This document shows positions 1 to 64,000 of a stretch of 64,000 nucleotides of DNA, piece by piece (position 1 is the stretch's first letter; every line of letters begins with the position of its first letter). This DNA comes from Candidatus Latescibacterota bacterium (GTDB taxonomy: Bacteria > Latescibacterota > UBA2968): assembly GCA_965204375.1 (NCBI GenBank), contig OZ241986.1, forward strand, positions 3,040,001 to 3,104,000, in the 5' to 3' direction. A program made the translations under genes and the position numbers. The notes below the pieces were generated by a model, which saw only the letters and a list, made by a program, of their open reading frames with translations, made no database searches and was not told the DNA's origin.

Positions 1-2
1 AG

Positions 3-335
3 GCGGGATTCAAGTGGTTGGATAAAGTTATTGAGGAATTTCCGGGCACGACTGAAGCAGAAAAGGCGTATAAATACAAATTTTTTCGGTTGGAACTTGA
101 GGCGGGAGCAAAGATAATAGAGATAAATAAATTGATCTCCCTTTTTGATTCATTTGAAGCTGCATTTCCTAAATCAACCTTGTTGCAAATGTTTCGATTT
201 CAAATTGCACAACTCTATCTAAGAAGAGAGAATTTTGAAGCGGCTGACCAGTGGCTTAACAAACTCATTGAAGCAGCAGGGGGCGGGGATACATTTTATA
301 AACAACTTGCTCAATATCGCCTGAAAATTCGGTAA
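3..335 (+). CDS. 5'-truncated TPR-like helical repeat protein (C-terminal part)
   Basis: Frame is open from the window edge (AGFKWLDKVIEEFPGT...). 'FP.S/T...' and 'FQIAQLY' helical-hairpin patterns are typical of TPR/BamD/CpoB-like repeats. Confidence 0.55.
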   Translation, partial: AGFKWLDKVIEEFPGTTEAEKAYKYKFFRLELEAGAKIIEINKLISLFDSFEAAFPKSTLLQMFRFQIAQLYLRRENFEAADQWLNKLIEAAGGGDTFYKQLAQYRLKIR

Positions 336-398
336 ATTGGTCTCTGATCCCTAATCAACACGCTTGCAAGAGAATTTTAATTTTAACAGGAGGTAGCC

Positions 399-1760
399 AT
401 GGTTGAACAATCACATCTATTAAACGACGAAACAATATTGCATTTTATTGCGCGGGGATATTGCGTAGTCAAAACAAGCGTCGCACCACGCATTCACGCA
501 CAAATACTGACAGATGCAAAAAAAGTCATGGCAGAGGGAAACCCGGGCAATGACATATTGCACGCCGCACCGGGCTTGCGCGAAATTTTTGACGACGAAG
601 CAATGGTCGGCGCGCTATCGAGTATCCTCGGCGATTCTTATGTGATGCACTGTCACAGGCATTGCCATCGCAATACCGCAGGCACAGAAGGTCGAAATTT
701 TCATCAGGATGGTTCAACGCGTCGCTTCGCTGGCTGGAGCCGACCGTGGCGGCGGCACCATCGCCCGCGAACAGTCATGGCGATTTGTTATCCACACCAG
801 ACGCCGATTGAAATGGGACCCACTGGCATAATGCCCGGAACACAGTATTACAGTGCAAAACCGCAAAATGAGTTCGATTACGAATTCCCATTTGCGGTTG
901 TCGATCCCGGCGATGTATTGCTCGTACATTTTGATTTATGGCATCGCGTATCCAGCAATACGAGCGACCGCGACCGGTACATGATGAAATTTTTATTCAA
1001 ACGCACAGAAGAGCCAACAGCACCGAGCTGGCATACCGCATCGCATTTCGATCCCGATTTCGACACCCTTGCCCACCGGATAAAACCCGACCATCCATCC
1101 GACGTCTTATTGCGCCATCCCCTCGTATGGGAATTTATATGGCGCTGGATGCGCGGTGAACCTCTGCCTGAGTGGGATGATGACGCACCCGTCTCTGTGG
1201 ATGACATGATGCACAACCTGAACAGCGATGATCCAGGTGTCGTGCTAAACGCGACATACGCCCTGGGACGATTGGGCAAACGCGCAGTGCCCACATTGAT
1301 GGACGTATTACTGGGACCAGATGAAGCACTTCGAGAACAAGTACCCGCAGCACTATCAGCAGCAGGTGGCCACGCGGTAGATCCAGTCGTCCAAGCATTG
1401 ACACACTCGGACGACTGGGTGCGCGCAACGGCTGCGGACACTCTGGGCGACATTGGCTTACCAGCCCTCGACGCACTACCCGCCATTCGCAACGCACTCT
1501 CAGACCGCGACGACTGGGTACGCCACAATGCCACGCGCGCATTGACCATCTGGAGCAAAGCTGCCGAAATCACTCGCGATGACTTGCTCACGGCCTTAAA
1601 AGACGCCGAGCCTTTCGTCGGCTTCAATGCATTAACAGCTCTGGAACACATGGACCGCGTTGACGATGCACAGGTACTGCCATTGCTAAAAGCAATGCAA
1701 AACCACAAACACAGCCGACTGCGCTACCAGGTAAACGAAATGCTACAGCGCGTTGCCTGA
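399..1760 (+). CDS. Phytanoyl-CoA dioxygenase (PhyH)-family protein fused to C-terminal HEAT repeats
   Basis: HQD motif and distal His (DLWH) of Fe/2OG dioxygenases; repeated 'L.D.D.WVR..A..LG' HEAT units; RBS AGGAGG. Confidence 0.85.
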   Translation: MVEQSHLLNDETILHFIARGYCVVKTSVAPRIHAQILTDAKKVMAEGNPGNDILHAAPGLREIFDDEAMVGALSSILGDSYVMHCHRHCHRNTAGTEGRNFHQDGSTRRFAGWSRPWRRHHRPRTVMAICYPHQTPIEMGPTGIMPGTQYYSAKPQNEFDYEFPFAVVDPGDVLLVHFDLWHRVSSNTSDRDRYMMKFLFKRTEEPTAPSWHTASHFDPDFDTLAHRIKPDHPSDVLLRHPLVWEFIWRWMRGEPLPEWDDDAPVSVDDMMHNLNSDDPGVVLNATYALGRLGKRAVPTLMDVLLGPDEALREQVPAALSAAGGHAVDPVVQALTHSDDWVRATAADTLGDIGLPALDALPAIRNALSDRDDWVRHNATRALTIWSKAAEITRDDLLTALKDAEPFVGFNALTALEHMDRVDDAQVLPLLKAMQNHKHSRLRYQVNEMLQRVA

Positions 1761-1787
1761 TCAATTGTTAAAAATATGTTACAAGTA

Positions 1788-1816
1788 TTGACTTTTGTGT
1801 TGAATACTTATAATGT
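1788..1816 (+). promoter_or_regulatory. Putative sigma70 promoter
   Basis: TTGACT-17 nt-TAATGT upstream of the 1866 ORF (TATAAT overlaps). Confidence 0.45.
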
Positions 1817-1865
1817 TGCCCGTGCTTGAGACACATTTCCACGTTTCTATTCAGCGAGGACTACA

Positions 1866-2123
1866 ATGGCAGACAAAAAACGGGTTTACTTTCAAGTTCA
1901 GGCTCCCAAAGCAGGTGCGGTTGTCGTATTGGGCGATTTTAACAACTGGGAACAACGGTCTCTGAAACCAAATAAAAAGGGACAATGGAAAACCTGGACA
2001 ACCCTGACACCGGGGCGGTATGAATATCGGTATCAGATCGACGGTGAATGGCGCAACGATCCCGAAGCACCTGCTGTACCCAATGAATTTGGCTCGGAGA
2101 ACAATGTTATGGTCGTAGTATAA
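1866..2123 (+). CDS. Stand-alone glycogen-binding domain protein (CBM48/AMPK beta-like, isoamylase early set domain)
   Basis: Motifs GDFNNW, W..L.PGRYEYRY.IDGEW..DP and N.FGS.NN. Confidence 0.85.
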   Translation: MADKKRVYFQVQAPKAGAVVVLGDFNNWEQRSLKPNKKGQWKTWTTLTPGRYEYRYQIDGEWRNDPEAPAVPNEFGSENNVMVVV

Positions 2124-2147
2124 AACCCACTCAAAATTCCAACGCAG

Positions 2148-2186
2148 AATCGCCTGTCCTCTATCTCGGGCAGGCGATTTTTGTTT
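2148..2186 (+). terminator. Intrinsic terminator
   Basis: AATCGCCTGTCC / GGGCAGGCGATT stem followed by a T tract. Confidence 0.7.
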
Positions 2187-2280
2187 GCCCCCCACTCCCG
2201 TGAATTTTGCCTTTTTTAACACTTTCATATATTTTCTCGTATGCGTATTTTGCACGACCATCGGGCATTGAGGAGGTATA

Positions 2281-3108
2281 ATGTATTCCAAACGCGAGCA
2301 ATTAATTCAAGATGGATACTGTGTATTTGAAAATGTGCTCACCCCCGAAATGGTTGAGCGCACAAACGCAGCATCCAACCGCCTGTTAGACGCGCAAGAC
2401 GCCGAGTATTTTGAGGCACAGAAATCGACGGGAAGTCTGATCAGCATTTACCATGACGACTTTTTTGCCGAACTGGTCACCTGGCCAAAGGCACTCAATG
2501 CTCTGCGAGAAATGGGTTTTGATCACCCCACTTTCTCCTCGGGTTTTATAATCAGCAAACTCCCGCACAGCCCACCCCTATTCTGGCATCAGGACTGGTG
2601 GGGATGGAATGACCCCATCAGCTATGAACCCCTGCCGCAGCAGGTATTTTTAATGTACTACCTCGTAAACACCTCGCGTGAAAACGGGTGTTTGAGATTA
2701 ATCGAAGGTTCGCACTTAAAACGACATCCCCTGCACGACATAACCCCCGAAGCACATACCGAAGATTTGAGACGCGTATCCGATCCAGACCATCCGGCCT
2801 ATCAGTCGTATCCCGACGAGCGCGATGTTCCCGTGCGTGCTGGCGACCTGGTCATTGGCGACTCGCGATTATTGCACAGCGCACACGCCAATAAATCGGA
2901 TCAGCGGCGGACAGTCATCACACTGTGGTATCACCCGATATACAACGAACTACCCGACGGCATGCGCGCCCGCCTGGCGAACCGGCATCCAATACCAGAC
3001 CACTGGTCTGAAGACGCTGCGCAAAAAATCGCGCCCTTAATGCCCCTTTACGAAGGCGAATGTGAAGAGCTCGAATGGAATCGCATTCCCGGACCTGCGT
3101 TGGTGTAA
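2281..3108 (+). CDS. Phytanoyl-CoA dioxygenase (PhyH)-family protein
   Basis: WHQD motif, ENGCL...GSH and LLHSAH.N...RR; RBS GAGGAGG. Confidence 0.9.
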   Translation: MYSKREQLIQDGYCVFENVLTPEMVERTNAASNRLLDAQDAEYFEAQKSTGSLISIYHDDFFAELVTWPKALNALREMGFDHPTFSSGFIISKLPHSPPLFWHQDWWGWNDPISYEPLPQQVFLMYYLVNTSRENGCLRLIEGSHLKRHPLHDITPEAHTEDLRRVSDPDHPAYQSYPDERDVPVRAGDLVIGDSRLLHSAHANKSDQRRTVITLWYHPIYNELPDGMRARLANRHPIPDHWSEDAAQKIAPLMPLYEGECEELEWNRIPGPALV

Positions 3109-3127
3109 CAAAAAGAAAAGACAAAAA

Positions 3128-4180
3128 ATGAAAATCGCCGCTCTCATCTCCGGTGGTGTCGATAGTTCCGTGGCTTTGAACATATTAAAAAACGAAGGCC
3201 ACGACCTGACGGCATATTATCTAAAAGTATGGCTCGAAGACGAACTCGCTTTTTTGGGGGAATGTCCCTGGGAAGCCGACCTGAAATTTGTCCGTGCTGT
3301 ATGCGACCAACTCGACGTACCGCTACAAGTAATCTCTCTGCAATCGGAATACCTCGAGCGTGTGGTATCTTATGCACTCGACGAACTGCGCGCTGGACGC
3401 ACACCCAGTCCAGATATATTTTGCAACCAGCGAATCAAATTCGGCGCATTTTTTGACCACATAGACAGCAGCTATGAAAAAGTGGCAACCGGACACTACG
3501 CACAGATCGCACAGATCAACGGAACTTATCATCTAAAATGCGCCCCCGACCCCGTCAAAGATCAGACCTACTTCTTATCCGGCATGTATCAATCGCAGGT
3601 CGCACGGGCATTATTTCCCATCGGGAACATGATGAAAAGCGAAGTGCGCCAACTCGCGCGGGATTTTGACCTGCCAAACCAAGCGCGAAAAGACAGCCAG
3701 GGAATATGTTTCCTGGGCAAAATCAGATATCCAGACTTTATCGCATTTCACCTGGGCGAAAAAAAAGGCGATATTATCGACAGAGAAACCGGACAAATCC
3801 TGGGACCCCATCGGGGCTACTATTATTACACAATTGGACAGCGGTATGGCCTGGGATTGAGCGGAGGCCCCTGGTACGTCGTACAAAAAGATATTGAGTG
3901 CAACATCATCTATGTATCCCACGCCACGAAGCACAAGAAGACATCGCGGAACCAATTTGTCGCGACAAATCCCAATTGGATAGCAGAACCACCAGACAAA
4001 AACGCCCTGCAATTAAAACTACGTCACGGCCCAGAATTGATCAACTGTGAAATCGAAGCAACAGATAACAACCAATTATCCGTAACCATAGCAGAAAAAG
4101 ACTCCGGCATAGCACCCGGACAATTCGCCGTATTTTACGATGGCGACCTCTGCCTCGGAAGTGCGGTAATTGATCACTAA
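3128..4180 (+). CDS. mnmA: tRNA 2-thiouridine(34) synthase MnmA
   Basis: SGGVDSS, TPSPDIFCN..IKF, ATGHYA, KDQTYFL, DSQGICF and PGQ motifs. Start moved to MKIAALISGG. Confidence 0.97.
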   Translation: MKIAALISGGVDSSVALNILKNEGHDLTAYYLKVWLEDELAFLGECPWEADLKFVRAVCDQLDVPLQVISLQSEYLERVVSYALDELRAGRTPSPDIFCNQRIKFGAFFDHIDSSYEKVATGHYAQIAQINGTYHLKCAPDPVKDQTYFLSGMYQSQVARALFPIGNMMKSEVRQLARDFDLPNQARKDSQGICFLGKIRYPDFIAFHLGEKKGDIIDRETGQILGPHRGYYYYTIGQRYGLGLSGGPWYVVQKDIECNIIYVSHATKHKKTSRNQFVATNPNWIAEPPDKNALQLKLRHGPELINCEIEATDNNQLSVTIAEKDSGIAPGQFAVFYDGDLCLGSAVIDH

Positions 4181-4193
4181 AAAAGAGAACATA

Positions 4194-4943
4194 ATGAGCA
4201 TTGAACAGGCGCGTACCGCCGTCGAATCCGGTAATATAGACACTCTAAAGAGACTGATAGCAGAAGATCCGCAACTGGTCAATAAAACCACAGCGGACAA
4301 TCCCCGCACACTTTTGCACACACTTTGCGACTATCCCGCGCACAGACCCAGGTGCCGCGAATCCGCAGAAATTTTGATACGCTCAGGCGCGGATGTCAAT
4401 GCGCGGGCAAAATTCGAAGGAGAAACCGACCCTGGCGAAACACCCATGCACTGGGCAGCCAGCAGTGACGATGCGGAAATGATTGAAGTACTTCTCGATA
4501 GCGGTGCGGAAATCGACATCGATGGCGGGAATATTGCAAACGGCACACCGCTCTGGGAAGCCGTGATATTCGGCATGCAAAACGCAGCGGCAAAGCTAAT
4601 CGAGCGCGGGGCAACCTGCAACCTGATGATCGCTGCCGGCGTGGGGCGGTTCGATCTCGTTGAGAAATTCTTCGATAAGGAAGGCAATATAACGGATCGG
4701 GCGGGCGTCCTTCCGGGATGGACGGAACCCCGGTCTGCGCGAGATTGTATCGACAGTGCCTTCGGAATGGCCTGTCGCAATGGACACCTCGAAACCGCCA
4801 AATGGTTGCTGGGGAAAAAACCGGATATCAACCGCAAAAATCCCGTTGGCGAAACGCCTCTGGATCAAGCTATGGACAGAAAACACACCGAAGTAGCGGA
4901 CTGGTTGATGACAATTGGCGCGAAACGATCCACAGACTTATAA
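4194..4943 (+). CDS. Ankyrin repeat protein
   Basis: GETPMHWAA, GTPLWEAV, GETPLDQA and GADVNA ankyrin motifs. Confidence 0.9.
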   Translation: MSIEQARTAVESGNIDTLKRLIAEDPQLVNKTTADNPRTLLHTLCDYPAHRPRCRESAEILIRSGADVNARAKFEGETDPGETPMHWAASSDDAEMIEVLLDSGAEIDIDGGNIANGTPLWEAVIFGMQNAAAKLIERGATCNLMIAAGVGRFDLVEKFFDKEGNITDRAGVLPGWTEPRSARDCIDSAFGMACRNGHLETAKWLLGKKPDINRKNPVGETPLDQAMDRKHTEVADWLMTIGAKRSTDL

Positions 4944-4969
4944 TGCCATCGCATTCAAGGAAAACCAAC

Positions 4970-5914
4970 ATGAACAGAGTAGGACTGGTTCAACATCCCG
5001 ATTTTCAAAAACACGACACGGGAGGCGCGCATCCCGAGCGTCCCGAGCGACTACAAACACTGCATGCCCATCTGGATGCAACGGGCTTGACAAAAGACCT
5101 CATAACATTCGAACCCCGACATGTCGATACATCCTGGTTGGAAAAAGCGCACACGCCCGAACATATTGCAAATGTAAGAACACGATGCACACAGGGCATC
5201 ACGTACATGGACGATTTTGACACCAGAATCTGTCCGCCATCTTTTGACATAGCCCGACTCGCTGTTGGCGCCACATTTGAAGCCATTGACGCAGTTATGG
5301 ACGCGCGTGTACACACGGCTTTTTGTGCCGTGCGCCCCCCCGGGCACCATGCCGAACGCAATCACGCAATGGGATTTTGTCTATTTAGCAACGCGGTCAT
5401 AGCCGCGCGATATATACAAGAAACATATTCCCTTGAACGCGTGGCAATTGTAGATTGGGACGTGCATCACGGCAATGGCACACAGCACATATTAGAAACC
5501 GACCCCTCGGTATTCTTCTTTAGCATCCACCAATACCCCCATTATCCCGGCACGGGGCGAGCTGACGAAATCGGTATTGGCGAAGGAGAAGGATTCACAC
5601 TAAATGCACCCGTGCCCGCAGGCAGCGATGACGCCGTATATTTGCGCATATTCGACGACGTATTTTTGCCCGCCATGCACACATTTAAACCACAATTTGT
5701 CATTATCTCCGCTGGATTTGACGCGCATCGGTCCGATCCCTTATCGGCCACTCAAGTGACGGAATCCGGTTTTGCCGAAATGACAAAGCGCGTAATGGCT
5801 GTCGCACAAGATCACGCAGAAGGACGGCTGATTTCCCTCCTGGAAGGCGGGTATGATCTGGGCGGCCTCTCGCGCAGCGTCGAATCCCATATAAAGGAAC
5901 TAATGAATGGGTAA
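4970..5914 (+). CDS. Histone deacetylase-family protein (class II-like amidohydrolase)
   Basis: HPERPERL, RPPGHHA, GFC, DWDVHHGNGTQ, SAGFDAH and LEGGY motifs. An alternative start at 4943 overlaps the ankyrin stop. Confidence 0.95.
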   Translation: MNRVGLVQHPDFQKHDTGGAHPERPERLQTLHAHLDATGLTKDLITFEPRHVDTSWLEKAHTPEHIANVRTRCTQGITYMDDFDTRICPPSFDIARLAVGATFEAIDAVMDARVHTAFCAVRPPGHHAERNHAMGFCLFSNAVIAARYIQETYSLERVAIVDWDVHHGNGTQHILETDPSVFFFSIHQYPHYPGTGRADEIGIGEGEGFTLNAPVPAGSDDAVYLRIFDDVFLPAMHTFKPQFVIISAGFDAHRSDPLSATQVTESGFAEMTKRVMAVAQDHAEGRLISLLEGGYDLGGLSRSVESHIKELMNG

Positions 5915-6794
5915 TACGAAAAAAATTGTAGCATTTCAAGGTGAACGCGGTGCATTTAGCGAAATGGCCGCGCGTTCGTACTTTGGCAAAGACGTCGAAG
6001 TCGTACCGCAACGCAATTTCTCCGCTCTGTTTGCCGCAGTCGAACACGAAGAGTGTACACACGGCATGGTACCCATTGAAAACTCATTGATGGGCAGCAT
6101 TCACGAAAACTACGACCACCTGTCAGCTCACCATTTACAGATCGTCGGCGAACTGAAGTTGCGCATCGTACACAATCTAATTGTAAATCCCGGGGTAAAA
6201 TTAGAAGACATCCGCCATATCTATTCCCAGGCACCTGCACTGGCGCAGTGTACACAATTCACTGCATCTCTGCCACAAGCCGAAACAATTATGACCTCCG
6301 ATACCGCAGGAGCCGTAAAGGCTTTAAAAACATCGGGCGCCCGCGATGCCGCTGCAATAGCGAGTGCCCAGGCAGCCTGGGATTACGATCTGGAAATTTT
6401 GCAGGTGGGCATTGAAGACGACCATCAAAACTACACGCGATTTTTAGTCGTCACATCCGAAGCGCTATCACTTGAAAATCCAGACATCCAAATGCCCGCA
6501 AAAACATCGATCGTATTCGCCATGAAAAATGTGCCCGGCGCATTATTTAAAAGCCTGAGCGTATTTGCATTGCGCGACCTCAACCTGCTCAAAATCGAAT
6601 CTCGGCCCCTTGCGGGCAAACCCTGGGAATACGCCTTCTCGCTCGACTTTGAGGGCCATATCCGTCAAGAACCCTGCGCCCGCGCCATTGAACACCTGCG
6701 CGAAATCGCCACCTTTGTAAAAATCCTCGGCTCTTATCGACAAGGGGACATGGTCGAAGGCAAAGTTTGGAAACGTACAAAAAGTAAAGTATGA
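5907..6794 (+). CDS. pheA: Prephenate dehydratase
   Basis: AFQG..GAFSE, PIENS..GSI and N.TRF motifs; ACT domain with KIESRP. Confidence 0.93.
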   Translation: MGNTKKIVAFQGERGAFSEMAARSYFGKDVEVVPQRNFSALFAAVEHEECTHGMVPIENSLMGSIHENYDHLSAHHLQIVGELKLRIVHNLIVNPGVKLEDIRHIYSQAPALAQCTQFTASLPQAETIMTSDTAGAVKALKTSGARDAAAIASAQAAWDYDLEILQVGIEDDHQNYTRFLVVTSEALSLENPDIQMPAKTSIVFAMKNVPGALFKSLSVFALRDLNLLKIESRPLAGKPWEYAFSLDFEGHIRQEPCARAIEHLREIATFVKILGSYRQGDMVEGKVWKRTKSKV

Positions 6795-6805
6795 AAGGAC
6801 CTTAC

Positions 6806-8932
6806 ATGGCAAGCCAAAGATATGAAAATCTGTATGCACAAATAGAAACATCGCTACGAGAAAAACCAAAACGCACACAACTCTACAACGCAGTCAAACG
6901 GGCGCGAGATGCCCGGCGCACGGCGATTGATATTTTGCCACAAGGAGAGGCATTTCGCAAAGAAGTCCGCGACATCAAAGTACGGTGCTTGCACAACCTG
7001 GACGACCTGGTCAATCAATTTGCCGCAAAAGTCGAATCGCGCGGGGCAAAAGTCTTTCTCGCACAAGACGGTGCTGCTGCGATTGACTATATCTTAAAAC
7101 TATCAGCAGAAAAAAACGCCGAAACAGTGGCAAAATCAAAATCGCTAACAAGCGAAGAAATCGAAGTCAATCACCCGCTGGAAGACGCCGGCTTAGAAGT
7201 CATAGAAACTGACCTCGGCGAGCTTATTATCCAAAAAGTCCACGAAAAACCATTCCATCTGGTATTTCCCGCCGTCCATAAAACCGCCGTTGAAGTAGCC
7301 GAAATATTTAAAAAAGAAACAGGCGAAGACGTCCCTAACGATGTAGATGCAATTATGAAAATCGTGCGCAAATACCTGCGACCGATCTTTCTCAACGCCG
7401 ACATCGGCATGACAGGCGCGAATGTGGGCGTTGCCGAATCGGGCACAATTCTAATCGAAACCAACGAAGGCAATGCCCGTCTGGTATCGAGCATACCCGA
7501 TGTACACATCTGCATTATGGGACGCGAAAAAGTAGTGGAAACAGTAGAAGATGCATTGCAAATGATGCTGGCGCATCCGGTCAGCGCTGTCGGACAACAT
7601 ACGACAACCTATGTGACGTGGATGAGTGGGAGATCACCTCTGGGACAGGGCAAGGGACGCGCACCGCGGGAATCGCATATCATCATCCTGGACAATGGTC
7701 GCACCAGGATGCAAGAAGATCCCCTGTTTTCAGACGCACTCAACTGCATCCGCTGCGGCGCCTGCATGAATATCTGCCCGACATACGGCGTAGTCGGCGG
7801 CCATGCATTTGGATACATATACCCCGGACCGATTGGCATACCCTGGACAGCTGAAGTTCACGGCGTGGATAAAGCCGGCGACTTCGCCCCACTGTGTATT
7901 TCGTGTGGATTGTGCAAAGAAATATGCCCGGCAGAAATCGACATCCCCATGATGATAGCCGGGGTAAAAGACCGCGACAGCGAAGTCAATCCGCATCCGC
8001 GCGTCAACAAAATGCTGATGGCCGCTGAAAAAGCCGCAAAAATGAGCAGCTTGACAGCACCCATATCCAATTGGATGATGGACAATGGACTGGTGCGATG
8101 GGCAATGGAAAAAGTGATGGGCATTGATCGACGCCGTCAGCTACCCAAATTCAGTCGAAAAACACTCGTAAAACGCTTCGCAAAACGCGGGCCATCTCCC
8201 GCATCGAATCCCGTTCGCAAAGTAGCCTTTTTCACAGACCTATTTGCCAATTACAACGACCCCGACCTGGGAATGGCGGCAATTGAACGCCTGGAAGCAC
8301 TCGGTTGCGAAGTCATCATCCCCCCGCAAAAAAGCAGCGGATACCCCTATATCGGGTACGGTGACCTGAAAAACGCGAAAAAAACTGCACGCGAAAACGT
8401 GGATCTCCTCCTCCCCTATATAAATCAAGGCTATGAAGTGGTTGCAACAGAACCCACAGCAACGTATTGCCTGAAAATCTCATACCCCAAATTACTCGAT
8501 AAAGCAGACGACGCTGTCTCTGTCGCCGAGCACACATACGAATTTTTCGAGTTCCTCTCTCTACTCGAAAGCGATATTTCAGATGAAGAGCAAAATGCCC
8601 TGCGCGGACGCGCATTTGGATTCCACATCCCCTGCCACCAGCGTCCTCTGGGAGCGGGAGAACACGCAATGGCATTCTTGCGCCAGCGCGGTGCAGACGT
8701 CGCCCTCATCGAAACGGGTACCTGCTGTGGTATGGCGGGAACATTTGGCCTGAAAGCCGGACCCCTCGGTTACGAACTCGCACAGGCTGTTGGAGAACCG
8801 CTCTTCGAAGGCTTTCGCGAAGCCGATGTGGAAGCCATCGTAACAGAAAGTAGCGTATGCGCCATCCACCTCTCAGAAGGAACCGAACTTGAAGTCTGGC
8901 ATCCCTTAAACCTGCTTCGTCTCCTAAAGTAG
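6806..8932 (+). CDS. LUD-domain (LutB/YkgF-like) Fe-S protein fused to CCG (GlpC/LutA-like) domains
   Basis: KSKSLTSEEI, ETDLGELI and NEGNA (LUD); CIRCGACMNICP and CISCGLCKEICP ferredoxin motifs; HIPCH and TCCGMAG (CCG). Start could be 6791. Confidence 0.85.
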   Translation: MASQRYENLYAQIETSLREKPKRTQLYNAVKRARDARRTAIDILPQGEAFRKEVRDIKVRCLHNLDDLVNQFAAKVESRGAKVFLAQDGAAAIDYILKLSAEKNAETVAKSKSLTSEEIEVNHPLEDAGLEVIETDLGELIIQKVHEKPFHLVFPAVHKTAVEVAEIFKKETGEDVPNDVDAIMKIVRKYLRPIFLNADIGMTGANVGVAESGTILIETNEGNARLVSSIPDVHICIMGREKVVETVEDALQMMLAHPVSAVGQHTTTYVTWMSGRSPLGQGKGRAPRESHIIILDNGRTRMQEDPLFSDALNCIRCGACMNICPTYGVVGGHAFGYIYPGPIGIPWTAEVHGVDKAGDFAPLCISCGLCKEICPAEIDIPMMIAGVKDRDSEVNPHPRVNKMLMAAEKAAKMSSLTAPISNWMMDNGLVRWAMEKVMGIDRRRQLPKFSRKTLVKRFAKRGPSPASNPVRKVAFFTDLFANYNDPDLGMAAIERLEALGCEVIIPPQKSSGYPYIGYGDLKNAKKTARENVDLLLPYINQGYEVVATEPTATYCLKISYPKLLDKADDAVSVAEHTYEFFEFLSLLESDISDEEQNALRGRAFGFHIPCHQRPLGAGEHAMAFLRQRGADVALIETGTCCGMAGTFGLKAGPLGYELAQAVGEPLFEGFREADVEAIVTESSVCAIHLSEGTELEVWHPLNLLRLLK

Positions 8933-8990
8933 GCACCTCCTGTCCTGAAATTGAAGACAGTTTTAAAAAAAACTTGCATTTTAATCCAAG

Positions 8991-9010
8991 TGTATTATAT
9001 TAGTAATACA
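8991..9010. promoter_or_regulatory. YtrA-type GntR operator overlapping the promoter
   Basis: Palindrome TGTATTA-N6-TAATACA just upstream of a YtrA-subfamily gntR. Confidence 0.75.
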
Positions 9011-9037
9011 GTAATTCACTTGTTGAGAGAATACCTC

Positions 9038-9433
9038 ATGTTGATCTCGATTGACCATCACAATGGCATACCCGTTTTTCGCCAGATTATCGACCAGGTG
9101 AAATTCCACGTAGCCAGCGGGCTACTCGCGCCGGGCGACGAACTGCCCTCCACCCGCGCGTTATCGGGACAACTGGGACTCAATCCAATGACAGTGAGCA
9201 AAGCGTACAGCCTGTTGGAAGCAGAGGGATTAGTCGAGCGGCGGCGCGGACGACCTTTAACCGTAAAACCCTTACGAGATCAGACCGTACACGCCGAAAA
9301 GCTGTCACAACTCAAACCACAACTCACACAATTGGCAACAATGGTTCGGCAGTTGGGGGTTGATCGGACGGAAGTCTTAGATCTTTTCCTCTCCATCTTA
9401 GATACCCTGGAGGAAGATAATGATGGCACATGA
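9038..9433 (+). CDS. GntR-family regulator, YtrA subfamily
   Basis: P.F.QI...VK..V.SG.L.PGDELPS.R.L...LGLNPMTVSKAY..LE winged HTH; short C-terminus; adjacent ABC genes. Confidence 0.92.
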   Translation: MLISIDHHNGIPVFRQIIDQVKFHVASGLLAPGDELPSTRALSGQLGLNPMTVSKAYSLLEAEGLVERRRGRPLTVKPLRDQTVHAEKLSQLKPQLTQLATMVRQLGVDRTEVLDLFLSILDTLEEDNDGT

Positions 9434-10313
9434 CCAGACATCTGTATTTGAAGCCACATCACTGACCAAAAAATTCGGCGACACCGTAGCTCTCAATTCC
9501 GTAACGCTCTCTCTTGGAGCGCATCGCGTAATTGGATTGATCGGGCGCAATGGCGGGGGCAAAACCACCTTAATCCAGCACATGATCGGCCTGTATTTGC
9601 CCACAGAGGGAACGTGTAAAACACTGGGACGCGCGTGCGATCAGTTGGGCGCAAACGAGCTATCGCGCATAGGCGTGGTCCATCAGGAAAACCGCTTTTT
9701 TGAATGGATGACCGTCAAACAGCATCTGCGCTACGTGTCCTCATTTTACGAGGTATGGGACCGCGACCTGGAATCACACCTGCTGCGAGAACTCGAACTG
9801 GAAACATCCGCACGCGTGGGCAATTTGTCTTCGGGTAACATGCAAAAATTGGGAATCATACTGGCAGTGTGTCATCATCCCGAGCTATTGATCTTAGATG
9901 AGCCAGTCAGTGGCCTGGACCCCATAGCGCGGGAGACATTGTTGAAATTTCTAATGACACTCTTGGCTGAAGACGAAAACACAATCGTAATCTCCTCACA
10001 CATTCTGCGGGACATCGAAAAAATAGTAGATTGGGTCGTATGCCTCGACGAAGGCAGGATCAAAGCCGACAAATCTCTGGACGATCTGCACCAGACCTAC
10101 GCAAAGTGGACAGTCACGGGAAACAACCTGCCCCAGCAATTTTCTGAGCCCTATATCCTGTCGCAAACAGTGAACGGGATACAGGCACAATTGATCGTCA
10201 ATCAGACACTGGGCAATGCAGATCAATTCAAGCGGACTTATCAGGCTGATATCACCAGTCAGTCCCTGAACCTCGACCAGCTATTTCCCATCCTGATTCG
10301 GGAGGGTGCGTAA
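9420..10313 (+). CDS. ABC transporter ATP-binding protein (YtrB-like)
   Basis: Walker A GRNGGGKTT, signature LSSG, Walker B LLILDEP and SSH switch. Confidence 0.92.
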   Translation: MMAHDQTSVFEATSLTKKFGDTVALNSVTLSLGAHRVIGLIGRNGGGKTTLIQHMIGLYLPTEGTCKTLGRACDQLGANELSRIGVVHQENRFFEWMTVKQHLRYVSSFYEVWDRDLESHLLRELELETSARVGNLSSGNMQKLGIILAVCHHPELLILDEPVSGLDPIARETLLKFLMTLLAEDENTIVISSHILRDIEKIVDWVVCLDEGRIKADKSLDDLHQTYAKWTVTGNNLPQQFSEPYILSQTVNGIQAQLIVNQTLGNADQFKRTYQADITSQSLNLDQLFPILIREGA

Positions 10314-11779
10314 TGGGTATCTCTCCATTTTTCACATTTTTGCGAAGCCCTGTTTACATTCTCATCGCATTTTTTGCATATCTGTTGCTCGCTCATGTCT
10401 GGATGTCTTCCCAAGCAGATCGAATCTCTGTATTCGTTTTGTTTTTCTTTCTTAAATTTTGGGGTGGGATAATCGGCAGCATCGTAGGGGAGAACCAGTA
10501 TCGGATGCTCACATGGACCCTGCCACATTTTCGCAAGCGTCTAATGATCTGGTCGATAATTGTCGGGTTGTTTTCCGTTATAGCGTGGACAGTCGCGCTG
10601 ACTTCTGCACCCCTCAATGCGTCCTGGTCAACGATTTTGCTGGTAAATTTGGGCCTCTATTGTATCGGATTTGCCCTTTCAGGAGGTTGGAGTTTTGGTA
10701 TCCAGCACCCCGGATTGGCTTCCAGGTGCCGGAGCCTCATCGTATTCCTGGGACTGGCATTAGCCTATTTGTGGCCAGGAGTGCTCGCTTTTGGAGAGCA
10801 ACAAAAATTGGGATTGGCTCTCATTGCATTCGTTATCGCAATTGGAGCTTATTATTTTGCCTTTAACCAGACAACTTTTCGGAGGAAACCATTTTCTTTA
10901 GTTCTTCCAGTGCGTTTAACCCTTTTTCCTCCAACCCAGGAGCTTTGGAAAAAAAATAGATTGAACAGGCGAAAGGCGAGTACCAGGGTATGGCATCTCG
11001 ATCACATCGGTACAGGCACCTTCAATTGGCTGCGTGCTGGTCAGTATGAAAACAGCGGTGCAGGCAGGGGGAGATGGCCGCTATGGCCGCTGTCCGCGTT
11101 TCCTGCAGTATTGGCAATGGTATTCTTTTTTTTTGGCATGACGACAGAGTTGTTCGGGATGTTGGGTCGATCTCCTTATGATTTTGAGACGCTATCAAAA
11201 ATGATTTATCACATGATTTTTTATTTTGACTCCAAGGTCGACGGGGATATATTCGCTACAGTGTTTTTCGGCATTTGTATGCATCTTTTTATTCCTCCTA
11301 CTTCACTGAAAAGAGGGTATGTCTATCCACTTTCTCGCACCCAGCGGATGTGGATTCGGTATAGCAGTTTGCTGGTGCAAAATATTTCTTTTTTTGTAGC
11401 ATCTATTCTGGTATTGGGCGTTCTGGGCATCCTGGCGGGAGCCAAGATCGGGTTTGTGTCTGAAGGAGAGGTTTCCCTGGGAATACTCTGTGTCCTTGGG
11501 TGGTGGGTCGTTCTTTTTCCAATATTTCAGTGGTTGCAAGTCAAATATGACCTGTATAATTTTCAAAGAACGCGGCAACAGATAGGCGGGATGGTTTTTC
11601 TGATCCTGGTCCTGATTTTGTCTCTTGTATTCACTGGTTTTACCAGTCTGATGCGTATCCGATATCCCGATCTTGTACTGACCTATGAAGTGCCGATCCT
11701 TTTTGTCTGTTTTATTCTCTTGCAATGGTTCTTATTGGCTCGGCTCAAACGGTATTATGCCACACAGGATCTGGTTTAG
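10313..11779 (+). CDS. Polytopic membrane protein, probable ABC permease
   Basis: Two blocks of about six hydrophobic helices; TAATG overlap with the ATPase stop. Confidence 0.7.
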   Translation: MGISPFFTFLRSPVYILIAFFAYLLLAHVWMSSQADRISVFVLFFFLKFWGGIIGSIVGENQYRMLTWTLPHFRKRLMIWSIIVGLFSVIAWTVALTSAPLNASWSTILLVNLGLYCIGFALSGGWSFGIQHPGLASRCRSLIVFLGLALAYLWPGVLAFGEQQKLGLALIAFVIAIGAYYFAFNQTTFRRKPFSLVLPVRLTLFPPTQELWKKNRLNRRKASTRVWHLDHIGTGTFNWLRAGQYENSGAGRGRWPLWPLSAFPAVLAMVFFFFGMTTELFGMLGRSPYDFETLSKMIYHMIFYFDSKVDGDIFATVFFGICMHLFIPPTSLKRGYVYPLSRTQRMWIRYSSLLVQNISFFVASILVLGVLGILAGAKIGFVSEGEVSLGILCVLGWWVVLFPIFQWLQVKYDLYNFQRTRQQIGGMVFLILVLILSLVFTGFTSLMRIRYPDLVLTYEVPILFVCFILLQWFLLARLKRYYATQDLV

Positions 11780-11903
11780 TAACCGTGAGTTTTAAAGTGT
11801 GCGATGCGTTCAACGCAAATTTCGTAGGACAAAAAGCATAATTTTTGTACAATTATGCACATAAGCATTTGTTTTCTCATAGGTTTTTTAATTTTTTATA
11901 CAC

Positions 11904-11990
11904 GGTGATTACTCCCAACGGTAGAGCAGTTGGGCTTCTTGGCGGTCAAGCCACCTGACTTTGTAATCCCAAAGTCAATATGTTTATCGC
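11904..11990 (+). ncRNA. Candidate structured, tRNA-like RNA element (not a canonical tRNA)
   Basis: Closing stem GTGAT/ATCGC encloses hairpins CCCAAC-GGTAGAGCA-GTTGGG, CTTGG-CGG-TCAAG and TGACTTTG-TAATCC-CAAAGTCA. Contains tRNA D-loop-like and Thr anticodon-arm-like words but no T-loop or CCA. Confidence 0.35.
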
Positions 11991-12067
11991 AGCATTGAGA
12001 TCTCTGTCTGCTGTATAGCCACACTTTTTGCACACGTATGTATTTCTATACCTAAAAAATAACGTGT

Positions 12068-15000
12068 ATGTTTGAAAACGGAACGATTCTCGACAAAAAA
12101 TATCAAATCCAGGCGCACCTGGGATCCGGGGGCATGGGCGAAGTCTATCGGGTTTTGGACCTGGAGCAAAGTCAGGAGTGTGCGCTCAAAATTTTGAATA
12201 CCATGGTGGATCAGAAGGCTGTGCATCGCCGCTTTCACAGAGAATTTCAAGTGTTGAACAGATTCCAGCACCCGCGCCTGGTACGCACGTATGCCTGGGG
12301 ATTTGCCGAAGAGCGTCCCTATTTTACAATGGAATATTTGCCCGGAAATACATTAGAAAAAATAATTGCCGATCATGCACGTTTAGGGCAATTCCGGACG
12401 TCTCACTTTTTCGATTTGATACAACAAATTGCTGATGGATTGGCATATATCCACGCGCAGGGTGCGGTGCATCGCGATCTCAAACCGTCCAATATTATGG
12501 TTTTGGAAACAGAAGAGGGGATCGAAACCACGATTCTGGATATGGGACTGGCCAAACTCAGGCATCTGCATAGCGTTTCCATTACGCAGACGGGCACAGC
12601 CATTGGCACGGCAGAATATATGTCGCCAGAGCAGGGTAAGGGACTCTGGGTGGATCACCGGTCGGATATATACTCATTGGGTGTGATTTTATACGAGATG
12701 CTCACGGGTGTACCACCCTTTTCTGGACAAAACCCAATATCTGTTATCATGAAGCATATTCGCGAGTCCCCGCCACCCCTGGATGAAGTCAATATCGCGA
12801 TTCCCGAACAGACGCAACAAATTGTGCTGAAGTTGCTGGCAAAGGAGTCTGTTGATCGCTATCAGTCGGCAGAAGAGGTGGTACGAGCCTTACCATCGAG
12901 ATTTGTACTACCCGATGACATGCAGCGCGATGTGCAAAGAAAAGTCATGCGGCCGCAATTTGTCGGGCGCGAATCCGAAACGAAGATATTGCGCGCCATG
13001 CTGAAGGATGTACAGGCTTGCGAGCAACGCGTGGTTCTGATCTCTGGTGAGTCTGGTGTGGGAAAAACGAGACTAATTGAGGAACTATTGGGCGACGCTT
13101 TGATCCATGACTTTCTGTGTTTGAAAGGCGCAGGCCAGGAAGAGGGCGGACAAATATACGGTGCGTTGATCAATGCTTTTCAAGGAATGACTGATTCGAT
13201 GGAAAGGGTTCCCGATTCTGTAGAATCAGACAAATTTTCTATTATGGAGCACTGGTTGCAGTTATTAAAGCGTCTGCAGCAGAAACAACCCATTGTGTTG
13301 TGTTTGGAAGATATTCAATGGGTGGATGAATTGACCCTGGAATTTTTACAGTATGTATTGCGTGATCCAGAACCGTGCCCGTTCTTATTATGCCTGACTT
13401 GTCGATGGTCTAACCTGGAACCGCTTCCAGAAGAAATTAAAAATTTTATACACAGCAATGCATTTGCCAAGGCGACTCAGATTCGGTTGAAAAATCTGCC
13501 ACAAGAAGCATCGGGATATTTAGCGGCGTCAATGTTGGGTGAACGATCCATACCGTCCGATGCATTGCAAACTCTATTCAGAGAAACGGGTGGGTTGCCC
13601 TTGTTTGTCGTGGAGGCGGTGCGGACACTGGTGAATGCCGACGTGGTTCGACAGAATGTGCCCGGCGATTGGCAGTGGGGAGAATTTCCCGAAACTTTGT
13701 TATCCGATGATATTTCAGAGATTTTGCACAGGCGCATAGCTACCCTTCCTGTGGTGCAACAGCGGGTGCTGGAATACGCCTGTGTTTTTCTAAATGACTT
13801 TTCTTTTGAGTTATTGGCAGCGGTTTGGCGCGGTGATGAATTAGAACTACTGGATATGCTGGACGACCTGATTGCAGAAGGACTTTTAGCACCTTGTGGA
13901 GAAACTGAAGATCAATATCGATTTTCACAGGAATTGTGTCGGCAGGCAATTTACGATCACATGCAAGATGTAAGACGGCGTCTGTTACATCGAGAAATTG
14001 GCAATATTTTGGAAAAGACGAAAGACGCGGAAGAATTGATAGAAGAACTGGCGGATCATTTTGCGGCAGCAAAAGAACGAGATAAGGCTGTGAAATATAC
14101 GCTTCTATCAGGCAAAAAGGCATTGGAAAAACATTCTTATCGCCAGGCATTGATGAGATTTGAGGCTGTACGGGACTGGGTAGCGAATGACGCCTTTGAA
14201 TCACCTGCAGATACTATTGATTTTTTGTGCGATTATGCAGATACGCTGCGTAACTGCGGTCAGCACAATAAAGCATTGGAACTTTTAGAGGAGGCACAGG
14301 CGTTATTGCCCGATGATCGGAAAGATTTGAAAGCGCGTATTTTGAATCGTGAAGGTGTTATTTACAGCTTGCTTCAACACAGGGAAATTGCTGAAGAATA
14401 TATGCTGGAGGCATTGCAGCTTTATCGTGAACTCGGTGATCTTGAGGGTGAAATTCAGACATTGGATAGTTTGGTTTATTTATGCGATGTGTCAGAACGG
14501 CACGAAGAAGCAATAGCGTATATGCGTCAAAAAATAGAGAAACATCATATGCTGGGAGATCCGCAAAACAGAGCTTTTATACAAGGGCGAGAAGGCCAGA
14601 CTGCATTAATGGAATTTCGCTTTGAGACAGCCAAAGAACATCTAAAAGCTGCAGTAAAAACATCTCAAAGACTTGGATTTGAACACTATCGTATTAGGGC
14701 ACTCAATTTACTTCAAAGAGTATATTTTTATCTCGGTGATCTCAATCGAGCAGAAGCCCTTTGCCATGAAGTCATCTGTGAGTGGCAAAAACGAGGCGAT
14801 GTGTATTGGGAAGCAATGAATCTTCTCTGGTTGGGAGAGTTAGCACTGGAACGAGATGATTTTACAGAAGCATTGGAATATGCCGAGATTTCGGTAGAGA
14901 GATTTTTGGAAACACCGCGAAGAGATTATGTCTATCGCGCTTATGCGATTGCGGCAACGGCTGCGGCGAGAATGAGAGATACAGAGACAGCACTGGAATG

Positions 15001-16870
15001 GGCAGAAAAAGCCAGTGAAGGTGTACAGCAAACATCGGGTATGTACACGGGCATATTGCCCCTGGTGCATTGTGGTATTGGTGTTGCTTTGGCTAAAGCA
15101 GGACGGATTGCTGAAGCTGAAGAGGCTTTTGAGCAGGCGATTGAATGCCGAAAAGAATCCAAAGGCGACAACTGGGCGCGTGCGCTACTGATGGCAGGGG
15201 AGTTTTATCTCAATTGCGATGATATGGCAAAAGCACAAGCACATCTCAAAGCGGCAAAACAGGCGTTTGAAGAAATGGAAATGTCTTATTTTCAAGAGAA
15301 AATACAGGTATTATTGAATCAATCAGGGGAATCTTCTCACGACAGTGATACTGCATCCGATTCTGAGATTTCAGTCGATACGTTGTCCGTTGATCGCTTG
15401 CGCTTGCTTTACGATATGAGCCGGGAATTGACAACAGAGCGCGATGTCAAAGTATTATTGGATCGAATTTTGGGTAATTTGTTAGCTGTTTATCCAGCAG
15501 AGCGCGTGCTTGTTGCGATTAAAAATGAGACCCCAAAAGGCTTTGTGGTCGATGCTGTGCGCTACCACAATGTAGAAGCAGATGATGCAGAAGCTCTGAG
15601 TCGGGGTATTATTCGCTGCGTTATTGAGACAAATGAGCCCATTTTGAGCATTGATGCCCAGACAGACGACAGGCTCAATCAATATCAAAGCGTAATAGAC
15701 TATCACATTCGGTCTGTATTGTGCGTGCCCGTATTCCATCTGAATGAAGGTGTGATGGGTGCGCTATATGTGGATCATCGCGGTATAGGCAACGCATTTT
15801 CTCAAGAAGATCAGACATTTTTACAGGCATTTGCAAATCTGGTGGGTGTCGCACTGGTCAATGCGAGAATGTACGAACAATTGGAAGAAAAAGCGCGATA
15901 TTTGCAGCAACAGGTCGAAAAACGATATCAGCTTGACGATCTGGTCGGGCAAAGCGATGCTATGCAGGCGATCTACCGGCTTATAGAACGCGCTGCGAAG
16001 AGTGATATTCCCGTGCTTATTCAAGGTGAAACAGGTACAGGCAAAGAATTAGCTGCGCGCGCCATACACTACAATAGTACACGCAAAGACCAGCCATTTT
16101 TGTCGCAAAATTGTGCTGCTCTTTCACCAGATTTATTGCAGAGTGAGTTGTTTGGGCACAAAAAAGGCGCGTTTACAGGAGCAACTGAAGATCATAAGGG
16201 GATTTTTGAAGCGGCTGATGGCGGTACGGTTTTTCTCGATGAAATCGCCGATGCTCCCCCACCGTTGCAAAGGAGTCTGTTGCGGGTGTTGCAAGAAGGA
16301 GAGGTGCGGCGCGTGGGCGAAACAGTGAATCGCGCAGTGGATATACGCATTATTGCAGCGACCAATCGAGACTTAAAACAGGAAGTTGCAAAAGGCTTTT
16401 TCCGCGAAGATTTGTATTATCGGTTGCACGGGATTCAGATCGATATGCCGCCTTTGCGAGAACATATTGAAGATGTGCCGTTATTGGCCGAACATCTGCT
16501 CACCCGAGCAAAAGAAGATGCAAACAAGTCGGTTGGGGGACTGACAGTGGGTGCAATCAGGGCGCTCACAAGCTATGACTGGCCTGGCAATGTGCGCGAG
16601 TTGGAGAATAAGATTCGGCGTGCGGTTGCATTGGCAGAAGAAGGTGGTGAAATCACGTCCAATTTGTTTTCGGAAGCTGTCGGCTACACGACGTCGGATG
16701 TCCCTGTCGGATACCAGGGACATTTACAAGATCGTGTTCGGGAATATGAGAAATGGTTGATTATGGATGCTCTCGAGAAATACGAGGGCAATATTACGCA
16801 TACGGCTAAAGAATTAGGGATAACGCGCGCTGGATTGCAGAAAAAGATCAATCGTTTGGAGTTGAGATAG
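12068..16870 (+). CDS. Fusion: Hanks Ser/Thr kinase - STAND/AAA_16-like ATPase - TPR - GAF - sigma54 AAA+ activator - Fis HTH
   Basis: Kinase: GSGGMG, ALK, HRDLKPSN, DMG, GTAEYMSPE. ATPase: FVGRE..GESGVGKT, LEDIQW, TGGLPLF. Helical repeats. GAF: RSVLCVP..GALYVD. bEBP: GETGTGKE, ELFGH..GAFTGA, FLDEI, WPGNVREL. HTH: GNITHTAKELG. Confidence 0.93.
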   Translation: MFENGTILDKKYQIQAHLGSGGMGEVYRVLDLEQSQECALKILNTMVDQKAVHRRFHREFQVLNRFQHPRLVRTYAWGFAEERPYFTMEYLPGNTLEKIIADHARLGQFRTSHFFDLIQQIADGLAYIHAQGAVHRDLKPSNIMVLETEEGIETTILDMGLAKLRHLHSVSITQTGTAIGTAEYMSPEQGKGLWVDHRSDIYSLGVILYEMLTGVPPFSGQNPISVIMKHIRESPPPLDEVNIAIPEQTQQIVLKLLAKESVDRYQSAEEVVRALPSRFVLPDDMQRDVQRKVMRPQFVGRESETKILRAMLKDVQACEQRVVLISGESGVGKTRLIEELLGDALIHDFLCLKGAGQEEGGQIYGALINAFQGMTDSMERVPDSVESDKFSIMEHWLQLLKRLQQKQPIVLCLEDIQWVDELTLEFLQYVLRDPEPCPFLLCLTCRWSNLEPLPEEIKNFIHSNAFAKATQIRLKNLPQEASGYLAASMLGERSIPSDALQTLFRETGGLPLFVVEAVRTLVNADVVRQNVPGDWQWGEFPETLLSDDISEILHRRIATLPVVQQRVLEYACVFLNDFSFELLAAVWRGDELELLDMLDDLIAEGLLAPCGETEDQYRFSQELCRQAIYDHMQDVRRRLLHREIGNILEKTKDAEELIEELADHFAAAKERDKAVKYTLLSGKKALEKHSYRQALMRFEAVRDWVANDAFESPADTIDFLCDYADTLRNCGQHNKALELLEEAQALLPDDRKDLKARILNREGVIYSLLQHREIAEEYMLEALQLYRELGDLEGEIQTLDSLVYLCDVSERHEEAIAYMRQKIEKHHMLGDPQNRAFIQGREGQTALMEFRFETAKEHLKAAVKTSQRLGFEHYRIRALNLLQRVYFYLGDLNRAEALCHEVICEWQKRGDVYWEAMNLLWLGELALERDDFTEALEYAEISVERFLETPRRDYVYRAYAIAATAAARMRDTETALEWAEKASEGVQQTSGMYTGILPLVHCGIGVALAKAGRIAEAEEAFEQAIECRKESKGDNWARALLMAGEFYLNCDDMAKAQAHLKAAKQAFEEMEMSYFQEKIQVLLNQSGESSHDSDTASDSEISVDTLSVDRLRLLYDMSRELTTERDVKVLLDRILGNLLAVYPAERVLVAIKNETPKGFVVDAVRYHNVEADDAEALSRGIIRCVIETNEPILSIDAQTDDRLNQYQSVIDYHIRSVLCVPVFHLNEGVMGALYVDHRGIGNAFSQEDQTFLQAFANLVGVALVNARMYEQLEEKARYLQQQVEKRYQLDDLVGQSDAMQAIYRLIERAAKSDIPVLIQGETGTGKELAARAIHYNSTRKDQPFLSQNCAALSPDLLQSELFGHKKGAFTGATEDHKGIFEAADGGTVFLDEIADAPPPLQRSLLRVLQEGEVRRVGETVNRAVDIRIIAATNRDLKQEVAKGFFREDLYYRLHGIQIDMPPLREHIEDVPLLAEHLLTRAKEDANKSVGGLTVGAIRALTSYDWPGNVRELENKIRRAVALAEEGGEITSNLFSEAVGYTTSDVPVGYQGHLQDRVREYEKWLIMDALEKYEGNITHTAKELGITRAGLQKKINRLELR

Positions 16871-16881
16871 ACGTTGAACAG

Positions 16882-17004
16882 GTGCATCCAACTGTATGCA
16901 GCAGTGCATCCAGCTATATGCACTTGTATATCCTTATATAATTCAGATATTTATGTCTATTTTATTTAAAACAGGCGATTACAGGTGCATCCTGCCGTAT
17001 GCAC
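16882..17004. promoter_or_regulatory. Three palindromic candidate enhancer (UAS) sites GTGCATCC-N5-TATGCA
   Basis: GTGCATCCAACTGTATGCA (16882-16900), GTGCATCCAGCTATATGCAC (16904-16923) and GTGCATCCTGCCGTATGCAC (16985-17004), all TGCAT-N8-ATGCA. Confidence 0.75.
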
Positions 17005-17061
17005 TTGCGCCTGAATCTCGCAGATGTAGCACAAACAATTCTTAAATTTTATCTCCTTGTT

Positions 17062-17074
17062 TTTCAATCACTTG
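17062..17074 (+). promoter_or_regulatory. IHF-like binding site
   Basis: TTTCAATCACTTG versus consensus WATCAANNNNTTR (one mismatch), in AT-rich DNA between the UAS sites and the sigma54 promoter. Confidence 0.5.
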
Positions 17075-17112
17075 AGCACATTCAAGTGTTTTTTTTATGA
17101 TAGGGAGATCTT

Positions 17113-17128
17113 TGGCACGGATCTTGCA
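17113..17128 (+). promoter_or_regulatory. Sigma54 (RpoN) -24/-12 promoter
   Basis: TGGCAC-GGATC-TTGCA, an exact match to TGGCAC-N5-TTGCW. Confidence 0.9.
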
Positions 17129-17182
17129 CTATAAAAAGGACAAATCGTTATGGCACAGAATTTTCCATTAAAGGAGGATAAC

Positions 17183-17362
17183 ATGGCAACACGACGCAAG
17201 TTGACTTTGATCAATGGGACGATAGATCAAGAAGGTAGCATCCTTATGTATCAGACTGTGGATAGTTTTGAAATTGGGAGCTGTGAACCTGGTTGGGTAA
17301 CCGTTCCCCCCCTGCCCTTTCCAGATGATGACGATTGGGACGATTTTGAACAGGCTGAGTGA
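17183..17362 (+). CDS. Putative RiPP precursor peptide, 59 aa (MATRRKLTLINGTIDQEGSILMYQTVDSFEIGSCEPGWVTVPPLPFPDDDDWDDFEQAE)
   Basis: RBS AAGGAGG at 17171-17177; first gene after the sigma54 promoter; 21 nt upstream of an RRE-rSAM-SPASM gene. Confidence 0.8.
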   Translation: MATRRKLTLINGTIDQEGSILMYQTVDSFEIGSCEPGWVTVPPLPFPDDDDWDDFEQAE

Positions 17363-17383
17363 TTTACTTTTAGGGAGTGTGCT

Positions 17384-18814
17384 ATGCTATGCATTCAGAA
17401 ATGTGACATGCATCTTTTTCAAACTGAAGAGCAAAAACAGCCTGTTGCCTATCAGGTTGAGACGGGTCTGTTTTTTGAACTGGACCCCCTTTTCAAATCA
17501 ATTTTAGAATGTTGCGAGGGCTTGTCTGCTTCACAGGTTGTCCAGATGCTGGTCGGCCAATACGAGGCAGAAGAAGTTGTCGAAGCCATCGAGGAACTGG
17601 CTCAGGTGGGGTTGATTTCAGATGGTGCACTACCTGTAGTGCCCAATGTGCCGACGACAGAAGGGGTGGCAGCCTGTGGCGTATCGCAGACAGACCGTTT
17701 GCAGGTGTCGTTGCACGTTTCGCATACGTGCAATATTCAGTGTGCTTATTGCTTTGCCCACGGTGGGGATTACGGCGGCAAGGCCATGCTGATGCAACCC
17801 GATGTTGCCAAGCAAGCTATTCGATGGATCATCACCGAGGCTCAGGTGTTCGGGCGTTGCCAGATTGATTTTTTTGGCGGGGAGCCGCTTTTGAACTTTC
17901 CACTGTTGCAGAAGCTCGTTCCGTTTGCCAGGTCTCTGGGAGCGCGATTAGGTGTGCAGGTGGGATTTGGCATTGTGACCAATGGCACGTTGTTGACCGA
18001 AGAGATGAAGCAGTTTTTGGTTGATGAAAAGTTTCAGATTAAGGTCAGCCTGGATGGTGGGCGTAAAACACAGGACCGGATTCGCAAGTTTCACAATGGT
18101 TCTGGTACTTATGATGTTGTGGCAAAAAATGTGAAAAAGCTGACTGCTGAGGCACCTGAGCGCGTGTATTTGCAAGCCATTATGACCGCGTATGATATGG
18201 ATGAAGATCGGATTGCCGATGAGTTGCGTTCTCTGGGTAGTGAAAATGCGCTCATCGGTCCCGCTGTTGTCTCCCCGGATGCGCCTTATGCCATTCGAGA
18301 AGAACACCTGCCCGTTTTGAAGCAACAGATTTACAAGCGGAGCAGGCGTGCGCTCAAAGCCATTTTAAACGGTGAAGAGAGTGAGGAGTTTGATCCGAGG
18401 ATTCAAAAATTGCTGACGCGCCAGAAATCGTGTCACGGGTGTCTCGGCGGTAAGCAGTATCTGGCTGTTGCAGCAGACGGGTCGATTTATTTTTGCTCGA
18501 GTTTGGCCGATGCACCCGAGTTTAAGATGGGTGATGTGTTTGCGGGTATTGACCGCGAAAAGCAGCAGCATTTTGACACTCAGTTCAATGTGAATAATCG
18601 TCCTGAGTGCAAAACCTGCTGGGCGTGCAACTTGTGTGGTGGCGGATGTCTTTGGGATGCGCGCACGACGACGGGTGATCCGATGTATCCCAACCCGGTT
18701 GCTTGTGAACAGACGCGCTATCGCTATGAACTGGCGATGGAGATGTGTATGGAAATTGCAGAAGTGGATGCGTCTTTGTTGCAGCGACGATATGATCTGG
18801 AAGTGGTATCATAA
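17384..18814 (+). CDS. Radical SAM/SPASM peptide maturase with N-terminal RRE (PqqD-like) domain
   Basis: CNIQCAYC, FFGGEPLLN, TNGTLL and VSLDG; SPASM C..DGSIYFC and CKTCWACNLCGGGC..C; N-terminal ~80 aa ending EAIEELAQVGLI; RBS AGGGAG. Confidence 0.92.
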   Translation: MLCIQKCDMHLFQTEEQKQPVAYQVETGLFFELDPLFKSILECCEGLSASQVVQMLVGQYEAEEVVEAIEELAQVGLISDGALPVVPNVPTTEGVAACGVSQTDRLQVSLHVSHTCNIQCAYCFAHGGDYGGKAMLMQPDVAKQAIRWIITEAQVFGRCQIDFFGGEPLLNFPLLQKLVPFARSLGARLGVQVGFGIVTNGTLLTEEMKQFLVDEKFQIKVSLDGGRKTQDRIRKFHNGSGTYDVVAKNVKKLTAEAPERVYLQAIMTAYDMDEDRIADELRSLGSENALIGPAVVSPDAPYAIREEHLPVLKQQIYKRSRRALKAILNGEESEEFDPRIQKLLTRQKSCHGCLGGKQYLAVAADGSIYFCSSLADAPEFKMGDVFAGIDREKQQHFDTQFNVNNRPECKTCWACNLCGGGCLWDARTTTGDPMYPNPVACEQTRYRYELAMEMCMEIAEVDASLLQRRYDLEVVS

Positions 18815-18845
18815 GCAAAGAAGTTCTGATGAAAAACTGGTATCC

Positions 18846-18904
18846 AATACGGCATCCAAATGGGGATGATAACGCCCTGTTAGATGCCGTTTATTTTGTT
18901 TCTT
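18846..18904 (+). terminator. Intrinsic terminator after the rSAM gene
   Basis: ACGGCATC...GATGCCGT long hairpin followed by TTATTTTGTTTCTTT. Confidence 0.6.
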
Positions 18905-18933
18905 TAGGTGGGAGTCTCGACAGATTGTGAGTG

Positions 18934-19926
18934 ATGGGAGAAATATATCAATCAAAAAAATCCGGCCTCAATAAATGGTCGCTCATTGGACAGCATTCCT
19001 CACTCTTAGACGTGCAAAAGCGCGCGTACCGCGTGGCGAATAGCGAATTGCCCGTCAACATCAGTGGAGAAACTGGCACGGGCAAAGAATTACTCGCCCG
19101 TTATATCCACGAAATGAGTCACCGCAACAGGGGACCCTTTGTAACCGTTGACTGTGGCGTACTCTCTTCTGAAATGTCTCGCAGCGAGTTATTTGGACAT
19201 ATTCGAGGTGCTTTCACCGGCGCCAGCGAAACGCGCACCGGACTGGTTGAATCTGCCCAGGGCGGCACACTATTCCTCGATGAAGTAGGCGAATTGCCCT
19301 CCAACCTCCAGTTGCAATTGCTACGCCTGGTACAGGAACAGGAATTTCGCCGGGTAGGCGAAGCATCCATGCGCCGGTCCGACGTGCGCTTAATCACTGC
19401 GACACACTGCAACTTGCGAAAAATGGTGCGAAAAGGAACATTTCGAGAAGACCTCTATTACCGCTTAAGTGTCGTACCTCTAAAATTGCCACCCCTGCGG
19501 AAGCGACTGAGCGATTTACCGCTTTTAGTCGCGCATTTTTGCCAGGAAATGAAAGGATACAATCGCGCGTTTTCCCCCGAAGTGATTCAAAGGATGTCGC
19601 GTTATGCCTGGCCTGGCAATGTTCGGGAACTACAACACGAAGTCGCCCGATTGATGGTCATGGCCGAAGGTAAAATTATCCGCGTATCCGACCTGCGCCC
19701 TCGCATTCGAGGAGCAAAAGCCGAGGTTGATGTATTTGACCTGCCGTTCAAAGAAGCCAGACAACTCGCGAACAGCCGGTTTATGCGAGAGTATCTCGAC
19801 AGAGCTTTGCAGCGAACACAGGGCAATGTAACCCAGGCAGCGCAACAATGCGGAATTGGCCGACAGTATTTCCAATTGCGTATGTCCGAACACGGGCTAA
19901 AGTCGGCATATTACAAGAAAAAATAA
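18934..19926 (+). CDS. Sigma54-dependent activator (AAA+ and Fis HTH) lacking an N-terminal sensory domain
   Basis: GETGTGKE, SELFGH..GAFTGA, FLDEVGE, WPGNVREL and GNVTQAA HTH. The AAA+ domain starts about 15 aa from the N-terminus. Confidence 0.92.
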   Translation: MGEIYQSKKSGLNKWSLIGQHSSLLDVQKRAYRVANSELPVNISGETGTGKELLARYIHEMSHRNRGPFVTVDCGVLSSEMSRSELFGHIRGAFTGASETRTGLVESAQGGTLFLDEVGELPSNLQLQLLRLVQEQEFRRVGEASMRRSDVRLITATHCNLRKMVRKGTFREDLYYRLSVVPLKLPPLRKRLSDLPLLVAHFCQEMKGYNRAFSPEVIQRMSRYAWPGNVRELQHEVARLMVMAEGKIIRVSDLRPRIRGAKAEVDVFDLPFKEARQLANSRFMREYLDRALQRTQGNVTQAAQQCGIGRQYFQLRMSEHGLKSAYYKKK

Positions 19927-19954
19927 CACCTCTCCCATCAGGTGTTAAACGATA

Positions 19955-19988
19955 AAAAACGTCAATGGGTTTTTCCATTGACGTTTTT
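19955..19988. terminator. Bidirectional-type terminator hairpin
   Basis: AAAAACGTCAATGG-N6-CCATTGACGTTTTT perfect inverted repeat. Confidence 0.7.
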
Positions 19989-20015
19989 CCTTGCAGGGTG
20001 TTTCTTGAGCGTATC

Positions 20016-23000
20016 ATGCAATACATCGCCGACATACACCTGCACTCGCGCTTTGCCCGCGCAACCAGCAAAACCCTGAACCCCGAAAACCTGTATCGGT
20101 GGAGCCTCATCAAAGGTCTGACCGTGGTGGGCACCGGAGACTTCACCCATCCGGTATGGTTTGAAGAATTGCGCGATCAACTCGAACCCGCCGAAGAAGG
20201 GTTATATCAATTGCGCCCAGACCTCAGGCGAGGCATAGACGCCGAGTTGCCACAAGCCTGCCGAGGACAAATGCGATTTGTGCTCTCGGTCGAAATCAGT
20301 CTCATCTACAAAAAAAACGACAAAACCAGAAAAATACATCACGTCGTCACAATGCCGAGTTTTGACGCTGCGGCGCGTTTAAATGCGCGACTCGGCGCAA
20401 TAGGCAACCTGAAATCCGATGGACGCCCCATTCTTGGCCTGGACAGCCGGGACCTGGTAGAAATTTGTCTGGAAGCGTGTGACGAGGTACTCTTCATACC
20501 CGCCCACATCTGGACCCCTCATTTTGCGGTCCTGGGCGCGAGTTCCGGATTTGACACCCTCGAAGAATGTTTTGAAGACATGCTCCCCCACATCTTCGCC
20601 GTAGAAACCGGCCTGTCCTCCGACCCGCCGATGAACTGGCGCCTATCCATGCTGGACAACTACGCAATCGTCTCCAATTCAGACGCCCACTCCCCGCAAA
20701 AACTCGCCCGAGAAGCCACCTGCTTTAACACAGAATTATCATTCCGCGGGATGTACGACGCATTAAAAGACCGCGACCCAACGCGCTTCACGGGCACCCT
20801 GGAATTTTATCCCGAAGAAGGCAAATATCACTTTGACGGACACAGAAAATGCGATATATGCTGGAAACCCGTACAAACCCTCGACGCAAACGAAATCTGC
20901 CCGGTATGCGGCCGCAAATTGACCGTTGGCGTACTCCACCGCGTTGAAAAACTCGCAGACCGCGCAGAAGGCGACCGCCCCGACGTGGCGATGCCCTTTG
21001 AAAATCTGATCCCACTATCGGAAATCATCGGCTCAGTCCTCCAGGTGGGACCCACCAGCAAGCGCGTACAAACCGTGTACGAGCAAATGCTATCAACACA
21101 CGGGGCAGAATTGAAAATCCTGCGCGAACTGCCCATCGAAGAAATCGCAAAAACCGGAGACCCCCTCATCGCCGAAGGCATCCGACGCATGCGCGAAGGA
21201 GAAGTTCACATAGACCCGGGATACGACGGCGTGTACGGAAAAATTCAAGTCTTCTCCGACGAAGACCGCGCACGTCTGAGCGGACAGGAATCGCTATTTA
21301 ACATACCAGCCGAGGAGCCTTCGAAAGAGAAAGCAGAGAACGCGAGCCTGGACAAGAACACAGAAAACTCAATAGCCAAAGATCCTCCCTTCACACTTCC
21401 CACTTCTCACTTCACACTTCTCACTTCCCACCAGCAAGCAGCCGTAACAATGGAAAAAGGTCCCGTCATCGTAACAGCGGGACCCGGCACAGGAAAAACG
21501 CGGGTACTCACCCATCGCGTAATCGACCTGATCCAGAACCGCGGCGTATCGCCAGCTTCTGTGATGGCCGTAACATTTACCAATCGCGCCGCAACTGAAA
21601 TGTGGGAGCGCATTGTATCACTATCCTCGGGAGGAGAAGAACTCGTCCCAATGCGCGTGGGCACATTCCACCGCCTATCACTGGACCTCCTGCGAGAATA
21701 CGCCCCCGAGCGATTGGGCGCAATAGCCGACCGAGGAGAAGCCCGTGCCGTCTTACAGGAAGCAATCGCCGACATCGACACCGAAATATCGGTCGATGAC
21801 GCGCTCTCCCAGATCTCGCTATGCAAAGCCCAGGGACATGAAACACCCGACATCACCGACACCGAACTCCAAACCATTTACACAAATTATCAACATCGCC
21901 TGACCGCTTATGACCTCATGGACTTTGACGACATCTTGCTCATCCTCCACGACGTGCTCTGCGGCGACATTTTACAAACAGTCCAGGCGCGTTTTTCCCA
22001 TATACTCGTCGATGAATTTCAGGATGTCAACGCCGTACAGTACGCACTAATTCAAAAATTAGCTGGGGATGGCTCGGGCCTCTTTGTCATCGGCGACCCC
22101 GATCAAGCCATCTACGGTTTTCGGGGCGCGAGCGCGGGATATTTTACACAATTAAAAGCGGACTTTCCCCACGCGAACGAAGTAATCCTACAACAATCAT
22201 ATCGCTCCACCCCACAGATCATTTCCGCAGCATCCAGCCTGCTTCGCGGGCGATCGTACGTCCCCGTAAGAGAAAACGGTCCTAAACTGAGCGCCTTATC
22301 CACACCGGGCGAAACCGGCGAAGGCATCGCCATCGTAGAAGAAATCTCCCGAATGGTTGGCGGCGCAGATTTATTGCAAGCCAACGAAGAAGGCAAACGC
22401 AGCCTGGACGACTTCGCCGTCTTATTCCGCACCGGACGCCAGGCAGACGCCCTGGAAGCGTGCTTCTTACAGGCGGGGATTCCCTACCGCGTCGTCGGGC
22501 AGAAAAATTATCTGGACGCGGCCTCAGTACAGCATGCACTATCGTTTTTTAAGTGCATCCTGCGGGATGACATTTCCAGCACCCCAACCACCAGAGATAT
22601 AACCGACCTCCTCTCCATCCCCGCATTTGACCCCGGACGGGAAGCGCGCGCATCAATACGCCAGCAAATTCAAAACAACGCGCTATCGGACGCTGTGCAG
22701 GAAAAATGGGACGCCGCGATGGAAGCTGTAGATCGCTTCCGCGATGAAACATCTCACCTATCGCCTTCCGAACGCATAGCAAAATGGACAGAAGAATTTG
22801 CGACATCAGACGATATCGACCTTGAGCGATTGAGCCTATTGGCTCAGGGCGTGGATACCATCGCAGAGCTATTGGACATCATCACCCTGGGACAGGATGG
22901 CGATTTCGTACGTCGTGGAAAAATTGCGCGTCCCGAAGCCGTCACACTCATGACCTTGCATGCGTCCAAGGGCCTGGAATTCCCCGTGGTATTTATCTGT

Positions 23001-23249
23001 GGGGTTGAGGAAGGATTGATCCCGCACGCCGAAGCGGATATCGAAGAAGAGAAGCGCCTATTTTTTGTCGGCATAACCCGCGGACAAGACGAAGTGATCT
23101 TGACCCGCGCCCGAAGCCGCAGGCGATTTGGCGAACGCATCGCACCCGAAATATCGCGCTTTGTAGCCGATATCCCCGAAGACGTCATCGACTTTGTCGA
23201 TCTGCGAACTGAAAGACGCAAACCCGCCGAACAACTATCCCTATTTTAA
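20016..23249 (+). CDS. Endonuclease Q-like PHP domain fused to UvrD/PcrA-type SF1 helicase
   Basis: ADIHLHS, GTGDFTHP, PAHIWTP, ETGLSSDP, NSDAHS, GKYH.DGHRKC and CPVCG; then AGPGTGKT, TFT, VDEFQD, GDPDQAIYGFRGA, TLHASKGLEF and FVGITR. Confidence 0.92.
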   Translation: MQYIADIHLHSRFARATSKTLNPENLYRWSLIKGLTVVGTGDFTHPVWFEELRDQLEPAEEGLYQLRPDLRRGIDAELPQACRGQMRFVLSVEISLIYKKNDKTRKIHHVVTMPSFDAAARLNARLGAIGNLKSDGRPILGLDSRDLVEICLEACDEVLFIPAHIWTPHFAVLGASSGFDTLEECFEDMLPHIFAVETGLSSDPPMNWRLSMLDNYAIVSNSDAHSPQKLAREATCFNTELSFRGMYDALKDRDPTRFTGTLEFYPEEGKYHFDGHRKCDICWKPVQTLDANEICPVCGRKLTVGVLHRVEKLADRAEGDRPDVAMPFENLIPLSEIIGSVLQVGPTSKRVQTVYEQMLSTHGAELKILRELPIEEIAKTGDPLIAEGIRRMREGEVHIDPGYDGVYGKIQVFSDEDRARLSGQESLFNIPAEEPSKEKAENASLDKNTENSIAKDPPFTLPTSHFTLLTSHQQAAVTMEKGPVIVTAGPGTGKTRVLTHRVIDLIQNRGVSPASVMAVTFTNRAATEMWERIVSLSSGGEELVPMRVGTFHRLSLDLLREYAPERLGAIADRGEARAVLQEAIADIDTEISVDDALSQISLCKAQGHETPDITDTELQTIYTNYQHRLTAYDLMDFDDILLILHDVLCGDILQTVQARFSHILVDEFQDVNAVQYALIQKLAGDGSGLFVIGDPDQAIYGFRGASAGYFTQLKADFPHANEVILQQSYRSTPQIISAASSLLRGRSYVPVRENGPKLSALSTPGETGEGIAIVEEISRMVGGADLLQANEEGKRSLDDFAVLFRTGRQADALEACFLQAGIPYRVVGQKNYLDAASVQHALSFFKCILRDDISSTPTTRDITDLLSIPAFDPGREARASIRQQIQNNALSDAVQEKWDAAMEAVDRFRDETSHLSPSERIAKWTEEFATSDDIDLERLSLLAQGVDTIAELLDIITLGQDGDFVRRGKIARPEAVTLMTLHASKGLEFPVVFICGVEEGLIPHAEADIEEEKRLFFVGITRGQDEVILTRARSRRRFGERIAPEISRFVADIPEDVIDFVDLRTERRKPAEQLSLF
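21387..21431 (+). repeat. Heptamer tandem repeat (CACTTC[ACT]) x6 in the EndoQ-UvrD linker
   Basis: cccttca cacttcc cacttct cacttca cacttct cacttcc cac. Confidence 0.85.
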
Positions 23250-24551
23250 AATATCGAGCATCTCGTGTACGGCGTTGTGAATGCGGTCTTCTGTATCTTC
23301 AACAAATGGACCCGTGCGTTTCCAGTGTTGCTGATTGAACCAGACCTCGTAGCCCCCTTCTGGAATCTGCCGTTTAACGGGAATATAACCGACAATATCA
23401 TTTGTATAAGCCGCCACCAGAAGATTGTCAAAAAAAGGCGCCAGTTCTCTCTTCAAACGCAACCCGTGCTCCACATTCATCTCCGCGGCAAGCCCAACAA
23501 TAGCCAGCGCATTTCCAAAACGCACCGTCTGGATCTCAAACGGAAAACTGGTCGCAACGGGAATATTGTTTTCAACGCTCTCGAACAAATGTTGCGCCCA
23601 TGCCCGCACATATTCCGAACCGGCGTCCAGGCTGGACGTGACGAGATCCATATCAATGGGTTCGGTCTCTATATTCAGAATCGTCTGCGCAATAGAAATC
23701 GGACCGCTTATGGGCTGCAGGTCTTGCGAAGCGAGTACCCGGGTAACGGATTCCCCCAATTCGACGCCAATATCGCGGATCTCATCCACCTCCCGCTGAA
23801 CAAAAACATTTGACATCGGATCGACGGGCTTCGTCTTCTGATCTCCGGCACAACCCTGCAAAAAACAAGTCGCGGTATCGGGATACACCGCTTCGATATG
23901 GTCATAAGCAAAACACACGTAATCCCCCCCAATAAGTGTCCCACTGCGGCTGGTAGGGTGACAGGCATAGCTGAAAATAACACACCGCACCTCGCCTTCT
24001 GGAGATTCAACTGCAATAACCGGAACATCGTGGTCGTGAGGCACTTCCAAAGAGGGCACCCACTCCACACCGCCTTTCCCATCTGGCTTGCGACGGGACC
24101 TCGCGATATCACAACTCCCCGTACCAAAACCAAGGCGTGCGGGAGACCGATCTTCCCAGGCTGTTTTTGCACACTTTGCGACATTTTCAAAAAGATCTTC
24201 GAGATAATCGTCATCCAGTTCCCCGTGCCGCTCCCTGTCCATCTCCCGGATACAGGGACCACAATGCGTATGCGAACCATTGAGAATAACATGCGCCGGA
24301 TCAATACCCGTAGCCGCGTTAATTCTGCTTCTCACCTCTTCCGTCTGCTCGTAAAAACCCAGAATCTCGGCACCGACAATAAGCAACGGCGTCTCACCAT
24401 CGTCTATCGCAACCGCGGTAGCCTTTAAAGGATGATAAACTTCAGTAGAAGGCTCCTGCCGCGCCGCGAACCCGGCCAAAAAAATCCCCACGGGCGGGGT
24501 AATATCGACCGTGCCGACGCCGACTTGATAGGTATGATTGGAAGATGACAT
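23241..24551 (-). CDS. Neutral/alkaline ceramidase N-terminal domain family hydrolase
   Basis: VDITPP.G..LAGF, SHTHCGP, YACHPT, FLQGCAGD and GYIP......GGYE. Confidence 0.8.
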   Translation of the reverse strand: MSSSNHTYQVGVGTVDITPPVGIFLAGFAARQEPSTEVYHPLKATAVAIDDGETPLLIVGAEILGFYEQTEEVRSRINAATGIDPAHVILNGSHTHCGPCIREMDRERHGELDDDYLEDLFENVAKCAKTAWEDRSPARLGFGTGSCDIARSRRKPDGKGGVEWVPSLEVPHDHDVPVIAVESPEGEVRCVIFSYACHPTSRSGTLIGGDYVCFAYDHIEAVYPDTATCFLQGCAGDQKTKPVDPMSNVFVQREVDEIRDIGVELGESVTRVLASQDLQPISGPISIAQTILNIETEPIDMDLVTSSLDAGSEYVRAWAQHLFESVENNIPVATSFPFEIQTVRFGNALAIVGLAAEMNVEHGLRLKRELAPFFDNLLVAAYTNDIVGYIPVKRQIPEGGYEVWFNQQHWKRTGPFVEDTEDRIHNAVHEMLDILK

Positions 24552-24563
24552 AACATATATTCC

Positions 24564-25697
24564 TCATAAGAATCGCGTGATCTGATATGCATCAATCTCT
24601 GTCGCAAGATCTTTCCCCAGAACCAGATCCGCGATCAGTTTACCGCTATAAGGACCGAGTTGCAAGCCCGTGGGACCGTGCCCGGTCGCGAGATAAATAT
24701 TTCGAATATTGGGAACAGGCCCCAGCACTGGCAAATGGTCCTCCGTGTAAGGACGCAGCCCAACCCGAATCTCGCGCACCTCTGCCTGCGCCAGACCGGG
24801 CGCAACCCGCAGAGCCTCTGCGAGAACCTCGAGTACCCCTGCAGCAGTAGTGCGCGCCCCAAAACCCGATCCCGTCTCCCGCGTTGCCCCCACAACCACG
24901 CGACCATCCGGCCAGGGAACCATATAGTGACCGCGTATCGCGCTAATAATGGGCCAAGACGACGTATCCGTATCCCCCAGACCCAGATGGATAATCTGAC
25001 CGCGCTGAGGCTCAACAGGAATATGAACGCCAAGCTGATCCCCAAATGCCTGCGACCAGGCCCCACCCGCGATAACAACCTTACCGGCAGAGATCGTTTC
25101 CCCATCTGTAATAACGCCCGTAACCGAATTATTCTGAATACACAACTGATCAACCCCAGCGTATTTAACCGCAAGCCCCTTCGCCTCCGCGGCTCGATGC
25201 AGAGCAGCCGACAGAAGCCGACCATCCACGCGGGCGGCATCGCGGTAGTAAATCGCACCGCGCACATCTCCCAGAGCGGGAAAACGCCTGCGCGCCTCAT
25301 CCGAAGAAATCTCGTACAAATCTTCCTCAGCGGGTTCACCGCGTTGATCCCGGCGATTGAAAATATGTTGCCGCGCAATAGCAAAGGACTCTATCTCATC
25401 ATAAGAAACAGCGACGAGCATCATCCCACAAGTTGCAAAACCCGTCTCTCCATCCTGTTCCGCTTGCAAATTATCCACCAATTGTGGGTAATATTCGGAA
25501 GCAAACGCAGCCAAACGCAACCAGGGATCCGGATCGCGGGTATTGGTAGCAGGCGAAAGAATACCCGCCCCTGCATCCGTAGCGCGCCCCACATCCCTCC
25601 TGTCAACGAGCAGGGTCTTCGCCCCATCACACACCAGATGATAGGCAGTAGATGTCCCAACAACACCACCGCCGATAACAATAGCGTCATAAGTCAT
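24564..25697 (-). CDS. FAD-dependent oxidoreductase (DAO/DadA/ThiO family)
   Basis: IGGGVVG, ATDAGAG, VEPQRGQI, VGLRP and ATGHG..GL..GP. Confidence 0.9.
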   Translation of the reverse strand: MTYDAIVIGGGVVGTSTAYHLVCDGAKTLLVDRRDVGRATDAGAGILSPATNTRDPDPWLRLAAFASEYYPQLVDNLQAEQDGETGFATCGMMLVAVSYDEIESFAIARQHIFNRRDQRGEPAEEDLYEISSDEARRRFPALGDVRGAIYYRDAARVDGRLLSAALHRAAEAKGLAVKYAGVDQLCIQNNSVTGVITDGETISAGKVVIAGGAWSQAFGDQLGVHIPVEPQRGQIIHLGLGDTDTSSWPIISAIRGHYMVPWPDGRVVVGATRETGSGFGARTTAAGVLEVLAEALRVAPGLAQAEVREIRVGLRPYTEDHLPVLGPVPNIRNIYLATGHGPTGLQLGPYSGKLIADLVLGKDLATEIDAYQITRFL

Positions 25698-25717
25698 TTT
25701 TTCATCTCTTTCCGTAA

Positions 25718-26560
25718 TTATCCCGACAGCCCCCAAATCTCAGCCGCGGTCCCGCCCAGAATGCGTTCTATATCCCCATCCGCAAGAAAGGGCAGCCCCT
25801 CGCGAATAAGGCGGAGTTCATCGGCAAGCGTGGGCCAATTGTGTTCGACCCGATGATGCCCAGGATAACCAGTCCCCCAGACTGTGCGCTGTGCCGTAAA
25901 AACCGCCAGCGCCGCCTCAATATAGGGATGAACATCCTCGTACGGATGAACTTTTTGCGAACGCCCAGCGACATCCGAGAGTTTAAAAAACACATTATCA
26001 AAACGCGCCAGATCCAGCACAGGCTGATAATCCGCAAGCGGGCGGTCTATCTGCGGGTATCCCATGTGGTCCAAAATGAGAACCGTATCCGGACACCGCT
26101 GAGCAATCGCGGCGACCTGATCCGCATCTTCGGGCCGCAAATGAAACTGGATAACAGCATCGAGAGCCGCGATCTCTTCCCACATCGGACCGTTCTGCTC
26201 CGTAAGCAGAATCTTTTCATCGGGATAGTACATCGGATGCAAGCGAAACCCAACCAGACCGCGCTCCCGAACCCAGTAGCGCACCTGCTCGGCATTATCG
26301 GGATCCTGGGGATCAACAAGACCATGCCCGACAAACCGATCTGGGTAGCGAACCACCGAGTCCGCGATATAACCGTTATCCCAAGTGGACCAACTCGTTT
26401 GCACGAGCACAGTCCAATCCACCCCCTCGGCATCCATATCGGCCAAAAGTTCCTCGGCAGTACCCGGCTCATCCGGATAGCTATTCCAGGTCGGTGCAGT
26501 GGGACCAACCGGATACTTATCCGAAATTTCCCAGATGTGAACGTGCGTATCGACAATCAT
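25718..26560 (-). CDS. Amidohydrolase_2 family protein
   Basis: VDTHVHIW, ILDHMG, KLS and WGTGYP motifs. Confidence 0.88.
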   Translation of the reverse strand: MIVDTHVHIWEISDKYPVGPTAPTWNSYPDEPGTAEELLADMDAEGVDWTVLVQTSWSTWDNGYIADSVVRYPDRFVGHGLVDPQDPDNAEQVRYWVRERGLVGFRLHPMYYPDEKILLTEQNGPMWEEIAALDAVIQFHLRPEDADQVAAIAQRCPDTVLILDHMGYPQIDRPLADYQPVLDLARFDNVFFKLSDVAGRSQKVHPYEDVHPYIEAALAVFTAQRTVWGTGYPGHHRVEHNWPTLADELRLIREGLPFLADGDIERILGGTAAEIWGLSG

Positions 26561-26630
26561 AAAGAAATCCTAAGTGATGTAACCACGCCTCTGAATCTAT
26601 CCCAACAGGACGTTTCATCAAGGGAGCAAC

Positions 26631-26963
26631 CTAAGTGGAATGACTCATTTGCAGTTTGTTTTCCCGTGTTTCTATCGAAAATTTAAATCCTAATCCATGT
26701 AGAATTTTGCCCATCGTGTTGAGTTGCGGATTTCCATTCTCAGAAAGGGCTTTATAAAGTCCCTCACGGGTCAGGCTAACGCGCTCGGCTAACTTAGACA
26801 TGCCACCTTGTGCCTCTGCGACATCTCTCACCGCCAGTAAAAACGCCTCTATATCCCCATTTTGCTCATAATCCTCAAGAGCAACGGAAAGATATATCTT
26901 CGCGTCCTCTGGATCGCGTAGCTGCTCAATGTGATAGTCTTTGAAGTCTCTATATTTACTCAT
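26631..26963 (-). CDS. Addiction module antidote protein (HI1420-type HTH antitoxin)
   Basis: YL..ALE......FL.A.RDVAEAQGGMSKLA....REGLYKALSENGNP; overlaps the toxin gene. Confidence 0.9.
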   Translation of the reverse strand: MSKYRDFKDYHIEQLRDPEDAKIYLSVALEDYEQNGDIEAFLLAVRDVAEAQGGMSKLAERVSLTREGLYKALSENGNPQLNTMGKILHGLGFKFSIETRENKLQMSHST

Positions 26964-27288
26964 TTTCTGACTCCCTTGAATTATGTTCTTTCCAGTCTGC
27001 TTTTGCCTTTTCTATATCTCGACTTTGCGAACCTTTATCACCGCCTCGCAATAGCAAAATGGTATCATCTGCTATTCGGCCAAAGTAAATCCGGTACCCT
27101 GCACCAAACTGCAACCGAAATTCAAATACACCGTCTCCCACTAAGCGATAATCGCCTAAATTCCCAGTTTCTTGAACTCGTCTCAGGCGACTTCGGATTC
27201 TGGCAACCGTCACTTTATCCCTGATATGAGAAAGCCACTCCGTAAAAGGTTCTGTTCCATTTGGGTTATGATATATTTTTACGTCCAT
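26956..27288 (-). CDS. RelE/ParE-family addiction module killer protein (HI1419-type)
   Basis: PFTEWL..IRD....RI..RL, GNLGD..VGDGVFE.R..FG.GYRIYF and GGDK.SQ.RDI. Confidence 0.9.
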   Translation of the reverse strand: MDVKIYHNPNGTEPFTEWLSHIRDKVTVARIRSRLRRVQETGNLGDYRLVGDGVFEFRLQFGAGYRIYFGRIADDTILLLRGGDKGSQSRDIEKAKADWKEHNSRESENE

Positions 27289-27294
27289 AATATA

Positions 27295-27323
27295 ATTGTA
27301 AACTATAGTTCACAAATTGTCAA
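27295..27323 (-). promoter_or_regulatory. Sigma70 promoter with overlapping TA operator
   Basis: TTGACA-17-TACAAT on the minus strand; palindrome TGTAAACTATAGTTCACA (27297-27314) covers the spacer. Confidence 0.8.
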
Positions 27324-27380
27324 AGAAAAGTCTCTCGATACAGTTTTCATAAGTCAGGTAACGCACTTCTACCAAAAACC

Positions 27381-27413
27381 AAAAGCCCGATGGATCAGTG
27401 TACCATCGGGCTT
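27381..27413. repeat. Hairpin/terminator repeat, copy 1
   Basis: AAAAGCCCGATGG...CCATCGGGCTT; 26/33 identical to 30531-30563. Confidence 0.6.
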
Positions 27414-27455
27414 AGTCATAGAGTTTGAGGGATGTGCATAATTCATATAATCGCG

Positions 27456-27728
27456 TCACGCATCCAACGCTTGCTCAAATGCCTCAAGGCTGGACACCTG
27501 AATCGCCGTACGATGCAACTGCTTCAGACGGTGCAAATCTTCAATAGCGGCAATGCGTGTGGATAGAGGGTGCGCTTCGCGCAAGTCAAATCGAATCTCC
27601 AACACTTCGAGGATATCTTCGAGCGTGCTTTTTCTTTCGCCCTGCTCAATACCTTGCTCAATACCTTGCTCAATACCCAGTTGCTTAATGTATTGTGCAA
27701 ATGATGATTCGCGCATAATAGCATCCAT
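27456..27728 (-). CDS. Putative intragenic in-frame small protein (RpnS-like antitoxin), 90 aa
   Basis: Internal CAGGAGGGTCTT-ATG, a strong SD in frame at codon 212 just before the GIEQ repeats. Confidence 0.6.
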   Translation of the reverse strand: MDAIMRESSFAQYIKQLGIEQGIEQGIEQGERKSTLEDILEVLEIRFDLREAHPLSTRIAAIEDLHRLKQLHRTAIQVSSLEAFEQALDA

Positions 27729-28361
27729 AAGACCCTCCTGTAATAGAATACGATTGATCAGTATCGGATCATACTCTAACCCACTCAATATCATCAACCT
27801 ACCCAAAAAGTCAACCTTTATTGATTCATCCACCCGCAGAGCATTCGTCGCGTCAACACAGTGACGCAACCAGGCCTCTGAATCTATCCCAGCAGGATGT
27901 TTCATCAAGGGGACGAATGGAAACAAGCCCGAAGGTCCGCCATCTATAATCTCCTGTCCTTCTATCTCACTCAGCCGAACCACTGTGTATTCTATCACAA
28001 CGTGACGGCCGGATATTTCCTGAATAAAGTGCCCCGGATCGCGCCGACCTGCATTGCGCCGCAAATAGATCACACTGGAATAAATCGGCAGGTCATGCTG
28101 CTCTATCGCACGTATAATGTAGCCTGCCATGCGGAGCGGCATAGATGGATCGTCAGTGGTTTGAAACTCGTGATGTATCAATGCCTCCTTGCCCGCGATA
28201 TGGACGCGGATGAGGCTATCGGTATATCGTGTTTCAACCGTGGTTTGCTCTGTGTCGAGTATGTCGAGGACTTCTACATCGTCCTGTCCAAATGTGAGTC
28301 GGATAAAGTCTTTTGGATAGGTCTGGATGAGATGTTTGGAGATGGTGTCATATTCGGCCAT
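27456..28361 (-). CDS. Rpn-family recombination-promoting nuclease / putative transposase (PD-(D/E)XK)
   Basis: YD...K.L, R.TD.L, H.EFQT...MP.RM..Y; C-terminal GIEQ repeats and helical tail. Confidence 0.85.
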   Translation of the reverse strand: MAEYDTISKHLIQTYPKDFIRLTFGQDDVEVLDILDTEQTTVETRYTDSLIRVHIAGKEALIHHEFQTTDDPSMPLRMAGYIIRAIEQHDLPIYSSVIYLRRNAGRRDPGHFIQEISGRHVVIEYTVVRLSEIEGQEIIDGGPSGLFPFVPLMKHPAGIDSEAWLRHCVDATNALRVDESIKVDFLGRLMILSGLEYDPILINRILLQEGLMDAIMRESSFAQYIKQLGIEQGIEQGIEQGERKSTLEDILEVLEIRFDLREAHPLSTRIAAIEDLHRLKQLHRTAIQVSSLEAFEQALDA

Positions 28362-28677
28362 GTGGAATGCCCTGAGTCTGATGGGTGAATTTTATCAGAC
28401 ACAAAGCAAATATCGCGCCAACATCTCAGAATGGCGCGATAAATTATATGGACAGAAGCTCAAGTGCCCCTCATCATGCTTTTAATATGCTATATTGCGC
28501 CCTTAACTTGAATGTACGGATCGCCTTTGGAGGCACATGCAAACGGAACGCACCTGAATATAAAAGTGTACGTTTTGATCCATGAATGATGGGCTATCGT
28601 GAAAGATTTTTACATTAAAAAAATAGCGGTCTGCCGAGAATCGGCCTCCCGCGCTGTGCTCAATGGATTTTTTTATC

Positions 28678-29549
28678 TCATCCATACGTCCACTCACGTT
28701 GAAACCCCTGCTGTTCTGCAATTGACATGAGAGGTTTCAATGTTCTGTGATAGGCACATTTCAATTTTTCAAAATCCAGAGTGTCCTCGGGCTTATCAAT
28801 ATGCAAGTCGGTAATATAAGGCTCCACATCCTTTTCCCATTTGTTATTGCTAAAACTGTCTCGGGCGATAGATAGCGCAGCGCAGTAAGTCTCAGCTAAG
28901 CGGTCAATATATGTTTCCGATGGGAAATGATCACTTTTAGATCTATTTGCATGGGGATCAACGGGAATTAGATTCCACAACTGATTGTGCGCTACAAATT
29001 TCCAGGGCAAAAAATGATCCAAATCATAACTGTGATCCAGATTGTTTTCCGTGTAAATACACCGGATATCCGTTTCGTCAATAACAGTATCCCAGAATCT
29101 TCGCTGTGCATTGAGAGACTCCCTCCGATCTGGAGGAAACAATTTCCGCGTCACAGCAGGAATACCCGGATTGCGTCGCTGCATATAATCTGCCCAGTAC
29201 CACAGTGTCCAACCCTCAAGAATTGTTAGATGTTGCTCTAAATAAGCGATCCAGTCTGGATGCAAAAAGATACATTGTCAATAGGTGGGATCAATTCCAA
29301 AGCTGAAGAAATTTTGTCCTGAGTACCAAATGAAAGTCTGAAAAAGACCTGTGGATACCAGGCAGTAACCAGCATCTCAATCTCTATATCTTTCAAAAGG
29401 ATACCGTTATCAATCTCTAAATTTCTATCCTTTAGCAAAGTCAGTAGCGAAAAGAAAAAGAGATACTTGTATGAATTGGTCGTATGCCTGAATAATCCGC
29501 TCAGTGTCGCAATATCAAGTTGATCTGAATGTGGTAATTGCTGAGTCAT
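28678..29549 (-). pseudogene. HNH endonuclease-domain gene split by a frameshift and probable internal deletion
   Basis: N-terminal piece (TTNSYKYLFFFSLL) and C-terminal piece (IFLHPDW...CIYT...DLDHFLPW...LWNL.P....NRSKSD) lie in different frames joined near 29270. Confidence 0.7.
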
Positions 29550-29572
29550 AGGAGATCATTCCATTACAGATG

Positions 29573-29812
29573 TCAGACTTTACCACCCGTGCCAGAAGGC
29601 ACTGCACTATTTTCTTTCGTGACGCGAATCAAAAATCGCAGTGCCTCATTCACAGACTCTGCATCTGGAAACACCTCGGCAACATCAGGCGCTAACTGGA
29701 CAACGGATCTACCAAAGTGCTTGCGCTCAGGCCCAACTTTTCTCACCTGCAAGGCTCGCAAATCATACTCTGGCCGAAGTTCATCCTGTGTTGTTTTCTC
29801 ATCCTTCCTCAT
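29573..29812 (-). CDS. BrnA-like antitoxin
   Basis: DELRPEYD...V.LAPDVAEVFPDAESVNEALR; overlaps brnT. Confidence 0.8.
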   Translation of the reverse strand: MRKDEKTTQDELRPEYDLRALQVRKVGPERKHFGRSVVQLAPDVAEVFPDAESVNEALRFLIRVTKENSAVPSGTGGKV

Positions 29813-30077
29813 AAGCTTGTCTCTCCTTGCGGGTTGTTTCTCTTGCATTAATCAAACGAATCACATCTTCGCGCTCAGCGTATGATACAATTAACAAACG
29901 ACCGAGCTTTGATTGTCCGACGATAATATAACGATGCTCATCATAAGAGTGGTCGGGATCGTAGAAATCAACATAAAGTGCATCTTCAAAGACAGTTTTT
30001 GCTTCATCAAATGCCACACCGTGCTTTGACAGATTCGCGGCTGCTTTGTTCTCATCCCACTCAAATCCCATTGACAT
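29799..30077 (-). CDS. brnT: BrnT-family toxin
   Basis: FEWDENKA..NL.KHGV.FDEA..VF.D, DHS.DE.R and IRLI.AR.....ER..YE. Confidence 0.9.
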   Translation of the reverse strand: MSMGFEWDENKAAANLSKHGVAFDEAKTVFEDALYVDFYDPDHSYDEHRYIIVGQSKLGRLLIVSYAEREDVIRLINARETTRKERQAYEEG

Positions 30078-30135
30078 AAGCCTAAAACCCGATATATCAG
30101 AGAGATCGCTCCCTGCGCTTCAGCGATCAAAATTG

Positions 30136-30462
30136 TCATTTTAGTGTGTCGGACATTTCTACAATTCTATCAATGAGTGGGCGATAAGTCGAGTTGTGCA
30201 AATGTTCCTTGTACCATTCCGAAAATGTTCCTGCTTCTAAGTGTTCTTGAATCATTCGATTTTCTTCCAGTAATGTCCATAGATTATGGGTAGCTCGGTT
30301 ACAACAGCCATAGATGCGGTTTGCTTTAAGACCATTTATCCCATATTGTTGACAGGCGGGACATTGACATTCTATCAATCTTTTCCATTCTTGTTGACTT
30401 GGCTTGCGTATTTTCCAATTACCAAGTTCAGCTACTGCACGATCTCCAATGCCCGTTAGGCA
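30136..30462 (-). pseudogene. 3' remnant of a tRNA-guanine transglycosylase (TGT/DpdA-like) gene
   Basis: Frame is open to 30462 with no proper start or RBS; C-x-C-x2-C (CQCPAC) and a downstream His (RATHNL) match the TGT Zn site. Confidence 0.55.
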
Positions 30463-30530
30463 CTAATCAATATACTCAAGGGGTTGAGATTCCACAAGTT
30501 GACAGGTATATCAATAAACGGCTAAAAAAT

Positions 30531-30563
30531 AAAAGCCCGATGAATAACTGATCCACCGAGCTT
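30531..30563. repeat. Hairpin/terminator repeat, copy 2
   Basis: AAAAGCCCGATGAATAACTGATCCACCGAGCTT, related to 27381-27413 and just downstream of the ABC permease. Confidence 0.6.
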
Positions 30564-30585
30564 TTTTTAATTTCACTATCCCAAT

Positions 30586-33042
30586 CTACTCATGCCGCAA
30601 CGCTTCCACAGGATTGGACAGCGCCGCGCGAAGGGCGTGAAAACTCACGGTAAACAACGCAATTGCCAATGCGACTGCGCCACTCAAAACAAATATCCAC
30701 CACGAAAGATCCGTGCGATAGACAAACCCATCCAGCCAACTACGCATCGCAAAATACGCAACCGGCCAGGCAAACAGATTCGCAACCAAAACCATAATTG
30801 CAAATGTCCTACAAATCAGCATCACAATATTCGAAACACTCGCACCCAAAACCTTTCGCACCCCAATCTCTTTCACACGCTGCTCAACGGCAAATGCAGC
30901 AAGGCCAAAAAGGCCCATACACGCGAGCAAAATCGCCATCCCCGAAGAGAGCAATGTCAGCGCCTGCGCCCGTTGTTCTGCAGAATACATATATTCAAAT
31001 TGCTGGTCCCACATCATATAATCAAACGGCTGATCTGCAGGAGCGAAACGCTTCCAGGTCTCTTCAAAAAAAGCGAGCGTCTCTTCCAGACCCTCGGTTT
31101 TGACGCGCGCGCCCAGATTGTAAAACTGCTGGTGTCGAATCGTCAGCGCAATAGGACCAATTTCCTCTCGTAGCGGACTGAAGTGAAAATCTTTCACCAC
31201 GCCAATCACCGTCCCCTTTCGATTCCTCTCCCGATCAACCCACTCAAAAGACTTGCCAATAGGATCATCCCAACCGAGCCGCTCAACTGCTGTTTCATTG
31301 ATGATAAAAGCCTTCGACGTGTCCGTGGAAAACGCAATCGGATCAAATTTGCGTCCTTCTACCAGTTCAATTTGAAACACATCGAGATAATCTTCATCAA
31401 CCTCCAGAAGCGGCATGCGCCAGTCCGTGCCCTCGTGACCCTCTGCCCGAATGGTTCGGATAATACCCCCACTCCAACCAACCCGCCAGCGATAAGCCGT
31501 TGCCTCAAGCGCATTTGGATGGGCAAGGAATGCCTCTTTCACCGTAGCATAACGGGCAGCGAGCTTTTGACCCGGATCTAATTTCGTTTCCTGGTCGAGA
31601 ACAAATATGGGCATGAGTACCATCTGCTCCATATTAAGACCCAGGTGCTTATTTTTAATATAATCGAGTTGCTGATAGATCACCCCCGTACTCGCAAGCA
31701 GGGTAATAGAAATTGCAAACTGCACGACCACCAACCCCTTTCGGATCCACTGCCCCCGAGAACCCGAGCGAAACGTCCCCTTTAGCGTCTCTGTGGGTTC
31801 ATACGCCGAAAGAAAAAATGCGGGATAAATACCGGCAAATAGCCCGACGATTATGGCAATACCAATCAAAACAAATGCGAGTACAGGATCGCTCGACAAA
31901 TTCAACTTGATCTGCTTGTAGAAAAACGCGTTAAACTCGGGAAGCACGAGTTCGACAGCACTAAGCGCGAGCACAAGCGCAATCAATGCCGTGAGAACAG
32001 ACTCGCCCAAAAACTGACTCATCAGTTGTGAGCGATATGCACCAGACACCTTTCGCAAACCAACCTCGTGCGCTCTGCGAGCCGATTGCGCCGTCGTCAA
32101 ATTTGTAAAATTAATACATCCAATCGCAAGCACCAGAACAGCAATAGCACCAAACTGATAAACGCGATCTATATCGCCGTACCAATCCAGATTGTAGTCC
32201 TGTCTCGAATAGAGATGAATGCGGTCGATAGGCTGGAGATGATACGCATTTGTACGCGCGATCTCTGCGCCCATATAGCGATCCATAAATTCGGGGAGCT
32301 TCGCGGACAGCACCTTTGGGTCAGCCCCTTCTCTCAACAGAAGATACGTATTGACTGGACGCCAACCATCGGTTGGTATCCAATCTTCCCAGAGATATTT
32401 CGCGCCTTCGGACGAGAAGCCACCTATTCCGATATAATCGATATAATCGGTTTCACCGTAGCGGCTGAGTGTAGAGTTGCGGGGCACATCTTTTAATACC
32501 GCTGTGATGATGCGCACGCCCCCGTGGTGCTTGCTTTCAGAGGTAATGGTCTTGCCAATCGGATCTTCGTCTCCAAATAACCGCTTTGCCCCTGATTCTG
32601 TTATAGCAATAGCATCGGGATTGGGAAATGCGGTTTCGAGATTGCCGCGCACAAATGGAAAATCGAAAATTTCAAACAACTCGGGATCGACAATACAGAT
32701 ACTCAGTGGAAACTTTTTGTCCCCCAGGCTTACGTCTATAAAATCGACCCATACGCGCACGGCTTTCTCCACATCGGGAAAATCTCGCTCAAGTGCCTCT
32801 GCCAGTGCGCCCGACGTATCGGGCAAATAATTCGACTGTCCCCCAGCCTTAGTCTCCCGCATCACGCGATAAATTCGATCTCCTTTTGCGTGCCAACTGT
32901 CAAAACTCAACTCGTCCTGAATATAGAGCACGATCAAAATGCATGTACTCAGACCAATGGCAAGCCCCAAAATATTGATCGCACTAAAAGTCTTTTGTCG
33001 CTTGAGATTTCTCAGCGCGATAATCAGGTAATTTCTAAACAC
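30586..33042 (-). CDS. MacB/FtsX-type ABC transporter permease (duplicated MacB-PCD and FtsX domains)
   Basis: MFRNYL..ALRNL...K.FS.INILGLAIG, CINFTNL.TA....RA.EVG.RKV.GA, KEIGVRKVLGAS and NPVEALR.E. Confidence 0.92.
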   Translation of the reverse strand: MFRNYLIIALRNLKRQKTFSAINILGLAIGLSTCILIVLYIQDELSFDSWHAKGDRIYRVMRETKAGGQSNYLPDTSGALAEALERDFPDVEKAVRVWVDFIDVSLGDKKFPLSICIVDPELFEIFDFPFVRGNLETAFPNPDAIAITESGAKRLFGDEDPIGKTITSESKHHGGVRIITAVLKDVPRNSTLSRYGETDYIDYIGIGGFSSEGAKYLWEDWIPTDGWRPVNTYLLLREGADPKVLSAKLPEFMDRYMGAEIARTNAYHLQPIDRIHLYSRQDYNLDWYGDIDRVYQFGAIAVLVLAIGCINFTNLTTAQSARRAHEVGLRKVSGAYRSQLMSQFLGESVLTALIALVLALSAVELVLPEFNAFFYKQIKLNLSSDPVLAFVLIGIAIIVGLFAGIYPAFFLSAYEPTETLKGTFRSGSRGQWIRKGLVVVQFAISITLLASTGVIYQQLDYIKNKHLGLNMEQMVLMPIFVLDQETKLDPGQKLAARYATVKEAFLAHPNALEATAYRWRVGWSGGIIRTIRAEGHEGTDWRMPLLEVDEDYLDVFQIELVEGRKFDPIAFSTDTSKAFIINETAVERLGWDDPIGKSFEWVDRERNRKGTVIGVVKDFHFSPLREEIGPIALTIRHQQFYNLGARVKTEGLEETLAFFEETWKRFAPADQPFDYMMWDQQFEYMYSAEQRAQALTLLSSGMAILLACMGLFGLAAFAVEQRVKEIGVRKVLGASVSNIVMLICRTFAIMVLVANLFAWPVAYFAMRSWLDGFVYRTDLSWWIFVLSGAVALAIALFTVSFHALRAALSNPVEALRHE

Positions 33043-33142
33043 GATAACTCTCTCCCGTTACAAGTAGAACGAACTAAAAACTATTAACCCATTAGACACT
33101 CCTGGTAAATAATGGGATGGAAAGTTTTCCGCCCCAAAAGAC

Positions 33143-33158
33143 AGCAATTTCTGTGCCA
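33143..33158 (-). promoter_or_regulatory. Sigma54 -24/-12 promoter for the ABC permease
   Basis: Minus-strand TGGCAC-AGAAA-TTGCT, 100 nt upstream of the GTG start. Confidence 0.85.
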
Positions 33159-33223
33159 AAATTCTCTTCTCTATGTTTTACAATTACTTATGAAAATTTG
33201 TGTCACAGACGTAGTTTAATAAG

Positions 33224-33260
33224 TGTCCGATTTTGATACAGTGGTGTCCGAAAATGAACA
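33224..33260. promoter_or_regulatory. Tandem candidate enhancer sites TGTCCGA...ACA
   Basis: TGTCCGATTTTGATACA and TGTCCGAAAATGAACA start 21 bp apart, upstream of the minus-strand sigma54 promoter. Confidence 0.6.
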
Positions 33261-33263
33261 CCT

Positions 33264-33304
33264 AAAATAAAAACAGGCACATTGTTTTGATTTCAATGTG
33301 CCTG
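33264..33304 (-). terminator. Intrinsic terminator
   Basis: CAGGCACATTG / CAATGTGCCTG stem with a T-rich tract on the minus strand. Confidence 0.65.
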
Positions 33305-33334
33305 CTGTATTATCCGTTTCAAACTACACAATAT

Positions 33335-35119
33335 TCAAATAACCAACCGCTTCATCTCGTGCTTCTTGGCGAAATACACATTATTTCCCATCACAGGACC
33401 GGGGATTTGGAAAGCGTCTTCTTCCTCGTACAGAGGCGTAATAGCGCGACGGGATGGATCGAACGCATAAAAAGACGCCGTAGTAAAACCGTATAGCTTC
33501 CCATCTGGACCATTCTGAAGCCCCAGATCCAGAGGGCGACCATCTAAAGGAATCGCATAGAGAAAAGCCCGCGAAACCGGATCAAACGCAAACAGAACAG
33601 AACCCCCATCACCCAGAGCCGTACCGTACAGCACACCATCCTCACCGACAACAAGCGCATTAATCGCCGAAATCCGCCTATCCAGCGTACCCTCCCACAC
33701 CTTCTCCTCCTGCTCATAATCCCACAAAAACAACACCGCCTGTGGAACCCGCGGACGGGTACCGGACCCCCCGTTAATCGTCGTCCCCACAGCGAGCAAA
33801 TCCTGGCGAGACAGCCATGCCAGCGACCAGCAACTCGCCTCACCGGCAATATCCCGGTAAGACCCAAACTGCTCCGTACCCGGATCGAACCACGACAACG
33901 GACCACCCCACAAGCCGTAATCTGGAACAGACGCAATCCACACCCGCCCCATCGGACCCGTCACCATTGCACGAGGACGATAAGACACCTCATCTACACG
34001 CCCCAAATCACGCGGATTGCTATCAGCCGCCACCCCAAACTGATATGGACGCGAAGGATCATACACCGACAGCCTGGCACCGGGATAAGAACAAATATAG
34101 AGCTTTCCATCCAAATTCCCCATCGAATACGCCTCCCCAGTCGCCGTAGAACAAACGCCCAGATCCGTCATCTCGCCCGAAGAAGGTACATACCGGAACA
34201 AATGCAACGGCAGAATACTCGACCCGTAAATATTGTCATCCGGACCGCGATGCACCAAAAACAACTCACTCCCCGCCGACTTGTATGCAATAGGCAATTG
34301 CCTCGTCACACCCGTATCAGGCTGTGTAATGCCAACCACGCGGTACATCTGCGTATCCCGATCGGCAAAATCAACAAACGCCCCATCGGACATCGTCGGC
34401 AGCGGTTCCGGCTCGGGAAGCGTATCCACCCGAACCGCCTCAAAATCCGCCAGACGAAAATTGCCCTCAGACGACGCAATATAAAGCGACCCATCGGACG
34501 CCCGCATCAACGCCGACGCCCCACCATCCTCCTTTGACACAACCGGACCCACCGGCTTATGAACACCCGTCCTCGGATCGAGCACCACCACATGGGGCCG
34601 CGTCATCTTAATATCGCACGCAATCGTCCCATCCGGCGCACACATCGGATAACAATACATATCCGTCTCATCCATCCGCCCGTACCGCACAAACACACCC
34701 GTCCTCGGATCGTAACTCGTCAACCCTGCCGAACCATAACACCCGATCCACAGCACCCCCTGGGCATCCTCATCAATACGGCAGGGAAACGTATCGTCCG
34801 GCAAATTAATCGCCCCCAAATGATCCAAACGCCCCGCCTTTGGATCATAGCAAAACAAACACCCCGCGTACGCCGCCCCAATATAAATCACACCACTCCG
34901 ACTCAGCAGCGTCGCCGTCGGATAATGCGCCGAAGGCAGCGTCGCCGTCACCTGATCCGTCTCACCCGTAACCGGATCGATCTTCACAACCATAAAACCA
35001 TCTGCCTGCTGACCCATCACAGCCACCAGACAATCGCGACCCTCTGCGTCCAGTGCCGGAAAAATACGCACCCAATTCACACTGCGGACCGGCACGCCAA
35101 GAGTATGAACAGAAGACAT
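33335..35119 (-). CDS. Hypothetical beta-propeller protein
   Basis: Repeated 'G.lY.G....LF.YDP.tG....LG' blades. Start set at MSSVHTLG because the longer ORF overlaps the PBP gene. Confidence 0.65.
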   Translation of the reverse strand: MSSVHTLGVPVRSVNWVRIFPALDAEGRDCLVAVMGQQADGFMVVKIDPVTGETDQVTATLPSAHYPTATLLSRSGVIYIGAAYAGCLFCYDPKAGRLDHLGAINLPDDTFPCRIDEDAQGVLWIGCYGSAGLTSYDPRTGVFVRYGRMDETDMYCYPMCAPDGTIACDIKMTRPHVVVLDPRTGVHKPVGPVVSKEDGGASALMRASDGSLYIASSEGNFRLADFEAVRVDTLPEPEPLPTMSDGAFVDFADRDTQMYRVVGITQPDTGVTRQLPIAYKSAGSELFLVHRGPDDNIYGSSILPLHLFRYVPSSGEMTDLGVCSTATGEAYSMGNLDGKLYICSYPGARLSVYDPSRPYQFGVAADSNPRDLGRVDEVSYRPRAMVTGPMGRVWIASVPDYGLWGGPLSWFDPGTEQFGSYRDIAGEASCWSLAWLSRQDLLAVGTTINGGSGTRPRVPQAVLFLWDYEQEEKVWEGTLDRRISAINALVVGEDGVLYGTALGDGGSVLFAFDPVSRAFLYAIPLDGRPLDLGLQNGPDGKLYGFTTASFYAFDPSRRAITPLYEEEDAFQIPGPVMGNNVYFAKKHEMKRLVI

Positions 35120-35171
35120 ATCTACACCCCAAAAAAATGGGATGACCCGTTCCTGGATCATCCCACAACAA

Positions 35172-37370
35172 TCAAAACTGATATTCCCGCTTAGTCCTCG
35201 GCTTTTTCGGTTGACTGGGCGAGGGCAAAGACTGCGGACTCGAAGTATGTACAGGACAAGGGCGTTTAGGCTCTGTCCCCGGCTTAAACACCTCCGTATA
35301 GCGCTTAGAACAATAAATAGACGCCACCTGGTATGTCTCCCCACAAACCTCCACCTGTGGAATATCCTCGGGCAACACAAAATCTTCAACCGGCAGCCCA
35401 AGAACAGTATGCGCGCGCCTCATAAACTCCGCCCAAATCGGCAACGCCACAGCCGCGCCCGACATACGGCTCCCCATCGACACCTTGGAATCAAACCCCA
35501 CCCAAACCCCACACACAATCTGCGGCGTAAACCCGATAAACCACGCATCGGCATACTCCTGCGTCGTACCCGTCTTCCCGGCTGCTGGACGGCGAAAACC
35601 AAAAGCCGTGCGCGCAATCCGCCCTGTCCCGGTCAAAACCGCGTAATTTTCACCCGCCCGCATATCCAGAATCGACTGCATAAGATTCACCGTCACAGCC
35701 GCAGACTCTTCGCTCAACACAACTTCTTCGCGCCCCTGCACATTTTCCTCGAGTACATTCCCATTCTTATCCTCAATCTTCAAAATCGACATCGGCGTCA
35801 CCCGAATACCCTTATTCGCCAGCGTCCCATAAGCCGACACCAACTCCAGCAACTTGACCTCACTCGTCCCCATCCCCAAAGACAAAACCGGTTGAACCTG
35901 CGAATCGATCCCCATCCTCATAGCGTAATCCACCACCGTCTGCGGACCCACCTTCTCCAACACCTGAGTCGTCACCACATTGCGAGAACCGGCAAGCCCC
36001 TCGCGCATCGTCATCCACCCCAAAAATTTTCGGTCGTAATTCTCCGGTTGCCAATACGTCCCGTCGTACATCTTAATCGACACAGCCGTATCGGGCAACC
36101 GCCAGGTGGCCGTATAGCCCTTATCAACCGCAGCCGTATAAATAAAAGGCTTAAAAGCAGACCCCGGCTGCCTCAAAGCCTGCGTTGCACGGTTAAACTT
36201 ACTCTCCTCAAAATTGCGCCCGCCCACCATCGCCAGAACATGTCCCGTATGCGGATCCAGCGCCACCAGCGCCCCCTGCAACACCAGATTTTCCAGCGTA
36301 TCCTGATGCGTCTTAATCTTCGCAAAAAATGCCGCACCCGGGGGATTGCGCTTCCAATTGGCAGCCACGCGATCTTTTATCCGCTCCATCAAATTTTGCG
36401 ACACCACATCCTCTGCAATCTCCTGTAACCGACTATCCAGCGTCGTCGTAACAGTCGCGCCATCGTAAAGCACACTCAGCCCATAGGTATATTCCAAATA
36501 CTTGCGAATATCCTCTGTAAAATAGGGCGCCTCTCCCGTCTCTTCTCGGACCTCCTTCAAAACAATCGGACGCTGAGCAACCGAATCGTATTCTGCCGCC
36601 GTAATCTTGCCCAACCCCCGCATATTGTACAGCACCACATTATTGCGCCTATCCAGCGCGCGCGCGGGGTGGTAAATCGGCGAATAGGGCGTCGGCCCCT
36701 TCAAAAGCCCGACCAACAACGCCCCCTCATCCAGCGTCAATCTTTCCACATCCTTCCCAAAAAAACGACGCGCAGCAGTTTGAATACCGTAAGCACTATT
36801 GCCGAAATACATCTGATTAAAATACATCGTAATAATCTCGCGCTTGGTATAAGTGCGCTCCAAAAGCACGGCAGTCATCTGCTCCTGAATTTTACGTGTC
36901 CACGTAGGATCCAGCGTCAAAAAAATATTCCGCGCCAATTGTTGCGTCAGCGTACTCGCACCGTGCCCCTTCAAAGTACCCGACGTATAAACATTGCGGA
37001 ACACCACGCGGATAATATCGGGAACACTCACACCCCAGTGCCTCCAAAAACGCTGATCCTCCGTAACAATCAAAGCGTCAATCACAGCACTCGGCAACTG
37101 CTCAAACGCAATGGGATCGCGCCTCTGCACCCAGAACTTCTTCAACTCCACCCCATCTCGAGAAAAAATATTAGTCGTCTGCGCAGGATCCACATCCTCT
37201 AACTTATCAAAAGACGGCAAACCATCCTTGTACGCGTAAATCGCTGCAAAAGCAATGCCCAAATACCCCACCGCACAAATCACACAATAAATCGCCATAC
37301 GGGAAAGATGGGGACTTATCCAATAGATTATCCGATCGATATAGGGTCTTATCTTATCTATCTTGATCAT
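35172..37370 (-). CDS. Class A penicillin-binding protein (PBP1A family)
   Basis: N-terminal TM; transglycosylase motifs EDQRF..HWG, GASTLTQQLARN and RKIQE; transpeptidase motifs SAFK, SRN and KTG. Confidence 0.95.
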   Translation of the reverse strand: MIKIDKIRPYIDRIIYWISPHLSRMAIYCVICAVGYLGIAFAAIYAYKDGLPSFDKLEDVDPAQTTNIFSRDGVELKKFWVQRRDPIAFEQLPSAVIDALIVTEDQRFWRHWGVSVPDIIRVVFRNVYTSGTLKGHGASTLTQQLARNIFLTLDPTWTRKIQEQMTAVLLERTYTKREIITMYFNQMYFGNSAYGIQTAARRFFGKDVERLTLDEGALLVGLLKGPTPYSPIYHPARALDRRNNVVLYNMRGLGKITAAEYDSVAQRPIVLKEVREETGEAPYFTEDIRKYLEYTYGLSVLYDGATVTTTLDSRLQEIAEDVVSQNLMERIKDRVAANWKRNPPGAAFFAKIKTHQDTLENLVLQGALVALDPHTGHVLAMVGGRNFEESKFNRATQALRQPGSAFKPFIYTAAVDKGYTATWRLPDTAVSIKMYDGTYWQPENYDRKFLGWMTMREGLAGSRNVVTTQVLEKVGPQTVVDYAMRMGIDSQVQPVLSLGMGTSEVKLLELVSAYGTLANKGIRVTPMSILKIEDKNGNVLEENVQGREEVVLSEESAAVTVNLMQSILDMRAGENYAVLTGTGRIARTAFGFRRPAAGKTGTTQEYADAWFIGFTPQIVCGVWVGFDSKVSMGSRMSGAAVALPIWAEFMRRAHTVLGLPVEDFVLPEDIPQVEVCGETYQVASIYCSKRYTEVFKPGTEPKRPCPVHTSSPQSLPSPSQPKKPRTKREYQF

Positions 37371-37405
37371 CCTATTATTCTGCTCCTGTGGGTAGAAGGG
37401 CGGGG

Positions 37406-37440
37406 CATCCTGATCATCCTTGCATCCTGTTAATCCTGAT
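37406..37440. repeat. Short 8-9 nt ATCCTG tandem repeat
   Basis: catcctgat catccttg catcctgtt aatcctgat. Confidence 0.55.
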
Positions 37441-39048
37441 CTATTCCGGGTAAAGCCACGGCACGCGGCTGATGAGATAATCGCGTTGTTCCTCCATCAT
37501 CACCTCAATCACAGTAGGACCTTCCAGCCCCAGGGTATCGGCAAAAACCGCTTCAAAACGGTCGGGATCATCCACGCGGACACCCCGCGCACCCAGAGAC
37601 CGCGCCAAATCTGCAAGACGAGGCGTCTTCATATCCGTATCGATCACCCGACCATTAAAAGCCTTTGCCTGAGCGCCGCGAATCGCCGAAAGACTGCCAT
37701 CATTAGAAACAACCGAAACCGTCTCAACACCGTGTTCGGCCGCAGTAGCGAGTTCGCTCGCCGTCATCTGAAACCCACCATCGCCACAAAACGCGACAAC
37801 CTGCTGGTCTGGACACGCGAGCTTCGCGCCAATAGCAGCGGGAACCGCAAACCCCAGCGTAACCGAATGACTGGGATAGAGAAACGTGCGCGGCAGAGTA
37901 ATCGGATACTCGTCAAATGCGCGATACCCAATAGACGTAACATCCACCACAATAATCGCATCATCGGGAAGCGACTTGCGCGTAACCCCCATAATGGGCA
38001 CTGGCGCGCGGTTAGCCCCGGCCTCGATCCGCGTGCGATCGACAAAATCACCCCAATCCGCTGTATAATCACCCGCCACCTCGGCAAGCTGGGGAATCGC
38101 CAGCGCCAGATCACCCGCAACACCCGCCTCAATCGGATACTCGCGTCCAAGCTCTCGCGAATCGGGATCGAGTTGAACCTTGCGATCCGGCAAAGGCAGC
38201 GACCAACTCCGCGTATCGATCTGCGTAAAGCGACAACCAATCGCGAGAAGCAAATCCGCGCGACCGAGAACAGTCTTACCCGCCTGTGCCGAACAATGCC
38301 CCACAGTCAGAGAATGTCCATCTGGCATAACCCCCTTCCCCAAACGGGTATAAACAACGGGAATATCGAGACCCTCTGCAAGAGAACGGAGCGCATCGGT
38401 GGCATCGGCGTGAATAACCGCGCTACCCGCGAGAATAGCCGGGCATTTGGCTGTACGAAGCACCTCAGCCACACGATCAATATCCGCGCTATTGGGACAC
38501 AGGCAATCCCCCTCAACCAGCGGTGGAATATCCGCCATACCTTCCTCTGCGGCAACATCCGTCGGCAATTCAATAACCGCAGGCCCGGGACGCGGAGCGC
38601 GCAGTGCCTTGAACGCACCAACAACCGCATCGGGAATTTCAGCAACAGACCTGGGCCGCGCAAAAAAGTGCGTAATCGACTTAAAAAAAGACGCTTGATC
38701 CAGACCGTGAAAGCACTTGGCGCGATCCCGCCCATCAAAAGCCACCTCTGTCCCCCCGGTAATCAACAGCACGGGAACGCAATCCGTATGGGCATCCACC
38801 AGACCCGTAGAAGCATTTGTCGAGCCTGGACCCGGAACAGTAAGCGCGACACCAACGCGCCCAGACGCGCGCGCATACCCATTCGCAATCAAAGTCGCGC
38901 CCTGTTCGTGACGGATAAGCAAATGGCGAATACCACCAGCGCGTAGCACCGCATCGTAAAGATGAATATTCTGATTGCCTGGCATACCCGTAAGCGTATC
39001 AACACCCTGCGCTTTCAGACTCTGGATAAGTACATCAGCACCAGTCAT
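37441..39048 (-). CDS. Thiamine pyrophosphate-binding enzyme (acetolactate synthase-like superfamily)
   Basis: RHEQGA, PGPG.TN and GDGGF...N TPP motif. Confidence 0.9.
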   Translation of the reverse strand: MTGADVLIQSLKAQGVDTLTGMPGNQNIHLYDAVLRAGGIRHLLIRHEQGATLIANGYARASGRVGVALTVPGPGSTNASTGLVDAHTDCVPVLLITGGTEVAFDGRDRAKCFHGLDQASFFKSITHFFARPRSVAEIPDAVVGAFKALRAPRPGPAVIELPTDVAAEEGMADIPPLVEGDCLCPNSADIDRVAEVLRTAKCPAILAGSAVIHADATDALRSLAEGLDIPVVYTRLGKGVMPDGHSLTVGHCSAQAGKTVLGRADLLLAIGCRFTQIDTRSWSLPLPDRKVQLDPDSRELGREYPIEAGVAGDLALAIPQLAEVAGDYTADWGDFVDRTRIEAGANRAPVPIMGVTRKSLPDDAIIVVDVTSIGYRAFDEYPITLPRTFLYPSHSVTLGFAVPAAIGAKLACPDQQVVAFCGDGGFQMTASELATAAEHGVETVSVVSNDGSLSAIRGAQAKAFNGRVIDTDMKTPRLADLARSLGARGVRVDDPDRFEAVFADTLGLEGPTVIEVMMEEQRDYLISRVPWLYPE

Positions 39049-39060
39049 AAAAAATTCCTT

Positions 39061-40146
39061 TCACCTCACAAAAAGATCGAAATATTCTACAGCAGTCTTA
39101 TCCCATGTAAACCCAGAACGCACATAATCGCGGGCTTCGCGTTCTATTTCTTCGCGCTCTGTTGCGGGCAATTGAAAAAAAGCGTGAATCTGATCGACAA
39201 ACGCCTGATAATCATTCGGCGGAATCAGATACCCCCCCCGGCTAACACTCTCCGTAAGTGCATCCACAGCAAAAGCAACCACAGGCGTGCCATCGTGCAT
39301 ACATTCGAGATGGGTAATGCCAAACCCTTCCACATCGTTGGGATAGGGCACATTGGGCATAAGAAAAAGATCTGCTTCACCTCTAATAAACCCCAATTCT
39401 TCATCGCTCAGATAAAGCAACAACACCCGATCTCGAAGACCATTCTCTTCCCAAATCTCGCGAATGCGCTCGGCATCTGGACCCGAACCGCTAATAATCA
39501 GCACGATATCTCGATCGAGCAAAGGCACGCCGTATTCCAAAAATTTGGCCACGCCTTTTCGGGGCACCTGCCTGCCGAAATTCAGAACAATTTTGTCCCG
39601 TCCAAATTGAACACCGTGTTCAGCCTCAAATCGCGCTTTGAGAGCCTCGCGTTGCGCCCTATGAATACTGGGCGGATCGATACCGAGATAAATAATATCA
39701 ATTTTTTCAGCGGGCACACCAGCCTGAATGGTAAGATCCCTGGTAATTTGGCTGATAACAGCTACCCTGTCACAAAACGAAACACCAAAGCGCATCATGC
39801 GGCTAAATATCGGATTGGAAAACGTCATCTCCAAACCGTAAATCGTCACCACAAAACGCATGCGCGTAAACAACCTCAGAAACGGCGCAATAGAACAAAT
39901 CACGCCATCGCTAAAATAAATCGCATCAACCCGCCTGAAAAGAACACAAAAAAAAGAAACAAACAACGCATAAGGCACGAACCAGACCAAATGCAAAAGC
40001 GAATCTCTACCCAGTGCGACCAATTTAACCGAACACATCTCAATCAAACGATGATAGAGATTATAACAATGCGTCTGAATACCCCCCACACTGGGCGGAT
40101 AGCGACGCGCGAGAAAAAGGATGCGAAAGTTGTTTTTAGAAGACAT
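39061..40146 (-). CDS. Glycosyltransferase family 4
   Basis: YPP..GG, GR..PRKG and EGFGI..LE motifs. Confidence 0.9.
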   Translation of the reverse strand: MSSKNNFRILFLARRYPPSVGGIQTHCYNLYHRLIEMCSVKLVALGRDSLLHLVWFVPYALFVSFFCVLFRRVDAIYFSDGVICSIAPFLRLFTRMRFVVTIYGLEMTFSNPIFSRMMRFGVSFCDRVAVISQITRDLTIQAGVPAEKIDIIYLGIDPPSIHRAQREALKARFEAEHGVQFGRDKIVLNFGRQVPRKGVAKFLEYGVPLLDRDIVLIISGSGPDAERIREIWEENGLRDRVLLLYLSDEELGFIRGEADLFLMPNVPYPNDVEGFGITHLECMHDGTPVVAFAVDALTESVSRGGYLIPPNDYQAFVDQIHAFFQLPATEREEIEREARDYVRSGFTWDKTAVEYFDLFVR

Positions 40147-40148
40147 AA

Positions 40149-41204
40149 CTATGCAATATCCGCCTGCTCACTACGCTGAATCAATTCTCTTTCCGCCTGT
40201 TCGCGGTCCGCTGCGTTTTCAAGCGGAATAACAGTCGCGCCAGGACGGGGTTTGGGATACAAAATGCGACTGGCACCGGCCTGTTTCATCGCCTCGACAA
40301 CCGGTTTTATGTCGCACGCAAGCGCGATAATAGTTCCGCCACCCCCTGCGCCAGCGAGCTTCGCGCCCAGTGCGCCACCATCCAACGCAGCCTGAATCAG
40401 CCGCTCATTTTCCGGACCCGATCCTCCCAAATCGCGCTGAATCTCGTGGTTCTCAATCATCAGCGCGCCCAGATGCCCCCAATCTTTGGCGAGAATCGCG
40501 CGTTTGCCCATACGCGCCAGATGGGCAATCCGCAAATAACAACGCCTAACCTCTCGGTCGCCCTCCAACCAGCGCTCTCGAATCGGCAGATGAACAGTAC
40601 CCGACGAGCGCTGGACACCCGTATGCCCCAACACAAAGGGATAATCCCCAACGTATTCGTGGAGCGGCTCAATCGTAGCATAAGGTTCATCGCCAAACGC
40701 GCGGTAAAACTGCTTACCATTGAAATCCATATAATTCAAACCGCCAAACATGCACATATACGCATCTTGATACCCGCATAAAGCCATATAGTTCAACTCG
40801 ATATGCCGCGCCATCTCAGCACAAAAAAAAGGATGCTCGTCGCGTCCCAGAAATGCAAAAATCGCATTGAGAATAGACACACTCATAGCCGACGAACTGG
40901 AAAGCCCGGCGGCAAAGGGCACATTGCACGCCCAGCGCAGAGAAAATTTCGCACTACCGAGATCCAGAAAATGGACGATAGCCTTCGCCACATCGAAATA
41001 ACCGCCATCCGGATACAGATCCTCCGGGCGATGCACTTCAAAGCGCTGCCCGGCAACTTCAAAACTGAGCACATCAGACGGCTCAATCAGAACCGCGGCG
41101 CGTTCCTGCGTTGAACACGAAATAACGCTACCGCCGTACATATCGGTGGGATTCCCAATAATGCCACAGCGCCCTGGGGCAGTGGAAAAAAACGCAGAGG
41201 TCAT
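40149..41204 (-). CDS. GHMP-family sugar kinase (glucuronokinase-like)
   Basis: APGR.G.IGNPTD.YGG, P..AGLSSSSA, GYQD and GAKLAGAGGGG. Confidence 0.8.
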   Translation of the reverse strand: MTSAFFSTAPGRCGIIGNPTDMYGGSVISCSTQERAAVLIEPSDVLSFEVAGQRFEVHRPEDLYPDGGYFDVAKAIVHFLDLGSAKFSLRWACNVPFAAGLSSSSAMSVSILNAIFAFLGRDEHPFFCAEMARHIELNYMALCGYQDAYMCMFGGLNYMDFNGKQFYRAFGDEPYATIEPLHEYVGDYPFVLGHTGVQRSSGTVHLPIRERWLEGDREVRRCYLRIAHLARMGKRAILAKDWGHLGALMIENHEIQRDLGGSGPENERLIQAALDGGALGAKLAGAGGGGTIIALACDIKPVVEAMKQAGASRILYPKPRPGATVIPLENAADREQAERELIQRSEQADIA

Positions 41205-42106
41205 TAGAATTGTCTCAGGCGCTTTTGCAGGTACTGGCGGAGAAGGTACCCATAGCGCTGATCGAAAAGGGCAAAATCGATAAAGGATTTGAAATACGAT
41301 TCAAAATCGCCGATATCATAGCGCAACTCTTCGGGATACAACTTGATACAGCGGACAGAGTGTCCCATTTTAATAAGCGTCGCAATCGCATCTGTAAGCT
41401 CGAGCTTGCCCCTGTAACTGGGAGATGTGCGTTTGAGAGCAGTAAAAATTTCGGGATTAAAAATATAACGCGCGGCCACGCCGAGATTACTCGGTGCATT
41501 TTCCGGAGCGGGCTTCTCCACAATATGTGCGATTTCAAAATCGTCTTCAGGCTCGCCGTTCACAGGCTCGACAATACCGTACTGGTTCTCTTCGCCCCCG
41601 GGCACTTCAACAACCGCAATAGTACAACCGGACCCATGTTCGCAGTGCGATTTGATCATCCGCCGCAATAGACCCGCATGATTGCCCGACTTGATAATCG
41701 TATCGCCAAACGCGACCACAAATGGCTCGCCGCCAACAAAGTCCTCAGCCCTGCTAATAGCATCTCCTATCCCCGCGGGCGTGATATGACCGGAAGGGAT
41801 AATTTGTCGCGTATAGAAAAACTTTACCCCTTCTCTTTCATAATCGAACTCATCGAGTGTGTGATCACTCTCCGAGAGATAATTCTGCAATTCCGGATCC
41901 CGATCAAAATGATCTTCTATCGTACGCTTATCCTTTCCCGTCACAAAGAGTATCTTCTTTAACCCCTGCTCAATCATCTCTTCAACCACATACTGAACCA
42001 CGGGTTTTCGTCCCACGGGCAACATCTCTTTGGGCTGAGATTTGGTCGCAGGCAACAGACTCGTCCCCAAACCGGCAACCGGAATAACGACTTTTTCAAT
42101 CTCCAT
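41204..42106 (-). CDS. galU: UTP-glucose-1-phosphate uridylyltransferase-like nucleotidyltransferase
   Basis: VIPVAGLGT.LLPATK..PKEMLP, EDHFD, VEKP....PSNL, RYI and ELTDAI; RBS GGAGG. Confidence 0.82.
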   Translation of the reverse strand: MEIEKVVIPVAGLGTSLLPATKSQPKEMLPVGRKPVVQYVVEEMIEQGLKKILFVTGKDKRTIEDHFDRDPELQNYLSESDHTLDEFDYEREGVKFFYTRQIIPSGHITPAGIGDAISRAEDFVGGEPFVVAFGDTIIKSGNHAGLLRRMIKSHCEHGSGCTIAVVEVPGGEENQYGIVEPVNGEPEDDFEIAHIVEKPAPENAPSNLGVAARYIFNPEIFTALKRTSPSYRGKLELTDAIATLIKMGHSVRCIKLYPEELRYDIGDFESYFKSFIDFALFDQRYGYLLRQYLQKRLRQF

Positions 42107-42135
42107 AGCGCGATGCTCCTCCAAATGCCAAACGC

Positions 42136-42164
42136 TTGACAGAGTGCAATTTGTCCTTTAGAAT
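42136..42164 (+). promoter_or_regulatory. Sigma70 promoter
   Basis: TTGACA-17-TAGAAT. Confidence 0.65.
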
Positions 42165-42219
42165 ATCAGTAAAAAATAACAGGAGAAACTTGTAGAACGC
42201 AAGGTAAAAGAGTTTCATC

Positions 42220-43161
42220 ATGTTAAACAAACAAATAACAGACTCCCGCGCTTGGACTGCTGATACAATTGATGCGTCTTCTGAATGGTATTACCCCCTG
42301 TCTGAAAGCTATTTATCTACGCTCGACAGCGGAGTCCGAAAACATGCGGGCGCAATATCTGATCTACGCGTTCCCGACACCATTGCCTGTGCGCCGTGTC
42401 TCCAGCCTGTCTCAGAGGTATTGCAAACCGGACGCGGATTTGCCATCATCGAGCGCTTACCCGTAGAATATTACACGCGGGACCAGGCGCGAGCCGCATA
42501 TTGGATGATCGGACAGTGTTTGGGCGTACCCTTTGAACAAAATATCGAAGGCACGCTACTATACGACGTACGGGACACCGGGCGAGATGTAAAATCGGGC
42601 GCGCGTTTTTCTGTAACCAATGCAGAAAGTTCGTTTCACACAGATGGCGCATTCGGAACGCAAGTACCCGAAATAGTCGGCCTGTTATGCATCAAAACCG
42701 CGCGGTCAGGTGGGCGCAGTCAACTGATCAGTGCCTGTGCAGTACACAATATATTACACCAACAAGCACCCAATGTTCTAAACGCCCTCTACTCATCTTT
42801 CTATTTTGACCGACGGGGGCAATTTCTCCCGGGCGAAGCACCTGTAAAAAAGACCCCTGTGTTTTCCTGGGATAAACAAACACTGATCATGCGCTACCTG
42901 CATTATTATATCCAGGTGGGACATCGAGAAGCAGATGTACCACTCACATCAGAACAAGAGCGCGCACTACAAGCCGTTGAAGATATATTAAATCATCCCA
43001 AAATGTGCGTGGAATTCGATCTCGCGCCCGGGCAAATGCTATTTACCAACAACAATTGGATCCTGCACAATCGAACGGCATTCGAAGACCATCCAGGCCC
43101 AGACCAAAGACGGCATTACGTGCGACTGTGGTTGATGCAAAAGGACAACGTTGATGGCTGA
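42220..43161 (+). CDS. TauD/TfdA-family dioxygenase
   Basis: FHTD, GLLC...A.SGG.S and NN..ILHNRT.F.D.....RH..RLW. Confidence 0.88.
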   Translation: MLNKQITDSRAWTADTIDASSEWYYPLSESYLSTLDSGVRKHAGAISDLRVPDTIACAPCLQPVSEVLQTGRGFAIIERLPVEYYTRDQARAAYWMIGQCLGVPFEQNIEGTLLYDVRDTGRDVKSGARFSVTNAESSFHTDGAFGTQVPEIVGLLCIKTARSGGRSQLISACAVHNILHQQAPNVLNALYSSFYFDRRGQFLPGEAPVKKTPVFSWDKQTLIMRYLHYYIQVGHREADVPLTSEQERALQAVEDILNHPKMCVEFDLAPGQMLFTNNNWILHNRTAFEDHPGPDQRRHYVRLWLMQKDNVDG

Positions 43162-44278
43162 ATTGAGAACCGCGATTGAAGACCGCAAAAGCCGGTGGCA
43201 GATCAGTCTGTTATTGGGCGAACAGGCTGTCAGTGGTCTCGGTGTGGTAAAAAAACACATGCAAATCGATTCTGCTGTTGTGAAAATGGGTGGCATTGCC
43301 GGTGTATGGACGGATTCCAATCATCGCAGGAAAGGATATGCCAGTCAGGCCATGTGGGAATCGATTGCACTGATGGAGCGCCAGGACTGCGACATGAGCA
43401 TTTTGTTTGGCATTGACGATTTTTACCATCGATATGGGTATGCCGTGGTATTTGCCAATCAGTCTATGTGGTTAAAAACATCGCAATTATCGTCGCTGAA
43501 CGGCCCTTTGAAAGCGCGGAGAGGGCGCAGGGCTGATCACGAGGCAATGCGCCGATTGTACAGAAATTACAATGCCGCGCGCTCAGGCATGGACGCACGT
43601 CAAAAGAACTGGGAGCCAAGATGGTATATGCCAAATCTGGGCAAAGATACGGTTCGCCGTGCGGGAAAATTTCTGGTAGTGTGTGACGCTCGGGACCGGG
43701 TGCGTGGATATGCGGTTTACGACATACAGGCGGGGCGCACCGTGGTAACAGAAGTGTGCGGAAAGGACCGCGAAGCACTTGCCTCTATTGGAAAGACCAT
43801 CGCAAGACGAGCAAAACGTGCAGGCGCTGAAGAAGTACTCTTTCATCTGCCTTGCGATGATCCATTTATCTCGCTGTGCATACCCTTGGGATGTTCGTGT
43901 TTGATCGCGTATCCATTTAATCAAAGCGCAATGGGACGCATTATCCATCTGAATCGTCTGATAAAAAAATTGCTGCCCGTATTCCAAAAACGATGGGCGC
44001 ACTCAGAATTGAATTGGACAGGTGAATTTGCCATTGATACAGACATTGGGCGCGTGGGCTTCGAGATTTCCGGGTCGGATATTGTCATGGCCGATATTGG
44101 TAGCCGTGCCCAGGTGTCAATGCCTCAAATGGCGTTGACCCAACTGGTAATGGGGTATCGACAGGTAGTAGATATTGCTTATAATGATGGAATAAAAATA
44201 CCCAGACAACTGCTACCTGTGCTGGATATCCTGTTTCCCAAAGGCAATCCGTATATGTGGTGGACAGATCGCTTTTAG
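43154..44278 (+). CDS. Eis-like GNAT acetyltransferase
   Basis: GGIAGVWT...HRRKGYAS and FYHRYGY; second GNAT domain and SCP-like tail ending DRF. Confidence 0.8.
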   Translation: MAELRTAIEDRKSRWQISLLLGEQAVSGLGVVKKHMQIDSAVVKMGGIAGVWTDSNHRRKGYASQAMWESIALMERQDCDMSILFGIDDFYHRYGYAVVFANQSMWLKTSQLSSLNGPLKARRGRRADHEAMRRLYRNYNAARSGMDARQKNWEPRWYMPNLGKDTVRRAGKFLVVCDARDRVRGYAVYDIQAGRTVVTEVCGKDREALASIGKTIARRAKRAGAEEVLFHLPCDDPFISLCIPLGCSCLIAYPFNQSAMGRIIHLNRLIKKLLPVFQKRWAHSELNWTGEFAIDTDIGRVGFEISGSDIVMADIGSRAQVSMPQMALTQLVMGYRQVVDIAYNDGIKIPRQLLPVLDILFPKGNPYMWWTDRF

Positions 44279-44296
44279 TTAAGAAAGGAGAAAATA

Positions 44297-45181
44297 ATGT
44301 CATCCTTCACAGTTGGCCTACTCAGCCCCGGCGACATGGGACACGTCGTTGGACAAGTGGCAATCGCCTCTGGTGCTCGGGTAATAACCTGCCTGAATGG
44401 CCGCAGTGAGCGCACGCGCAAACTCGCAGAAATAGCGGGAATCGAAGACGTACCCACATATTCCGCTCTCGTGCACGAAGCTTCACTCGTAATATGCATT
44501 CTCGTCCCCGCAGCATCAGAATCGGTAGCCACGCGCGTGGCTGACGCCCTGAAAGAAACGAATGAACAAATTGTATATACCGACTGCAATGCAATAGCCC
44601 CGGCAACAACCGTGCGCATTGGTAAAACAATTGAAAACGCGGGCAGTGTATTTGTCGATGCCGGTATTATCGGCGGACCGCCGCGCCAGCCTGGGGGCAC
44701 GCGGTTTTACTGTTCGGGACCAGACACATCGGGCTTTGAAAAACTGAACAATTACGGGCTGGACGTGCGAAAAGTCGGCGATGAAATCGGACAGGCGTCG
44801 GGCTTGAAAATGTGCTATGCCGCGCAGACCAAAGGGACGACCGCGCTACAAACGGAACTGCTCATCGCCGCGCGGCGCATGGGCCTGTACGAAGGATTGA
44901 TCGCAGAGTGGGAAATGAGTCAGAAAGACCGGTTGGCGGGCATGGAGCGGGGCTTGCCGGGAATGCCGACCAAAGCAAAGCGGTGGATAGGTGAAATGGA
45001 AGAAATCGCCAAAACCTTCGGCGATTTGGGACTCACGCCCAAAATATACGAAGGCGCCGCAGACATGTACCGACTCGTCAGCGAAACACCACTTGCAGAC
45101 GAAGCACCTGAAACGCGAGACAGAAGCCGAACACTTGCGCAAGTCATCGATATCTTTGCCGAGCAATCAAAAAGTAAATAG
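44297..45181 (+). CDS. NAD(P)-dependent oxidoreductase (6PGDH/HIBADH-like, DUF1932)
   Basis: LLSPGDMG, DCNAIAP, VDAGIIGGPP, ASGLKMCYA..TKG and RWIGEMEEI. Confidence 0.85.
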   Translation: MSSFTVGLLSPGDMGHVVGQVAIASGARVITCLNGRSERTRKLAEIAGIEDVPTYSALVHEASLVICILVPAASESVATRVADALKETNEQIVYTDCNAIAPATTVRIGKTIENAGSVFVDAGIIGGPPRQPGGTRFYCSGPDTSGFEKLNNYGLDVRKVGDEIGQASGLKMCYAAQTKGTTALQTELLIAARRMGLYEGLIAEWEMSQKDRLAGMERGLPGMPTKAKRWIGEMEEIAKTFGDLGLTPKIYEGAADMYRLVSETPLADEAPETRDRSRTLAQVIDIFAEQSKSK

Positions 45182-45230
45182 ATTTAAAGACTATTAATCA
45201 CAGACAGTTCATCACCGTGACGCAAAATAC

Positions 45231-45270
45231 TCCCCTTTTCTATACTTAATGGGAAAGGGGTTTATTTTTT
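45231..45270 (+). terminator. Intrinsic terminator
   Basis: CCCCTTTTC / GGGAAAGGGG stem followed by TTTATTTTTT. Confidence 0.55.
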
Positions 45271-45293
45271 ATAAACATATGCCCAATGGTAAA

Positions 45294-45322
45294 TTGACTT
45301 TTCGATTGTGACAAGCTATATT
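45294..45322 (+). promoter_or_regulatory. Sigma70 promoter
   Basis: TTGACT-17-TATATT. Confidence 0.55.
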
Positions 45323-45367
45323 ACGCGTTCTAAAAAATAATGGGTAAATTTAAACCAGGAGATGTAA

Positions 45368-46411
45368 GTGAAAGCAGCGCAAATCGTCGCACCCAGACAC
45401 ATTGTGGTCGTCGAAACAGACGAACCACAACTCCTGGGTGCCGGGCAAGTAAAAATCCAACTGGAACGGGCGTGTCTTTGCGGTTCAGACGTGCCGTTAT
45501 GGGATTACGATCACAACGAACTGGCAGAAAGGGCGCGACTCAACCCGCGCAAAGCAAAACGCGCACCATTTGTCGATTACGTCAATGGGGATCCATATCC
45601 CCTGCGCGTCGGCCTCTCGATTCACGAATGCCTGGGCACAGTCGTTGAATCGACATCTGATCAATTTCAAACCGGCGATTTTGTCCTTGCACTACCCGAC
45701 GCACAAAAGGGACTGTGCGAATATATCTGCGCCCCCGATAGCCGAACCATTCCACTGCCCAAAGGGGCTGTACCCGACGAACAAATTCTGATGACACAGC
45801 CCCTGGGCACAGTCGTATGGGCGTGTCAAAAACTCGGCAACATCGTCGATAGTGACGTGGCAATTGTCGGACAAGGCCCTATGGGACTGATGTTCACGCG
45901 CATGCTGGCCAATTTGGGCGCGCGAACCGTAATTGGACTCGACAAATTGGATTACCGCTTACACACTGCAAAAAAAATGCACGCAACCCATACCGTCAAC
46001 GTCGAGAAAGACAATCCTGTGGAAGCCATCCGCGAGATCACAAACGGCAAAATGGCGGACCTGGTAATCGAAGCAGTCGGTCACCAGACAAAAACGCTCA
46101 ATTCGTGCATGAAACTCGTGCACCACATGGGCACACTGCTGTGCTTTGGCGTACCCGATGATGCGTATTACCCATTTGCATATCCCGAATTTTTCAGATT
46201 AAATCTCAACCTGATCTCCACAGTTGGTCCCAATGTGGTGCCCAATTTTTCTCTTGCCCGCGACCTGATCGCACAAGGACGTGTTGACATGGCACCTCTG
46301 GTAACGCATGTATTGCCCTTTGAAGAGATTCAGCACGGATATGAGCTGTTCACCGATCGCCTCAATGGGGCCATTAAAGTGGTTATCGATTACAATTCGC
46401 TGCGAACCTGA
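45368..46411 (+). CDS. Zinc-binding medium-chain dehydrogenase
   Basis: LCGSD, HECLG.V, VGQGPMG and VIEAVG. Confidence 0.88.
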   Translation: MKAAQIVAPRHIVVVETDEPQLLGAGQVKIQLERACLCGSDVPLWDYDHNELAERARLNPRKAKRAPFVDYVNGDPYPLRVGLSIHECLGTVVESTSDQFQTGDFVLALPDAQKGLCEYICAPDSRTIPLPKGAVPDEQILMTQPLGTVVWACQKLGNIVDSDVAIVGQGPMGLMFTRMLANLGARTVIGLDKLDYRLHTAKKMHATHTVNVEKDNPVEAIREITNGKMADLVIEAVGHQTKTLNSCMKLVHHMGTLLCFGVPDDAYYPFAYPEFFRLNLNLISTVGPNVVPNFSLARDLIAQGRVDMAPLVTHVLPFEEIQHGYELFTDRLNGAIKVVIDYNSLRT

Positions 46412-46454
46412 CCAGCGGGACAACTTTGACAAATACAAAAGGGGGGTTTTGCCT

Positions 46455-48041
46455 GTGGCAGCAATGTTTGAATACGGCGCAGTGGTAGGACAACCCGAAT
46501 CTGATTCTGCGGCTGTAAACATATTGAGAAAGGGTGGCAACGCAGTCGATGCCGCTGTAACAGCGGCATTCCTCGCCTGTGTTTTGGCACCTAAATCGTG
46601 CGGCATTGGCGGTTATGGCGGCGCGATGACCGCCTATATTGGCGACGAAGTCGTCTGCATTGACTTTAACACAGTCGCGCCCAAAGAGGCCCATGACAGA
46701 ATGTTTCGCGTAACGCGCTCCGACGGGCGATTTGGTTCTGCTGTCAGCGGTTATGCCAATTCAATCGGTTATAAAGCCATATCCGTACCCGGCGTACTGG
46801 CAGGTCTTGCTCTGGCCCTGGAAAAATTTGGCAAAATGCCACTATCTGAAGTACTCGCACCTGCTATTCGCGCATGTGAAAGCGGATTTCGGGTATCGGC
46901 AAACTACGCTACGGGTGTTGCCCAAAGCGAAGCGCGCATTCGCGAGTTCCCAGAAACAACCCGCTTATTGATGATCAGCGGCGAAGTGCCCAAAAGCGGC
47001 GACCGTGCACAAAACCCCTATTTGGGCAGAATGCTCAGTCAGGTTGCAGACAAAGGCGTACGTGAATTTTATGAGGGACGCATCGCAGAGCGCATTGTCA
47101 AACACATTCAGGATAATGGTGGGATTTTATCGCGAGATGATCTGGCAAATTACGAAGCTCAGGTCGTTGACCCTGTACAAACGGCTTGCATGGAATACGA
47201 TGTGTACAGCTCGCCCCTTTGCAGTGCTGGATTGAGCCTGGCACAAATGTGTGCCATAGCCGACGAAGCCGAATTAGACCTCTACGCGCGAGACTCCGCC
47301 CGGTTGGCCCATGGCATGGTCGAAATCATTCGCGCAGCCTGGATGGACCGATACCGGCATTTTGGCGATCCAAAGCAAATACATGTAGATACAGATATGC
47401 TGATGTCGGATATCAATATCGGTGCAAATGCCAAAGAAATTGCCACATATATTGCCGAAGGAAAACGCGGACAATCGCTGCTGCGGCCATTTTATACGGG
47501 CGGCACGACGCATATTTGCACAATAGACGCGCAAAGCAACATGGTCGCCCTGACCCTCACGCACGGACCGGGCTATGGGTCTTTTGTAACAATTCCCCGC
47601 ATGGGCTTGTTGATGAATGCGGGCATGTCGCGGTTTGACCCCGGCTCCGGCTTAAAAAATTCAATTGCCCCCGGCAGAGCACCCATCATGAACATGAGCC
47701 CAACCATCGTGTTGCAAGATGGCGAACCCGTCCTGACTGTGGGCGCGTCCGGCGGAACGCGCATCCCATCGTCTGTCTTTCAGGTTTTGGCGCGAAGGCT
47801 GGTGCTCGACGAAGACCCCGAATGGTCCATCGCAGCCCCTCGAGTACATTCAGAGGGCAATGAATGGGTAAGCATAGAAGAAGAATTCGGCGAAGCCGCG
47901 CCAGATTATCTGAGTTCAGTCGGATACAAATTAAACAAAAAGGGCGCGGCTGCCGCCCGTGTTCGGATGATTGAGATTGTGGAAGAAGGATTGCTGGCCC
48001 TGTACGATCCGCGCATGAAGGCGCGAGAAAAAGGGTATTAA
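46455..48041 (+). CDS. ggt: Gamma-glutamyltransferase family protein
   Basis: GGNAVDAAV, GIGG.G and SVPG; catalytic Thr in GGTTH; GASGG.RI and APRVH. Confidence 0.88.
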   Translation: MAAMFEYGAVVGQPESDSAAVNILRKGGNAVDAAVTAAFLACVLAPKSCGIGGYGGAMTAYIGDEVVCIDFNTVAPKEAHDRMFRVTRSDGRFGSAVSGYANSIGYKAISVPGVLAGLALALEKFGKMPLSEVLAPAIRACESGFRVSANYATGVAQSEARIREFPETTRLLMISGEVPKSGDRAQNPYLGRMLSQVADKGVREFYEGRIAERIVKHIQDNGGILSRDDLANYEAQVVDPVQTACMEYDVYSSPLCSAGLSLAQMCAIADEAELDLYARDSARLAHGMVEIIRAAWMDRYRHFGDPKQIHVDTDMLMSDINIGANAKEIATYIAEGKRGQSLLRPFYTGGTTHICTIDAQSNMVALTLTHGPGYGSFVTIPRMGLLMNAGMSRFDPGSGLKNSIAPGRAPIMNMSPTIVLQDGEPVLTVGASGGTRIPSSVFQVLARRLVLDEDPEWSIAAPRVHSEGNEWVSIEEEFGEAAPDYLSSVGYKLNKKGAAAARVRMIEIVEEGLLALYDPRMKAREKGY

Positions 48042-48043
48042 AT

Positions 48044-48072
48044 GTAGGTGGCGGTTTCAAACCGCCACCTAC
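48044..48072. repeat. REP-like perfect palindrome with GTAG foot
   Basis: GTAGGTGGCGGTTT-C-AAACCGCCACCTAC. Confidence 0.65.
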
Positions 48073-48107
48073 CCCACGTCTCACCTTTTTAACTGGAGAT
48101 AAATCAA

Positions 48108-49226
48108 ATGGAGAGATATCCTTTTGGTAGCGGGCGTCCCGATCCGTCATCGTTTCCCAAGCGGGAATTGGCCGAAGCCGCCATGCGTATATTGCCCGAA
48201 ATGGGTAATGAACTGGCACTTTATCCCGGCACATTGGGATATCAACCGATGCGACAGGTCCTGGCCGATCGCTTGTTGCGACGCGAAGGAATCGCCCCTC
48301 CCGTAGAAGAAATTGCATTGACCAATGGCTCAATGCAGCCTGTAACCTTGATGGCGCAGATGTTTATCGATCAGCCCGGCGATGGCGTCGTCATGGAGGA
48401 ATTTTGCTATTCCGGCACAATTGGCGCGTATAACAAAGAAGGCGCGGAATTGGTGAGCATTCCCGTGGATGAACACGGCATGCGGATGGACGCGCTATCC
48501 GACGAATTAAAAAAACGAGGCGCCAACGGGAAACTGCCCAAATTCATTTATGTACTCGCAACATTCCAAAATCCCACGGGTGCGATCATGCCCCTCGAAC
48601 GGCGAAAAGAACTGTTGCAAATTGCCGCACAGTACGAGATCCCCGTCGTCGAAGACCACTGTTATGCCGACACGGTGTACGAAGACGATTATTACGTCCC
48701 GTCACTATACACCCTGCCAGCGGAAGTGCCCGTAGTACATATTGAATCCCTCTCCAAAATTCTGGGTCCAGGTGTGCGCCTGGGGTGCTTTTTTACCAAA
48801 CAACCCCTCCTGGGCAAAATTTTGCAAATTCGTCGAGACGGCGGCACGAGTTCGCTGGCCGCAGCCATTGTGTACGAATACTTCCGCGAACACCTGTGGA
48901 CCCATGTCAATCACATCAACGCAATCGTAAAAGAAAAGCGCGATTTGATGTTTGAAATGCTGGGACAATCTCCCGATGCTTTTGAATGGTTCAGCCGTCC
49001 CAAAGGCGGGTTATTTATCTGGGTCAAATTGCCCGATGCCACCGATGTGATCGAATGCGAACAAATAGCCGAATCCCGCGGGATCGACTACGCCACCGGC
49101 AAGGCGTTTCACGTACACCACGACGACGTGCCCTACCTGCGCCTCGCATTTGGCTACGCATCACTCGCACAAATCCGAGAAGGCATACCCAAACTGGCAG
49201 AATGTGTCATGGCGGCACAAAAATAA
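48108..49226 (+). CDS. PLP-dependent class I/II aminotransferase (MocR/LysN-like, no HTH)
   Basis: FQNPTG, VEDHCY, SLSKILGPGVRLG and GGLFIW. Confidence 0.9.
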   Translation: MERYPFGSGRPDPSSFPKRELAEAAMRILPEMGNELALYPGTLGYQPMRQVLADRLLRREGIAPPVEEIALTNGSMQPVTLMAQMFIDQPGDGVVMEEFCYSGTIGAYNKEGAELVSIPVDEHGMRMDALSDELKKRGANGKLPKFIYVLATFQNPTGAIMPLERRKELLQIAAQYEIPVVEDHCYADTVYEDDYYVPSLYTLPAEVPVVHIESLSKILGPGVRLGCFFTKQPLLGKILQIRRDGGTSSLAAAIVYEYFREHLWTHVNHINAIVKEKRDLMFEMLGQSPDAFEWFSRPKGGLFIWVKLPDATDVIECEQIAESRGIDYATGKAFHVHHDDVPYLRLAFGYASLAQIREGIPKLAECVMAAQK

Positions 49227-49241
49227 AAACAGGAGTTCTAT

Positions 49242-50033
49242 GTGAACGCACCACCAATTCCAGAACGTCCCCCCATCCCGGGCGTCAGACACATTGTTGC
49301 AATCGCCAGTGGCAAAGGCGGCGTGGGCAAAACCACGACCGCGTCAAATCTGGCTGTGGCAATGGCACAATCGGGACACGCGGTGGGATTGATGGATGCG
49401 GATATTTACGGACCCAATGTACCGATCATGATGGGCAGCAAAGCGCAGCCGCAAATGACACCGGAACAAAAAATTGAACCACTTGAGCTGTACGGTGTAA
49501 AAATGGTATCACTGGGATTGATCGCGGGCGATGGTGTCCCCATCATCTGGCGCGGACCGATGTTGGCCAAAATGGTCACACAATTCGTGCGCGACGTGGC
49601 CTGGGCACCGCTCGATTGCCTGGTCATCGACTTGCCCCCAGGCACCGGCGATGTGCAACTGACCCTGACCCAATCGACCCCATTGGATGGCGCTGTCATC
49701 GTAACGACACCCCCTCTGGTCGCCCTGGAAGATGTGCGGCGCGGCGTCGAAATGTTTCACACCGTTGAAGTGCCCGTACTGGGTGTAATCGAAAACATGA
49801 GCACTTATATATGTAGCAAATGCGGCACAGAAACGCCGATCTTTGGTCAGGGAGGTGGCGAGCGCACAGCAAAAGCCTATCGCGTGCCATTTTTGGGCGC
49901 GATTCCCCTGCACCTACAGGTACAAATGGGGAGTGACACGGGAGAACCAATAGTAGCCTCTGAACCCGACTCGCCTCTAACAAAGATATACCGCGACATC
50001 GCCGATAGCATCTGGCGATCTCTGGAGATGTAA
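49242..50033 (+). CDS. mrp: Mrp/ApbC/NBP35 Fe-S cluster carrier ATPase
   Basis: SGKGGVGKTT, DADIYGP, WRGPM, DLPPGTGD and ENMS..CSKC. Confidence 0.93.
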   Translation: MNAPPIPERPPIPGVRHIVAIASGKGGVGKTTTASNLAVAMAQSGHAVGLMDADIYGPNVPIMMGSKAQPQMTPEQKIEPLELYGVKMVSLGLIAGDGVPIIWRGPMLAKMVTQFVRDVAWAPLDCLVIDLPPGTGDVQLTLTQSTPLDGAVIVTTPPLVALEDVRRGVEMFHTVEVPVLGVIENMSTYICSKCGTETPIFGQGGGERTAKAYRVPFLGAIPLHLQVQMGSDTGEPIVASEPDSPLTKIYRDIADSIWRSLEM

Positions 50034-50059
50034 AAACTGCATCCACAATCGCGTATCAC

Positions 50060-50091
50060 AAAAAGGCGATCATCATGCGGGCGCCTTTTTT
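50060..50091 (+). terminator. Intrinsic terminator
   Basis: AAAAAGGCG...CGCCTTTTTT. Confidence 0.55.
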
Positions 50092-50100
50092 ATTTCTCCC

Positions 50101-50129
50101 TTGAAAACTATACACCCGTTCAGTATATT
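50101..50129 (+). promoter_or_regulatory. Sigma70 promoter for the efflux operon
   Basis: TTGAAA-17-TATATT. Confidence 0.5.
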
Positions 50130-50213
50130 TAATGCGGATTTCCGAAACCAGTCTTCCCACTGGTGCGTCAAAGGTCTTGTAGAATTCAGGCATATTCTAA
50201 CCCGTGAGGATAA

Positions 50214-51464
50214 ATGATGTTGCAACGTATATCGGTTATACTCGGAATTCTAATTCTTCTCTGGGCGCTTTCGGGGTGCAGTGAGGAAGCCACTGCTGAC
50301 AAAGCATCTGCTGATAGCAAGGCAAAGACCAGTTCGACCAAGGCTGATTCTGCCAAAGCTGATTCTGCCAAAGTTGCCGCAAAGCAGAAGCGAACCAAAC
50401 AACAGAATCCAAAGGCCAAAACCCAACCAAATCCCAGGCGCAAAAATCAAAAACCGAGAGTCGCCGAAGGAGTCCCCGTAAAAGTATCCGTCGTGGGAAC
50501 GGGTAAAATCTCCCAACATGTGCTCTACAGTGCCACAGTAGAAGCCGAAGAAACCATCGATATTTACGCACGAGGCTCCGGATTGGTGCGGCGCGTACTG
50601 ATCGAAGAAGGGGAGCGTGTGCGCGAGGGCCAGGTACTGATCGAACTGGTTGACGACGAATTAAAACTCAACGAAGCCGAGGCGAAATTGGCGTATCAAA
50701 AGCTGGAAAGCCAGCTCAGGCGAAAAGAAGAGTTATTTAATCGACAACTTTTGGCAAAAGAAGAATACGAAGACCTCAAAATCAATGTTGAACAGAGCAA
50801 AATTCGGTGGGAACGCGCCCGATTATCCCTCGATTACGCGCGCGTGCGCGCGCCAGTAAGCGGCGTCATATCACAACGCTCGGTCAAGTTAGGCGACCGC
50901 ATCGGTGCCAGCACAAAACTCTACGAAATGGTCAACTTGAGTCGCTTGATCGCTTATGTACACGTGCCGGGACAGGGCATGCACAATTTAGCGGTTGGAC
51001 AGCCCGCACTCATAACAACAGATTTCTTACCCGGTACAAAATTTGACGGAAAGATATTGCGTATTAGTCCAGTCGTCGATCCCGGATCGGGCACTTTTAA
51101 GGTAACCCTAGAACTGAAATCAAAGAATCGGCTGCTGCGGCCCGGCATGTTTGTCAATGCACACATCGTCACGGCGACCCACCCACATGCTGTCCTCGTA
51201 CCCAAGCGGGCTGTGGTGTACGACGATGGCATGCCGCATGTATTCGTCGTATCGGACAGCACAGTCAGTAAAGTGCGCTTTGAAATGGGCTTTGACGACA
51301 CCGAATTTGTCGAAGTACTCGCGGGTGTAAAAAAAGGCGACCAGATCGTAGTGGTAGGGCAAAATGGTCTGAAAAATAAAGCCAAAGTGCGAATCATCGA
51401 AGGCGAAGGATTGCGCATTCCCGCGAAGCCCGACTCAACTGGAGAACAGGCAGAAAAGACGTGA
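50214..51464 (+). CDS. RND efflux periplasmic adaptor (MFP), lipoprotein
   Basis: LSGC lipobox, lipoyl-like EGERV..GQ, RAPVSG, ISPVVDP.SGT and LRPGMF; KADSA repeats in the N-terminal linker. Confidence 0.92.
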   Translation: MMLQRISVILGILILLWALSGCSEEATADKASADSKAKTSSTKADSAKADSAKVAAKQKRTKQQNPKAKTQPNPRRKNQKPRVAEGVPVKVSVVGTGKISQHVLYSATVEAEETIDIYARGSGLVRRVLIEEGERVREGQVLIELVDDELKLNEAEAKLAYQKLESQLRRKEELFNRQLLAKEEYEDLKINVEQSKIRWERARLSLDYARVRAPVSGVISQRSVKLGDRIGASTKLYEMVNLSRLIAYVHVPGQGMHNLAVGQPALITTDFLPGTKFDGKILRISPVVDPGSGTFKVTLELKSKNRLLRPGMFVNAHIVTATHPHAVLVPKRAVVYDDGMPHVFVVSDSTVSKVRFEMGFDDTEFVEVLAGVKKGDQIVVVGQNGLKNKAKVRIIEGEGLRIPAKPDSTGEQAEKT

Positions 51465-51556
51465 TGAGGGATCTTTTGTTTGCTTGTTGTATAAAAATAG
51501 CGAATCGCAGACCTTAATATGTGGGCGGTTCGCTGATTTTTTTTGCGGAGCGATAC

Positions 51557-54500
51557 ATGGAGAACAATATGGGATCGGAAGTTCGGGAAAATATAAAACG
51601 GGATTTTTCTCGCACATTTGAGATTACAACCCGGCGACCCGTAGCGATTTTTATGGTCGTCCTGGCCGTTGCCGTATTTGGTTATGTGTCTTATCAGCAA
51701 CTGCCGCTAAACATGATGCCCGACATTTCATATCCAACGCTAACAGTGCGTACGGAATATCCCGATACCGCACCCGAAGAAGTTGAAAATTTGATCTCAA
51801 GGCCCATTGAACAGCGCCTGGGGGTTGTGAGCAATCTCGTAAGCATTACATCGATCTCCAGACCTGGCATGTCCGATGTCATTTTGGAATTTGGCTGGGA
51901 CACCGATATGAATGACGCCGTGCAAACAGTGCGCGAAAACCTCGACCGCCTCAACTTGCCGCGCGGGGTCAATCGCCCGTTGATATTGCGCTACGACCCC
52001 ACGCAAGACCCGATAATGCGCGTTGGGATTTACGGCACCGAAAATATGTATGTATTGCGCCATATTGCCGAAGAAGAAATCAAGCAAGAATTAGAGGCAC
52101 TCAAAGGCGTAGCTGCTGCGCGTGTAAAAGGCGGACTCGAAGAAGAAATTCGGGTTGAGATCAGCGAACGACAATTGGCACTGATGGGACTCAATATCAA
52201 CACCATCAACCGGCGGCTGCAGGAGGAAAATGTCAACCTGGCTGGCGGCAGTTTGCTGGACGGACAAACGCAGTACCTCGTGCGTACGCTGAATGAATTT
52301 CGCACCATTGACGAGATTGCCAATCTGGTGGTGGGCGACCGCAACAACATTGAAATTCGGGTAAAAGATGTGGGGCAGGTTTATCGCACGCACAAAGAGC
52401 GGGAGATCATCACGCGGGTCAATGGTGTAGAAAGTGTAGAAATCGAAATTTTTAAGGAAGCCGACGCCAATATCGTAGCCACAGCACAGCGCGTGCGCGA
52501 CCGCCTGTTTGGCACGCCCGAACAATTGGAATACATAGAAAAACTCAAAGCGGGCGAAATCGAAGAAGCCAAAGCCAACGACCGGCGGGAACAAGTGCGA
52601 CAATTTGTGCAGATGAAGGAGATGACGAGTTTTATCGCCTTTACATTACCCGAAGACGTAGCCATGGAATTGCTGTCCGATCAATCGACATTTATTGAAT
52701 CATCGGTCAATGAAGTCAAGCAAACCGCGCTGATAGGCGGGTTATTGGCCATACTGGTCTTGTACATCTTCCTTCGCAATCCATCTCACACAGCTATTGT
52801 GGGCCTCGCCATCCCGATTTCAATTGTGGCGACATTTGCCCCCATGAACATTTTTGGCGTATCCCTGAATATCATGTCTCTGGGAGGGCTGGCACTCGGT
52901 ATTGGAATGCTAGTTGACAATGCCATTGTGGTATTGGAAAGCATTTTTCGATGTCGCGAAGAAGGCGACGATATGATTTCAGCCACCATCCGGGGGACAG
53001 GTGAAGTCGGTGGAGCGGTTTTTGCATCCACGCTGACAACCGTGGCGGTATTTTTTCCCATTGTATTTGTCGAAGGCGTGGCCGGGCAGATTTTTGGCGA
53101 CATGGCACTAACCGTTGTTTTTTCACTCCTGGCATCTCTGGGCGTCGCGCTATTCTTTATCCCCATGCTGGCTTCGCGGCAAGTGCATTTGGCACGCGGC
53201 GATGGCGAAGGGCAAGGTGGGCGCCTGATGCAGTCTGAAGTATTGCAATTGCGTTCGGTCGCGTGGTTACTCGAGGGCATGGGCCTGAAAAATAGGGACG
53301 AAAATGCGCTTCAATATCACGCCATGAATTCTCGCACGCTGTTGATGCGCGTGCCAATTGGCTTTGCCTACTTGTTGGGCGAATACATCGCCCGCGCATT
53401 GTGGCTTGCAAGTGTAATCGCGGTGGTGGCACTCAAAGCCGTATTCACCGTATTGGCGGTTCTCCTATACCCCATTATCTATCCCGGATGGGGATTTTAT
53501 TGCTGGCTCGGTTCTGGACCCTTATGGCGTCGTGAAATAAATCGCCTGTGGGGACCTGTATGTGTCTGGGCTGAGGATCGCGACCTGTTTGGCAAAACAT
53601 GGGTGCGGATCATATGGGACGATCTGCTGGCATTTGTGACGCCCCAAAATTTGGGACGCGACCTGGGTGTGCAAACGAAATGGACGGGGAGAACGTTGAA
53701 GCGCCTGTTCCGCTGGGTCCGGGACCGCGCGATCTGGAAGCGCGTTTTAAAAATCGCACCGGTGTTCCTCGGCGCAGTAGGCGTTTTGCTGCTCTTTGTA
53801 CTCGGCGCGGTTTATTTTCTTCTTAGATTCCTGATCTTTACAACACTCATCTTGATCGGCAAAATACTGATTCTGACACTCATGTTTGTATTTTTAACCG
53901 GATTGGTCGCATTGCTGGTAATCGCCCTTGTCCTGTTGCCCATCCTCGCGCCAGTGCTATTTTTGTTTGAGCGCGGTTTTGCCGCGATTCGACGCGCTTA
54001 TACGCCTTTTATCCGCTGGGCTTTGCACAACAGACTGAGCATTGTAGCGGGTGCTGTGGCACCTTTTGCAGTATGCTGGATGGTCTTGTTGCCCCGATTG
54101 GGCAATGAATTGATCCCACAGGTACATCAGGGCGAATTTAATGTGGATATTGGTTTGCCCGTGGGTACGCCGCTCGAAATGACTGATGAAACCCTGAAGC
54201 TCATCGAATCGCGGGTGATGGATACTTATGATGTGGGGGCGATTTCTTCGACAGTGGGCGTGGATAAAACCGATATCACATCGTCTGATCAGGGCGAGCA
54301 CACCGGGGTTGTGTCTGTGGTACTGGAGGATATCGAAACAGAGGGTCCCCAAAATGTAATGGCGGGTTGGGGGCAAGACCTCCTGACATTGCCCACACGT
54401 ATTTGGGGCGGCATCAGAGGAGAAAGTGTTTTAGCACAGCGCGAAGACGCATTGATGGCTGATTTGCGAAACAGGCTCTCGGATTTGCCGCAGATAAAAG

Positions 54501-55597
54501 CCGATTTTTCACGCCCCGAACTATTTAGTTTTAAGACGCCTATAGAAGTGGAAATTCGCGGTTATGATTTGCCAACATTGACCCAATTGGGGCGCGAAGC
54601 CGAGCGGGTAATGAGCGAGATTCCCGGACTTTACGATGTGAAGTCGAGCCTTCAGCGCGGCAACCCGGAAGTGCAAATAGTCTATAAGCGCGAATTGTTA
54701 GCCAAATACAACTTGAATGTGCGCCAGGTAGCCTCGCTGGTGCGCGAAAAAGTACAGGGCAATGTGGTGACGCGATTTCGAGAGGCCGACCGGCGCATTG
54801 ATGTACTGGTGCGCGTAGATGAGGCCGACCGCGCCGGAGTAACTGAGTTGCGCCGACTGGTGGTGAACCCGGGGCGACAGCAAGTGCCCATTCGCCTATC
54901 TGCGGTAGCCGAAATTGAAGTACACGAAGGGCCGAGTGAAATTCGACGCATAGATCAACAGCGCGCAGTTCTGATTTCAGCCAATGTGAGCGGTATAGAC
55001 CTGGGAACAATGACCGCTATGATTCAGCAGGCACTGGAAACAATGGAAGTACCCCAGGATGTGTCGATGGTCATTGGCGGACAAAACAAGGAAATGGAGA
55101 CATCGTTGGACAGTTTGACCTTTGCATTGGCTCTCGCAATTTTTCTCGTGTACATCGTAATGGCCTCGCAATTTGAATCATTTCTCCATCCATTCGTAAT
55201 TATGTTTAGCATTCCACTGGCACTGATTGGCGTAATCGTCATTCTATTTCTCACGGGCATACCTCTTTCCGTCGTGGTGTTTTTGGGCGTTATCATGCTG
55301 GCGGGCATTGTGGTGAACAATGCCATTGTGCTCGTAGATTATATCAACCACCTGCGGCGCAGTGGTCTGTCCAAATTGGAAGCAATTGTGCAGGCCGGCG
55401 AAGTGCGATTGCGCCCTATCTTGATGACCACATCGACAACCGTGCTGGGATTATTGCCCATGGCACTCGGCCTGGGCGATGGCGCAGAAATCCGCACGCC
55501 AATGGCGATCACCGTCGTTGCCGGCCTAATCAGTTCCACCCTATTAACACTGGTAATTATTCCAACCGTATATTCTCTAATGGATCGCAGCGAATAG
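51557..55597 (+). CDS. RND efflux permease (AcrB/CzcA-like) with a large membrane insertion
   Basis: RRPV, GMLVDNAIVV.E, GIVVNNAIVLVD and RLRPILMT; about 1346 aa. Confidence 0.93.
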   Translation: MENNMGSEVRENIKRDFSRTFEITTRRPVAIFMVVLAVAVFGYVSYQQLPLNMMPDISYPTLTVRTEYPDTAPEEVENLISRPIEQRLGVVSNLVSITSISRPGMSDVILEFGWDTDMNDAVQTVRENLDRLNLPRGVNRPLILRYDPTQDPIMRVGIYGTENMYVLRHIAEEEIKQELEALKGVAAARVKGGLEEEIRVEISERQLALMGLNINTINRRLQEENVNLAGGSLLDGQTQYLVRTLNEFRTIDEIANLVVGDRNNIEIRVKDVGQVYRTHKEREIITRVNGVESVEIEIFKEADANIVATAQRVRDRLFGTPEQLEYIEKLKAGEIEEAKANDRREQVRQFVQMKEMTSFIAFTLPEDVAMELLSDQSTFIESSVNEVKQTALIGGLLAILVLYIFLRNPSHTAIVGLAIPISIVATFAPMNIFGVSLNIMSLGGLALGIGMLVDNAIVVLESIFRCREEGDDMISATIRGTGEVGGAVFASTLTTVAVFFPIVFVEGVAGQIFGDMALTVVFSLLASLGVALFFIPMLASRQVHLARGDGEGQGGRLMQSEVLQLRSVAWLLEGMGLKNRDENALQYHAMNSRTLLMRVPIGFAYLLGEYIARALWLASVIAVVALKAVFTVLAVLLYPIIYPGWGFYCWLGSGPLWRREINRLWGPVCVWAEDRDLFGKTWVRIIWDDLLAFVTPQNLGRDLGVQTKWTGRTLKRLFRWVRDRAIWKRVLKIAPVFLGAVGVLLLFVLGAVYFLLRFLIFTTLILIGKILILTLMFVFLTGLVALLVIALVLLPILAPVLFLFERGFAAIRRAYTPFIRWALHNRLSIVAGAVAPFAVCWMVLLPRLGNELIPQVHQGEFNVDIGLPVGTPLEMTDETLKLIESRVMDTYDVGAISSTVGVDKTDITSSDQGEHTGVVSVVLEDIETEGPQNVMAGWGQDLLTLPTRIWGGIRGESVLAQREDALMADLRNRLSDLPQIKADFSRPELFSFKTPIEVEIRGYDLPTLTQLGREAERVMSEIPGLYDVKSSLQRGNPEVQIVYKRELLAKYNLNVRQVASLVREKVQGNVVTRFREADRRIDVLVRVDEADRAGVTELRRLVVNPGRQQVPIRLSAVAEIEVHEGPSEIRRIDQQRAVLISANVSGIDLGTMTAMIQQALETMEVPQDVSMVIGGQNKEMETSLDSLTFALALAIFLVYIVMASQFESFLHPFVIMFSIPLALIGVIVILFLTGIPLSVVVFLGVIMLAGIVVNNAIVLVDYINHLRRSGLSKLEAIVQAGEVRLRPILMTTSTTVLGLLPMALGLGDGAEIRTPMAITVVAGLISSTLLTLVIIPTVYSLMDRSE

Positions 55598-55797
55598 GGG
55601 TGGATCCCTGTGCCCGCCTGCAGTTCCAGCCCCCAGCCCCTTTTTTCCAATTGACTTTTGACAACTTTTTGTTTTCTTAAGCACTTGAAATTTTTTATGG
55701 CAAGTAAGCAAATACTCGGTAACTTTTTGAGCGTTTTTTCGTCTAACCCTTGTAACAACGATAGTCACCCTATTTGCGAAATATGGAGATTTGAATA

Positions 55798-57171
55798 ATG
55801 GGATTTGTTAAATATATCGCTGTATTGACAATTATCTTTGCCAGTGTGAATACCAGTGCTCAGGAAGAGCGGAAGGAAATGCGCCTGACGCTCAATGAGT
55901 GTGTGGAAATCGCGCTGACGAGCAGTGCCCAGATCGAGCAATTTAAGTACACGGTTGCGATTGCTGAAACCCAGGTAGATAATGCGCGAAATAGTTTTTT
56001 CCCGACTAATTCTACGATGAACTGGGGGCTCAATAGAAGTGTTCAGGGGCCGCGTGAAGGACAAGTTCTGGATCAGACGACCGGTACTCTGGTGCAGTTA
56101 TTGGGGGAAGATCGAATTGGTGGTGGACAGAACTTCAGAATTGGTGGACTGTCAATGCCGATTTATGACGGTCAAATCATTTCCCAGCTATCGAGTGCGA
56201 AAAACAGCCTGATGCAAACGCAAATGCAACAAGCTGGCAATCGCCAAACGATCATTTTTCAAACCAAGCAGCGCTACTTTCTATTGTTACAAGCCATTAA
56301 ACTATTGGAAGTCCAGCAAGAGCGCGTGCGAGTAGCCGAAGAAAGCCTGCGTCGCGCAGAAACCCTGTACGAGATTGGATCCGCGGCAATTTTACAGGTG
56401 ACGAATGCAAGATCAAATCTGGCGGGTTTGCGCGCAACCCTGATTCAGCGAGAAAATGCCGTGTTCATCGCCCAGTCGAACCTGGCATTTACAATGGGCC
56501 TGGGCACGGATGTGGATATTATTCCATCAGAAGAAGAATTTGAACTTCTGACTCCGAAATATTCTTTTACCGATGCATTGTCTATAGCCCTTAAAGAACA
56601 CCCCGACATTCTGGGTAGCAAGTACAGTATGCTGGCGTCCCGGGACACTTATAATGCAACGAGAAAGAGTTTGTACCATCCCAGAATAACGATGAGCACG
56701 GGTGCTTATAGCTGGAGCATTGGTAAGGATGAGGAATTTGGCGGTATAGAAGACATATTCCTCAAGAACTATAACTATAGTTTTAGTATCGGCGTGACCA
56801 TGCCCCTTTTCAACTTCAATACGAGCATCAACTTGAAACGTCAAAAGCTACAGTATTTGCGCAGCCAGGAACAGTTAGATCAGGCCAAACGACAAAAAGC
56901 AGTGATCCTTCAGCAACGTTATCTCAACCTGGAGCGCTTTCGGCGTTTGATCGAAGCAAATGAAGTAGCTGTGCAAGCGGCTGAAGAAAATTTTAAGCTG
57001 GAAGAAGAGCGGTATAATTTTGGCGGGGGAACTTTTCTCGAGCGATTGACCGCTCAGCGCGATTTGTTTGATGCGCGCAATAATCTGGTGCAGTCAAAAT
57101 ACAACTATTTGATCGAAATGGCGAATTTGGAAAACGAAGTCGGCACACCTGTTGTCGGAAATCCTGAATAA
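55798..57171 (+). CDS. TolC-family outer membrane efflux protein
   Basis: Signal peptide, LTL.EC...AL, two OEP repeats and P.F; follows the RND gene. Confidence 0.88.
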   Translation: MGFVKYIAVLTIIFASVNTSAQEERKEMRLTLNECVEIALTSSAQIEQFKYTVAIAETQVDNARNSFFPTNSTMNWGLNRSVQGPREGQVLDQTTGTLVQLLGEDRIGGGQNFRIGGLSMPIYDGQIISQLSSAKNSLMQTQMQQAGNRQTIIFQTKQRYFLLLQAIKLLEVQQERVRVAEESLRRAETLYEIGSAAILQVTNARSNLAGLRATLIQRENAVFIAQSNLAFTMGLGTDVDIIPSEEEFELLTPKYSFTDALSIALKEHPDILGSKYSMLASRDTYNATRKSLYHPRITMSTGAYSWSIGKDEEFGGIEDIFLKNYNYSFSIGVTMPLFNFNTSINLKRQKLQYLRSQEQLDQAKRQKAVILQQRYLNLERFRRLIEANEVAVQAAEENFKLEEERYNFGGGTFLERLTAQRDLFDARNNLVQSKYNYLIEMANLENEVGTPVVGNPE

Positions 57172-57186
57172 TACGGAGGCAAGTTT

Positions 57187-57645
57187 ATGAGTATGTTTTA
57201 TCGAACTGGTATGGGATTGGTTGTGGTTGCCTTGCTCTTGAGCACGGCTATACCTGCCCAGGCTGTGGGCAAAGATTTTTTGATGCGATCAAAATTTCAC
57301 AGCGCGATGATGCTGGGCCTGGGCGGCGTACTTGTTAAGGAAGCATTTGATGCAAAAAAAGAGGCCAATGATGCTTATGATCTTTACAAACAAGCTGGCA
57401 CCTCTGCATTAGCACGAGAATTTTACGATAATTCCAAGCGTCATGACACCCGCGCTATGGTGTTGGGCGTTGCCGGTGGCGCAGCGATTCTTTTTTCCGT
57501 GCATCTATTTTTAAAAGAAGATGAGAGTGGTTTGCCTCCCCCGAAGATGGATCGGGGCATTGTGAACATCAAGGGTGTGGCAGTAGATATAAAAGGCGAT
57601 GTGTTTCAGAGAAAGATGCAGGTTCAGATAAAAAAAGGGTTTTAA
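57187..57645 (+). CDS. Hypothetical exported or membrane protein
   Basis: Signal peptide (AQA), two hydrophobic segments, terminal Phe; RBS GGAGG. Confidence 0.6.
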   Translation: MSMFYRTGMGLVVVALLLSTAIPAQAVGKDFLMRSKFHSAMMLGLGGVLVKEAFDAKKEANDAYDLYKQAGTSALAREFYDNSKRHDTRAMVLGVAGGAAILFSVHLFLKEDESGLPPPKMDRGIVNIKGVAVDIKGDVFQRKMQVQIKKGF

Positions 57646-57660
57646 AAGAAAAAAAATAAA

Positions 57661-57698
57661 AAAAGGGTCAATGCTCGCGTGAGTGTTGACCCTTTTTT
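57661..57698 (+). terminator. Intrinsic terminator
   Basis: AAAAGGGTCAATGCTC / GAGTGTTGACCCTTTTTT. Confidence 0.7.
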
Positions 57699-57725
57699 GC
57701 ATGGTATTTGTGGAGGGCGTTTGAC

Positions 57726-58220
57726 ATGCCATCGGGAAAAACACATACGCGGATTGATCTTTTTCTACTGGTAATCATTATCGGCATAGGAGCCTGCTTT
57801 TGGGGGCCCCTCGTCGAATATTTCGGACGCGATGAAATGGTCGAATACGGAACTGTTTTTGTGGTTGCCTACTTATTTGGCACGTTTTTACTATCGCCCG
57901 ACCTGGACTTAAAAGTCAGTGACCCATTGAAAAACTGGGGGATTTTGCGTTTGCTGTGGCGGCCTTATTCTCATATTTTCAAACACAGAGGGCTTTCTCA
58001 TACGCCGATTGTGGGCACCCTGACCCGGGTGCTTTATATTTTCATAGTTGTGTACGCAATCGCAGCTATAGCCAACGCATTCTTTGATCTGGGTTGGAAA
58101 ATGTCGTTTGACGACTTGAAGGACATGGATCTCAAAATCGTTATATGGGCACTTGCGGGGCTGTGTTTGCCCGATCTCTTTCACATTTTGGCCGATCACA
58201 CACTTAAAAACGCCCGTTGA
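57726..58220 (+). CDS. DUF2227-family putative metal-binding membrane protein
   Basis: MPSGKTH, LSPDLD, W.PY...F.HRG.SH...GT..R and H..AD. Confidence 0.85.
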   Translation: MPSGKTHTRIDLFLLVIIIGIGACFWGPLVEYFGRDEMVEYGTVFVVAYLFGTFLLSPDLDLKVSDPLKNWGILRLLWRPYSHIFKHRGLSHTPIVGTLTRVLYIFIVVYAIAAIANAFFDLGWKMSFDDLKDMDLKIVIWALAGLCLPDLFHILADHTLKNAR

Positions 58221-58245
58221 CTTCTGGTTTAGTGCCCCTTATATT
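58217..58245 (+). promoter_or_regulatory. Sigma70 promoter
   Basis: TTGACT-17-TATATT. Confidence 0.5.
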
Positions 58246-58281
58246 GCACACCCCACAGCTCAAGGCATTAACGGAGGCGTG

Positions 58282-59112
58282 TTGAACTGGCAACGCAAAA
58301 ATTTTTCAGTGCTGGTCATTCCAGACGATGGATCAAGAACCCTGAAGTTTAAGCTCGGTTATCGCATGCTATTGGGGATAGGCTCGGGATTGGCCTTTGC
58401 CCTGTGTATGGTATTTATCGGTCTGTTTTTTTTCTGGCAGGCCCTATCCTGGAAACACACCGCGCAAACTCTTGAACAGGAAAATGAGCGTCTATACGCC
58501 GACGTTGCCCGCGTGGATGAACTGGCGCAAGTGGTAATGCGCATGCAGGTCGGAGAGCAAAAACTGCGTTCTATATTGGCAGGTCACATGGGCTTGTCGC
58601 CAATACCCGATGAAGCGCAGTACATTGAAGGATCCTATGAAATAGCAACCCTATTGGTGCAAAACAAGCCGCGTAGTGGTCTGGATATGCACTGGATTCC
58701 CGCAATCTGGCCTGTACCCCCTTCTCTTGGATGGGTGGCACGCGCATTTGAAGCGAGAGACAACAGCGTCAATGGGTTATTTCTGAGTGGCGTATTGAAA
58801 AAACGCCACTCGGGGATTGATATCGCCGCCAGTGCAGGGACACCCGTGCAGGCCACAGCCAATGGACAGGTGACATTTGCAGATTTCGATCCCGAGTTGG
58901 GACATATGGTGGTTATTGATCACGGTGGTATTTATACGACGCGGTATGGTCACAACCGCGCACTGTTGGTCAAAGAAGGAGACTATGTCAGACAAGGGCA
59001 ATACATTGCACTGGTAGGCACCTCAACGCAAAGCCGTGAACCTCATTTACACTACGAAGTTATCAAAGGGGGACGGGCATGCAATCCGCACGATTTCTTA
59101 CCTCAAAATTAG
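58282..59112 (+). CDS. M23-family metallopeptidase
   Basis: TM plus coiled coil; HSGIDIA, YGH and PHLHYEV. Start approximate. Confidence 0.9.
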   Translation: MNWQRKNFSVLVIPDDGSRTLKFKLGYRMLLGIGSGLAFALCMVFIGLFFFWQALSWKHTAQTLEQENERLYADVARVDELAQVVMRMQVGEQKLRSILAGHMGLSPIPDEAQYIEGSYEIATLLVQNKPRSGLDMHWIPAIWPVPPSLGWVARAFEARDNSVNGLFLSGVLKKRHSGIDIAASAGTPVQATANGQVTFADFDPELGHMVVIDHGGIYTTRYGHNRALLVKEGDYVRQGQYIALVGTSTQSREPHLHYEVIKGGRACNPHDFLPQN

Positions 59113-59117
59113 CGAAG

Positions 59118-59573
59118 TTGAACAAACAAGACCACGTAGAAGCCATCAATACAATTGTGGGCGAGGGGTCGGTTGTGGAAGGGCATTTTCAGATCGCCAA
59201 TAGTATCCGAGTAGATGGGACTTTTCGCGGAAAAATCATGTCTTCTGGTTCACTGATCGTCAGTACTCAGGGAGAGGTAGATGCCGATTTGATTCAGGTA
59301 AAAGATGCGGTTGTTGATGGATGTGTCAAAGGACCTCTGTATGCCTCGCACTCCGTAAGGCTCGGCCCCAGTGCTGAGGTTGATGGTGACATTACAACTC
59401 AGGTGCTGATCGTCGAAAAAGGTGCTGTATTGCGAGGGATATGCGCTGTAGCACCCAATGCTGTAGATATAGAAACGCAAGAAGATGTGGATACAGAAAC
59501 GCAGGAAGATATAGAAACACAAGAAGATGCGGATATGGAAACGCAGAAGGATATTGAGCAGGTAGCAGATTGA
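59118..59573 (+). CDS. Bactofilin (polymer-forming cytoskeletal protein) with an acidic repeat tail
   Basis: TIVG.G..V.G, IRVDG...G.I and V.GDI....L.VEKGA...G beta-helix pattern. Start approximate. Confidence 0.85.
   Translation: MNKQDHVEAINTIVGEGSVVEGHFQIANSIRVDGTFRGKIMSSGSLIVSTQGEVDADLIQVKDAVVDGCVKGPLYASHSVRLGPSAEVDGDITTQVLIVEKGAVLRGICAVAPNAVDIETQEDVDTETQEDIETQEDADMETQKDIEQVAD
59466..59549 (+). repeat. Tandem repeat (2 x 42 nt, built of 24/18-nt subunits) encoding D[ITM]ETQ[EK]
   Basis: gatatagaaacgcaagaagatgtggatacagaaacgcaggaa / gatatagaaacacaagaagatgcggatatggaaacgcagaag. Confidence 0.8.
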
Positions 59574-59590
59574 TCGACACTGCGATAGAC

Positions 59591-59623
59591 AAAAAAACGC
59601 GCGTTTATGATGCGCGTTTTTTT
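59591..59623. terminator. Bidirectional terminator between convergent genes
   Basis: AAAAAAACGCGCGT...ATGCGCGTTTTTTT. Confidence 0.75.
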
Positions 59624-59667
59624 GTTGCCTATTCTCGGATGGCTGCCCCCCTGATACCGAATCGCAT

Positions 59668-60963
59668 TCAGCACTTGATTTGATAACGACCATTGGGCAA
59701 AAGACGCCGTGCATTGTGTTGGCTGAGTTTGACCTCCATTAAAACATCATTGCCCTTGTAGTCCGTGTGCAAAACCTCGCCAATTCGGTAGAGTTCTGAC
59801 AGAAGTTTGCCCTCGCGTTGCGGAATTTGAACCACGAGCGTCAGACGGTCGCCCTCAAGGTGGTTGTAGATCGCCCACCGCAGGTCTTTGAGTCCATCAC
59901 CCGTCTCAGCAGAAAGCCAGACCGCGTCGGGATATGTCGCTTTTAGATATTCGCGTCGAGTCTGATCGTCTAACAGATCATTTTTGTTAAACACCATCAT
60001 AGTCGGCCTATCGGCCACATCGAGTTCCCCAAGCACCTCAATCACTGTGGCGATATGTTCTTCACAAGCTGGTTGACTGACGTCAACCACGTGGAGCAAA
60101 AGATCGGCTTCAATTGCCTCTTCAAGGGTACTGTGAAAAGAAGCGATCAGATGATGGGGTAGCTTTTTAATAAAACCAACGGTATCGGACAAAAGAATAT
60201 CGCGGTTATAACCGAGGGAGACGCGCCGCGTAGTGGAATCAAGCGTGGCAAAGAGCCGATCTTCAATCAACACATCGGCGCCAGAAAGGGCACGCATAAG
60301 GGTGGATTTGCCCGCATTGGTATAGCCGACAAGTGCTGCGCGAAAAATATCGGTGCGTTGTTTGCGGGCAACCGCGCGTTGTCTGGCAATGCGATCCAGT
60401 GCTTGTTTGAGAATCGTAATGCGACGATTGGTCGCGCGGCGATCTACTTCAAGCTGCGTTTCACCTGGACCGCGCGTACCCACCCCGCCAGTGCCACCAG
60501 TACCGCCGGCCTGCCGCGAAAGATGGGTCCATTGACGGGTCAACCGGGGCAACATATAGATAAGTTGAGCCAACTCGACCTGAGTCTGGGCTTCTCGAGT
60601 CTTAGCGCGACTGGCAAAGATATCGAGGATAAGTCGGCTGCGATCGATGATCTTAACTTCAAGCAGGGTTTCGAGATTGCGGGTTTGTGCTGGCGAAAGA
60701 TCTTCGTCAAAAATAACGACCTGTGCATCGCATTCTGCAACCTGTTCGACGAGTTCTTCGGCCTTGCCGCGACCGATGAGATACGCGGGATCTCTGTGCC
60801 CGCGTTCCTGAAGCACCTGCCTGGAAACGTCAACTCCTGCTGTATCCGCCAAAAGCCCGAGTTCGTCAAGCGTGTCCTGTGCCTCACCCAGTGAAATGCC
60901 GGGCAGCACAAGCCCGACGAGTATGCCTCGCTCAAGCGCGTGTTCTTTTGTGATATCGTACAT
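59668..60963 (-). CDS. hflX: GTPase HflX
   Basis: LSP.Q.RNLE, ILDIFA.RA, RGPGETQLE.DRR, GYTNAGKS, FATLD and DTVGFI. Confidence 0.97.
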   Translation of the reverse strand: MYDITKEHALERGILVGLVLPGISLGEAQDTLDELGLLADTAGVDVSRQVLQERGHRDPAYLIGRGKAEELVEQVAECDAQVVIFDEDLSPAQTRNLETLLEVKIIDRSRLILDIFASRAKTREAQTQVELAQLIYMLPRLTRQWTHLSRQAGGTGGTGGVGTRGPGETQLEVDRRATNRRITILKQALDRIARQRAVARKQRTDIFRAALVGYTNAGKSTLMRALSGADVLIEDRLFATLDSTTRRVSLGYNRDILLSDTVGFIKKLPHHLIASFHSTLEEAIEADLLLHVVDVSQPACEEHIATVIEVLGELDVADRPTMMVFNKNDLLDDQTRREYLKATYPDAVWLSAETGDGLKDLRWAIYNHLEGDRLTLVVQIPQREGKLLSELYRIGEVLHTDYKGNDVLMEVKLSQHNARRLLPNGRYQIKC

Positions 60964-61080
60964 AGTGATATTTCGATGGATTTTTAAGCATCGTGAGGTT
61001 TTCGGTCTGTTTTGACGTCGTCTTTAGGACATCAGTTGACCAGAGCACTATAGAAAATTTGGGCTGTATATCTTGATATA

Positions 61081-61602
61081 TCACTGTGTGATTCCTGTCG
61101 CAAGTTCTCTAACTGACACAGTGAGTCTCTGCCCAATTGCATGTGACTTTGCCAAAGTAAGAAATCCTATTTCATCGCGAAGATCTTTCAGTTTAATAGT
61201 CTCATCGCTCAGCACCTGTCCGAAAAGCTTGAACCAAAACCACCGCTTTAGAAATATACTCGTAATATGGTTTGGCACTGTCCCTATCTTACGCCACTTA
61301 GATGGAGTGCTCTTATGCATGCCAATATGCTTTGCGACCTCATAGAATGGCGTCTCGCTGACATCACAAAGAAACTCCAACTCTACGAAGCTCAGTATTT
61401 CTGAAGACCCACAGATTTGGTTGGCAATTGCTTTGTGTATTCTATCAATCTCATCCTGTGAGATTGCGACTGTCCCATCTGGCATCTTTTTAAGATGCAG
61501 TTTCGGGACAAGCCAAGTTCGACCAGCTGCCCGATACTTGTAATTTTTTTGGCATTCAACCAATCCATAATTGGAATTTATCATCTCATTAAAAAAAGTC
61601 AA
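61081..61602 (-). CDS. Hypothetical protein with XRE-like HTH (MqsA-like antitoxin architecture), possibly 5'-truncated
   Basis: LS..EL.FL......F.EVAKHIGMHKSTPSKW helix-turn-helix; AT-rich; start uncertain. Confidence 0.5.
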   Translation of the reverse strand: MTFFNEMINSNYGLVECQKNYKYRAAGRTWLVPKLHLKKMPDGTVAISQDEIDRIHKAIANQICGSSEILSFVELEFLCDVSETPFYEVAKHIGMHKSTPSKWRKIGTVPNHITSIFLKRWFWFKLFGQVLSDETIKLKDLRDEIGFLTLAKSHAIGQRLTVSVRELATGITQ

Positions 61603-61604
61603 TT

Positions 61605-62102
61605 CTACGTCTTAAAATTCGGCCTTATAATAGACGCAATCTCTTCTGCCCGTTCCCATGATACGGTCACCTTCTGCTTCAAACCCCCATCTTTCGGCTG
61701 TAAAGGGGCGATATGCGGTGGCCCACTCCCCCAGGTGCTCGACTTACGGCGCGGAACAACATGAATGTGAAAATGCGGCACTTCCTGCAAGCTGGCCACA
61801 CCGTTATTCTGATAAACCGTAATCCCATCCGGATTAAACGTTTTGGTAAGTGCCTCCGCCGCTATACGGACCGTCTTCATAATATCCCCAGCCTCATCAT
61901 CCGTCAAATCCAATATCGTCGGCGCATGGCGGCGAGGAACAACGAGAAGCTGACCGATTTCAAACTGTCTGGGATTGAGCACCGTAAGCGTCTTCTCCGT
62001 TAAATTGATAACATGCCTGTTTTCACCGCGTCCAGCAACTATTTCACAAAATGGACAGGGATCCCATGTCGGCATCTCAAACGGGGCAACAGTATCACTC
62101 AT
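61605..62102 (-). CDS. HIT-family hydrolase
   Basis: CPFC and NG..SLQEVPHFHIHVVPR histidine triad. Confidence 0.93.
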   Translation of the reverse strand: MSDTVAPFEMPTWDPCPFCEIVAGRGENRHVINLTEKTLTVLNPRQFEIGQLLVVPRRHAPTILDLTDDEAGDIMKTVRIAAEALTKTFNPDGITVYQNNGVASLQEVPHFHIHVVPRRKSSTWGSGPPHIAPLQPKDGGLKQKVTVSWERAEEIASIIRPNFKT

Positions 62103-62165
62103 TTTTTATTCTCTCTTCCCCAGTGCTTTTGTCGCACCAGCGGCATCCAGCCAAACCGCCTGTTT

Positions 62166-62639
62166 TCATCGCAATGATTTCTCAAAAGAAATAATGGTCA
62201 TTCTGTCATTAATCTCTCGCGTAACTTCTGTCCTCTTATAGCCCATTTTCTCATAAAAATAACAATTGCCTTCCTCTTGCAAAATCGTATCAAGCTCCCA
62301 GCACTCCGCATCAACAACATCCTCAACAAGCGCGATGGTATCCTGACCATATCCCTTCCCCTGATGCTCAGGGATGATAAACATGGGACTAATCCTCGCC
62401 CGTCTCGCCTCGTCGTCGTAGATAATTCTAATCGCTCCGATTTGCACACCATCAAGCATAATAAAGTAGTAAGTGGTATGGGGCTGCTTTAATCTGTTGA
62501 TAACTCGTTCAACATCTTCATTGGCCGGATTCGCATCGTAATCCCGATACTTATGGAGCAGTGGCAAAAATGACGCAACCTGAAGCCGGTGAATAGCCGC
62601 AGCATCTCTCATAGATGCTTTCTTTAAACTGATCCGCAT
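62166..62639 (-). CDS. GNAT N-acetyltransferase
   Basis: PEHQGKGYG and FYEKMGY. Confidence 0.88.
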   Translation of the reverse strand: MRISLKKASMRDAAAIHRLQVASFLPLLHKYRDYDANPANEDVERVINRLKQPHTTYYFIMLDGVQIGAIRIIYDDEARRARISPMFIIPEHQGKGYGQDTIALVEDVVDAECWELDTILQEEGNCYFYEKMGYKRTEVTREINDRMTIISFEKSLR

Positions 62640-62643
62640 AAGT

Positions 62644-63195
62644 TCACCTGTTTTTTCGCGCCTCCCATTCATCACGCAATAACCCGCACCACACCATGTT
62701 TCTAAATTCGCCTCTCAGATATTGATCCTGGCGCAAGACACCTTCACGAACCATTCCGAGCTTCTCCATGACCCGGAGAGAACCGACATTTCTCTCATCG
62801 GCACCAGCGCGAATGCGATTCAACTCTGGATAGGCTGAAAACGATTCGTCGATAACAGCACCCGCAGCTTCCGTAGTCAGTCCTTTTCCCCAAAAGCGTC
62901 GGGCAATGCTATAGCCCATTTCGCCAACGCGATGATGAAAATTAAACCCAATATCAATTCCACCAATAACCGATCCAGCGTATTCAATCGCCCAGGATAC
63001 GCGTGTTTTGCGATCCTGCAACACCTGACCTGCTACAAATTTTTCGGCATCTGCTCTCGTGTAGGGCTGGGGAACCGGAAGAAAGCGTGCCCATTCTGGA
63101 TCGGATGCGTATAACAAAACATCTTCAACATCCACAAAGCTAAACACCCTGAGTATCAACCGGTCGGTTTTAATAAGTTCCGACAGCATTTTCAT
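62644..63195 (-). CDS. RimJ/RimL-family GNAT acetyltransferase
   Basis: TDRLILR, EMGY...FWGKG..TEA and N.GS.RVMEKLGM..EG.LR. Confidence 0.92.
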   Translation of the reverse strand: MKMLSELIKTDRLILRVFSFVDVEDVLLYASDPEWARFLPVPQPYTRADAEKFVAGQVLQDRKTRVSWAIEYAGSVIGGIDIGFNFHHRVGEMGYSIARRFWGKGLTTEAAGAVIDESFSAYPELNRIRAGADERNVGSLRVMEKLGMVREGVLRQDQYLRGEFRNMVWCGLLRDEWEARKNR

Positions 63196-63206
63196 ATCTC
63201 TTTTTT

Positions 63207-63818
63207 TTAACCGACCTCATTCAACCATCTAAGAAAACTCTCGTCATTGGTGTACTGATAGGCAAACCCACCACAACCTCTGAACAACTCTGGCTCCTTG
63301 CTGCCATCTTCAATCAAAAGACTATTTCCATAGTGAATATCATCTCCCAACACTTTAAATGCAATCGGCCAGAGTGCACGCTTGTCGATTTCTCCGTAAT
63401 CGGAAGAATTGATAATCACATCAAATTTCTCGTCCAATTTATGCGATGGAATGACGACATCTGAAAAAATATCCATATTGGCAGTTACAAGCGCAGTACG
63501 TCTCCCTTGACTTCTCTGCGCCAGTGCGAAATTCAGAACTGCTTCGTTAAAATCAAGATTCCTGCACCCCAACGCCATAGTTTTCAAAACCGCAGAAATA
63601 TCCATATTTGCATGATCGGAAACAATAGCCGCAATATCTCTAAGACTCAGGGCATTCGTCATCCACATCCTGCAGATATGCCGATTGGCGAACACATGCT
63701 CTTGAATAATATCATGCCACTCAGGGCATTCAGGCGGGGATACCTTAAAATAGAGATCCGATGACAACGTAAAACCGAAGTCGAAAACAATGCACTTAAT
63801 TGATTCATAAGTCTGCAT
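63207..63818 (-). CDS. HAD-like hypothetical hydrolase
   Basis: VFDFGFTL (motif I-like), LVTAN, FD.I.NS and LLIED. Confidence 0.6.
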   Translation of the reverse strand: MQTYESIKCIVFDFGFTLSSDLYFKVSPPECPEWHDIIQEHVFANRHICRMWMTNALSLRDIAAIVSDHANMDISAVLKTMALGCRNLDFNEAVLNFALAQRSQGRRTALVTANMDIFSDVVIPSHKLDEKFDVIINSSDYGEIDKRALWPIAFKVLGDDIHYGNSLLIEDGSKEPELFRGCGGFAYQYTNDESFLRWLNEVG

Positions 63819-63823
63819 GCGAT

Positions 63824-64000
63824 TTAGTCTCTCCACTTATCACGTGGATAGGCCTGGAAGTTGAATTCTCCTCTATTGAGCGCCTCATCGAATTGCACAA
63901 GAGCCTTGATCACCTTTTTTCGGGCATCTGCCATAAATGGATTCAGCAATTGTGTCTCTCTGTATGTGGAAGGCGAGTTCGTTTTCAGGTGTTCAATCAG
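63824..64000 (-). CDS. 3' end of an unidentified CDS running off the window
   Basis: Frame LIEHLKTNSP...YPRDKWRD* is open from the window edge. Confidence 0.5.
   Translation of the reverse strand: MIEHLKTNSPSTYRETQLLNPFMADARKKVIKALVQFDEALNRGEFNFQAYPRDKWRD

Follow-up and report, generated by a model that had tools for sequence, protein, structure and literature searches.

A gene for a giant sigma-54 activator lying upstream of genes for a small peptide and a radical-SAM maturase raises the question of whether these elements form one unit and, if so, what the activator senses. The locus lies in a 64,000-nt stretch (hereafter the window) of a Candidatus Latescibacterota bacterium (GCA_965204375.1, contig OZ241986.1, positions 3,040,001 to 3,104,000, forward strand). 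A preliminary description had proposed a self-contained circuit here, and on re-examination all of the features that it listed were found in place. From the sequence and from comparison with related loci, we delimited a self-contained cassette of about 7 kb (window positions ~11790 to 18845, all on the + strand), in which the gene for the giant activator comes first, then three palindromes, a hairpin of terminator type, a -24/-12 promoter, the gene for a 59-aa peptide, and the gene for a CteB-like RRE/radical-SAM/SPASM enzyme:

11790-12067, + strand: start of the cassette and region ahead of the giant gene (boundary approximate, placed by divergence from the cassette-free site of a same-genus genome)
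12068-16870, + strand: giant activator, 1600 aa, with Hanks-type Ser/Thr kinase, STAND P-loop NTPase (AAA_16), TPR, GAF, sigma-54 AAA+, and Fis-type HTH domains (Pfam)
14315-14917, + strand: TPR sub-segment of the giant (residues ~750-950) that co-varies with the peptide core (sliding-window correlation and replication)
16736-16855, + strand: C-terminal HTH_8 of the giant (residues 1557-1596; Pfam)
16883-16900, + strand: enhancer palindrome 1, TGCATCCAACTGTATGCA (exact TGCAT-N8-ATGCA)
16905-16922, + strand: enhancer palindrome 2, TGCATCCAGCTATATGCA (exact TGCAT-N8-ATGCA)
16986-17003, + strand: enhancer palindrome 3, TGCATCCTGCCGTATGCA (exact TGCAT-N8-ATGCA)
17069-17097, + strand: terminator-like hairpin and T8 between enhancer and promoter (terminator scan)
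17113-17128, + strand: -24/-12 sigma-54 promoter, TGGCAC-N5-TTGCA, TGGCACGGATCTTGCA (exact consensus)
17183-17362, + strand: precursor peptide, 59 aa, one Cys (ORF and family conservation)
17282-17302, + strand: peptide core, Cys34 and six hypervariable residues (CEPGWVT; core variability and dN/dS)
17384-18814, + strand: radical-SAM/SPASM maturase with a putative RRE, 476 aa, CteB-like (Pfam and CteB match)

The giant gene was found upstream of the radical-SAM gene in 31 of the 34 related loci that were fetched (the flank is too short in L006 and L032, and the giant is absent from L034), and a related peptide preceding the enzyme was likewise detected in 31 of the 34. These counts bear out the earlier proposal that a dedicated STAND-like giant, the palindromes, the sigma-54 promoter, the peptide, and the RRE-radical-SAM-SPASM enzyme form one conserved unit. 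Gene order is retained down to ~40% identity for the giant and ~50% for the enzyme. We divided the compared loci into 27 near loci, comprising 12 of type A and 15 of type B, and 5 distant loci; the giant gene is split or interrupted in 5 of the 27 near loci. The source genome holds two copies of the cassette, the second of which also has a giant upstream of the radical-SAM gene, and the enzyme is present in 25 of 168 genomes of the phylum, at 1 to 3 copies per genome. Relatives of the host (marine, uncultured Latescibacterota) occur in sponge and coral sequencing libraries. Contigs from RNA libraries of relatives span the genes, with DNA carry-over possible.

A literature search returned no published description of the cassette, in agreement with the earlier remark that no described RiPP class has such a precursor or such regulation. 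Judging from sequence comparison, we consider it on the whole probable that the cassette is a self-contained, duplicable unit for a regulated, modified peptide, that the giant is its activator acting through the palindromes, and that the TPR region around residues 750-950 recognizes the peptide core.

The three palindromes noted earlier are exact, are the only exact copies of TGCAT-N8-ATGCA in the whole 64 kb, and occur at identical places in 12 of 12 type-A loci. All 12 of these sets accompany a giant whose HTH reads GLQKK, whereas type-B giants read GLHKK and have TGTAT...TACA sites; locus L004 combines GLYKK with TGTAAAC-N4-GTTTACA, and giants with SLYRK have TGTATCAT-type sites. Across HTH types, the sites occupy the same three positions, and across paralogues a recognition-helix residue of the giant's HTH shifts together with the palindrome half-site. 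Because the palindromes and the giant's DNA-binding helix change together, the palindromes are most likely the giant's own binding sites.

The -24/-12 promoter was confirmed as an exact consensus, with its GG and GC elements invariant in 27 of 27 near loci, and rpoN was found in the genome (193.7 bits); the genome thus supplies the sigma factor, and the putative target a promoter of the fitting type, that a bEBP such as the giant requires. The hairpin at 17069-17097 has a conserved stem and a variable loop in the 27 near loci, and all 5 distant loci carry a different hairpin with a T-run at the same place, directly followed by a 9-10 of 11 match to the promoter. This element probably serves to stop transcription of the giant gene and to insulate the promoter behind it. 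The proposed IHF-like site was not retained: it is a 1-mismatch match (17062-17074) that overlaps the conserved hairpin, and such matches occur at chance frequency in the window (59 found versus 65 expected).

Alignment of the window to the cassette-free site of a same-genus genome breaks off a few bases past the permease stop codon at 11779. The empty site in one relative comprises the permease gene, a hairpin, and a small bEBP gene, with the cassette missing. Two elements beyond the maturase gene are concerned:

18849-18902, + strand: hairpin and T-run after the radical-SAM gene, backbone and not cassette (fold; same element at the cassette-free site)
18931-19926, + strand: sensor-less bEBP, 331 aa, backbone neighbor (ORF; intact Walker A/B and GAFTGA)

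The first of these had been taken for the operon terminator, but its hairpin (18849-18890, with the T-run) shows only a modest folding advantage over shuffled sequences (z -1.17) and follows the permease gene at the relative's cassette-free site. The small bEBP ORF is present as described, with its AAA+ domain starting at residue 18, but its role as a second activator of the system did not hold up. It stands beside only 12 of the 27 near loci (those of type A, and none of the 15 of type B), lies up to 6.6 kb from the enzyme with 1-6.6 kb of other genes in between in 4 of the 12, has an HTH unrelated to that of the giant, and persists at the empty site and, as orthologues with 71-87% identity, in each of the 5 same-genus genomes without the radical-SAM gene. 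A GntR-ABC gene pair is found just upstream in all type-A loci, is absent from type-B loci, and is present at the cassette-free site. By these comparisons, the small bEBP, the GntR-ABC genes, and the hairpin after the radical-SAM gene are chromosomal backbone. Of the circuit first proposed, the giant, palindromes, promoter, peptide, and maturase stand as one unit, the second activator falls away, and the IHF site and the operon terminator lack firm support.

The same observations bear on whether the small bEBP might act at the TGCAT-N8-ATGCA palindromes, either by itself or in rings that also contain the giant. The exact palindrome type does occur in the 12 loci with the small bEBP downstream and in 0 of the 15 without it, but this correlation is confounded with the A/B paralogue split, and type-B loci keep the three site positions, their half-sites varying with the HTH of the giant. 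Together with the unrelated HTH, the persistence in cassette-less genomes, and the intervening genes, this makes such a use extremely improbable.

The peptide gene is preceded by a strong Shine-Dalgarno sequence, as noted earlier (AAGGAGG at 17171-17177, 5 nt ahead of the ATG at 17183), and the maturase gene begins 21 nt past its stop codon. The peptide, which has no Pfam or NCBIfam match, consists of a conserved leader (KLTLINGxxDxEG), a single Cys34, a hypervariable core, an invariant VPPLPFP, and an acidic DDDDWDDF tail that is absent from the peptides of distant loci; Tyr23 and Ser28 are almost invariant. Its family comprises 264 protein clusters. Among the best 120 members there are 78 distinct cores, and one Cys is found in 106 and two in 14, rather than six; core length is constant at 7 residues (119 of 119 of the best family members). 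The dN/dS ratio is 0.98 for the core, 0.27 for the leader, and 0.10 for VPPLPFP. The invariant Pro-rich and acidic tail may serve a shared second partner.

For the maturase, the Radical_SAM and SPASM domains of the preliminary description were verified by Pfam (E 8.7e-16, and 24.2 bits against a cut-off of 21.5, respectively), and its PqqD-like N-terminus, a putative RRE, scores just below the cut-off (21.7 versus 23.4 bits), with PF05402 matched in many homologs. The CX3CX2C cysteines (C116, C120, C123) and seven SPASM cysteines (C353, C371, C409, C412, C418, C422, C441) are invariant in 25 sequences. The match to CteB (5wgg; E 9.2e-60) runs over residues 22-452, and since it starts at residue 22 it covers CteB's N-terminal domain. 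No NCBIfam maturase model reaches its cut-off, with 257.4 versus 425 bits for TIGR03974, 251 versus 453 for the QhpD type, 245 versus 519 for nif11, and 226 versus 340 for PapB. By analogy with these relatives the enzyme probably cross-links the peptide; because all of these scores fall short, and because SCIFF peptides contain six Cys and this one a single Cys, the type of cross-link is a guess.

The domains of the 1600-aa kinase-ATPase-TPR-GAF-bEBP were likewise verified by Pfam: Pkinase (residues 12-271, E 7.8e-49), AAA_16 (297-436, E 5.3e-25), TPR (720-1027, TPR_12 E 8.8e-18), GAF (1128-1263), Sigma54_activat (1292-1458, PF00158 E 1.2e-73), and the C-terminal HTH_8. The P-loop NOD is followed by a repeat sensor domain, as in a STAND NTPase, and a MalT-like TPR model matches with E 3.5e-9 (36.8 bits, below the 45-bit cut-off). 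In all 25 full-length homologs, the Walker A/B motifs of both the STAND and the bEBP modules are intact, and the bEBP loop is GAFTGA in 22 and GSFTGA in 3. The kinase motifs are those of the Hanks type (Lys as ALK, AVK, or VLK; HRD in 24 and HKD in 1; D[ML]G; SPE in 24 of 25). The domain map contains no membrane segment, and no RRNPP family is among the giant's Pfam or NCBIfam matches.

One part of this protein varies with the peptide core. In a sliding-window analysis of 20 loci, TPR residues 751-900 correlate with the core at r = 0.42-0.46, against at most 0.17 elsewhere, and the maximum over windows has a permutation p of 0.0003 (24 loci), where the permutations ignore shared ancestry, for which the flatness of the signal over the remainder of these proteins is the sole control. 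The result was replicated in 17 independent peptide-giant pairs, joined only through contigs of identical size (r = 0.57, p = 0.0002; r = 0.42, p = 0.0014 for the subset of 11 pairs on contigs <130 kb), so that the sample amounts to 24 + 17 related loci. Twenty of the 21 alignment columns with an MI z above 5 fall within residues 751-900, and the enzyme and its RRE correlate with the core at r = 0.00-0.01. Because the TPR segment around residues 750-950 co-varies with the core, and no such signal is seen elsewhere in the protein or in the enzyme, sensing of the peptide by its own activator is favored. The modeled fold of the TPR region fits as well, its superhelix (pLDDT 90.6) resembling peptide-binding TPRs, namely LGN and, at TM 0.61-0.65, Rap with its pheromone. 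The co-variation also lends weight to the earlier suggestion of a ligand or signal, and not an antibiotic, as the product.

Trees agree in part. The tree of residues 1-560 divides type A from type B with 98% support, type-A monophyly is rejected for residues 781-920 (AU test, p = 0.0026), and in the 781-920 tree cross-type sister pairs share core classes (L008/L011, support 100/99; L016/L010, 96/87). The window's giant is not resolved beside its same-core paralogue in that tree, and 13 of 21 inner branches of the TPR tree are open. The segment has the highest dN of the giant, with a window-averaged dN/dS of 0.27-0.37, not above 1.

An alternative is that the giant senses an unrelated cue through its TPR, GAF, or kinase domain and switches on the RiPP, the co-variation being a by-product of recombination or population structure. 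The cassette anatomy is compatible with either reading, the paralogues recombine and give mosaic domain trees, and the dN/dS below 1 and the poorly resolved TPR tree fit as well. Linkage, however, should bind the core to the HTH (~0.4 kb away) and the RRE (~0.1 kb), yet r is ~0 for these, and the core is tied instead to a segment 2.4-3 kb off; the same narrow peak in the independent set and the cross-type sister pairs with common core classes also count against this explanation, which we regard as unlikely.

A second alternative takes the peptide for a pheromone or antimicrobial, the cores being pherotypes or variant toxins. Matured by the enzyme, it would leave the cell through a transporter encoded next to the cassette or elsewhere, and would be perceived either at the envelope or once taken up again. 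Secreted RiPP libraries and pherotype peptides typically have hypervariable cores of fixed length with conserved sequence on both sides. The likeness of the TPR fold to Rap receptors with bound pheromone would suit this reading; the GntR-ABC pair is a constant upstream neighbor in type-A loci, and an OppA-like SBP_bac_5 gene adjoins the giant in distant loci. The ABC pair, however, belongs to the backbone and is missing from type-B loci, in the related loci compared neither an exporter nor a signal peptide nor a protease for leader removal accompanies the cassette consistently (the preliminary description had seen no protease or exporter within the unit either), and the giant's map lacks a membrane segment. 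We regard this reading as decidedly unlikely.

Co-variation points to contact and not to purpose, and the giant could also be a biosynthetic partner, its TPR docking the core for phosphorylation by the kinase or presenting it to the enzyme. The conserved catalytic motifs of the kinase and the near-invariant Tyr23 and Ser28 of the peptide would suit such a role. Against it, a STAND architecture with a C-terminal repeat sensor is a signaling design, and we know of no RiPP pathway with a bEBP-fused kinase, nor did the literature search return one; we judge this role very improbable.

Returning to a peptide sensed by its own activator, the co-variation admits a more specific and tentative reading, in which each cassette would be a private peptide channel. 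The giant's TPR sensor would have as its cognate ligand the peptide modified by the radical-SAM enzyme of the same cassette, sensor and core would co-diversify like pherotypes, and paralogues would be insulated twice, by sensor-core and by HTH-enhancer pairing. In the mechanism that belongs to the main, on the whole probable reading, the giant would bind the palindromes through its C-terminal HTH, as suggested because HTH and site change together. Inputs to the STAND, TPR, GAF, and kinase modules would permit assembly of the AAA+ ring, which would open sigma-54 RNA polymerase at the promoter to yield the peptide-radical-SAM transcript. The putative RRE of the enzyme would hold the conserved leader, and, judging from CteB, PapB, and QhpD, the enzyme would most likely make a thioether in which the only invariant Cys is joined to a carbon atom of a residue close by. 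The giant's TPR region (~750-950) would then recognize the hypervariable 7-residue core, making each cassette a matched peptide-sensor pair in a feedback loop, and different HTH/enhancer pairs would keep paralogous cassettes within one genome separate.

The locus adds an undescribed large peptide family (264 protein clusters) and a maturase subfamily in a phylum without a cultured model, and a regulator that unites four signaling modules (kinase, STAND, GAF, and bEBP) in one protein. The proposed receptor-ligand co-evolution is directly testable here, paralogues in one genome being natural swap experiments, and the matched pairs of HTH and enhancer could serve directly as orthogonal sigma-54 switches. 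Should the peptide prove to be what the activator senses, RiPP chemistry would be tied to gene control, intracellular or autocrine, and not to antibiosis; if the channels are private, a RiPP would act as autoinducer of a sigma-54 switch.

Among known systems, the SCIFF/ranthipeptides (CteA-CteB, thermocellin, PDB 5WGG, TIGR03974) also have a small precursor gene directly before a radical-SAM/SPASM maturase, here with a putative RRE, that has CX3CX2C and seven SPASM cysteines; CteB is the best solved relative over the full length, and TIGR03974 the best NCBIfam match. Unlike them, our maturase is ~30-33% identical to named SCIFF maturases versus 39-91% inside its own group, one Cys stands against six in the precursors, which have no common family model, and a dedicated giant would exert sigma-54 control. 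PapB (freyrasin) and QhpD (quinohemoprotein amine dehydrogenase), Cys-to-Asp/Glu thioether maturases, are the next-best, sub-cut-off NCBIfam matches, and the near-family peptide has an invariant Cys and, as possible acceptor, a poly-Asp tail, whereas distant members lack the acidic tail. The PapB motif has a Cys-Asp spacing of 3; here the first Asp is 14 residues from the Cys.

For the regulator, RRNPP proteins (Rap, NprR, PlcR, PrgX) share with the giant a cytoplasmic TPR proposed to bind a short, fast-diversifying, linked peptide, and the TPR model is similar to Rap in fold, a likeness that is generic for TPRs. They differ in that the giant has no sequence family match to them and is a 1600-aa kinase-STAND-bEBP, its peptide is probably enzyme-modified, and neither an export signal nor Opp dependence is evident. 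The TOMM kinase/cyclase fusion (TIGR03903), found beside NHLP/Nif11-type RiPP precursors, is likewise a kinase and AAA_16/TPR giant next to a precursor and a maturase (E 5.5e-89), but the giant scores 299.4 bits against a cut-off of 705.75, has no cyclase domain by Pfam or NCBIfam, has a sigma-54 activator as its output, and is paired with a different maturase class. With the GAF bEBPs (NifA, FhlA, NorR), it shares the GAF domain, the sigma-54 AAA+ domain with GAFTGA, the Fis-type HTH, upstream palindromic enhancers, and a -24/-12 promoter, but it falls below every equivalog cut-off (NifA 392 versus 529) and carries ~1100 extra N-terminal residues with an active-looking Ser/Thr kinase, STAND NTPase, and TPR sensor. 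MalT and mycobacterial PknK are STAND regulators with TPR sensors, and PknK also has an N-terminal Hanks kinase. The giant resembles both in its P-loop NOD (AAA_16) followed by a MalT-like TPR region, but its output is a sigma-54 AAA+ activator in place of a LuxR-type HTH, and its proposed ligand is the peptide encoded next door.

All of the features listed in the preliminary description, namely the giant, palindromes, promoter, peptide, radical-SAM and small bEBP (bacterial enhancer-binding protein) features, are present on the + strand.

Features of the locus (window coordinates)
12068-16870, +: giant ORF, 1600 aa, with Pkinase, AAA_16, TPR, GAF, Sigma54_activat and HTH_8 domains
16883, 16905 and 16986, +: three TGCAT-N8-ATGCA palindromes, exact by sequence match
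17069-17097, +: hairpin and T8 run, between palindromes and promoter
17113-17128, +: sigma-54 promoter element TGGCACGGATCTTGCA
five bases 5' of the ATG at 17183, +: AAGGAGG
17183-17362, +: peptide ORF, 59 aa, single Cys
17384-18814, +: radical-SAM/SPASM gene (the enzyme), 476 aa, PqqD-like N-terminus, 21 nt after the peptide ORF
18849-18902, +: hairpin and T-run, 3' of the enzyme gene
18931-19926, +: small bEBP, 331 aa, without sensor domain

The three palindromes are the only exact ones of this type in the 64 kb. Between 11700 and 20000 no Rfam family scored above threshold, and the peptide matched no Pfam or NCBIfam model. The host genome, a single 6.34-Mb contig, contains rpoN and 23 bEBP matches, of which 19 are strong. 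The proposed IHF-like site did not hold up and was dropped, because the match at 17062-17074, with one mismatch, belongs to a class found at chance frequency.

A scan of species-representative genomes provided 34 loci; the titles of their records name Latescibacterota, Gemmatimonadota or Poribacteria. The anticipated co-occurrence of the peptide and the kinase-bEBP with the enzyme was confirmed: a giant homologue lies just 5' of the enzyme in 31 of the 34 loci (L034 has no giant; L006 and L032 are short of flank), and a related peptide is found upstream of the enzyme in 31, including five distant loci. In the latter, identity is ~50% for the enzyme and ~40% for the giant, and the layout is retained, with repeats, a different hairpin and T-run, a GG-N10-GC promoter and the peptide in succession. 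The catalytic motifs of all three enzymatic modules are intact in 25 of 25 giants. The enzyme is carried by 25 of 168 genomes of the phylum and, within the window's genus, by 15 of 20 other genomes, with 1-3 copies each. Among the 27 near loci, the giant gene is in two frames or internally gapped in five (L012, L013, L018, L022 and L035); this could reflect either decay of the copy or indels introduced in assembly.

The near loci fall into two types by their flanks. In type A (12 loci, including the window) the order is GntR, ABC ATPase, 12-TM permease, cassette, small bEBP and PHP-UvrD helicase; in type B (15 loci) it is E1 dehydrogenase subunits, GT2, cassette and a ~300-aa gene. The host genome itself holds a second cassette, of type B, on the - strand ~550 kb from the window copy (L043, G000:C1:3598000-3617500). 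Its enzyme, peptide and giant are 94%, 83% and 82% identical to those of the window, and its core, the Cys and six following residues of the peptide, reads CEPGWIA versus CEPGWVT. On its 3' side lie a ~300-aa gene with a GxGxG motif and then a DDE transposase. For the ~300-aa gene following the enzyme in type-B loci, the sole match was TylF (E 0.096), and judged by eye the product looks like a class-I methyltransferase. In type-B loci and in distant ones (L025, L026, L029, L033), a GT2 glycosyltransferase gene precedes the giant at a distance of 0-3 genes; type A has none there. Distant loci also show an OppA-like SBP_bac_5 gene upstream of the giant, and a 6-bladed beta-propeller gene (DUF5128/DUF4934) or a second tandem radical-SAM copy (L025, L026, L028, L033, L034), downstream of the enzyme in L025 and L026.

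The preliminary description had counted the second activator as part of the system, a view that the comparison overturned. The small bEBP adjoins type-A loci only, its HTH is unrelated to that of the giant, and 1-6.6 kb of other genes separate it from the enzyme in 4 of the 12 type-A loci. Moreover, the same-genus genomes without an enzyme match all have an orthologue (5/5, 71-87% identity; next-best bEBP at most 45%). In one of these, the permease gene is followed directly by a hairpin of the 18849-18890 type, the small bEBP and the helicase, an empty site that places the cassette limits at ~11790 and ~18845. In the other four, neither permease nor helicase lies within 1.5 kb of the small bEBP, so the empty-site picture comes from one genome. 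Type-A-only presence, the unrelated HTH, the orthologues in cassette-free genomes and the empty site together rule out the small bEBP as a cassette member; it is a backbone neighbour. The ABC pair was likewise rejected as a dedicated exporter, being backbone at the cassette-free site and absent from type B.

Several features lie beyond these limits. At 19965-23249 (+), 38 nt past the small bEBP, a 1094-aa protein is encoded in which a TIGR00375-family N-terminal part is fused to a UvrD/PcrA-type helicase; this fusion adjoins the small bEBP in 11 of 12 type-A loci, L014 being the exception. Further downstream, the low-GC stretch 27456-29265 (-; GC 0.44-0.47) encodes an HNH endonuclease and has a weak match to a YhgA-like transposase. 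A second exact sigma-54 consensus, TGGCACAGAAATTGCT at 33143-33158 (-), is situated ~100 nt upstream of a gene for an 818-aa MacB/FtsX-type permease (30586-33042, -); another bEBP, possibly the small one, could act on it.

Types A and B each have three sites at the same positions, with different half-sites, and the half-site follows the recognition helix of the giant. GLQKK occurs with TGCAT-N8-ATGCA (12/12 type A), GLHKK with TGTAT...TACA, GLYKK with TGTAAAC-N4-GTTTACA (L004) and SLYRK with TGTATCAT-type sites. This tracking argues that the palindromes are bound by the giant and that cassette paralogues sharing a genome are mutually insulated. The hairpin and T-run between enhancer and promoter, conserved in structure even where the sequence differs, probably end the giant transcript.

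The peptide family comprises 264 clusters (E of 0.01 or better), and those with a source name are called "hypothetical protein". Among the best 120 members there are 78 different cores and 106 peptides with a single Cys, and the core consists of the Cys and six residues before [VI]PxxPFP in 119 of 119. The six residues that follow the Cys have a dN/dS of 0.98, compared with 0.27 in the leader and 0.10 in VPPLPFP. Residues 41-59 (17303-17359) contain the invariant VPPLPFP and an acidic DDDDWDDF(E/D)Q tail, which may resemble eukaryotic proline-rich and acidic-tryptophan short linear motifs.

The variation of the core is mirrored in one segment of the giant. Across 20 full-length giants, variability is highest at residues 801-900 (pairwise identity 0.66-0.68 versus ~0.85 elsewhere), and distances in 100-residue windows track core distances at 751-900 alone (r=0.42-0.46; elsewhere at most 0.17). 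With 24 loci the peak was r=0.37 at 801-900 (p=0.0003 by permutation, scored on the highest value across all windows). Permutation does not account for the relatedness of these loci; the internal control is that the profile stays flat in all other parts of the same proteins. Enzyme and RRE distances showed no correlation with core distances (r=0.00-0.01). Trees built from giant residues 1-560 separate the two types with 98% support. In the 781-920 segment, by contrast, the AU test rejects monophyly of type A (p=0.0026), and loci of opposite type whose cores are alike pair as sisters: L008 (CRPFPVS) with L011 (CSPTPIA; support 100/99) and L016 (CPSGSPV) with L010 (CPSGGIG; 96/87). The correlation was replicated with 17 other peptide-giant pairs, matched by identical size of their source contigs in the protein database: r was 0.57 (p=0.0002) in the window fixed beforehand, 801-900, and 0.42 (p=0.0014) for the 11 pairs from contigs shorter than 130 kb; the remainder of the giant was near zero. 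Across 39 pairs, 20 of the 21 columns with strong mutual information with a core position fall within residues 751-900. The TPR model (pLDDT 90.6) is confident and resembles such peptide-binding TPR superhelices as LGN and Rap with bound pheromone, a likeness generic to TPRs. Window dN/dS in this segment is below 1, and positive selection was not detected at window level.

Parts of the window occur in sponge- and coral-labelled metagenome runs. The enzyme gene is covered, at 85-99% likeness, by contigs from three metatranscriptome runs and from one coral DNA run, and one RNA-library contig spans promoter, peptide and enzyme. For the RNA libraries, neither coverage gaps nor depth can be interpreted. 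Because DNA carry-over is possible, this is only a weak hint of transcription in relatives.

In the mechanism we propose, the giant would activate the promoter in a sigma-54-dependent manner, the leader-guided enzyme would form a thioether at Cys34, and the TPR segment would sense the peptide core, closing a feedback loop. No description of the cassette appeared among the entries and abstract openings listed by full-text literature searches. New findings here are the limits of the cassette, the removal of the small bEBP from it, and the co-variation of HTH with enhancer and of sensor with core.

Among solved structures, the enzyme is nearest to CteB (5wgg; E 9.2e-60 over residues 22-452), which matures the ranthipeptide thermocellin. 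The top NCBIfam models for the enzyme are SCIFF, QhpD-type, nif11 and PapB maturases, every score being below cut-off. In a database search, 61 clusters showed 39-91% identity to it, with E at most 2e-70; beyond them identity falls to 36% or less and the named proteins are SCIFF maturases. All 25 members compared keep the CX3CX2C motif and seven SPASM cysteines without change. In our reading the enzyme represents a new thioether-type subfamily of maturases; the cross-link is a prediction.

What the first reader, a model, noticed from the sequence alone, without database searches (positions are those of the whole stretch)
17183..17362. Unusual RiPP precursor: one Cys in E-x3-C-x3-W, polyproline spacer and acidic Trp tail
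Seen: a basic leader (RRKLTLING), a core FEIGSCEPGW with the only Cys (C34) four residues from both E30 and W38, then VPPLPFP and DDDDWDDFEQAE. The 17183 start is favoured by AAGGAGG and because the SD of the 17150 ATG would lie largely upstream of the predicted sigma54 TSS. Known: PapB links C-x3-D/E, and the QhpD substrate QhpC contains C...DPGW with a K-x-(L/I)N-type leader. Inference: a distant, minimal QhpC/ranthipeptide-like substrate with no amine dehydrogenase subunits. Possible links are Cys-Glu, Cys-Asp or an unusual Cys-Trp or Trp crosslink.
Basis: partly seen in the sequence, partly recalled or inferred. Interest (0 to 1): 0.85.

Follow-up and report, generated by a model that had tools for sequence, protein, structure and literature searches.

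The report
Sigma-54-switched radical-SAM peptide cassette

Summary
The ORF 17183-17362 is real and the 17183 start is right. It is the middle gene of a three-gene unit: a 1600-aa kinase-STAND-TPR-GAF-sigma-54 activator, then the peptide, then a CteB-like radical-SAM/SPASM enzyme. I found this unit in all 38 modules examined, 2-3 per genome, in a single Latescibacterota genus. Diverged versions occur in at least three further genera.

All 38 modules carry a sigma-54 -24/-12 promoter and a Shine-Dalgarno site. The activator's DNA-recognition helix co-varies with palindromes upstream of the promoter.

In the peptide family the leader, one Cys, the VPxxPFP segment and the poly-Asp/Trp tail are conserved. 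The six residues after the Cys are hypervariable: 97 distinct cores in 148 peptides, and 147 of 148 cores are exactly six residues long. EPGW occurs in only 17 of 148. The ranthipeptide-like reading stands; the QhpC reading does not.

The cross-link chemistry is unproven. Core divergence tracks divergence of part of the activator's TPR domain (r = 0.38). This hints, but does not show, that the peptide feeds back on its own sensor.

The scan noted the same cassette earlier on other DNA (e1-1206138). I class it as a new variant of a known kind.

The parts
12068..16870 (+). 1600-aa regulator. Domains in order: Ser/Thr kinase, AAA_16 (STAND NTPase), TPR, GAF, sigma-54 AAA+ (with GAFTGA), Fis-type HTH.
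   Evidence: Pfam and NCBIfam domain hits. HRDLKPSN and GAFTGA are visible in the translation. It lies upstream of the peptide in every module whose contig reaches that far. It is kept at about 40% identity in genus g10.
16883..17004 (.). Three upstream activator sites, palindromes of the form TGCATC-N6-KATGCA, at 16883-16900, 16905-16922 and 16986-17003.
   Evidence: Only 4 matches exist in the 6.34-Mb genome, and 3 of them are here. The half-site co-varies with the regulator's recognition helix across modules.
17069..17098 (+). Hairpin CACTTGAG-N4-TTCAAGTG followed by a T run. It is probably the terminator of the regulator gene and sits just before the promoter.
   Evidence: Terminator scan. 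A strict pattern matches in 28 of 38 modules. A hairpin plus T run of different sequence sits at the same place in g10, g12 and g13 loci.
17113..17128 (+). Sigma-54 -24/-12 promoter TGGCACGGATCTTGCA. The expected transcription start is near 17139 (inferred).
   Evidence: Exact consensus match. GGCAC-N6-TGC is present in 38 of 38 modules. The genome has rpoN (413 bits, cut-off 277).
17171..17177 (+). Shine-Dalgarno sequence AAGGAGG.
   Evidence: Sequence. An [AG]GGAG (Shine-Dalgarno core) match is present in 38 of 38 modules.
17183..17362 (+). 59-aa precursor peptide. Residues 1-~30 form the leader (KLTLINGxxDxEGxI). C34 is the invariant Cys. Residues 35-40 are the hypervariable six-residue core. 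Residues 41-47 are VPPLPFP. Residues 48-59 are the acidic Trp tail.
17384..18814 (+). 476-aa radical-SAM/SPASM maturase with an N-terminal PqqD-like peptide-recognition domain.
   Evidence: C116/C120/C123 and the seven SPASM Cys (353, 371, 409, 412, 418, 422, 441) are invariant in 34 of 34 sequences.
8951..11779 (+). Candidate exporter or immunity cassette; membership is uncertain. It comprises a GntR regulator (best NCBIfam look-alikes include PmtR), an ABC ATPase (best hit PmtA, 171 bits against a cut-off of 350) and a 488-aa polytopic membrane protein with no family.
   Evidence: It is linked only to the 'Q-class' modules: 12 of the 14 Q-class modules that have upstream flank, and 0 of the 14 other-class modules with at least 3.4 kb of flank. 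The link to the peptide is inference only.

Best explanation
The ORF encodes the precursor of a ribosomally made, enzymatically modified peptide.

Inferred regulation: the adjacent 1600-aa activator binds the three palindromes upstream and drives sigma-54-dependent transcription of a two-gene operon, peptide then radical-SAM enzyme.

Inferred modification, by homology with CteB, QhpD and PapB: the enzyme's N-terminal recognition domain holds the conserved leader (KLTLINGxxDxEGxI). Its radical-SAM/SPASM core then links the sulfur of the single invariant Cys34 to a carbon of a residue C-terminal to it. This would close one thioether macrocycle that displays the six hypervariable residues.

The acceptor residue is unknown. 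The spacer of exactly six residues, followed by a hydrophobic residue and prolines, points to a site at or beyond V41. The invariant D49 is the candidate if the chemistry is PapB/QhpD-like.

The product is most likely released from the cell as a signal or a competition factor.

Shown here: the gene, the family, the synteny, the promoter, and the co-variation between binding sites and recognition helix. Inferred: the cross-link, its position, export and the biological role.
For: 1. Gene and family. One search found 140 homologues. There are 149 distinct peptides; the Cys is present in 148, the core is six residues long in 147 of 148, and there are 97 distinct cores. Invariant columns in the 60-sequence alignment are M1 L7 L9 N11 G12 C34 P42 P45 F46 P47 D49. 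dN/dS is 0.35 for the leader, 0.97 for the core and 0.11 for VPxxPFP.

2. Synteny. Regulator, peptide and rSAM lie in that order in 38 of 38 modules wherever the contig allows. The peptide is found in 16 of 168 genomes of the phylum, all in one genus. The five genomes of that genus without the peptide also lack the enzyme.

3. Enzyme. The best NCBIfam hits are all thioether-forming maturases. CteB (5wgg) aligns at E 9e-60 over residues 22-452. All cluster cysteines are invariant in 34 of 34 sequences.

4. Deeper conservation. The same triad occurs in genus g10 (6 loci; regulator 40-41% identical, rSAM 49-55%). It also occurs, with the regulator in pieces or cut off by the contig end, in g12 and g13. 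Their peptides are otherwise unrecognisable but keep an LxxIN(G) leader, one conserved Cys, six residues, then a hydrophobic residue and prolines.

5. Regulation. The sigma-54 promoter and an [AG]GGAG (SD core) match are present in 38 of 38 modules, and rpoN is present. Of the 17 modules whose HTH reads G-L-Q-K-K, 17 carry GTGCAT-N8-ATGCAS, against 0 of the 21 with H or Y at that position. All 12 H-class modules carry TGTA-type palindromes instead. These palindromes are essentially unique to the two modules in the 6.34-Mb genome.

6. Enzyme is interchangeable between modules. rSAM genes of different modules in one genome pair together in the tree (WIN+L001r 92/93, L040+L037 99/95, L045+L054 97/96, L049+L034 90/88), although their peptides and regulators differ. 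This fits an enzyme that reads the conserved frame and not the core.
Against: - There are no chemical data of any kind.
- The enzyme scores below the curated cut-off of every named maturase family, so its reaction could differ from theirs.
- No acceptor residue is conserved across the genera. The acidic tail is specific to this genus.
- No protease or exporter belongs to the three-gene core. The ABC cassette is linked to only one module class.
- Transcription is not proven. Contigs from four metatranscriptome runs carry 85-99% similar sequence across the operon, but such libraries can hold DNA. Two contigs begin upstream of the predicted transcription start.
Confidence: 0.8

Rival explanations
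1. One reading: the defining cross-link uses the E-x3-C-x3-W arrangement, that is Cys34-Glu30, Cys34-Glu35, or a Cys-Trp38 or other Trp link.
For: All three residues are present in this copy. E30 is at least 90% conserved among the 60 aligned peptides. EPGW is one of the commoner cores (17 of 148).
Against: Glu at C+1 occurs in 30 of 148 peptides and Trp at C+4 in 43 of 148. The Glu-to-Cys spacing is 3 or 4, and 23 of 148 peptides have no Glu within five residues before the Cys. The reviews I read describe characterised enzymes of this group as linking Cys to acceptors within a few residues on either side. PapB's acceptors lie C-terminal to the Cys (PMC12373016, abstract). In NxxcA, Asn20 lies before Cys23 (PMC8326336, passages).
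Confidence: 0.06
2. A sactipeptide-type product: the Cys sulfur is joined to the alpha-carbon of a residue inside the hypervariable core. Such a link does not depend on the side chain, so the core is free to vary.
For: The core is hypervariable but of fixed length. Alpha-carbon links need no particular side chain, which is established chemistry summarised in PMC8326336 (passages read). Sactipeptide synthases are sequence-diverse (PMC10288494, passages read).
Against: The closest named families are all non-alpha thioether formers: SCIFF, QhpD and PapB at 226-257 bits, against RumMC at 108 bits.
Confidence: 0.15
3. The enzyme does something other than make a thioether. Examples are oxidation of the Cys (as anaerobic sulfatase maturases do), a carbon-carbon link between aromatic and other residues, or epimerisation.
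For: The enzyme is below the cut-off of all curated families. Anaerobic sulfatase maturase is a detectable relative (115 bits; E 1.7e-17). C+2 is Pro in 98 of 148 cores, which faintly resembles the C-x-P-x-R sulfatase motif; that motif is recalled, not taken from a call.
Against: Arg at C+4 occurs in only 12 of 148 cores. Similarity to thioether maturases is much stronger and covers the full length.
Confidence: 0.07
4. The peptide is not released. It acts inside the cell as a small cross-linked protein or enzyme subunit, as QhpC does in quinohemoprotein amine dehydrogenase.
For: The three-gene core has no protease or exporter. QhpD is among the best family hits (251 bits).
Against: No dehydrogenase subunit genes are nearby. 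No QH-AmDH gamma match exists in the genome, although that search had no positive control. A hypervariable core evolving at dN/dS 0.97 is unusual for a structural subunit. A PmtR/PmtA-like peptide-export-type ABC cassette adjoins one module class.
Confidence: 0.1

Closest known systems
SCIFF / thermocellin system (CteA-CteB, ScfA-ScfB); ranthipeptides
   Same: The enzyme is a radical-SAM/SPASM protein with an N-terminal peptide-recognition domain, homologous to CteB over its whole length (E 9e-60). It forms a compact precursor-plus-maturase pair with no dedicated protease or transporter. A Cys is the presumed sulfur donor.
   Different: There is one conserved Cys rather than six. The peptides share no sequence similarity. 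The enzyme scores 257 bits against a cut-off of 425 and is only 29-36% identical to SCIFF maturases. The phylum differs. The system has a dedicated sigma-54 activator, 2-3 separately wired copies per genome, and a hypervariable core.
QhpC-QhpD (quinohemoprotein amine dehydrogenase gamma subunit and its maturase)
   Same: The enzyme is similar to QhpD (251 bits). QhpD links Cys to Asp or Glu (PMC8326336, passages read).
   Different: The score is below the cut-off of 453. The peptide does not match PF08992. No dehydrogenase genes are linked. The peptide is hypervariable.
PapA-PapB (freyrasin)
   Same: The enzyme is similar to PapB (226 bits). PapB links Cys to Asp or Glu residues C-terminal to it and tolerates many intervening residues (abstracts of PMC10739248 and PMC12373016). 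This would fit a conserved Asp acceptor with a variable loop.
   Different: The score is below the cut-off of 340. There are no repeated C-x3-D units. Asp at C+4 occurs in 14 of 148 cores.
NxxcA-NxxcB of streptococci
   Same: That system has a single thioether in a short peptide (PMC8326336, passages read). That it is tied to a regulatory circuit is recalled, not taken from a call.
   Different: The enzyme lineage is different, the Cys-Asn motif is absent here, and the regulators are unrelated.
TOMM system kinase/cyclase fusion protein (TIGR03903)
   Same: Part of the regulator matches this family, which is named for its association with modified-peptide clusters (299 bits, 3 stretches; the best stretch, regulator residues 379-707, covers the STAND region). 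The separate kinase domain rests on Pfam Pkinase.
   Different: The score is below the cut-off of 705.75. The output here is a GAF-sigma-54 activator-HTH module, not a cyclase.
Peptide-sensing TPR regulators of Firmicutes (RRNPP type) and PmtR/Pmt peptide export. Both are recalled and are analogies only.
   Same: The logic that the novel reading would share: a cytoplasmic TPR receptor that recognises a cognate peptide, and a GntR-controlled ABC exporter for small peptides.
   Different: No homology was shown for the receptor. The ABC hits are sub-threshold. Binding is untested.

Membership tests
[quoted passage not shown] | Maturase belongs to the QhpD/SCIFF-like radical-SAM/SPASM group | tested here: met
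   The top five NCBIfam hits are SCIFF, QhpD, nif11-type, not_ScfB and PapB (226-257 bits). CteB aligns at E 9e-60. The CX3CX2C motif and seven SPASM Cys are invariant in 34 of 34 sequences. All scores are below the equivalog cut-offs, so this is group-level membership only.
[quoted passage not shown] | Donor Cys in the core peptide | tested here: met
   C34 is an invariant column and is present in 148 of 149 distinct peptides.
[quoted passage not shown] | Thioether to a beta- or gamma-carbon of the acceptor | not testable with these tools
   This needs MS/MS and NMR of the modified peptide.
SCIFF (six Cys in forty-five residues) peptide and its maturase TIGR03974 | Six-Cys precursor, and maturase above the curated cut-off | tested here: not met
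   The peptide has one Cys and no NCBIfam hit at E <= 0.01. The maturase scores 257.4 against a cut-off of 425.
QhpC/QhpD | Gamma-subunit family match, QhpD above cut-off, and linked dehydrogenase subunits | tested here: not met
   The peptide has no Pfam hit. QhpD scores 251.3 against 453. PF08992 is absent from the genome, although that search had no positive control. The neighbouring genes are unrelated.
PapA/PapB (freyrasin) | Repeated C-x3-D/E units, and PapB above cut-off | tested here: not met
   The peptide has a single Cys, and Asp at C+4 occurs in 14 of 148 cores. PapB scores 226.2 against 340.
Sigma-54-dependent operon with a dedicated enhancer-binding protein | -24/-12 promoter, rpoN, an activator with GAFTGA and an HTH, and upstream activator sites | tested here: met
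   Promoter in 38 of 38 modules. rpoN at 413 bits. Sigma54_activat at 247 bits, HTH_8, and GAFTGA visible in the sequence. Three palindromes co-vary with the HTH. Binding and activation themselves were not tested.

The most novel reading that the evidence does not exclude
The modified peptide is both the output and the input of its own giant regulator. In this reading the TPR sensor recognises the hypervariable macrocycle, so each module is a private self-inducing channel.

A cell carries two or three such channels. They are kept apart at the DNA level by matched changes in the recognition helix and the binding sites, while sharing an interchangeable enzyme. This would be a radical-SAM-peptide 'pherotype' signalling system, read by a STAND/TPR sigma-54 activator, in an uncultured sponge- and coral-associated phylum.

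Support is statistical only:
- Over 32 modules, core distance correlates with distance in regulator residues 737-936: r = 0.38, p = 0.0002. The partial correlation given the rest of the regulator is 0.36.
- The correlation survives permutation within HTH classes (p = 0.0005).
- The equally variable HTH window gives r = 0.03 after controlling for class.
- The enzyme gives r = 0.05 (28 modules).

Shared ancestry and recombination blocks are not excluded.
Probability: 0.2. Interest if true: 0.85.

Novelty: new variant of a known kind. Interest (0 to 1): 0.62.

Why it matters
Ranthipeptide-type clusters are routinely flagged by genome-mining software in sponge-associated Latescibacterota. One such study states that their function is unknown (PMC12993501, passages read).

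This family gives a defined and simple test case: one Cys, one enzyme, and a six-residue variable loop in a fixed frame. That makes it easy to reconstitute. If the enzyme proves indifferent to the loop sequence, it could be useful as a peptide-cyclisation tool.

The wiring is unusual for a modified-peptide cluster:
- a 1600-aa kinase-STAND-TPR-GAF sigma-54 activator whose only recognisable targets in the genome are its own peptide operon;
- up to three DNA-level-insulated copies per cell;
- gene conversion that homogenises the enzyme but not the peptide.

If the peptide feeds back on the sensor, this would be a new type of bacterial cell-cell signalling in a phylum with no cultured members.

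Tried and rejected
- Complex prediction of regulator residues 640-1110 with the peptide, both given as alignments: no verdict. The scores were 0.29 and 0.01 against a mark of 0.32, and the controls were not run. I do not use it either way.
- Metagenome-contig scan with the peptide alignment: one locus (L068) matching only the acidic tail. It has no peptide or rSAM hit, so it is not a member.
- ESM Atlas look-up of the peptide: no usable hit.
- Pfam and NCBIfam on the peptide: nothing at E <= 0.01.
- Search of the genome for PF08992: no match, but the control genomes did not ring either, so it is weak evidence.
- Sequencing-run search: 19 non-RNA runs hold between 0.13 and 0.90 of the sampled words. 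I laid none of them, so I draw no habitat claim from them.
- Laid RNA contigs: the thin cover over 17244-17391 is not interpreted. At 85% likeness, relatives' hypervariable cores cannot align there.
- A genus-wide strict sigma-54 pattern did not match in the distant genera. A looser pattern and reading the sequence showed GGTAC/GGCAT...TTGC promoters there.
- I considered a double-glycine leader cleavage site before the Cys (GG, GS or GA). I rejected it as a family feature because about half of the peptides have one residue fewer and read HC, IC, AC or LC.
- I considered a resemblance of PPLP plus the acidic-Trp tail to eukaryotic proline-rich and acidic-Trp motifs, as a host-directed idea. 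It rests on recollection only, the tail is absent from the other genera, and I did not pursue it.
- The search of earlier findings for the neighbourhood: nothing.

Full report
OBSERVATION

It has the basic leader RRKLTLING and one Cys (C34), flanked at four residues by E30 and W38. VPPLPFP and the tail DDDDWDDFEQAE follow. AAGGAGG sits at 17171-17177. A perfect sigma-54 consensus, TGGCACGGATCTTGCA, sits at 17113-17128. ORF listing also gives a 70-residue version starting at 17150.

NEIGHBOURS

Upstream, at 12068-16870, lies a 1600-residue protein. Its domains are a Ser/Thr kinase, AAA_16 (STAND NTPase), TPR repeats, GAF, a sigma-54 interaction domain and a Fis-type HTH.

Downstream, at 17384-18814, lies a 476-residue radical-SAM/SPASM protein with a weak PqqD-like N-terminal domain.
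- Its best NCBIfam hits are the thioether-forming maturases: SCIFF 257 bits, QhpD 251, nif11-type 245, PapB 226. All are below their curated cut-offs.
- Its best solved relative is CteB (5wgg), E 9e-60 over residues 22-452.
- The CX3CX2C cysteines and seven SPASM cysteines are invariant in 34 of 34 sequences of the clade.

THE PEPTIDE FAMILY

A search of 5.8 billion proteins gave 140 homologues at E <= 1 from 141 candidates. Most come from metagenomes and none has a functional name (a few are labelled only 'hypothetical protein'). A profile search of 1.84 billion representatives found only 14 hits at E <= 0.001. I fetched 9 of them and they are members, fragments or frameshifted copies. Four more carry ids already returned as family members. 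The remaining hit is a 1159-residue protein that I did not examine. The family is therefore narrow.

In a 60-sequence alignment the invariant columns are M1 L7 L9 N11 G12 C34 P42 P45 F46 P47 D49. At least 90% conserved are K6 T8 I10 E17 G18 I20 Y23 E30 V41 D50 D51 W52 D53 F55.

I pooled the 38 genomic copies with the 120 listed database proteins, which gave 149 distinct peptides.
- 148 have the Cys. The exception, P0021, looks frameshifted.
- The stretch between the Cys and V/I-P-x-x-P-F-P is exactly six residues in 147 of 148.
- There are 97 different cores.
- Glu at C+1 occurs in 30 of 148, Trp at C+4 in 43, and EPGW in 17.
- C+2 is Pro in 98 or Ser in 38. C+3 is Gly in 98 or Tyr in 28.
- The nearest Glu before the Cys is at -3 in 71 peptides, at -4 in 54, and absent within five residues in 23.

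Pooled pairwise dN/dS over 37 modules (L043 was dropped for its five-residue core) is 0.35 for the leader, 0.97 for the core and 0.11 for VPxxPFP.

DISTRIBUTION AND SYNTENY

The peptide profile matched 16 of 168 genomes of the phylum. All are in one genus (G000 plus 15 of 20 others), with 38 matches at 2-3 per genome. Named records are MAGs titled Candidatus Latescibacterota or uncultured Latescibacteria, with one titled Poribacteria.

I collected 38 modules: this window, a second copy in the same genome at 3608206-3608391, 24 loci, and 12 fetched. In all 38 the order is regulator, peptide, rSAM wherever the contig reaches. Five rSAM genes and four regulators are cut off by contig ends. Several regulators are frameshifted or carry internal deletions.

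The five genomes of the genus without the peptide also lack the enzyme.

The genes beyond the triad differ between copies. Next to the second copy lie an unknown ORF and a DDE transposase. Next to this one lie a sensor-less sigma-54 activator and a UvrD-family helicase, and that context is shared by only 7 modules.

DEEPER RELATIVES

rSAM homologues fall from about 90% identity (this genus) to 60%, 48-55% and 39-46%, and only then to SCIFF maturases at 29-36%. Using one 54%-identical homologue as the query, the clade is found in 24 of 168 genomes and 6 of 49 genera.

In genus g10, six loci keep a full-length regulator (40-41% identical) upstream of the rSAM (49-55% identical). A g13 contig shows the same order, with its regulator cut off at the contig start. 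In the g12 locus the regulator matches in pieces. A g6 locus has a broken rSAM and no regulator.

Their small ORFs are not recognisably related to this family (one search found none). They share its plan, however: a leader with L-x-x-I/V-N-G/A, one conserved Cys, six residues, then a hydrophobic residue followed by prolines. The forms are C-x-W-P-x-F-x-[VIL]-L-P-P-P in g10 and C-x-P-x-[FY]-P-x-F then Pro-rich in g12 and g13. The acidic Trp tail is confined to this genus.

REGULATION

- GGCAC-N6-TGC lies 57-79 nt upstream of the ATG in 38 of 38 modules, with an [AG]GGAG (Shine-Dalgarno core) match in 38 of 38.
- rpoN is present.
- The 17150 ATG is not conserved in the 12 displayed rows of the 38-module alignment.
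- The intergenic region holds three palindromes, then a hairpin plus T run (a strict pattern matches 28 of 38 modules), then the promoter. The same layout, with different sequences, is visible in g10.
- The palindrome half-site co-varies with the recognition helix. All 17 modules reading G-L-Q-K-K have GTGCAT-N8-ATGCAS, and none of the 21 with H or Y there do. All 12 H-class modules have TGTA-type palindromes. Seven of nine Y-class modules clearly have them; L045 had none by my criteria, and L042 and L053 are ambiguous.
- Co-resident modules are mostly of different classes. In this genome the window copy is Q-class and the second copy is H-class.
- In the whole 6.34-Mb genome, TGCATC-N6-KATGCA occurs four times, three of them here. 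The H-type palindrome occurs twice, both at the second module.

I infer that each regulator is dedicated to its own operon and insulated from its paralogues. Binding itself was not tested.

ENZYME VERSUS PEPTIDE EVOLUTION

Mean pairwise column identity is 0.91 for the rSAM (26 sequences), 0.81 for the regulator (18 sequences; lowest, 0.65-0.68, at residues 801-900 in the TPR region) and 0.66 for the peptide (26 sequences).

In the rSAM tree, paralogues from one genome pair up with support 90-99, although they belong to different regulator classes and carry different cores. This indicates gene conversion of the enzyme gene within genomes. It fits an enzyme that reads only the conserved frame.

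A HINT OF PEPTIDE-SENSOR COUPLING

I used the 32 modules with regulator residues 437-1600 intact. Six were dropped: L036, L044, L047, L053, L059 and L063.
- Core distance correlates best with regulator windows 837-936 (r = 0.37) and 737-836 (r = 0.25). Other windows give 0.03-0.23.
- For 737-936, r = 0.38 (p = 0.0002). It is 0.36 after removing the rest of the regulator and 0.35 after removing the leader.
- The rest of the regulator also correlates with the core (r = 0.28; 0.24 given the TPR segment).
- The rSAM does not correlate (r = 0.045; p = 0.23; 28 modules).
- With permutations restricted to HTH classes, the two TPR windows stay at p = 0.0005. The equally variable HTH window gives r = 0.03 after controlling for class.

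Mantel tests on related, recombining sequences overstate significance, so I treat this as a lead. A complex prediction gave no verdict (see Tried and rejected).

EXPRESSION AND HABITAT

Contigs from four metatranscriptomic runs of four studies carry 85-99% similar sequence over the rSAM gene and the promoter-leader region. Two runs are labelled sponge metagenome, one coral metagenome and one a coded organism. One 792-nt contig spans 17065-17275 and 17383-17846, with the variable part replaced. This is compatible with expression in relatives, but RNA libraries can contain DNA, and that contig starts upstream of the predicted transcription start.

LITERATURE

- A search for Latescibacter* with ranthipeptide found 6 papers. 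The one I read lists software-predicted ranthipeptide clusters in sponge Latescibacterota MAGs and says their function is unknown (PMC12993501, passages).
- No paper holds both ranthipeptide and sigma-54.
- A review summarises SCIFF, QhpD, freyrasin and NxxcA chemistry and lists quorum sensing as the reported role of SCIFF peptides (PMC8326336, passages).
- PapB links Cys to Asp or Glu residues C-terminal to it and tolerates varied intervening residues (abstracts of PMC10739248 and PMC12373016).
- A compendium of about 14,700 peptide-associated rSAM enzymes does not mention Latescibacteria or Gemmatimonadetes in its main text (PMC10288494, passages).

I therefore found no description of this precursor family. 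That statement rests on these searches only.

After reaching these conclusions I found an earlier report on another genome (e1-1206138). It describes the same three-gene sigma-54 cassette with CteB as the closest known relative. It agrees with my reading, and I re-derived each of its points here.

VERDICT

Most likely mechanism (confidence 0.8 for the outline, low for the details): a sigma-54-controlled precursor whose invariant Cys is joined by the CteB-like enzyme to a downstream residue. This would form one macrocycle carrying a six-residue hypervariable loop.

I class it as a new variant of a known kind, with interest 0.62.

Noticed in passing
window 8951-11779: A GntR regulator, an ABC ATPase and a 488-aa polytopic membrane protein with no family lie directly upstream of the big regulator. 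PmtR is among the GntR protein's NCBIfam look-alikes, and the ATPase's best hit is PmtA (phenol-soluble-modulin export), all sub-threshold. The membrane protein is 64-82% identical between genomes, against 86-97% for the ATPase, and it is duplicated in four genomes. The cassette is linked only to Q-class modules. It may be an exporter or immunity system for the peptide.
   Followed up: partly
window 18931-19926: A 331-aa sigma-54 activator made only of the AAA+ domain and an HTH, with no sensor domain, starts 117 bp after the rSAM gene. It occurs beside 7 of the 38 modules (the positional orthologues), and 6.6 kb away in an eighth. Its target is unknown.
   Followed up: partly
window 33143-33158 (-): This is a second perfect sigma-54 consensus, TGGCACAGAAATTGCT. 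Genome-wide there are 23 exact TGGCACG-N4-TTGCW sites, so sigma-54 seems heavily used in this organism.
   Followed up: no
G000:C1:3606757-3613500 (L001 8749-15618, minus strand): A second complete module in the same genome has core EPGWIA, a longer tail, an H-class HTH and GTGTAT-type palindromes. Its rSAM is 94% identical to the window's and groups with it in the tree, which is a sign of gene conversion. A DDE transposase lies two genes downstream.
   Followed up: yes
L059, L047, L062, L102, L103: These are decaying copies. L059 lacks regulator residues 663-1173 (the TPR region). L047 lacks about 608-1018. The L062 peptide is cut short by a TAG inside the acidic tail. In the g12 locus the regulator is in pieces. 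In the g6 locus the rSAM is in two frames and no regulator was found.
   Followed up: partly
L099-L106 (genus g10): Four of the six g10 peptides carry a second Cys about 14 residues before the conserved one (G-C-[LF] context). The other two have S-Y there.
   Followed up: no
window 19965-23249: This is a 1094-aa protein with UvrD helicase domains in its C-terminal half and a roughly 480-residue N-terminal region with no Pfam hit at the threshold used. It is 90-94% conserved at the orthologous loci.
   Followed up: no
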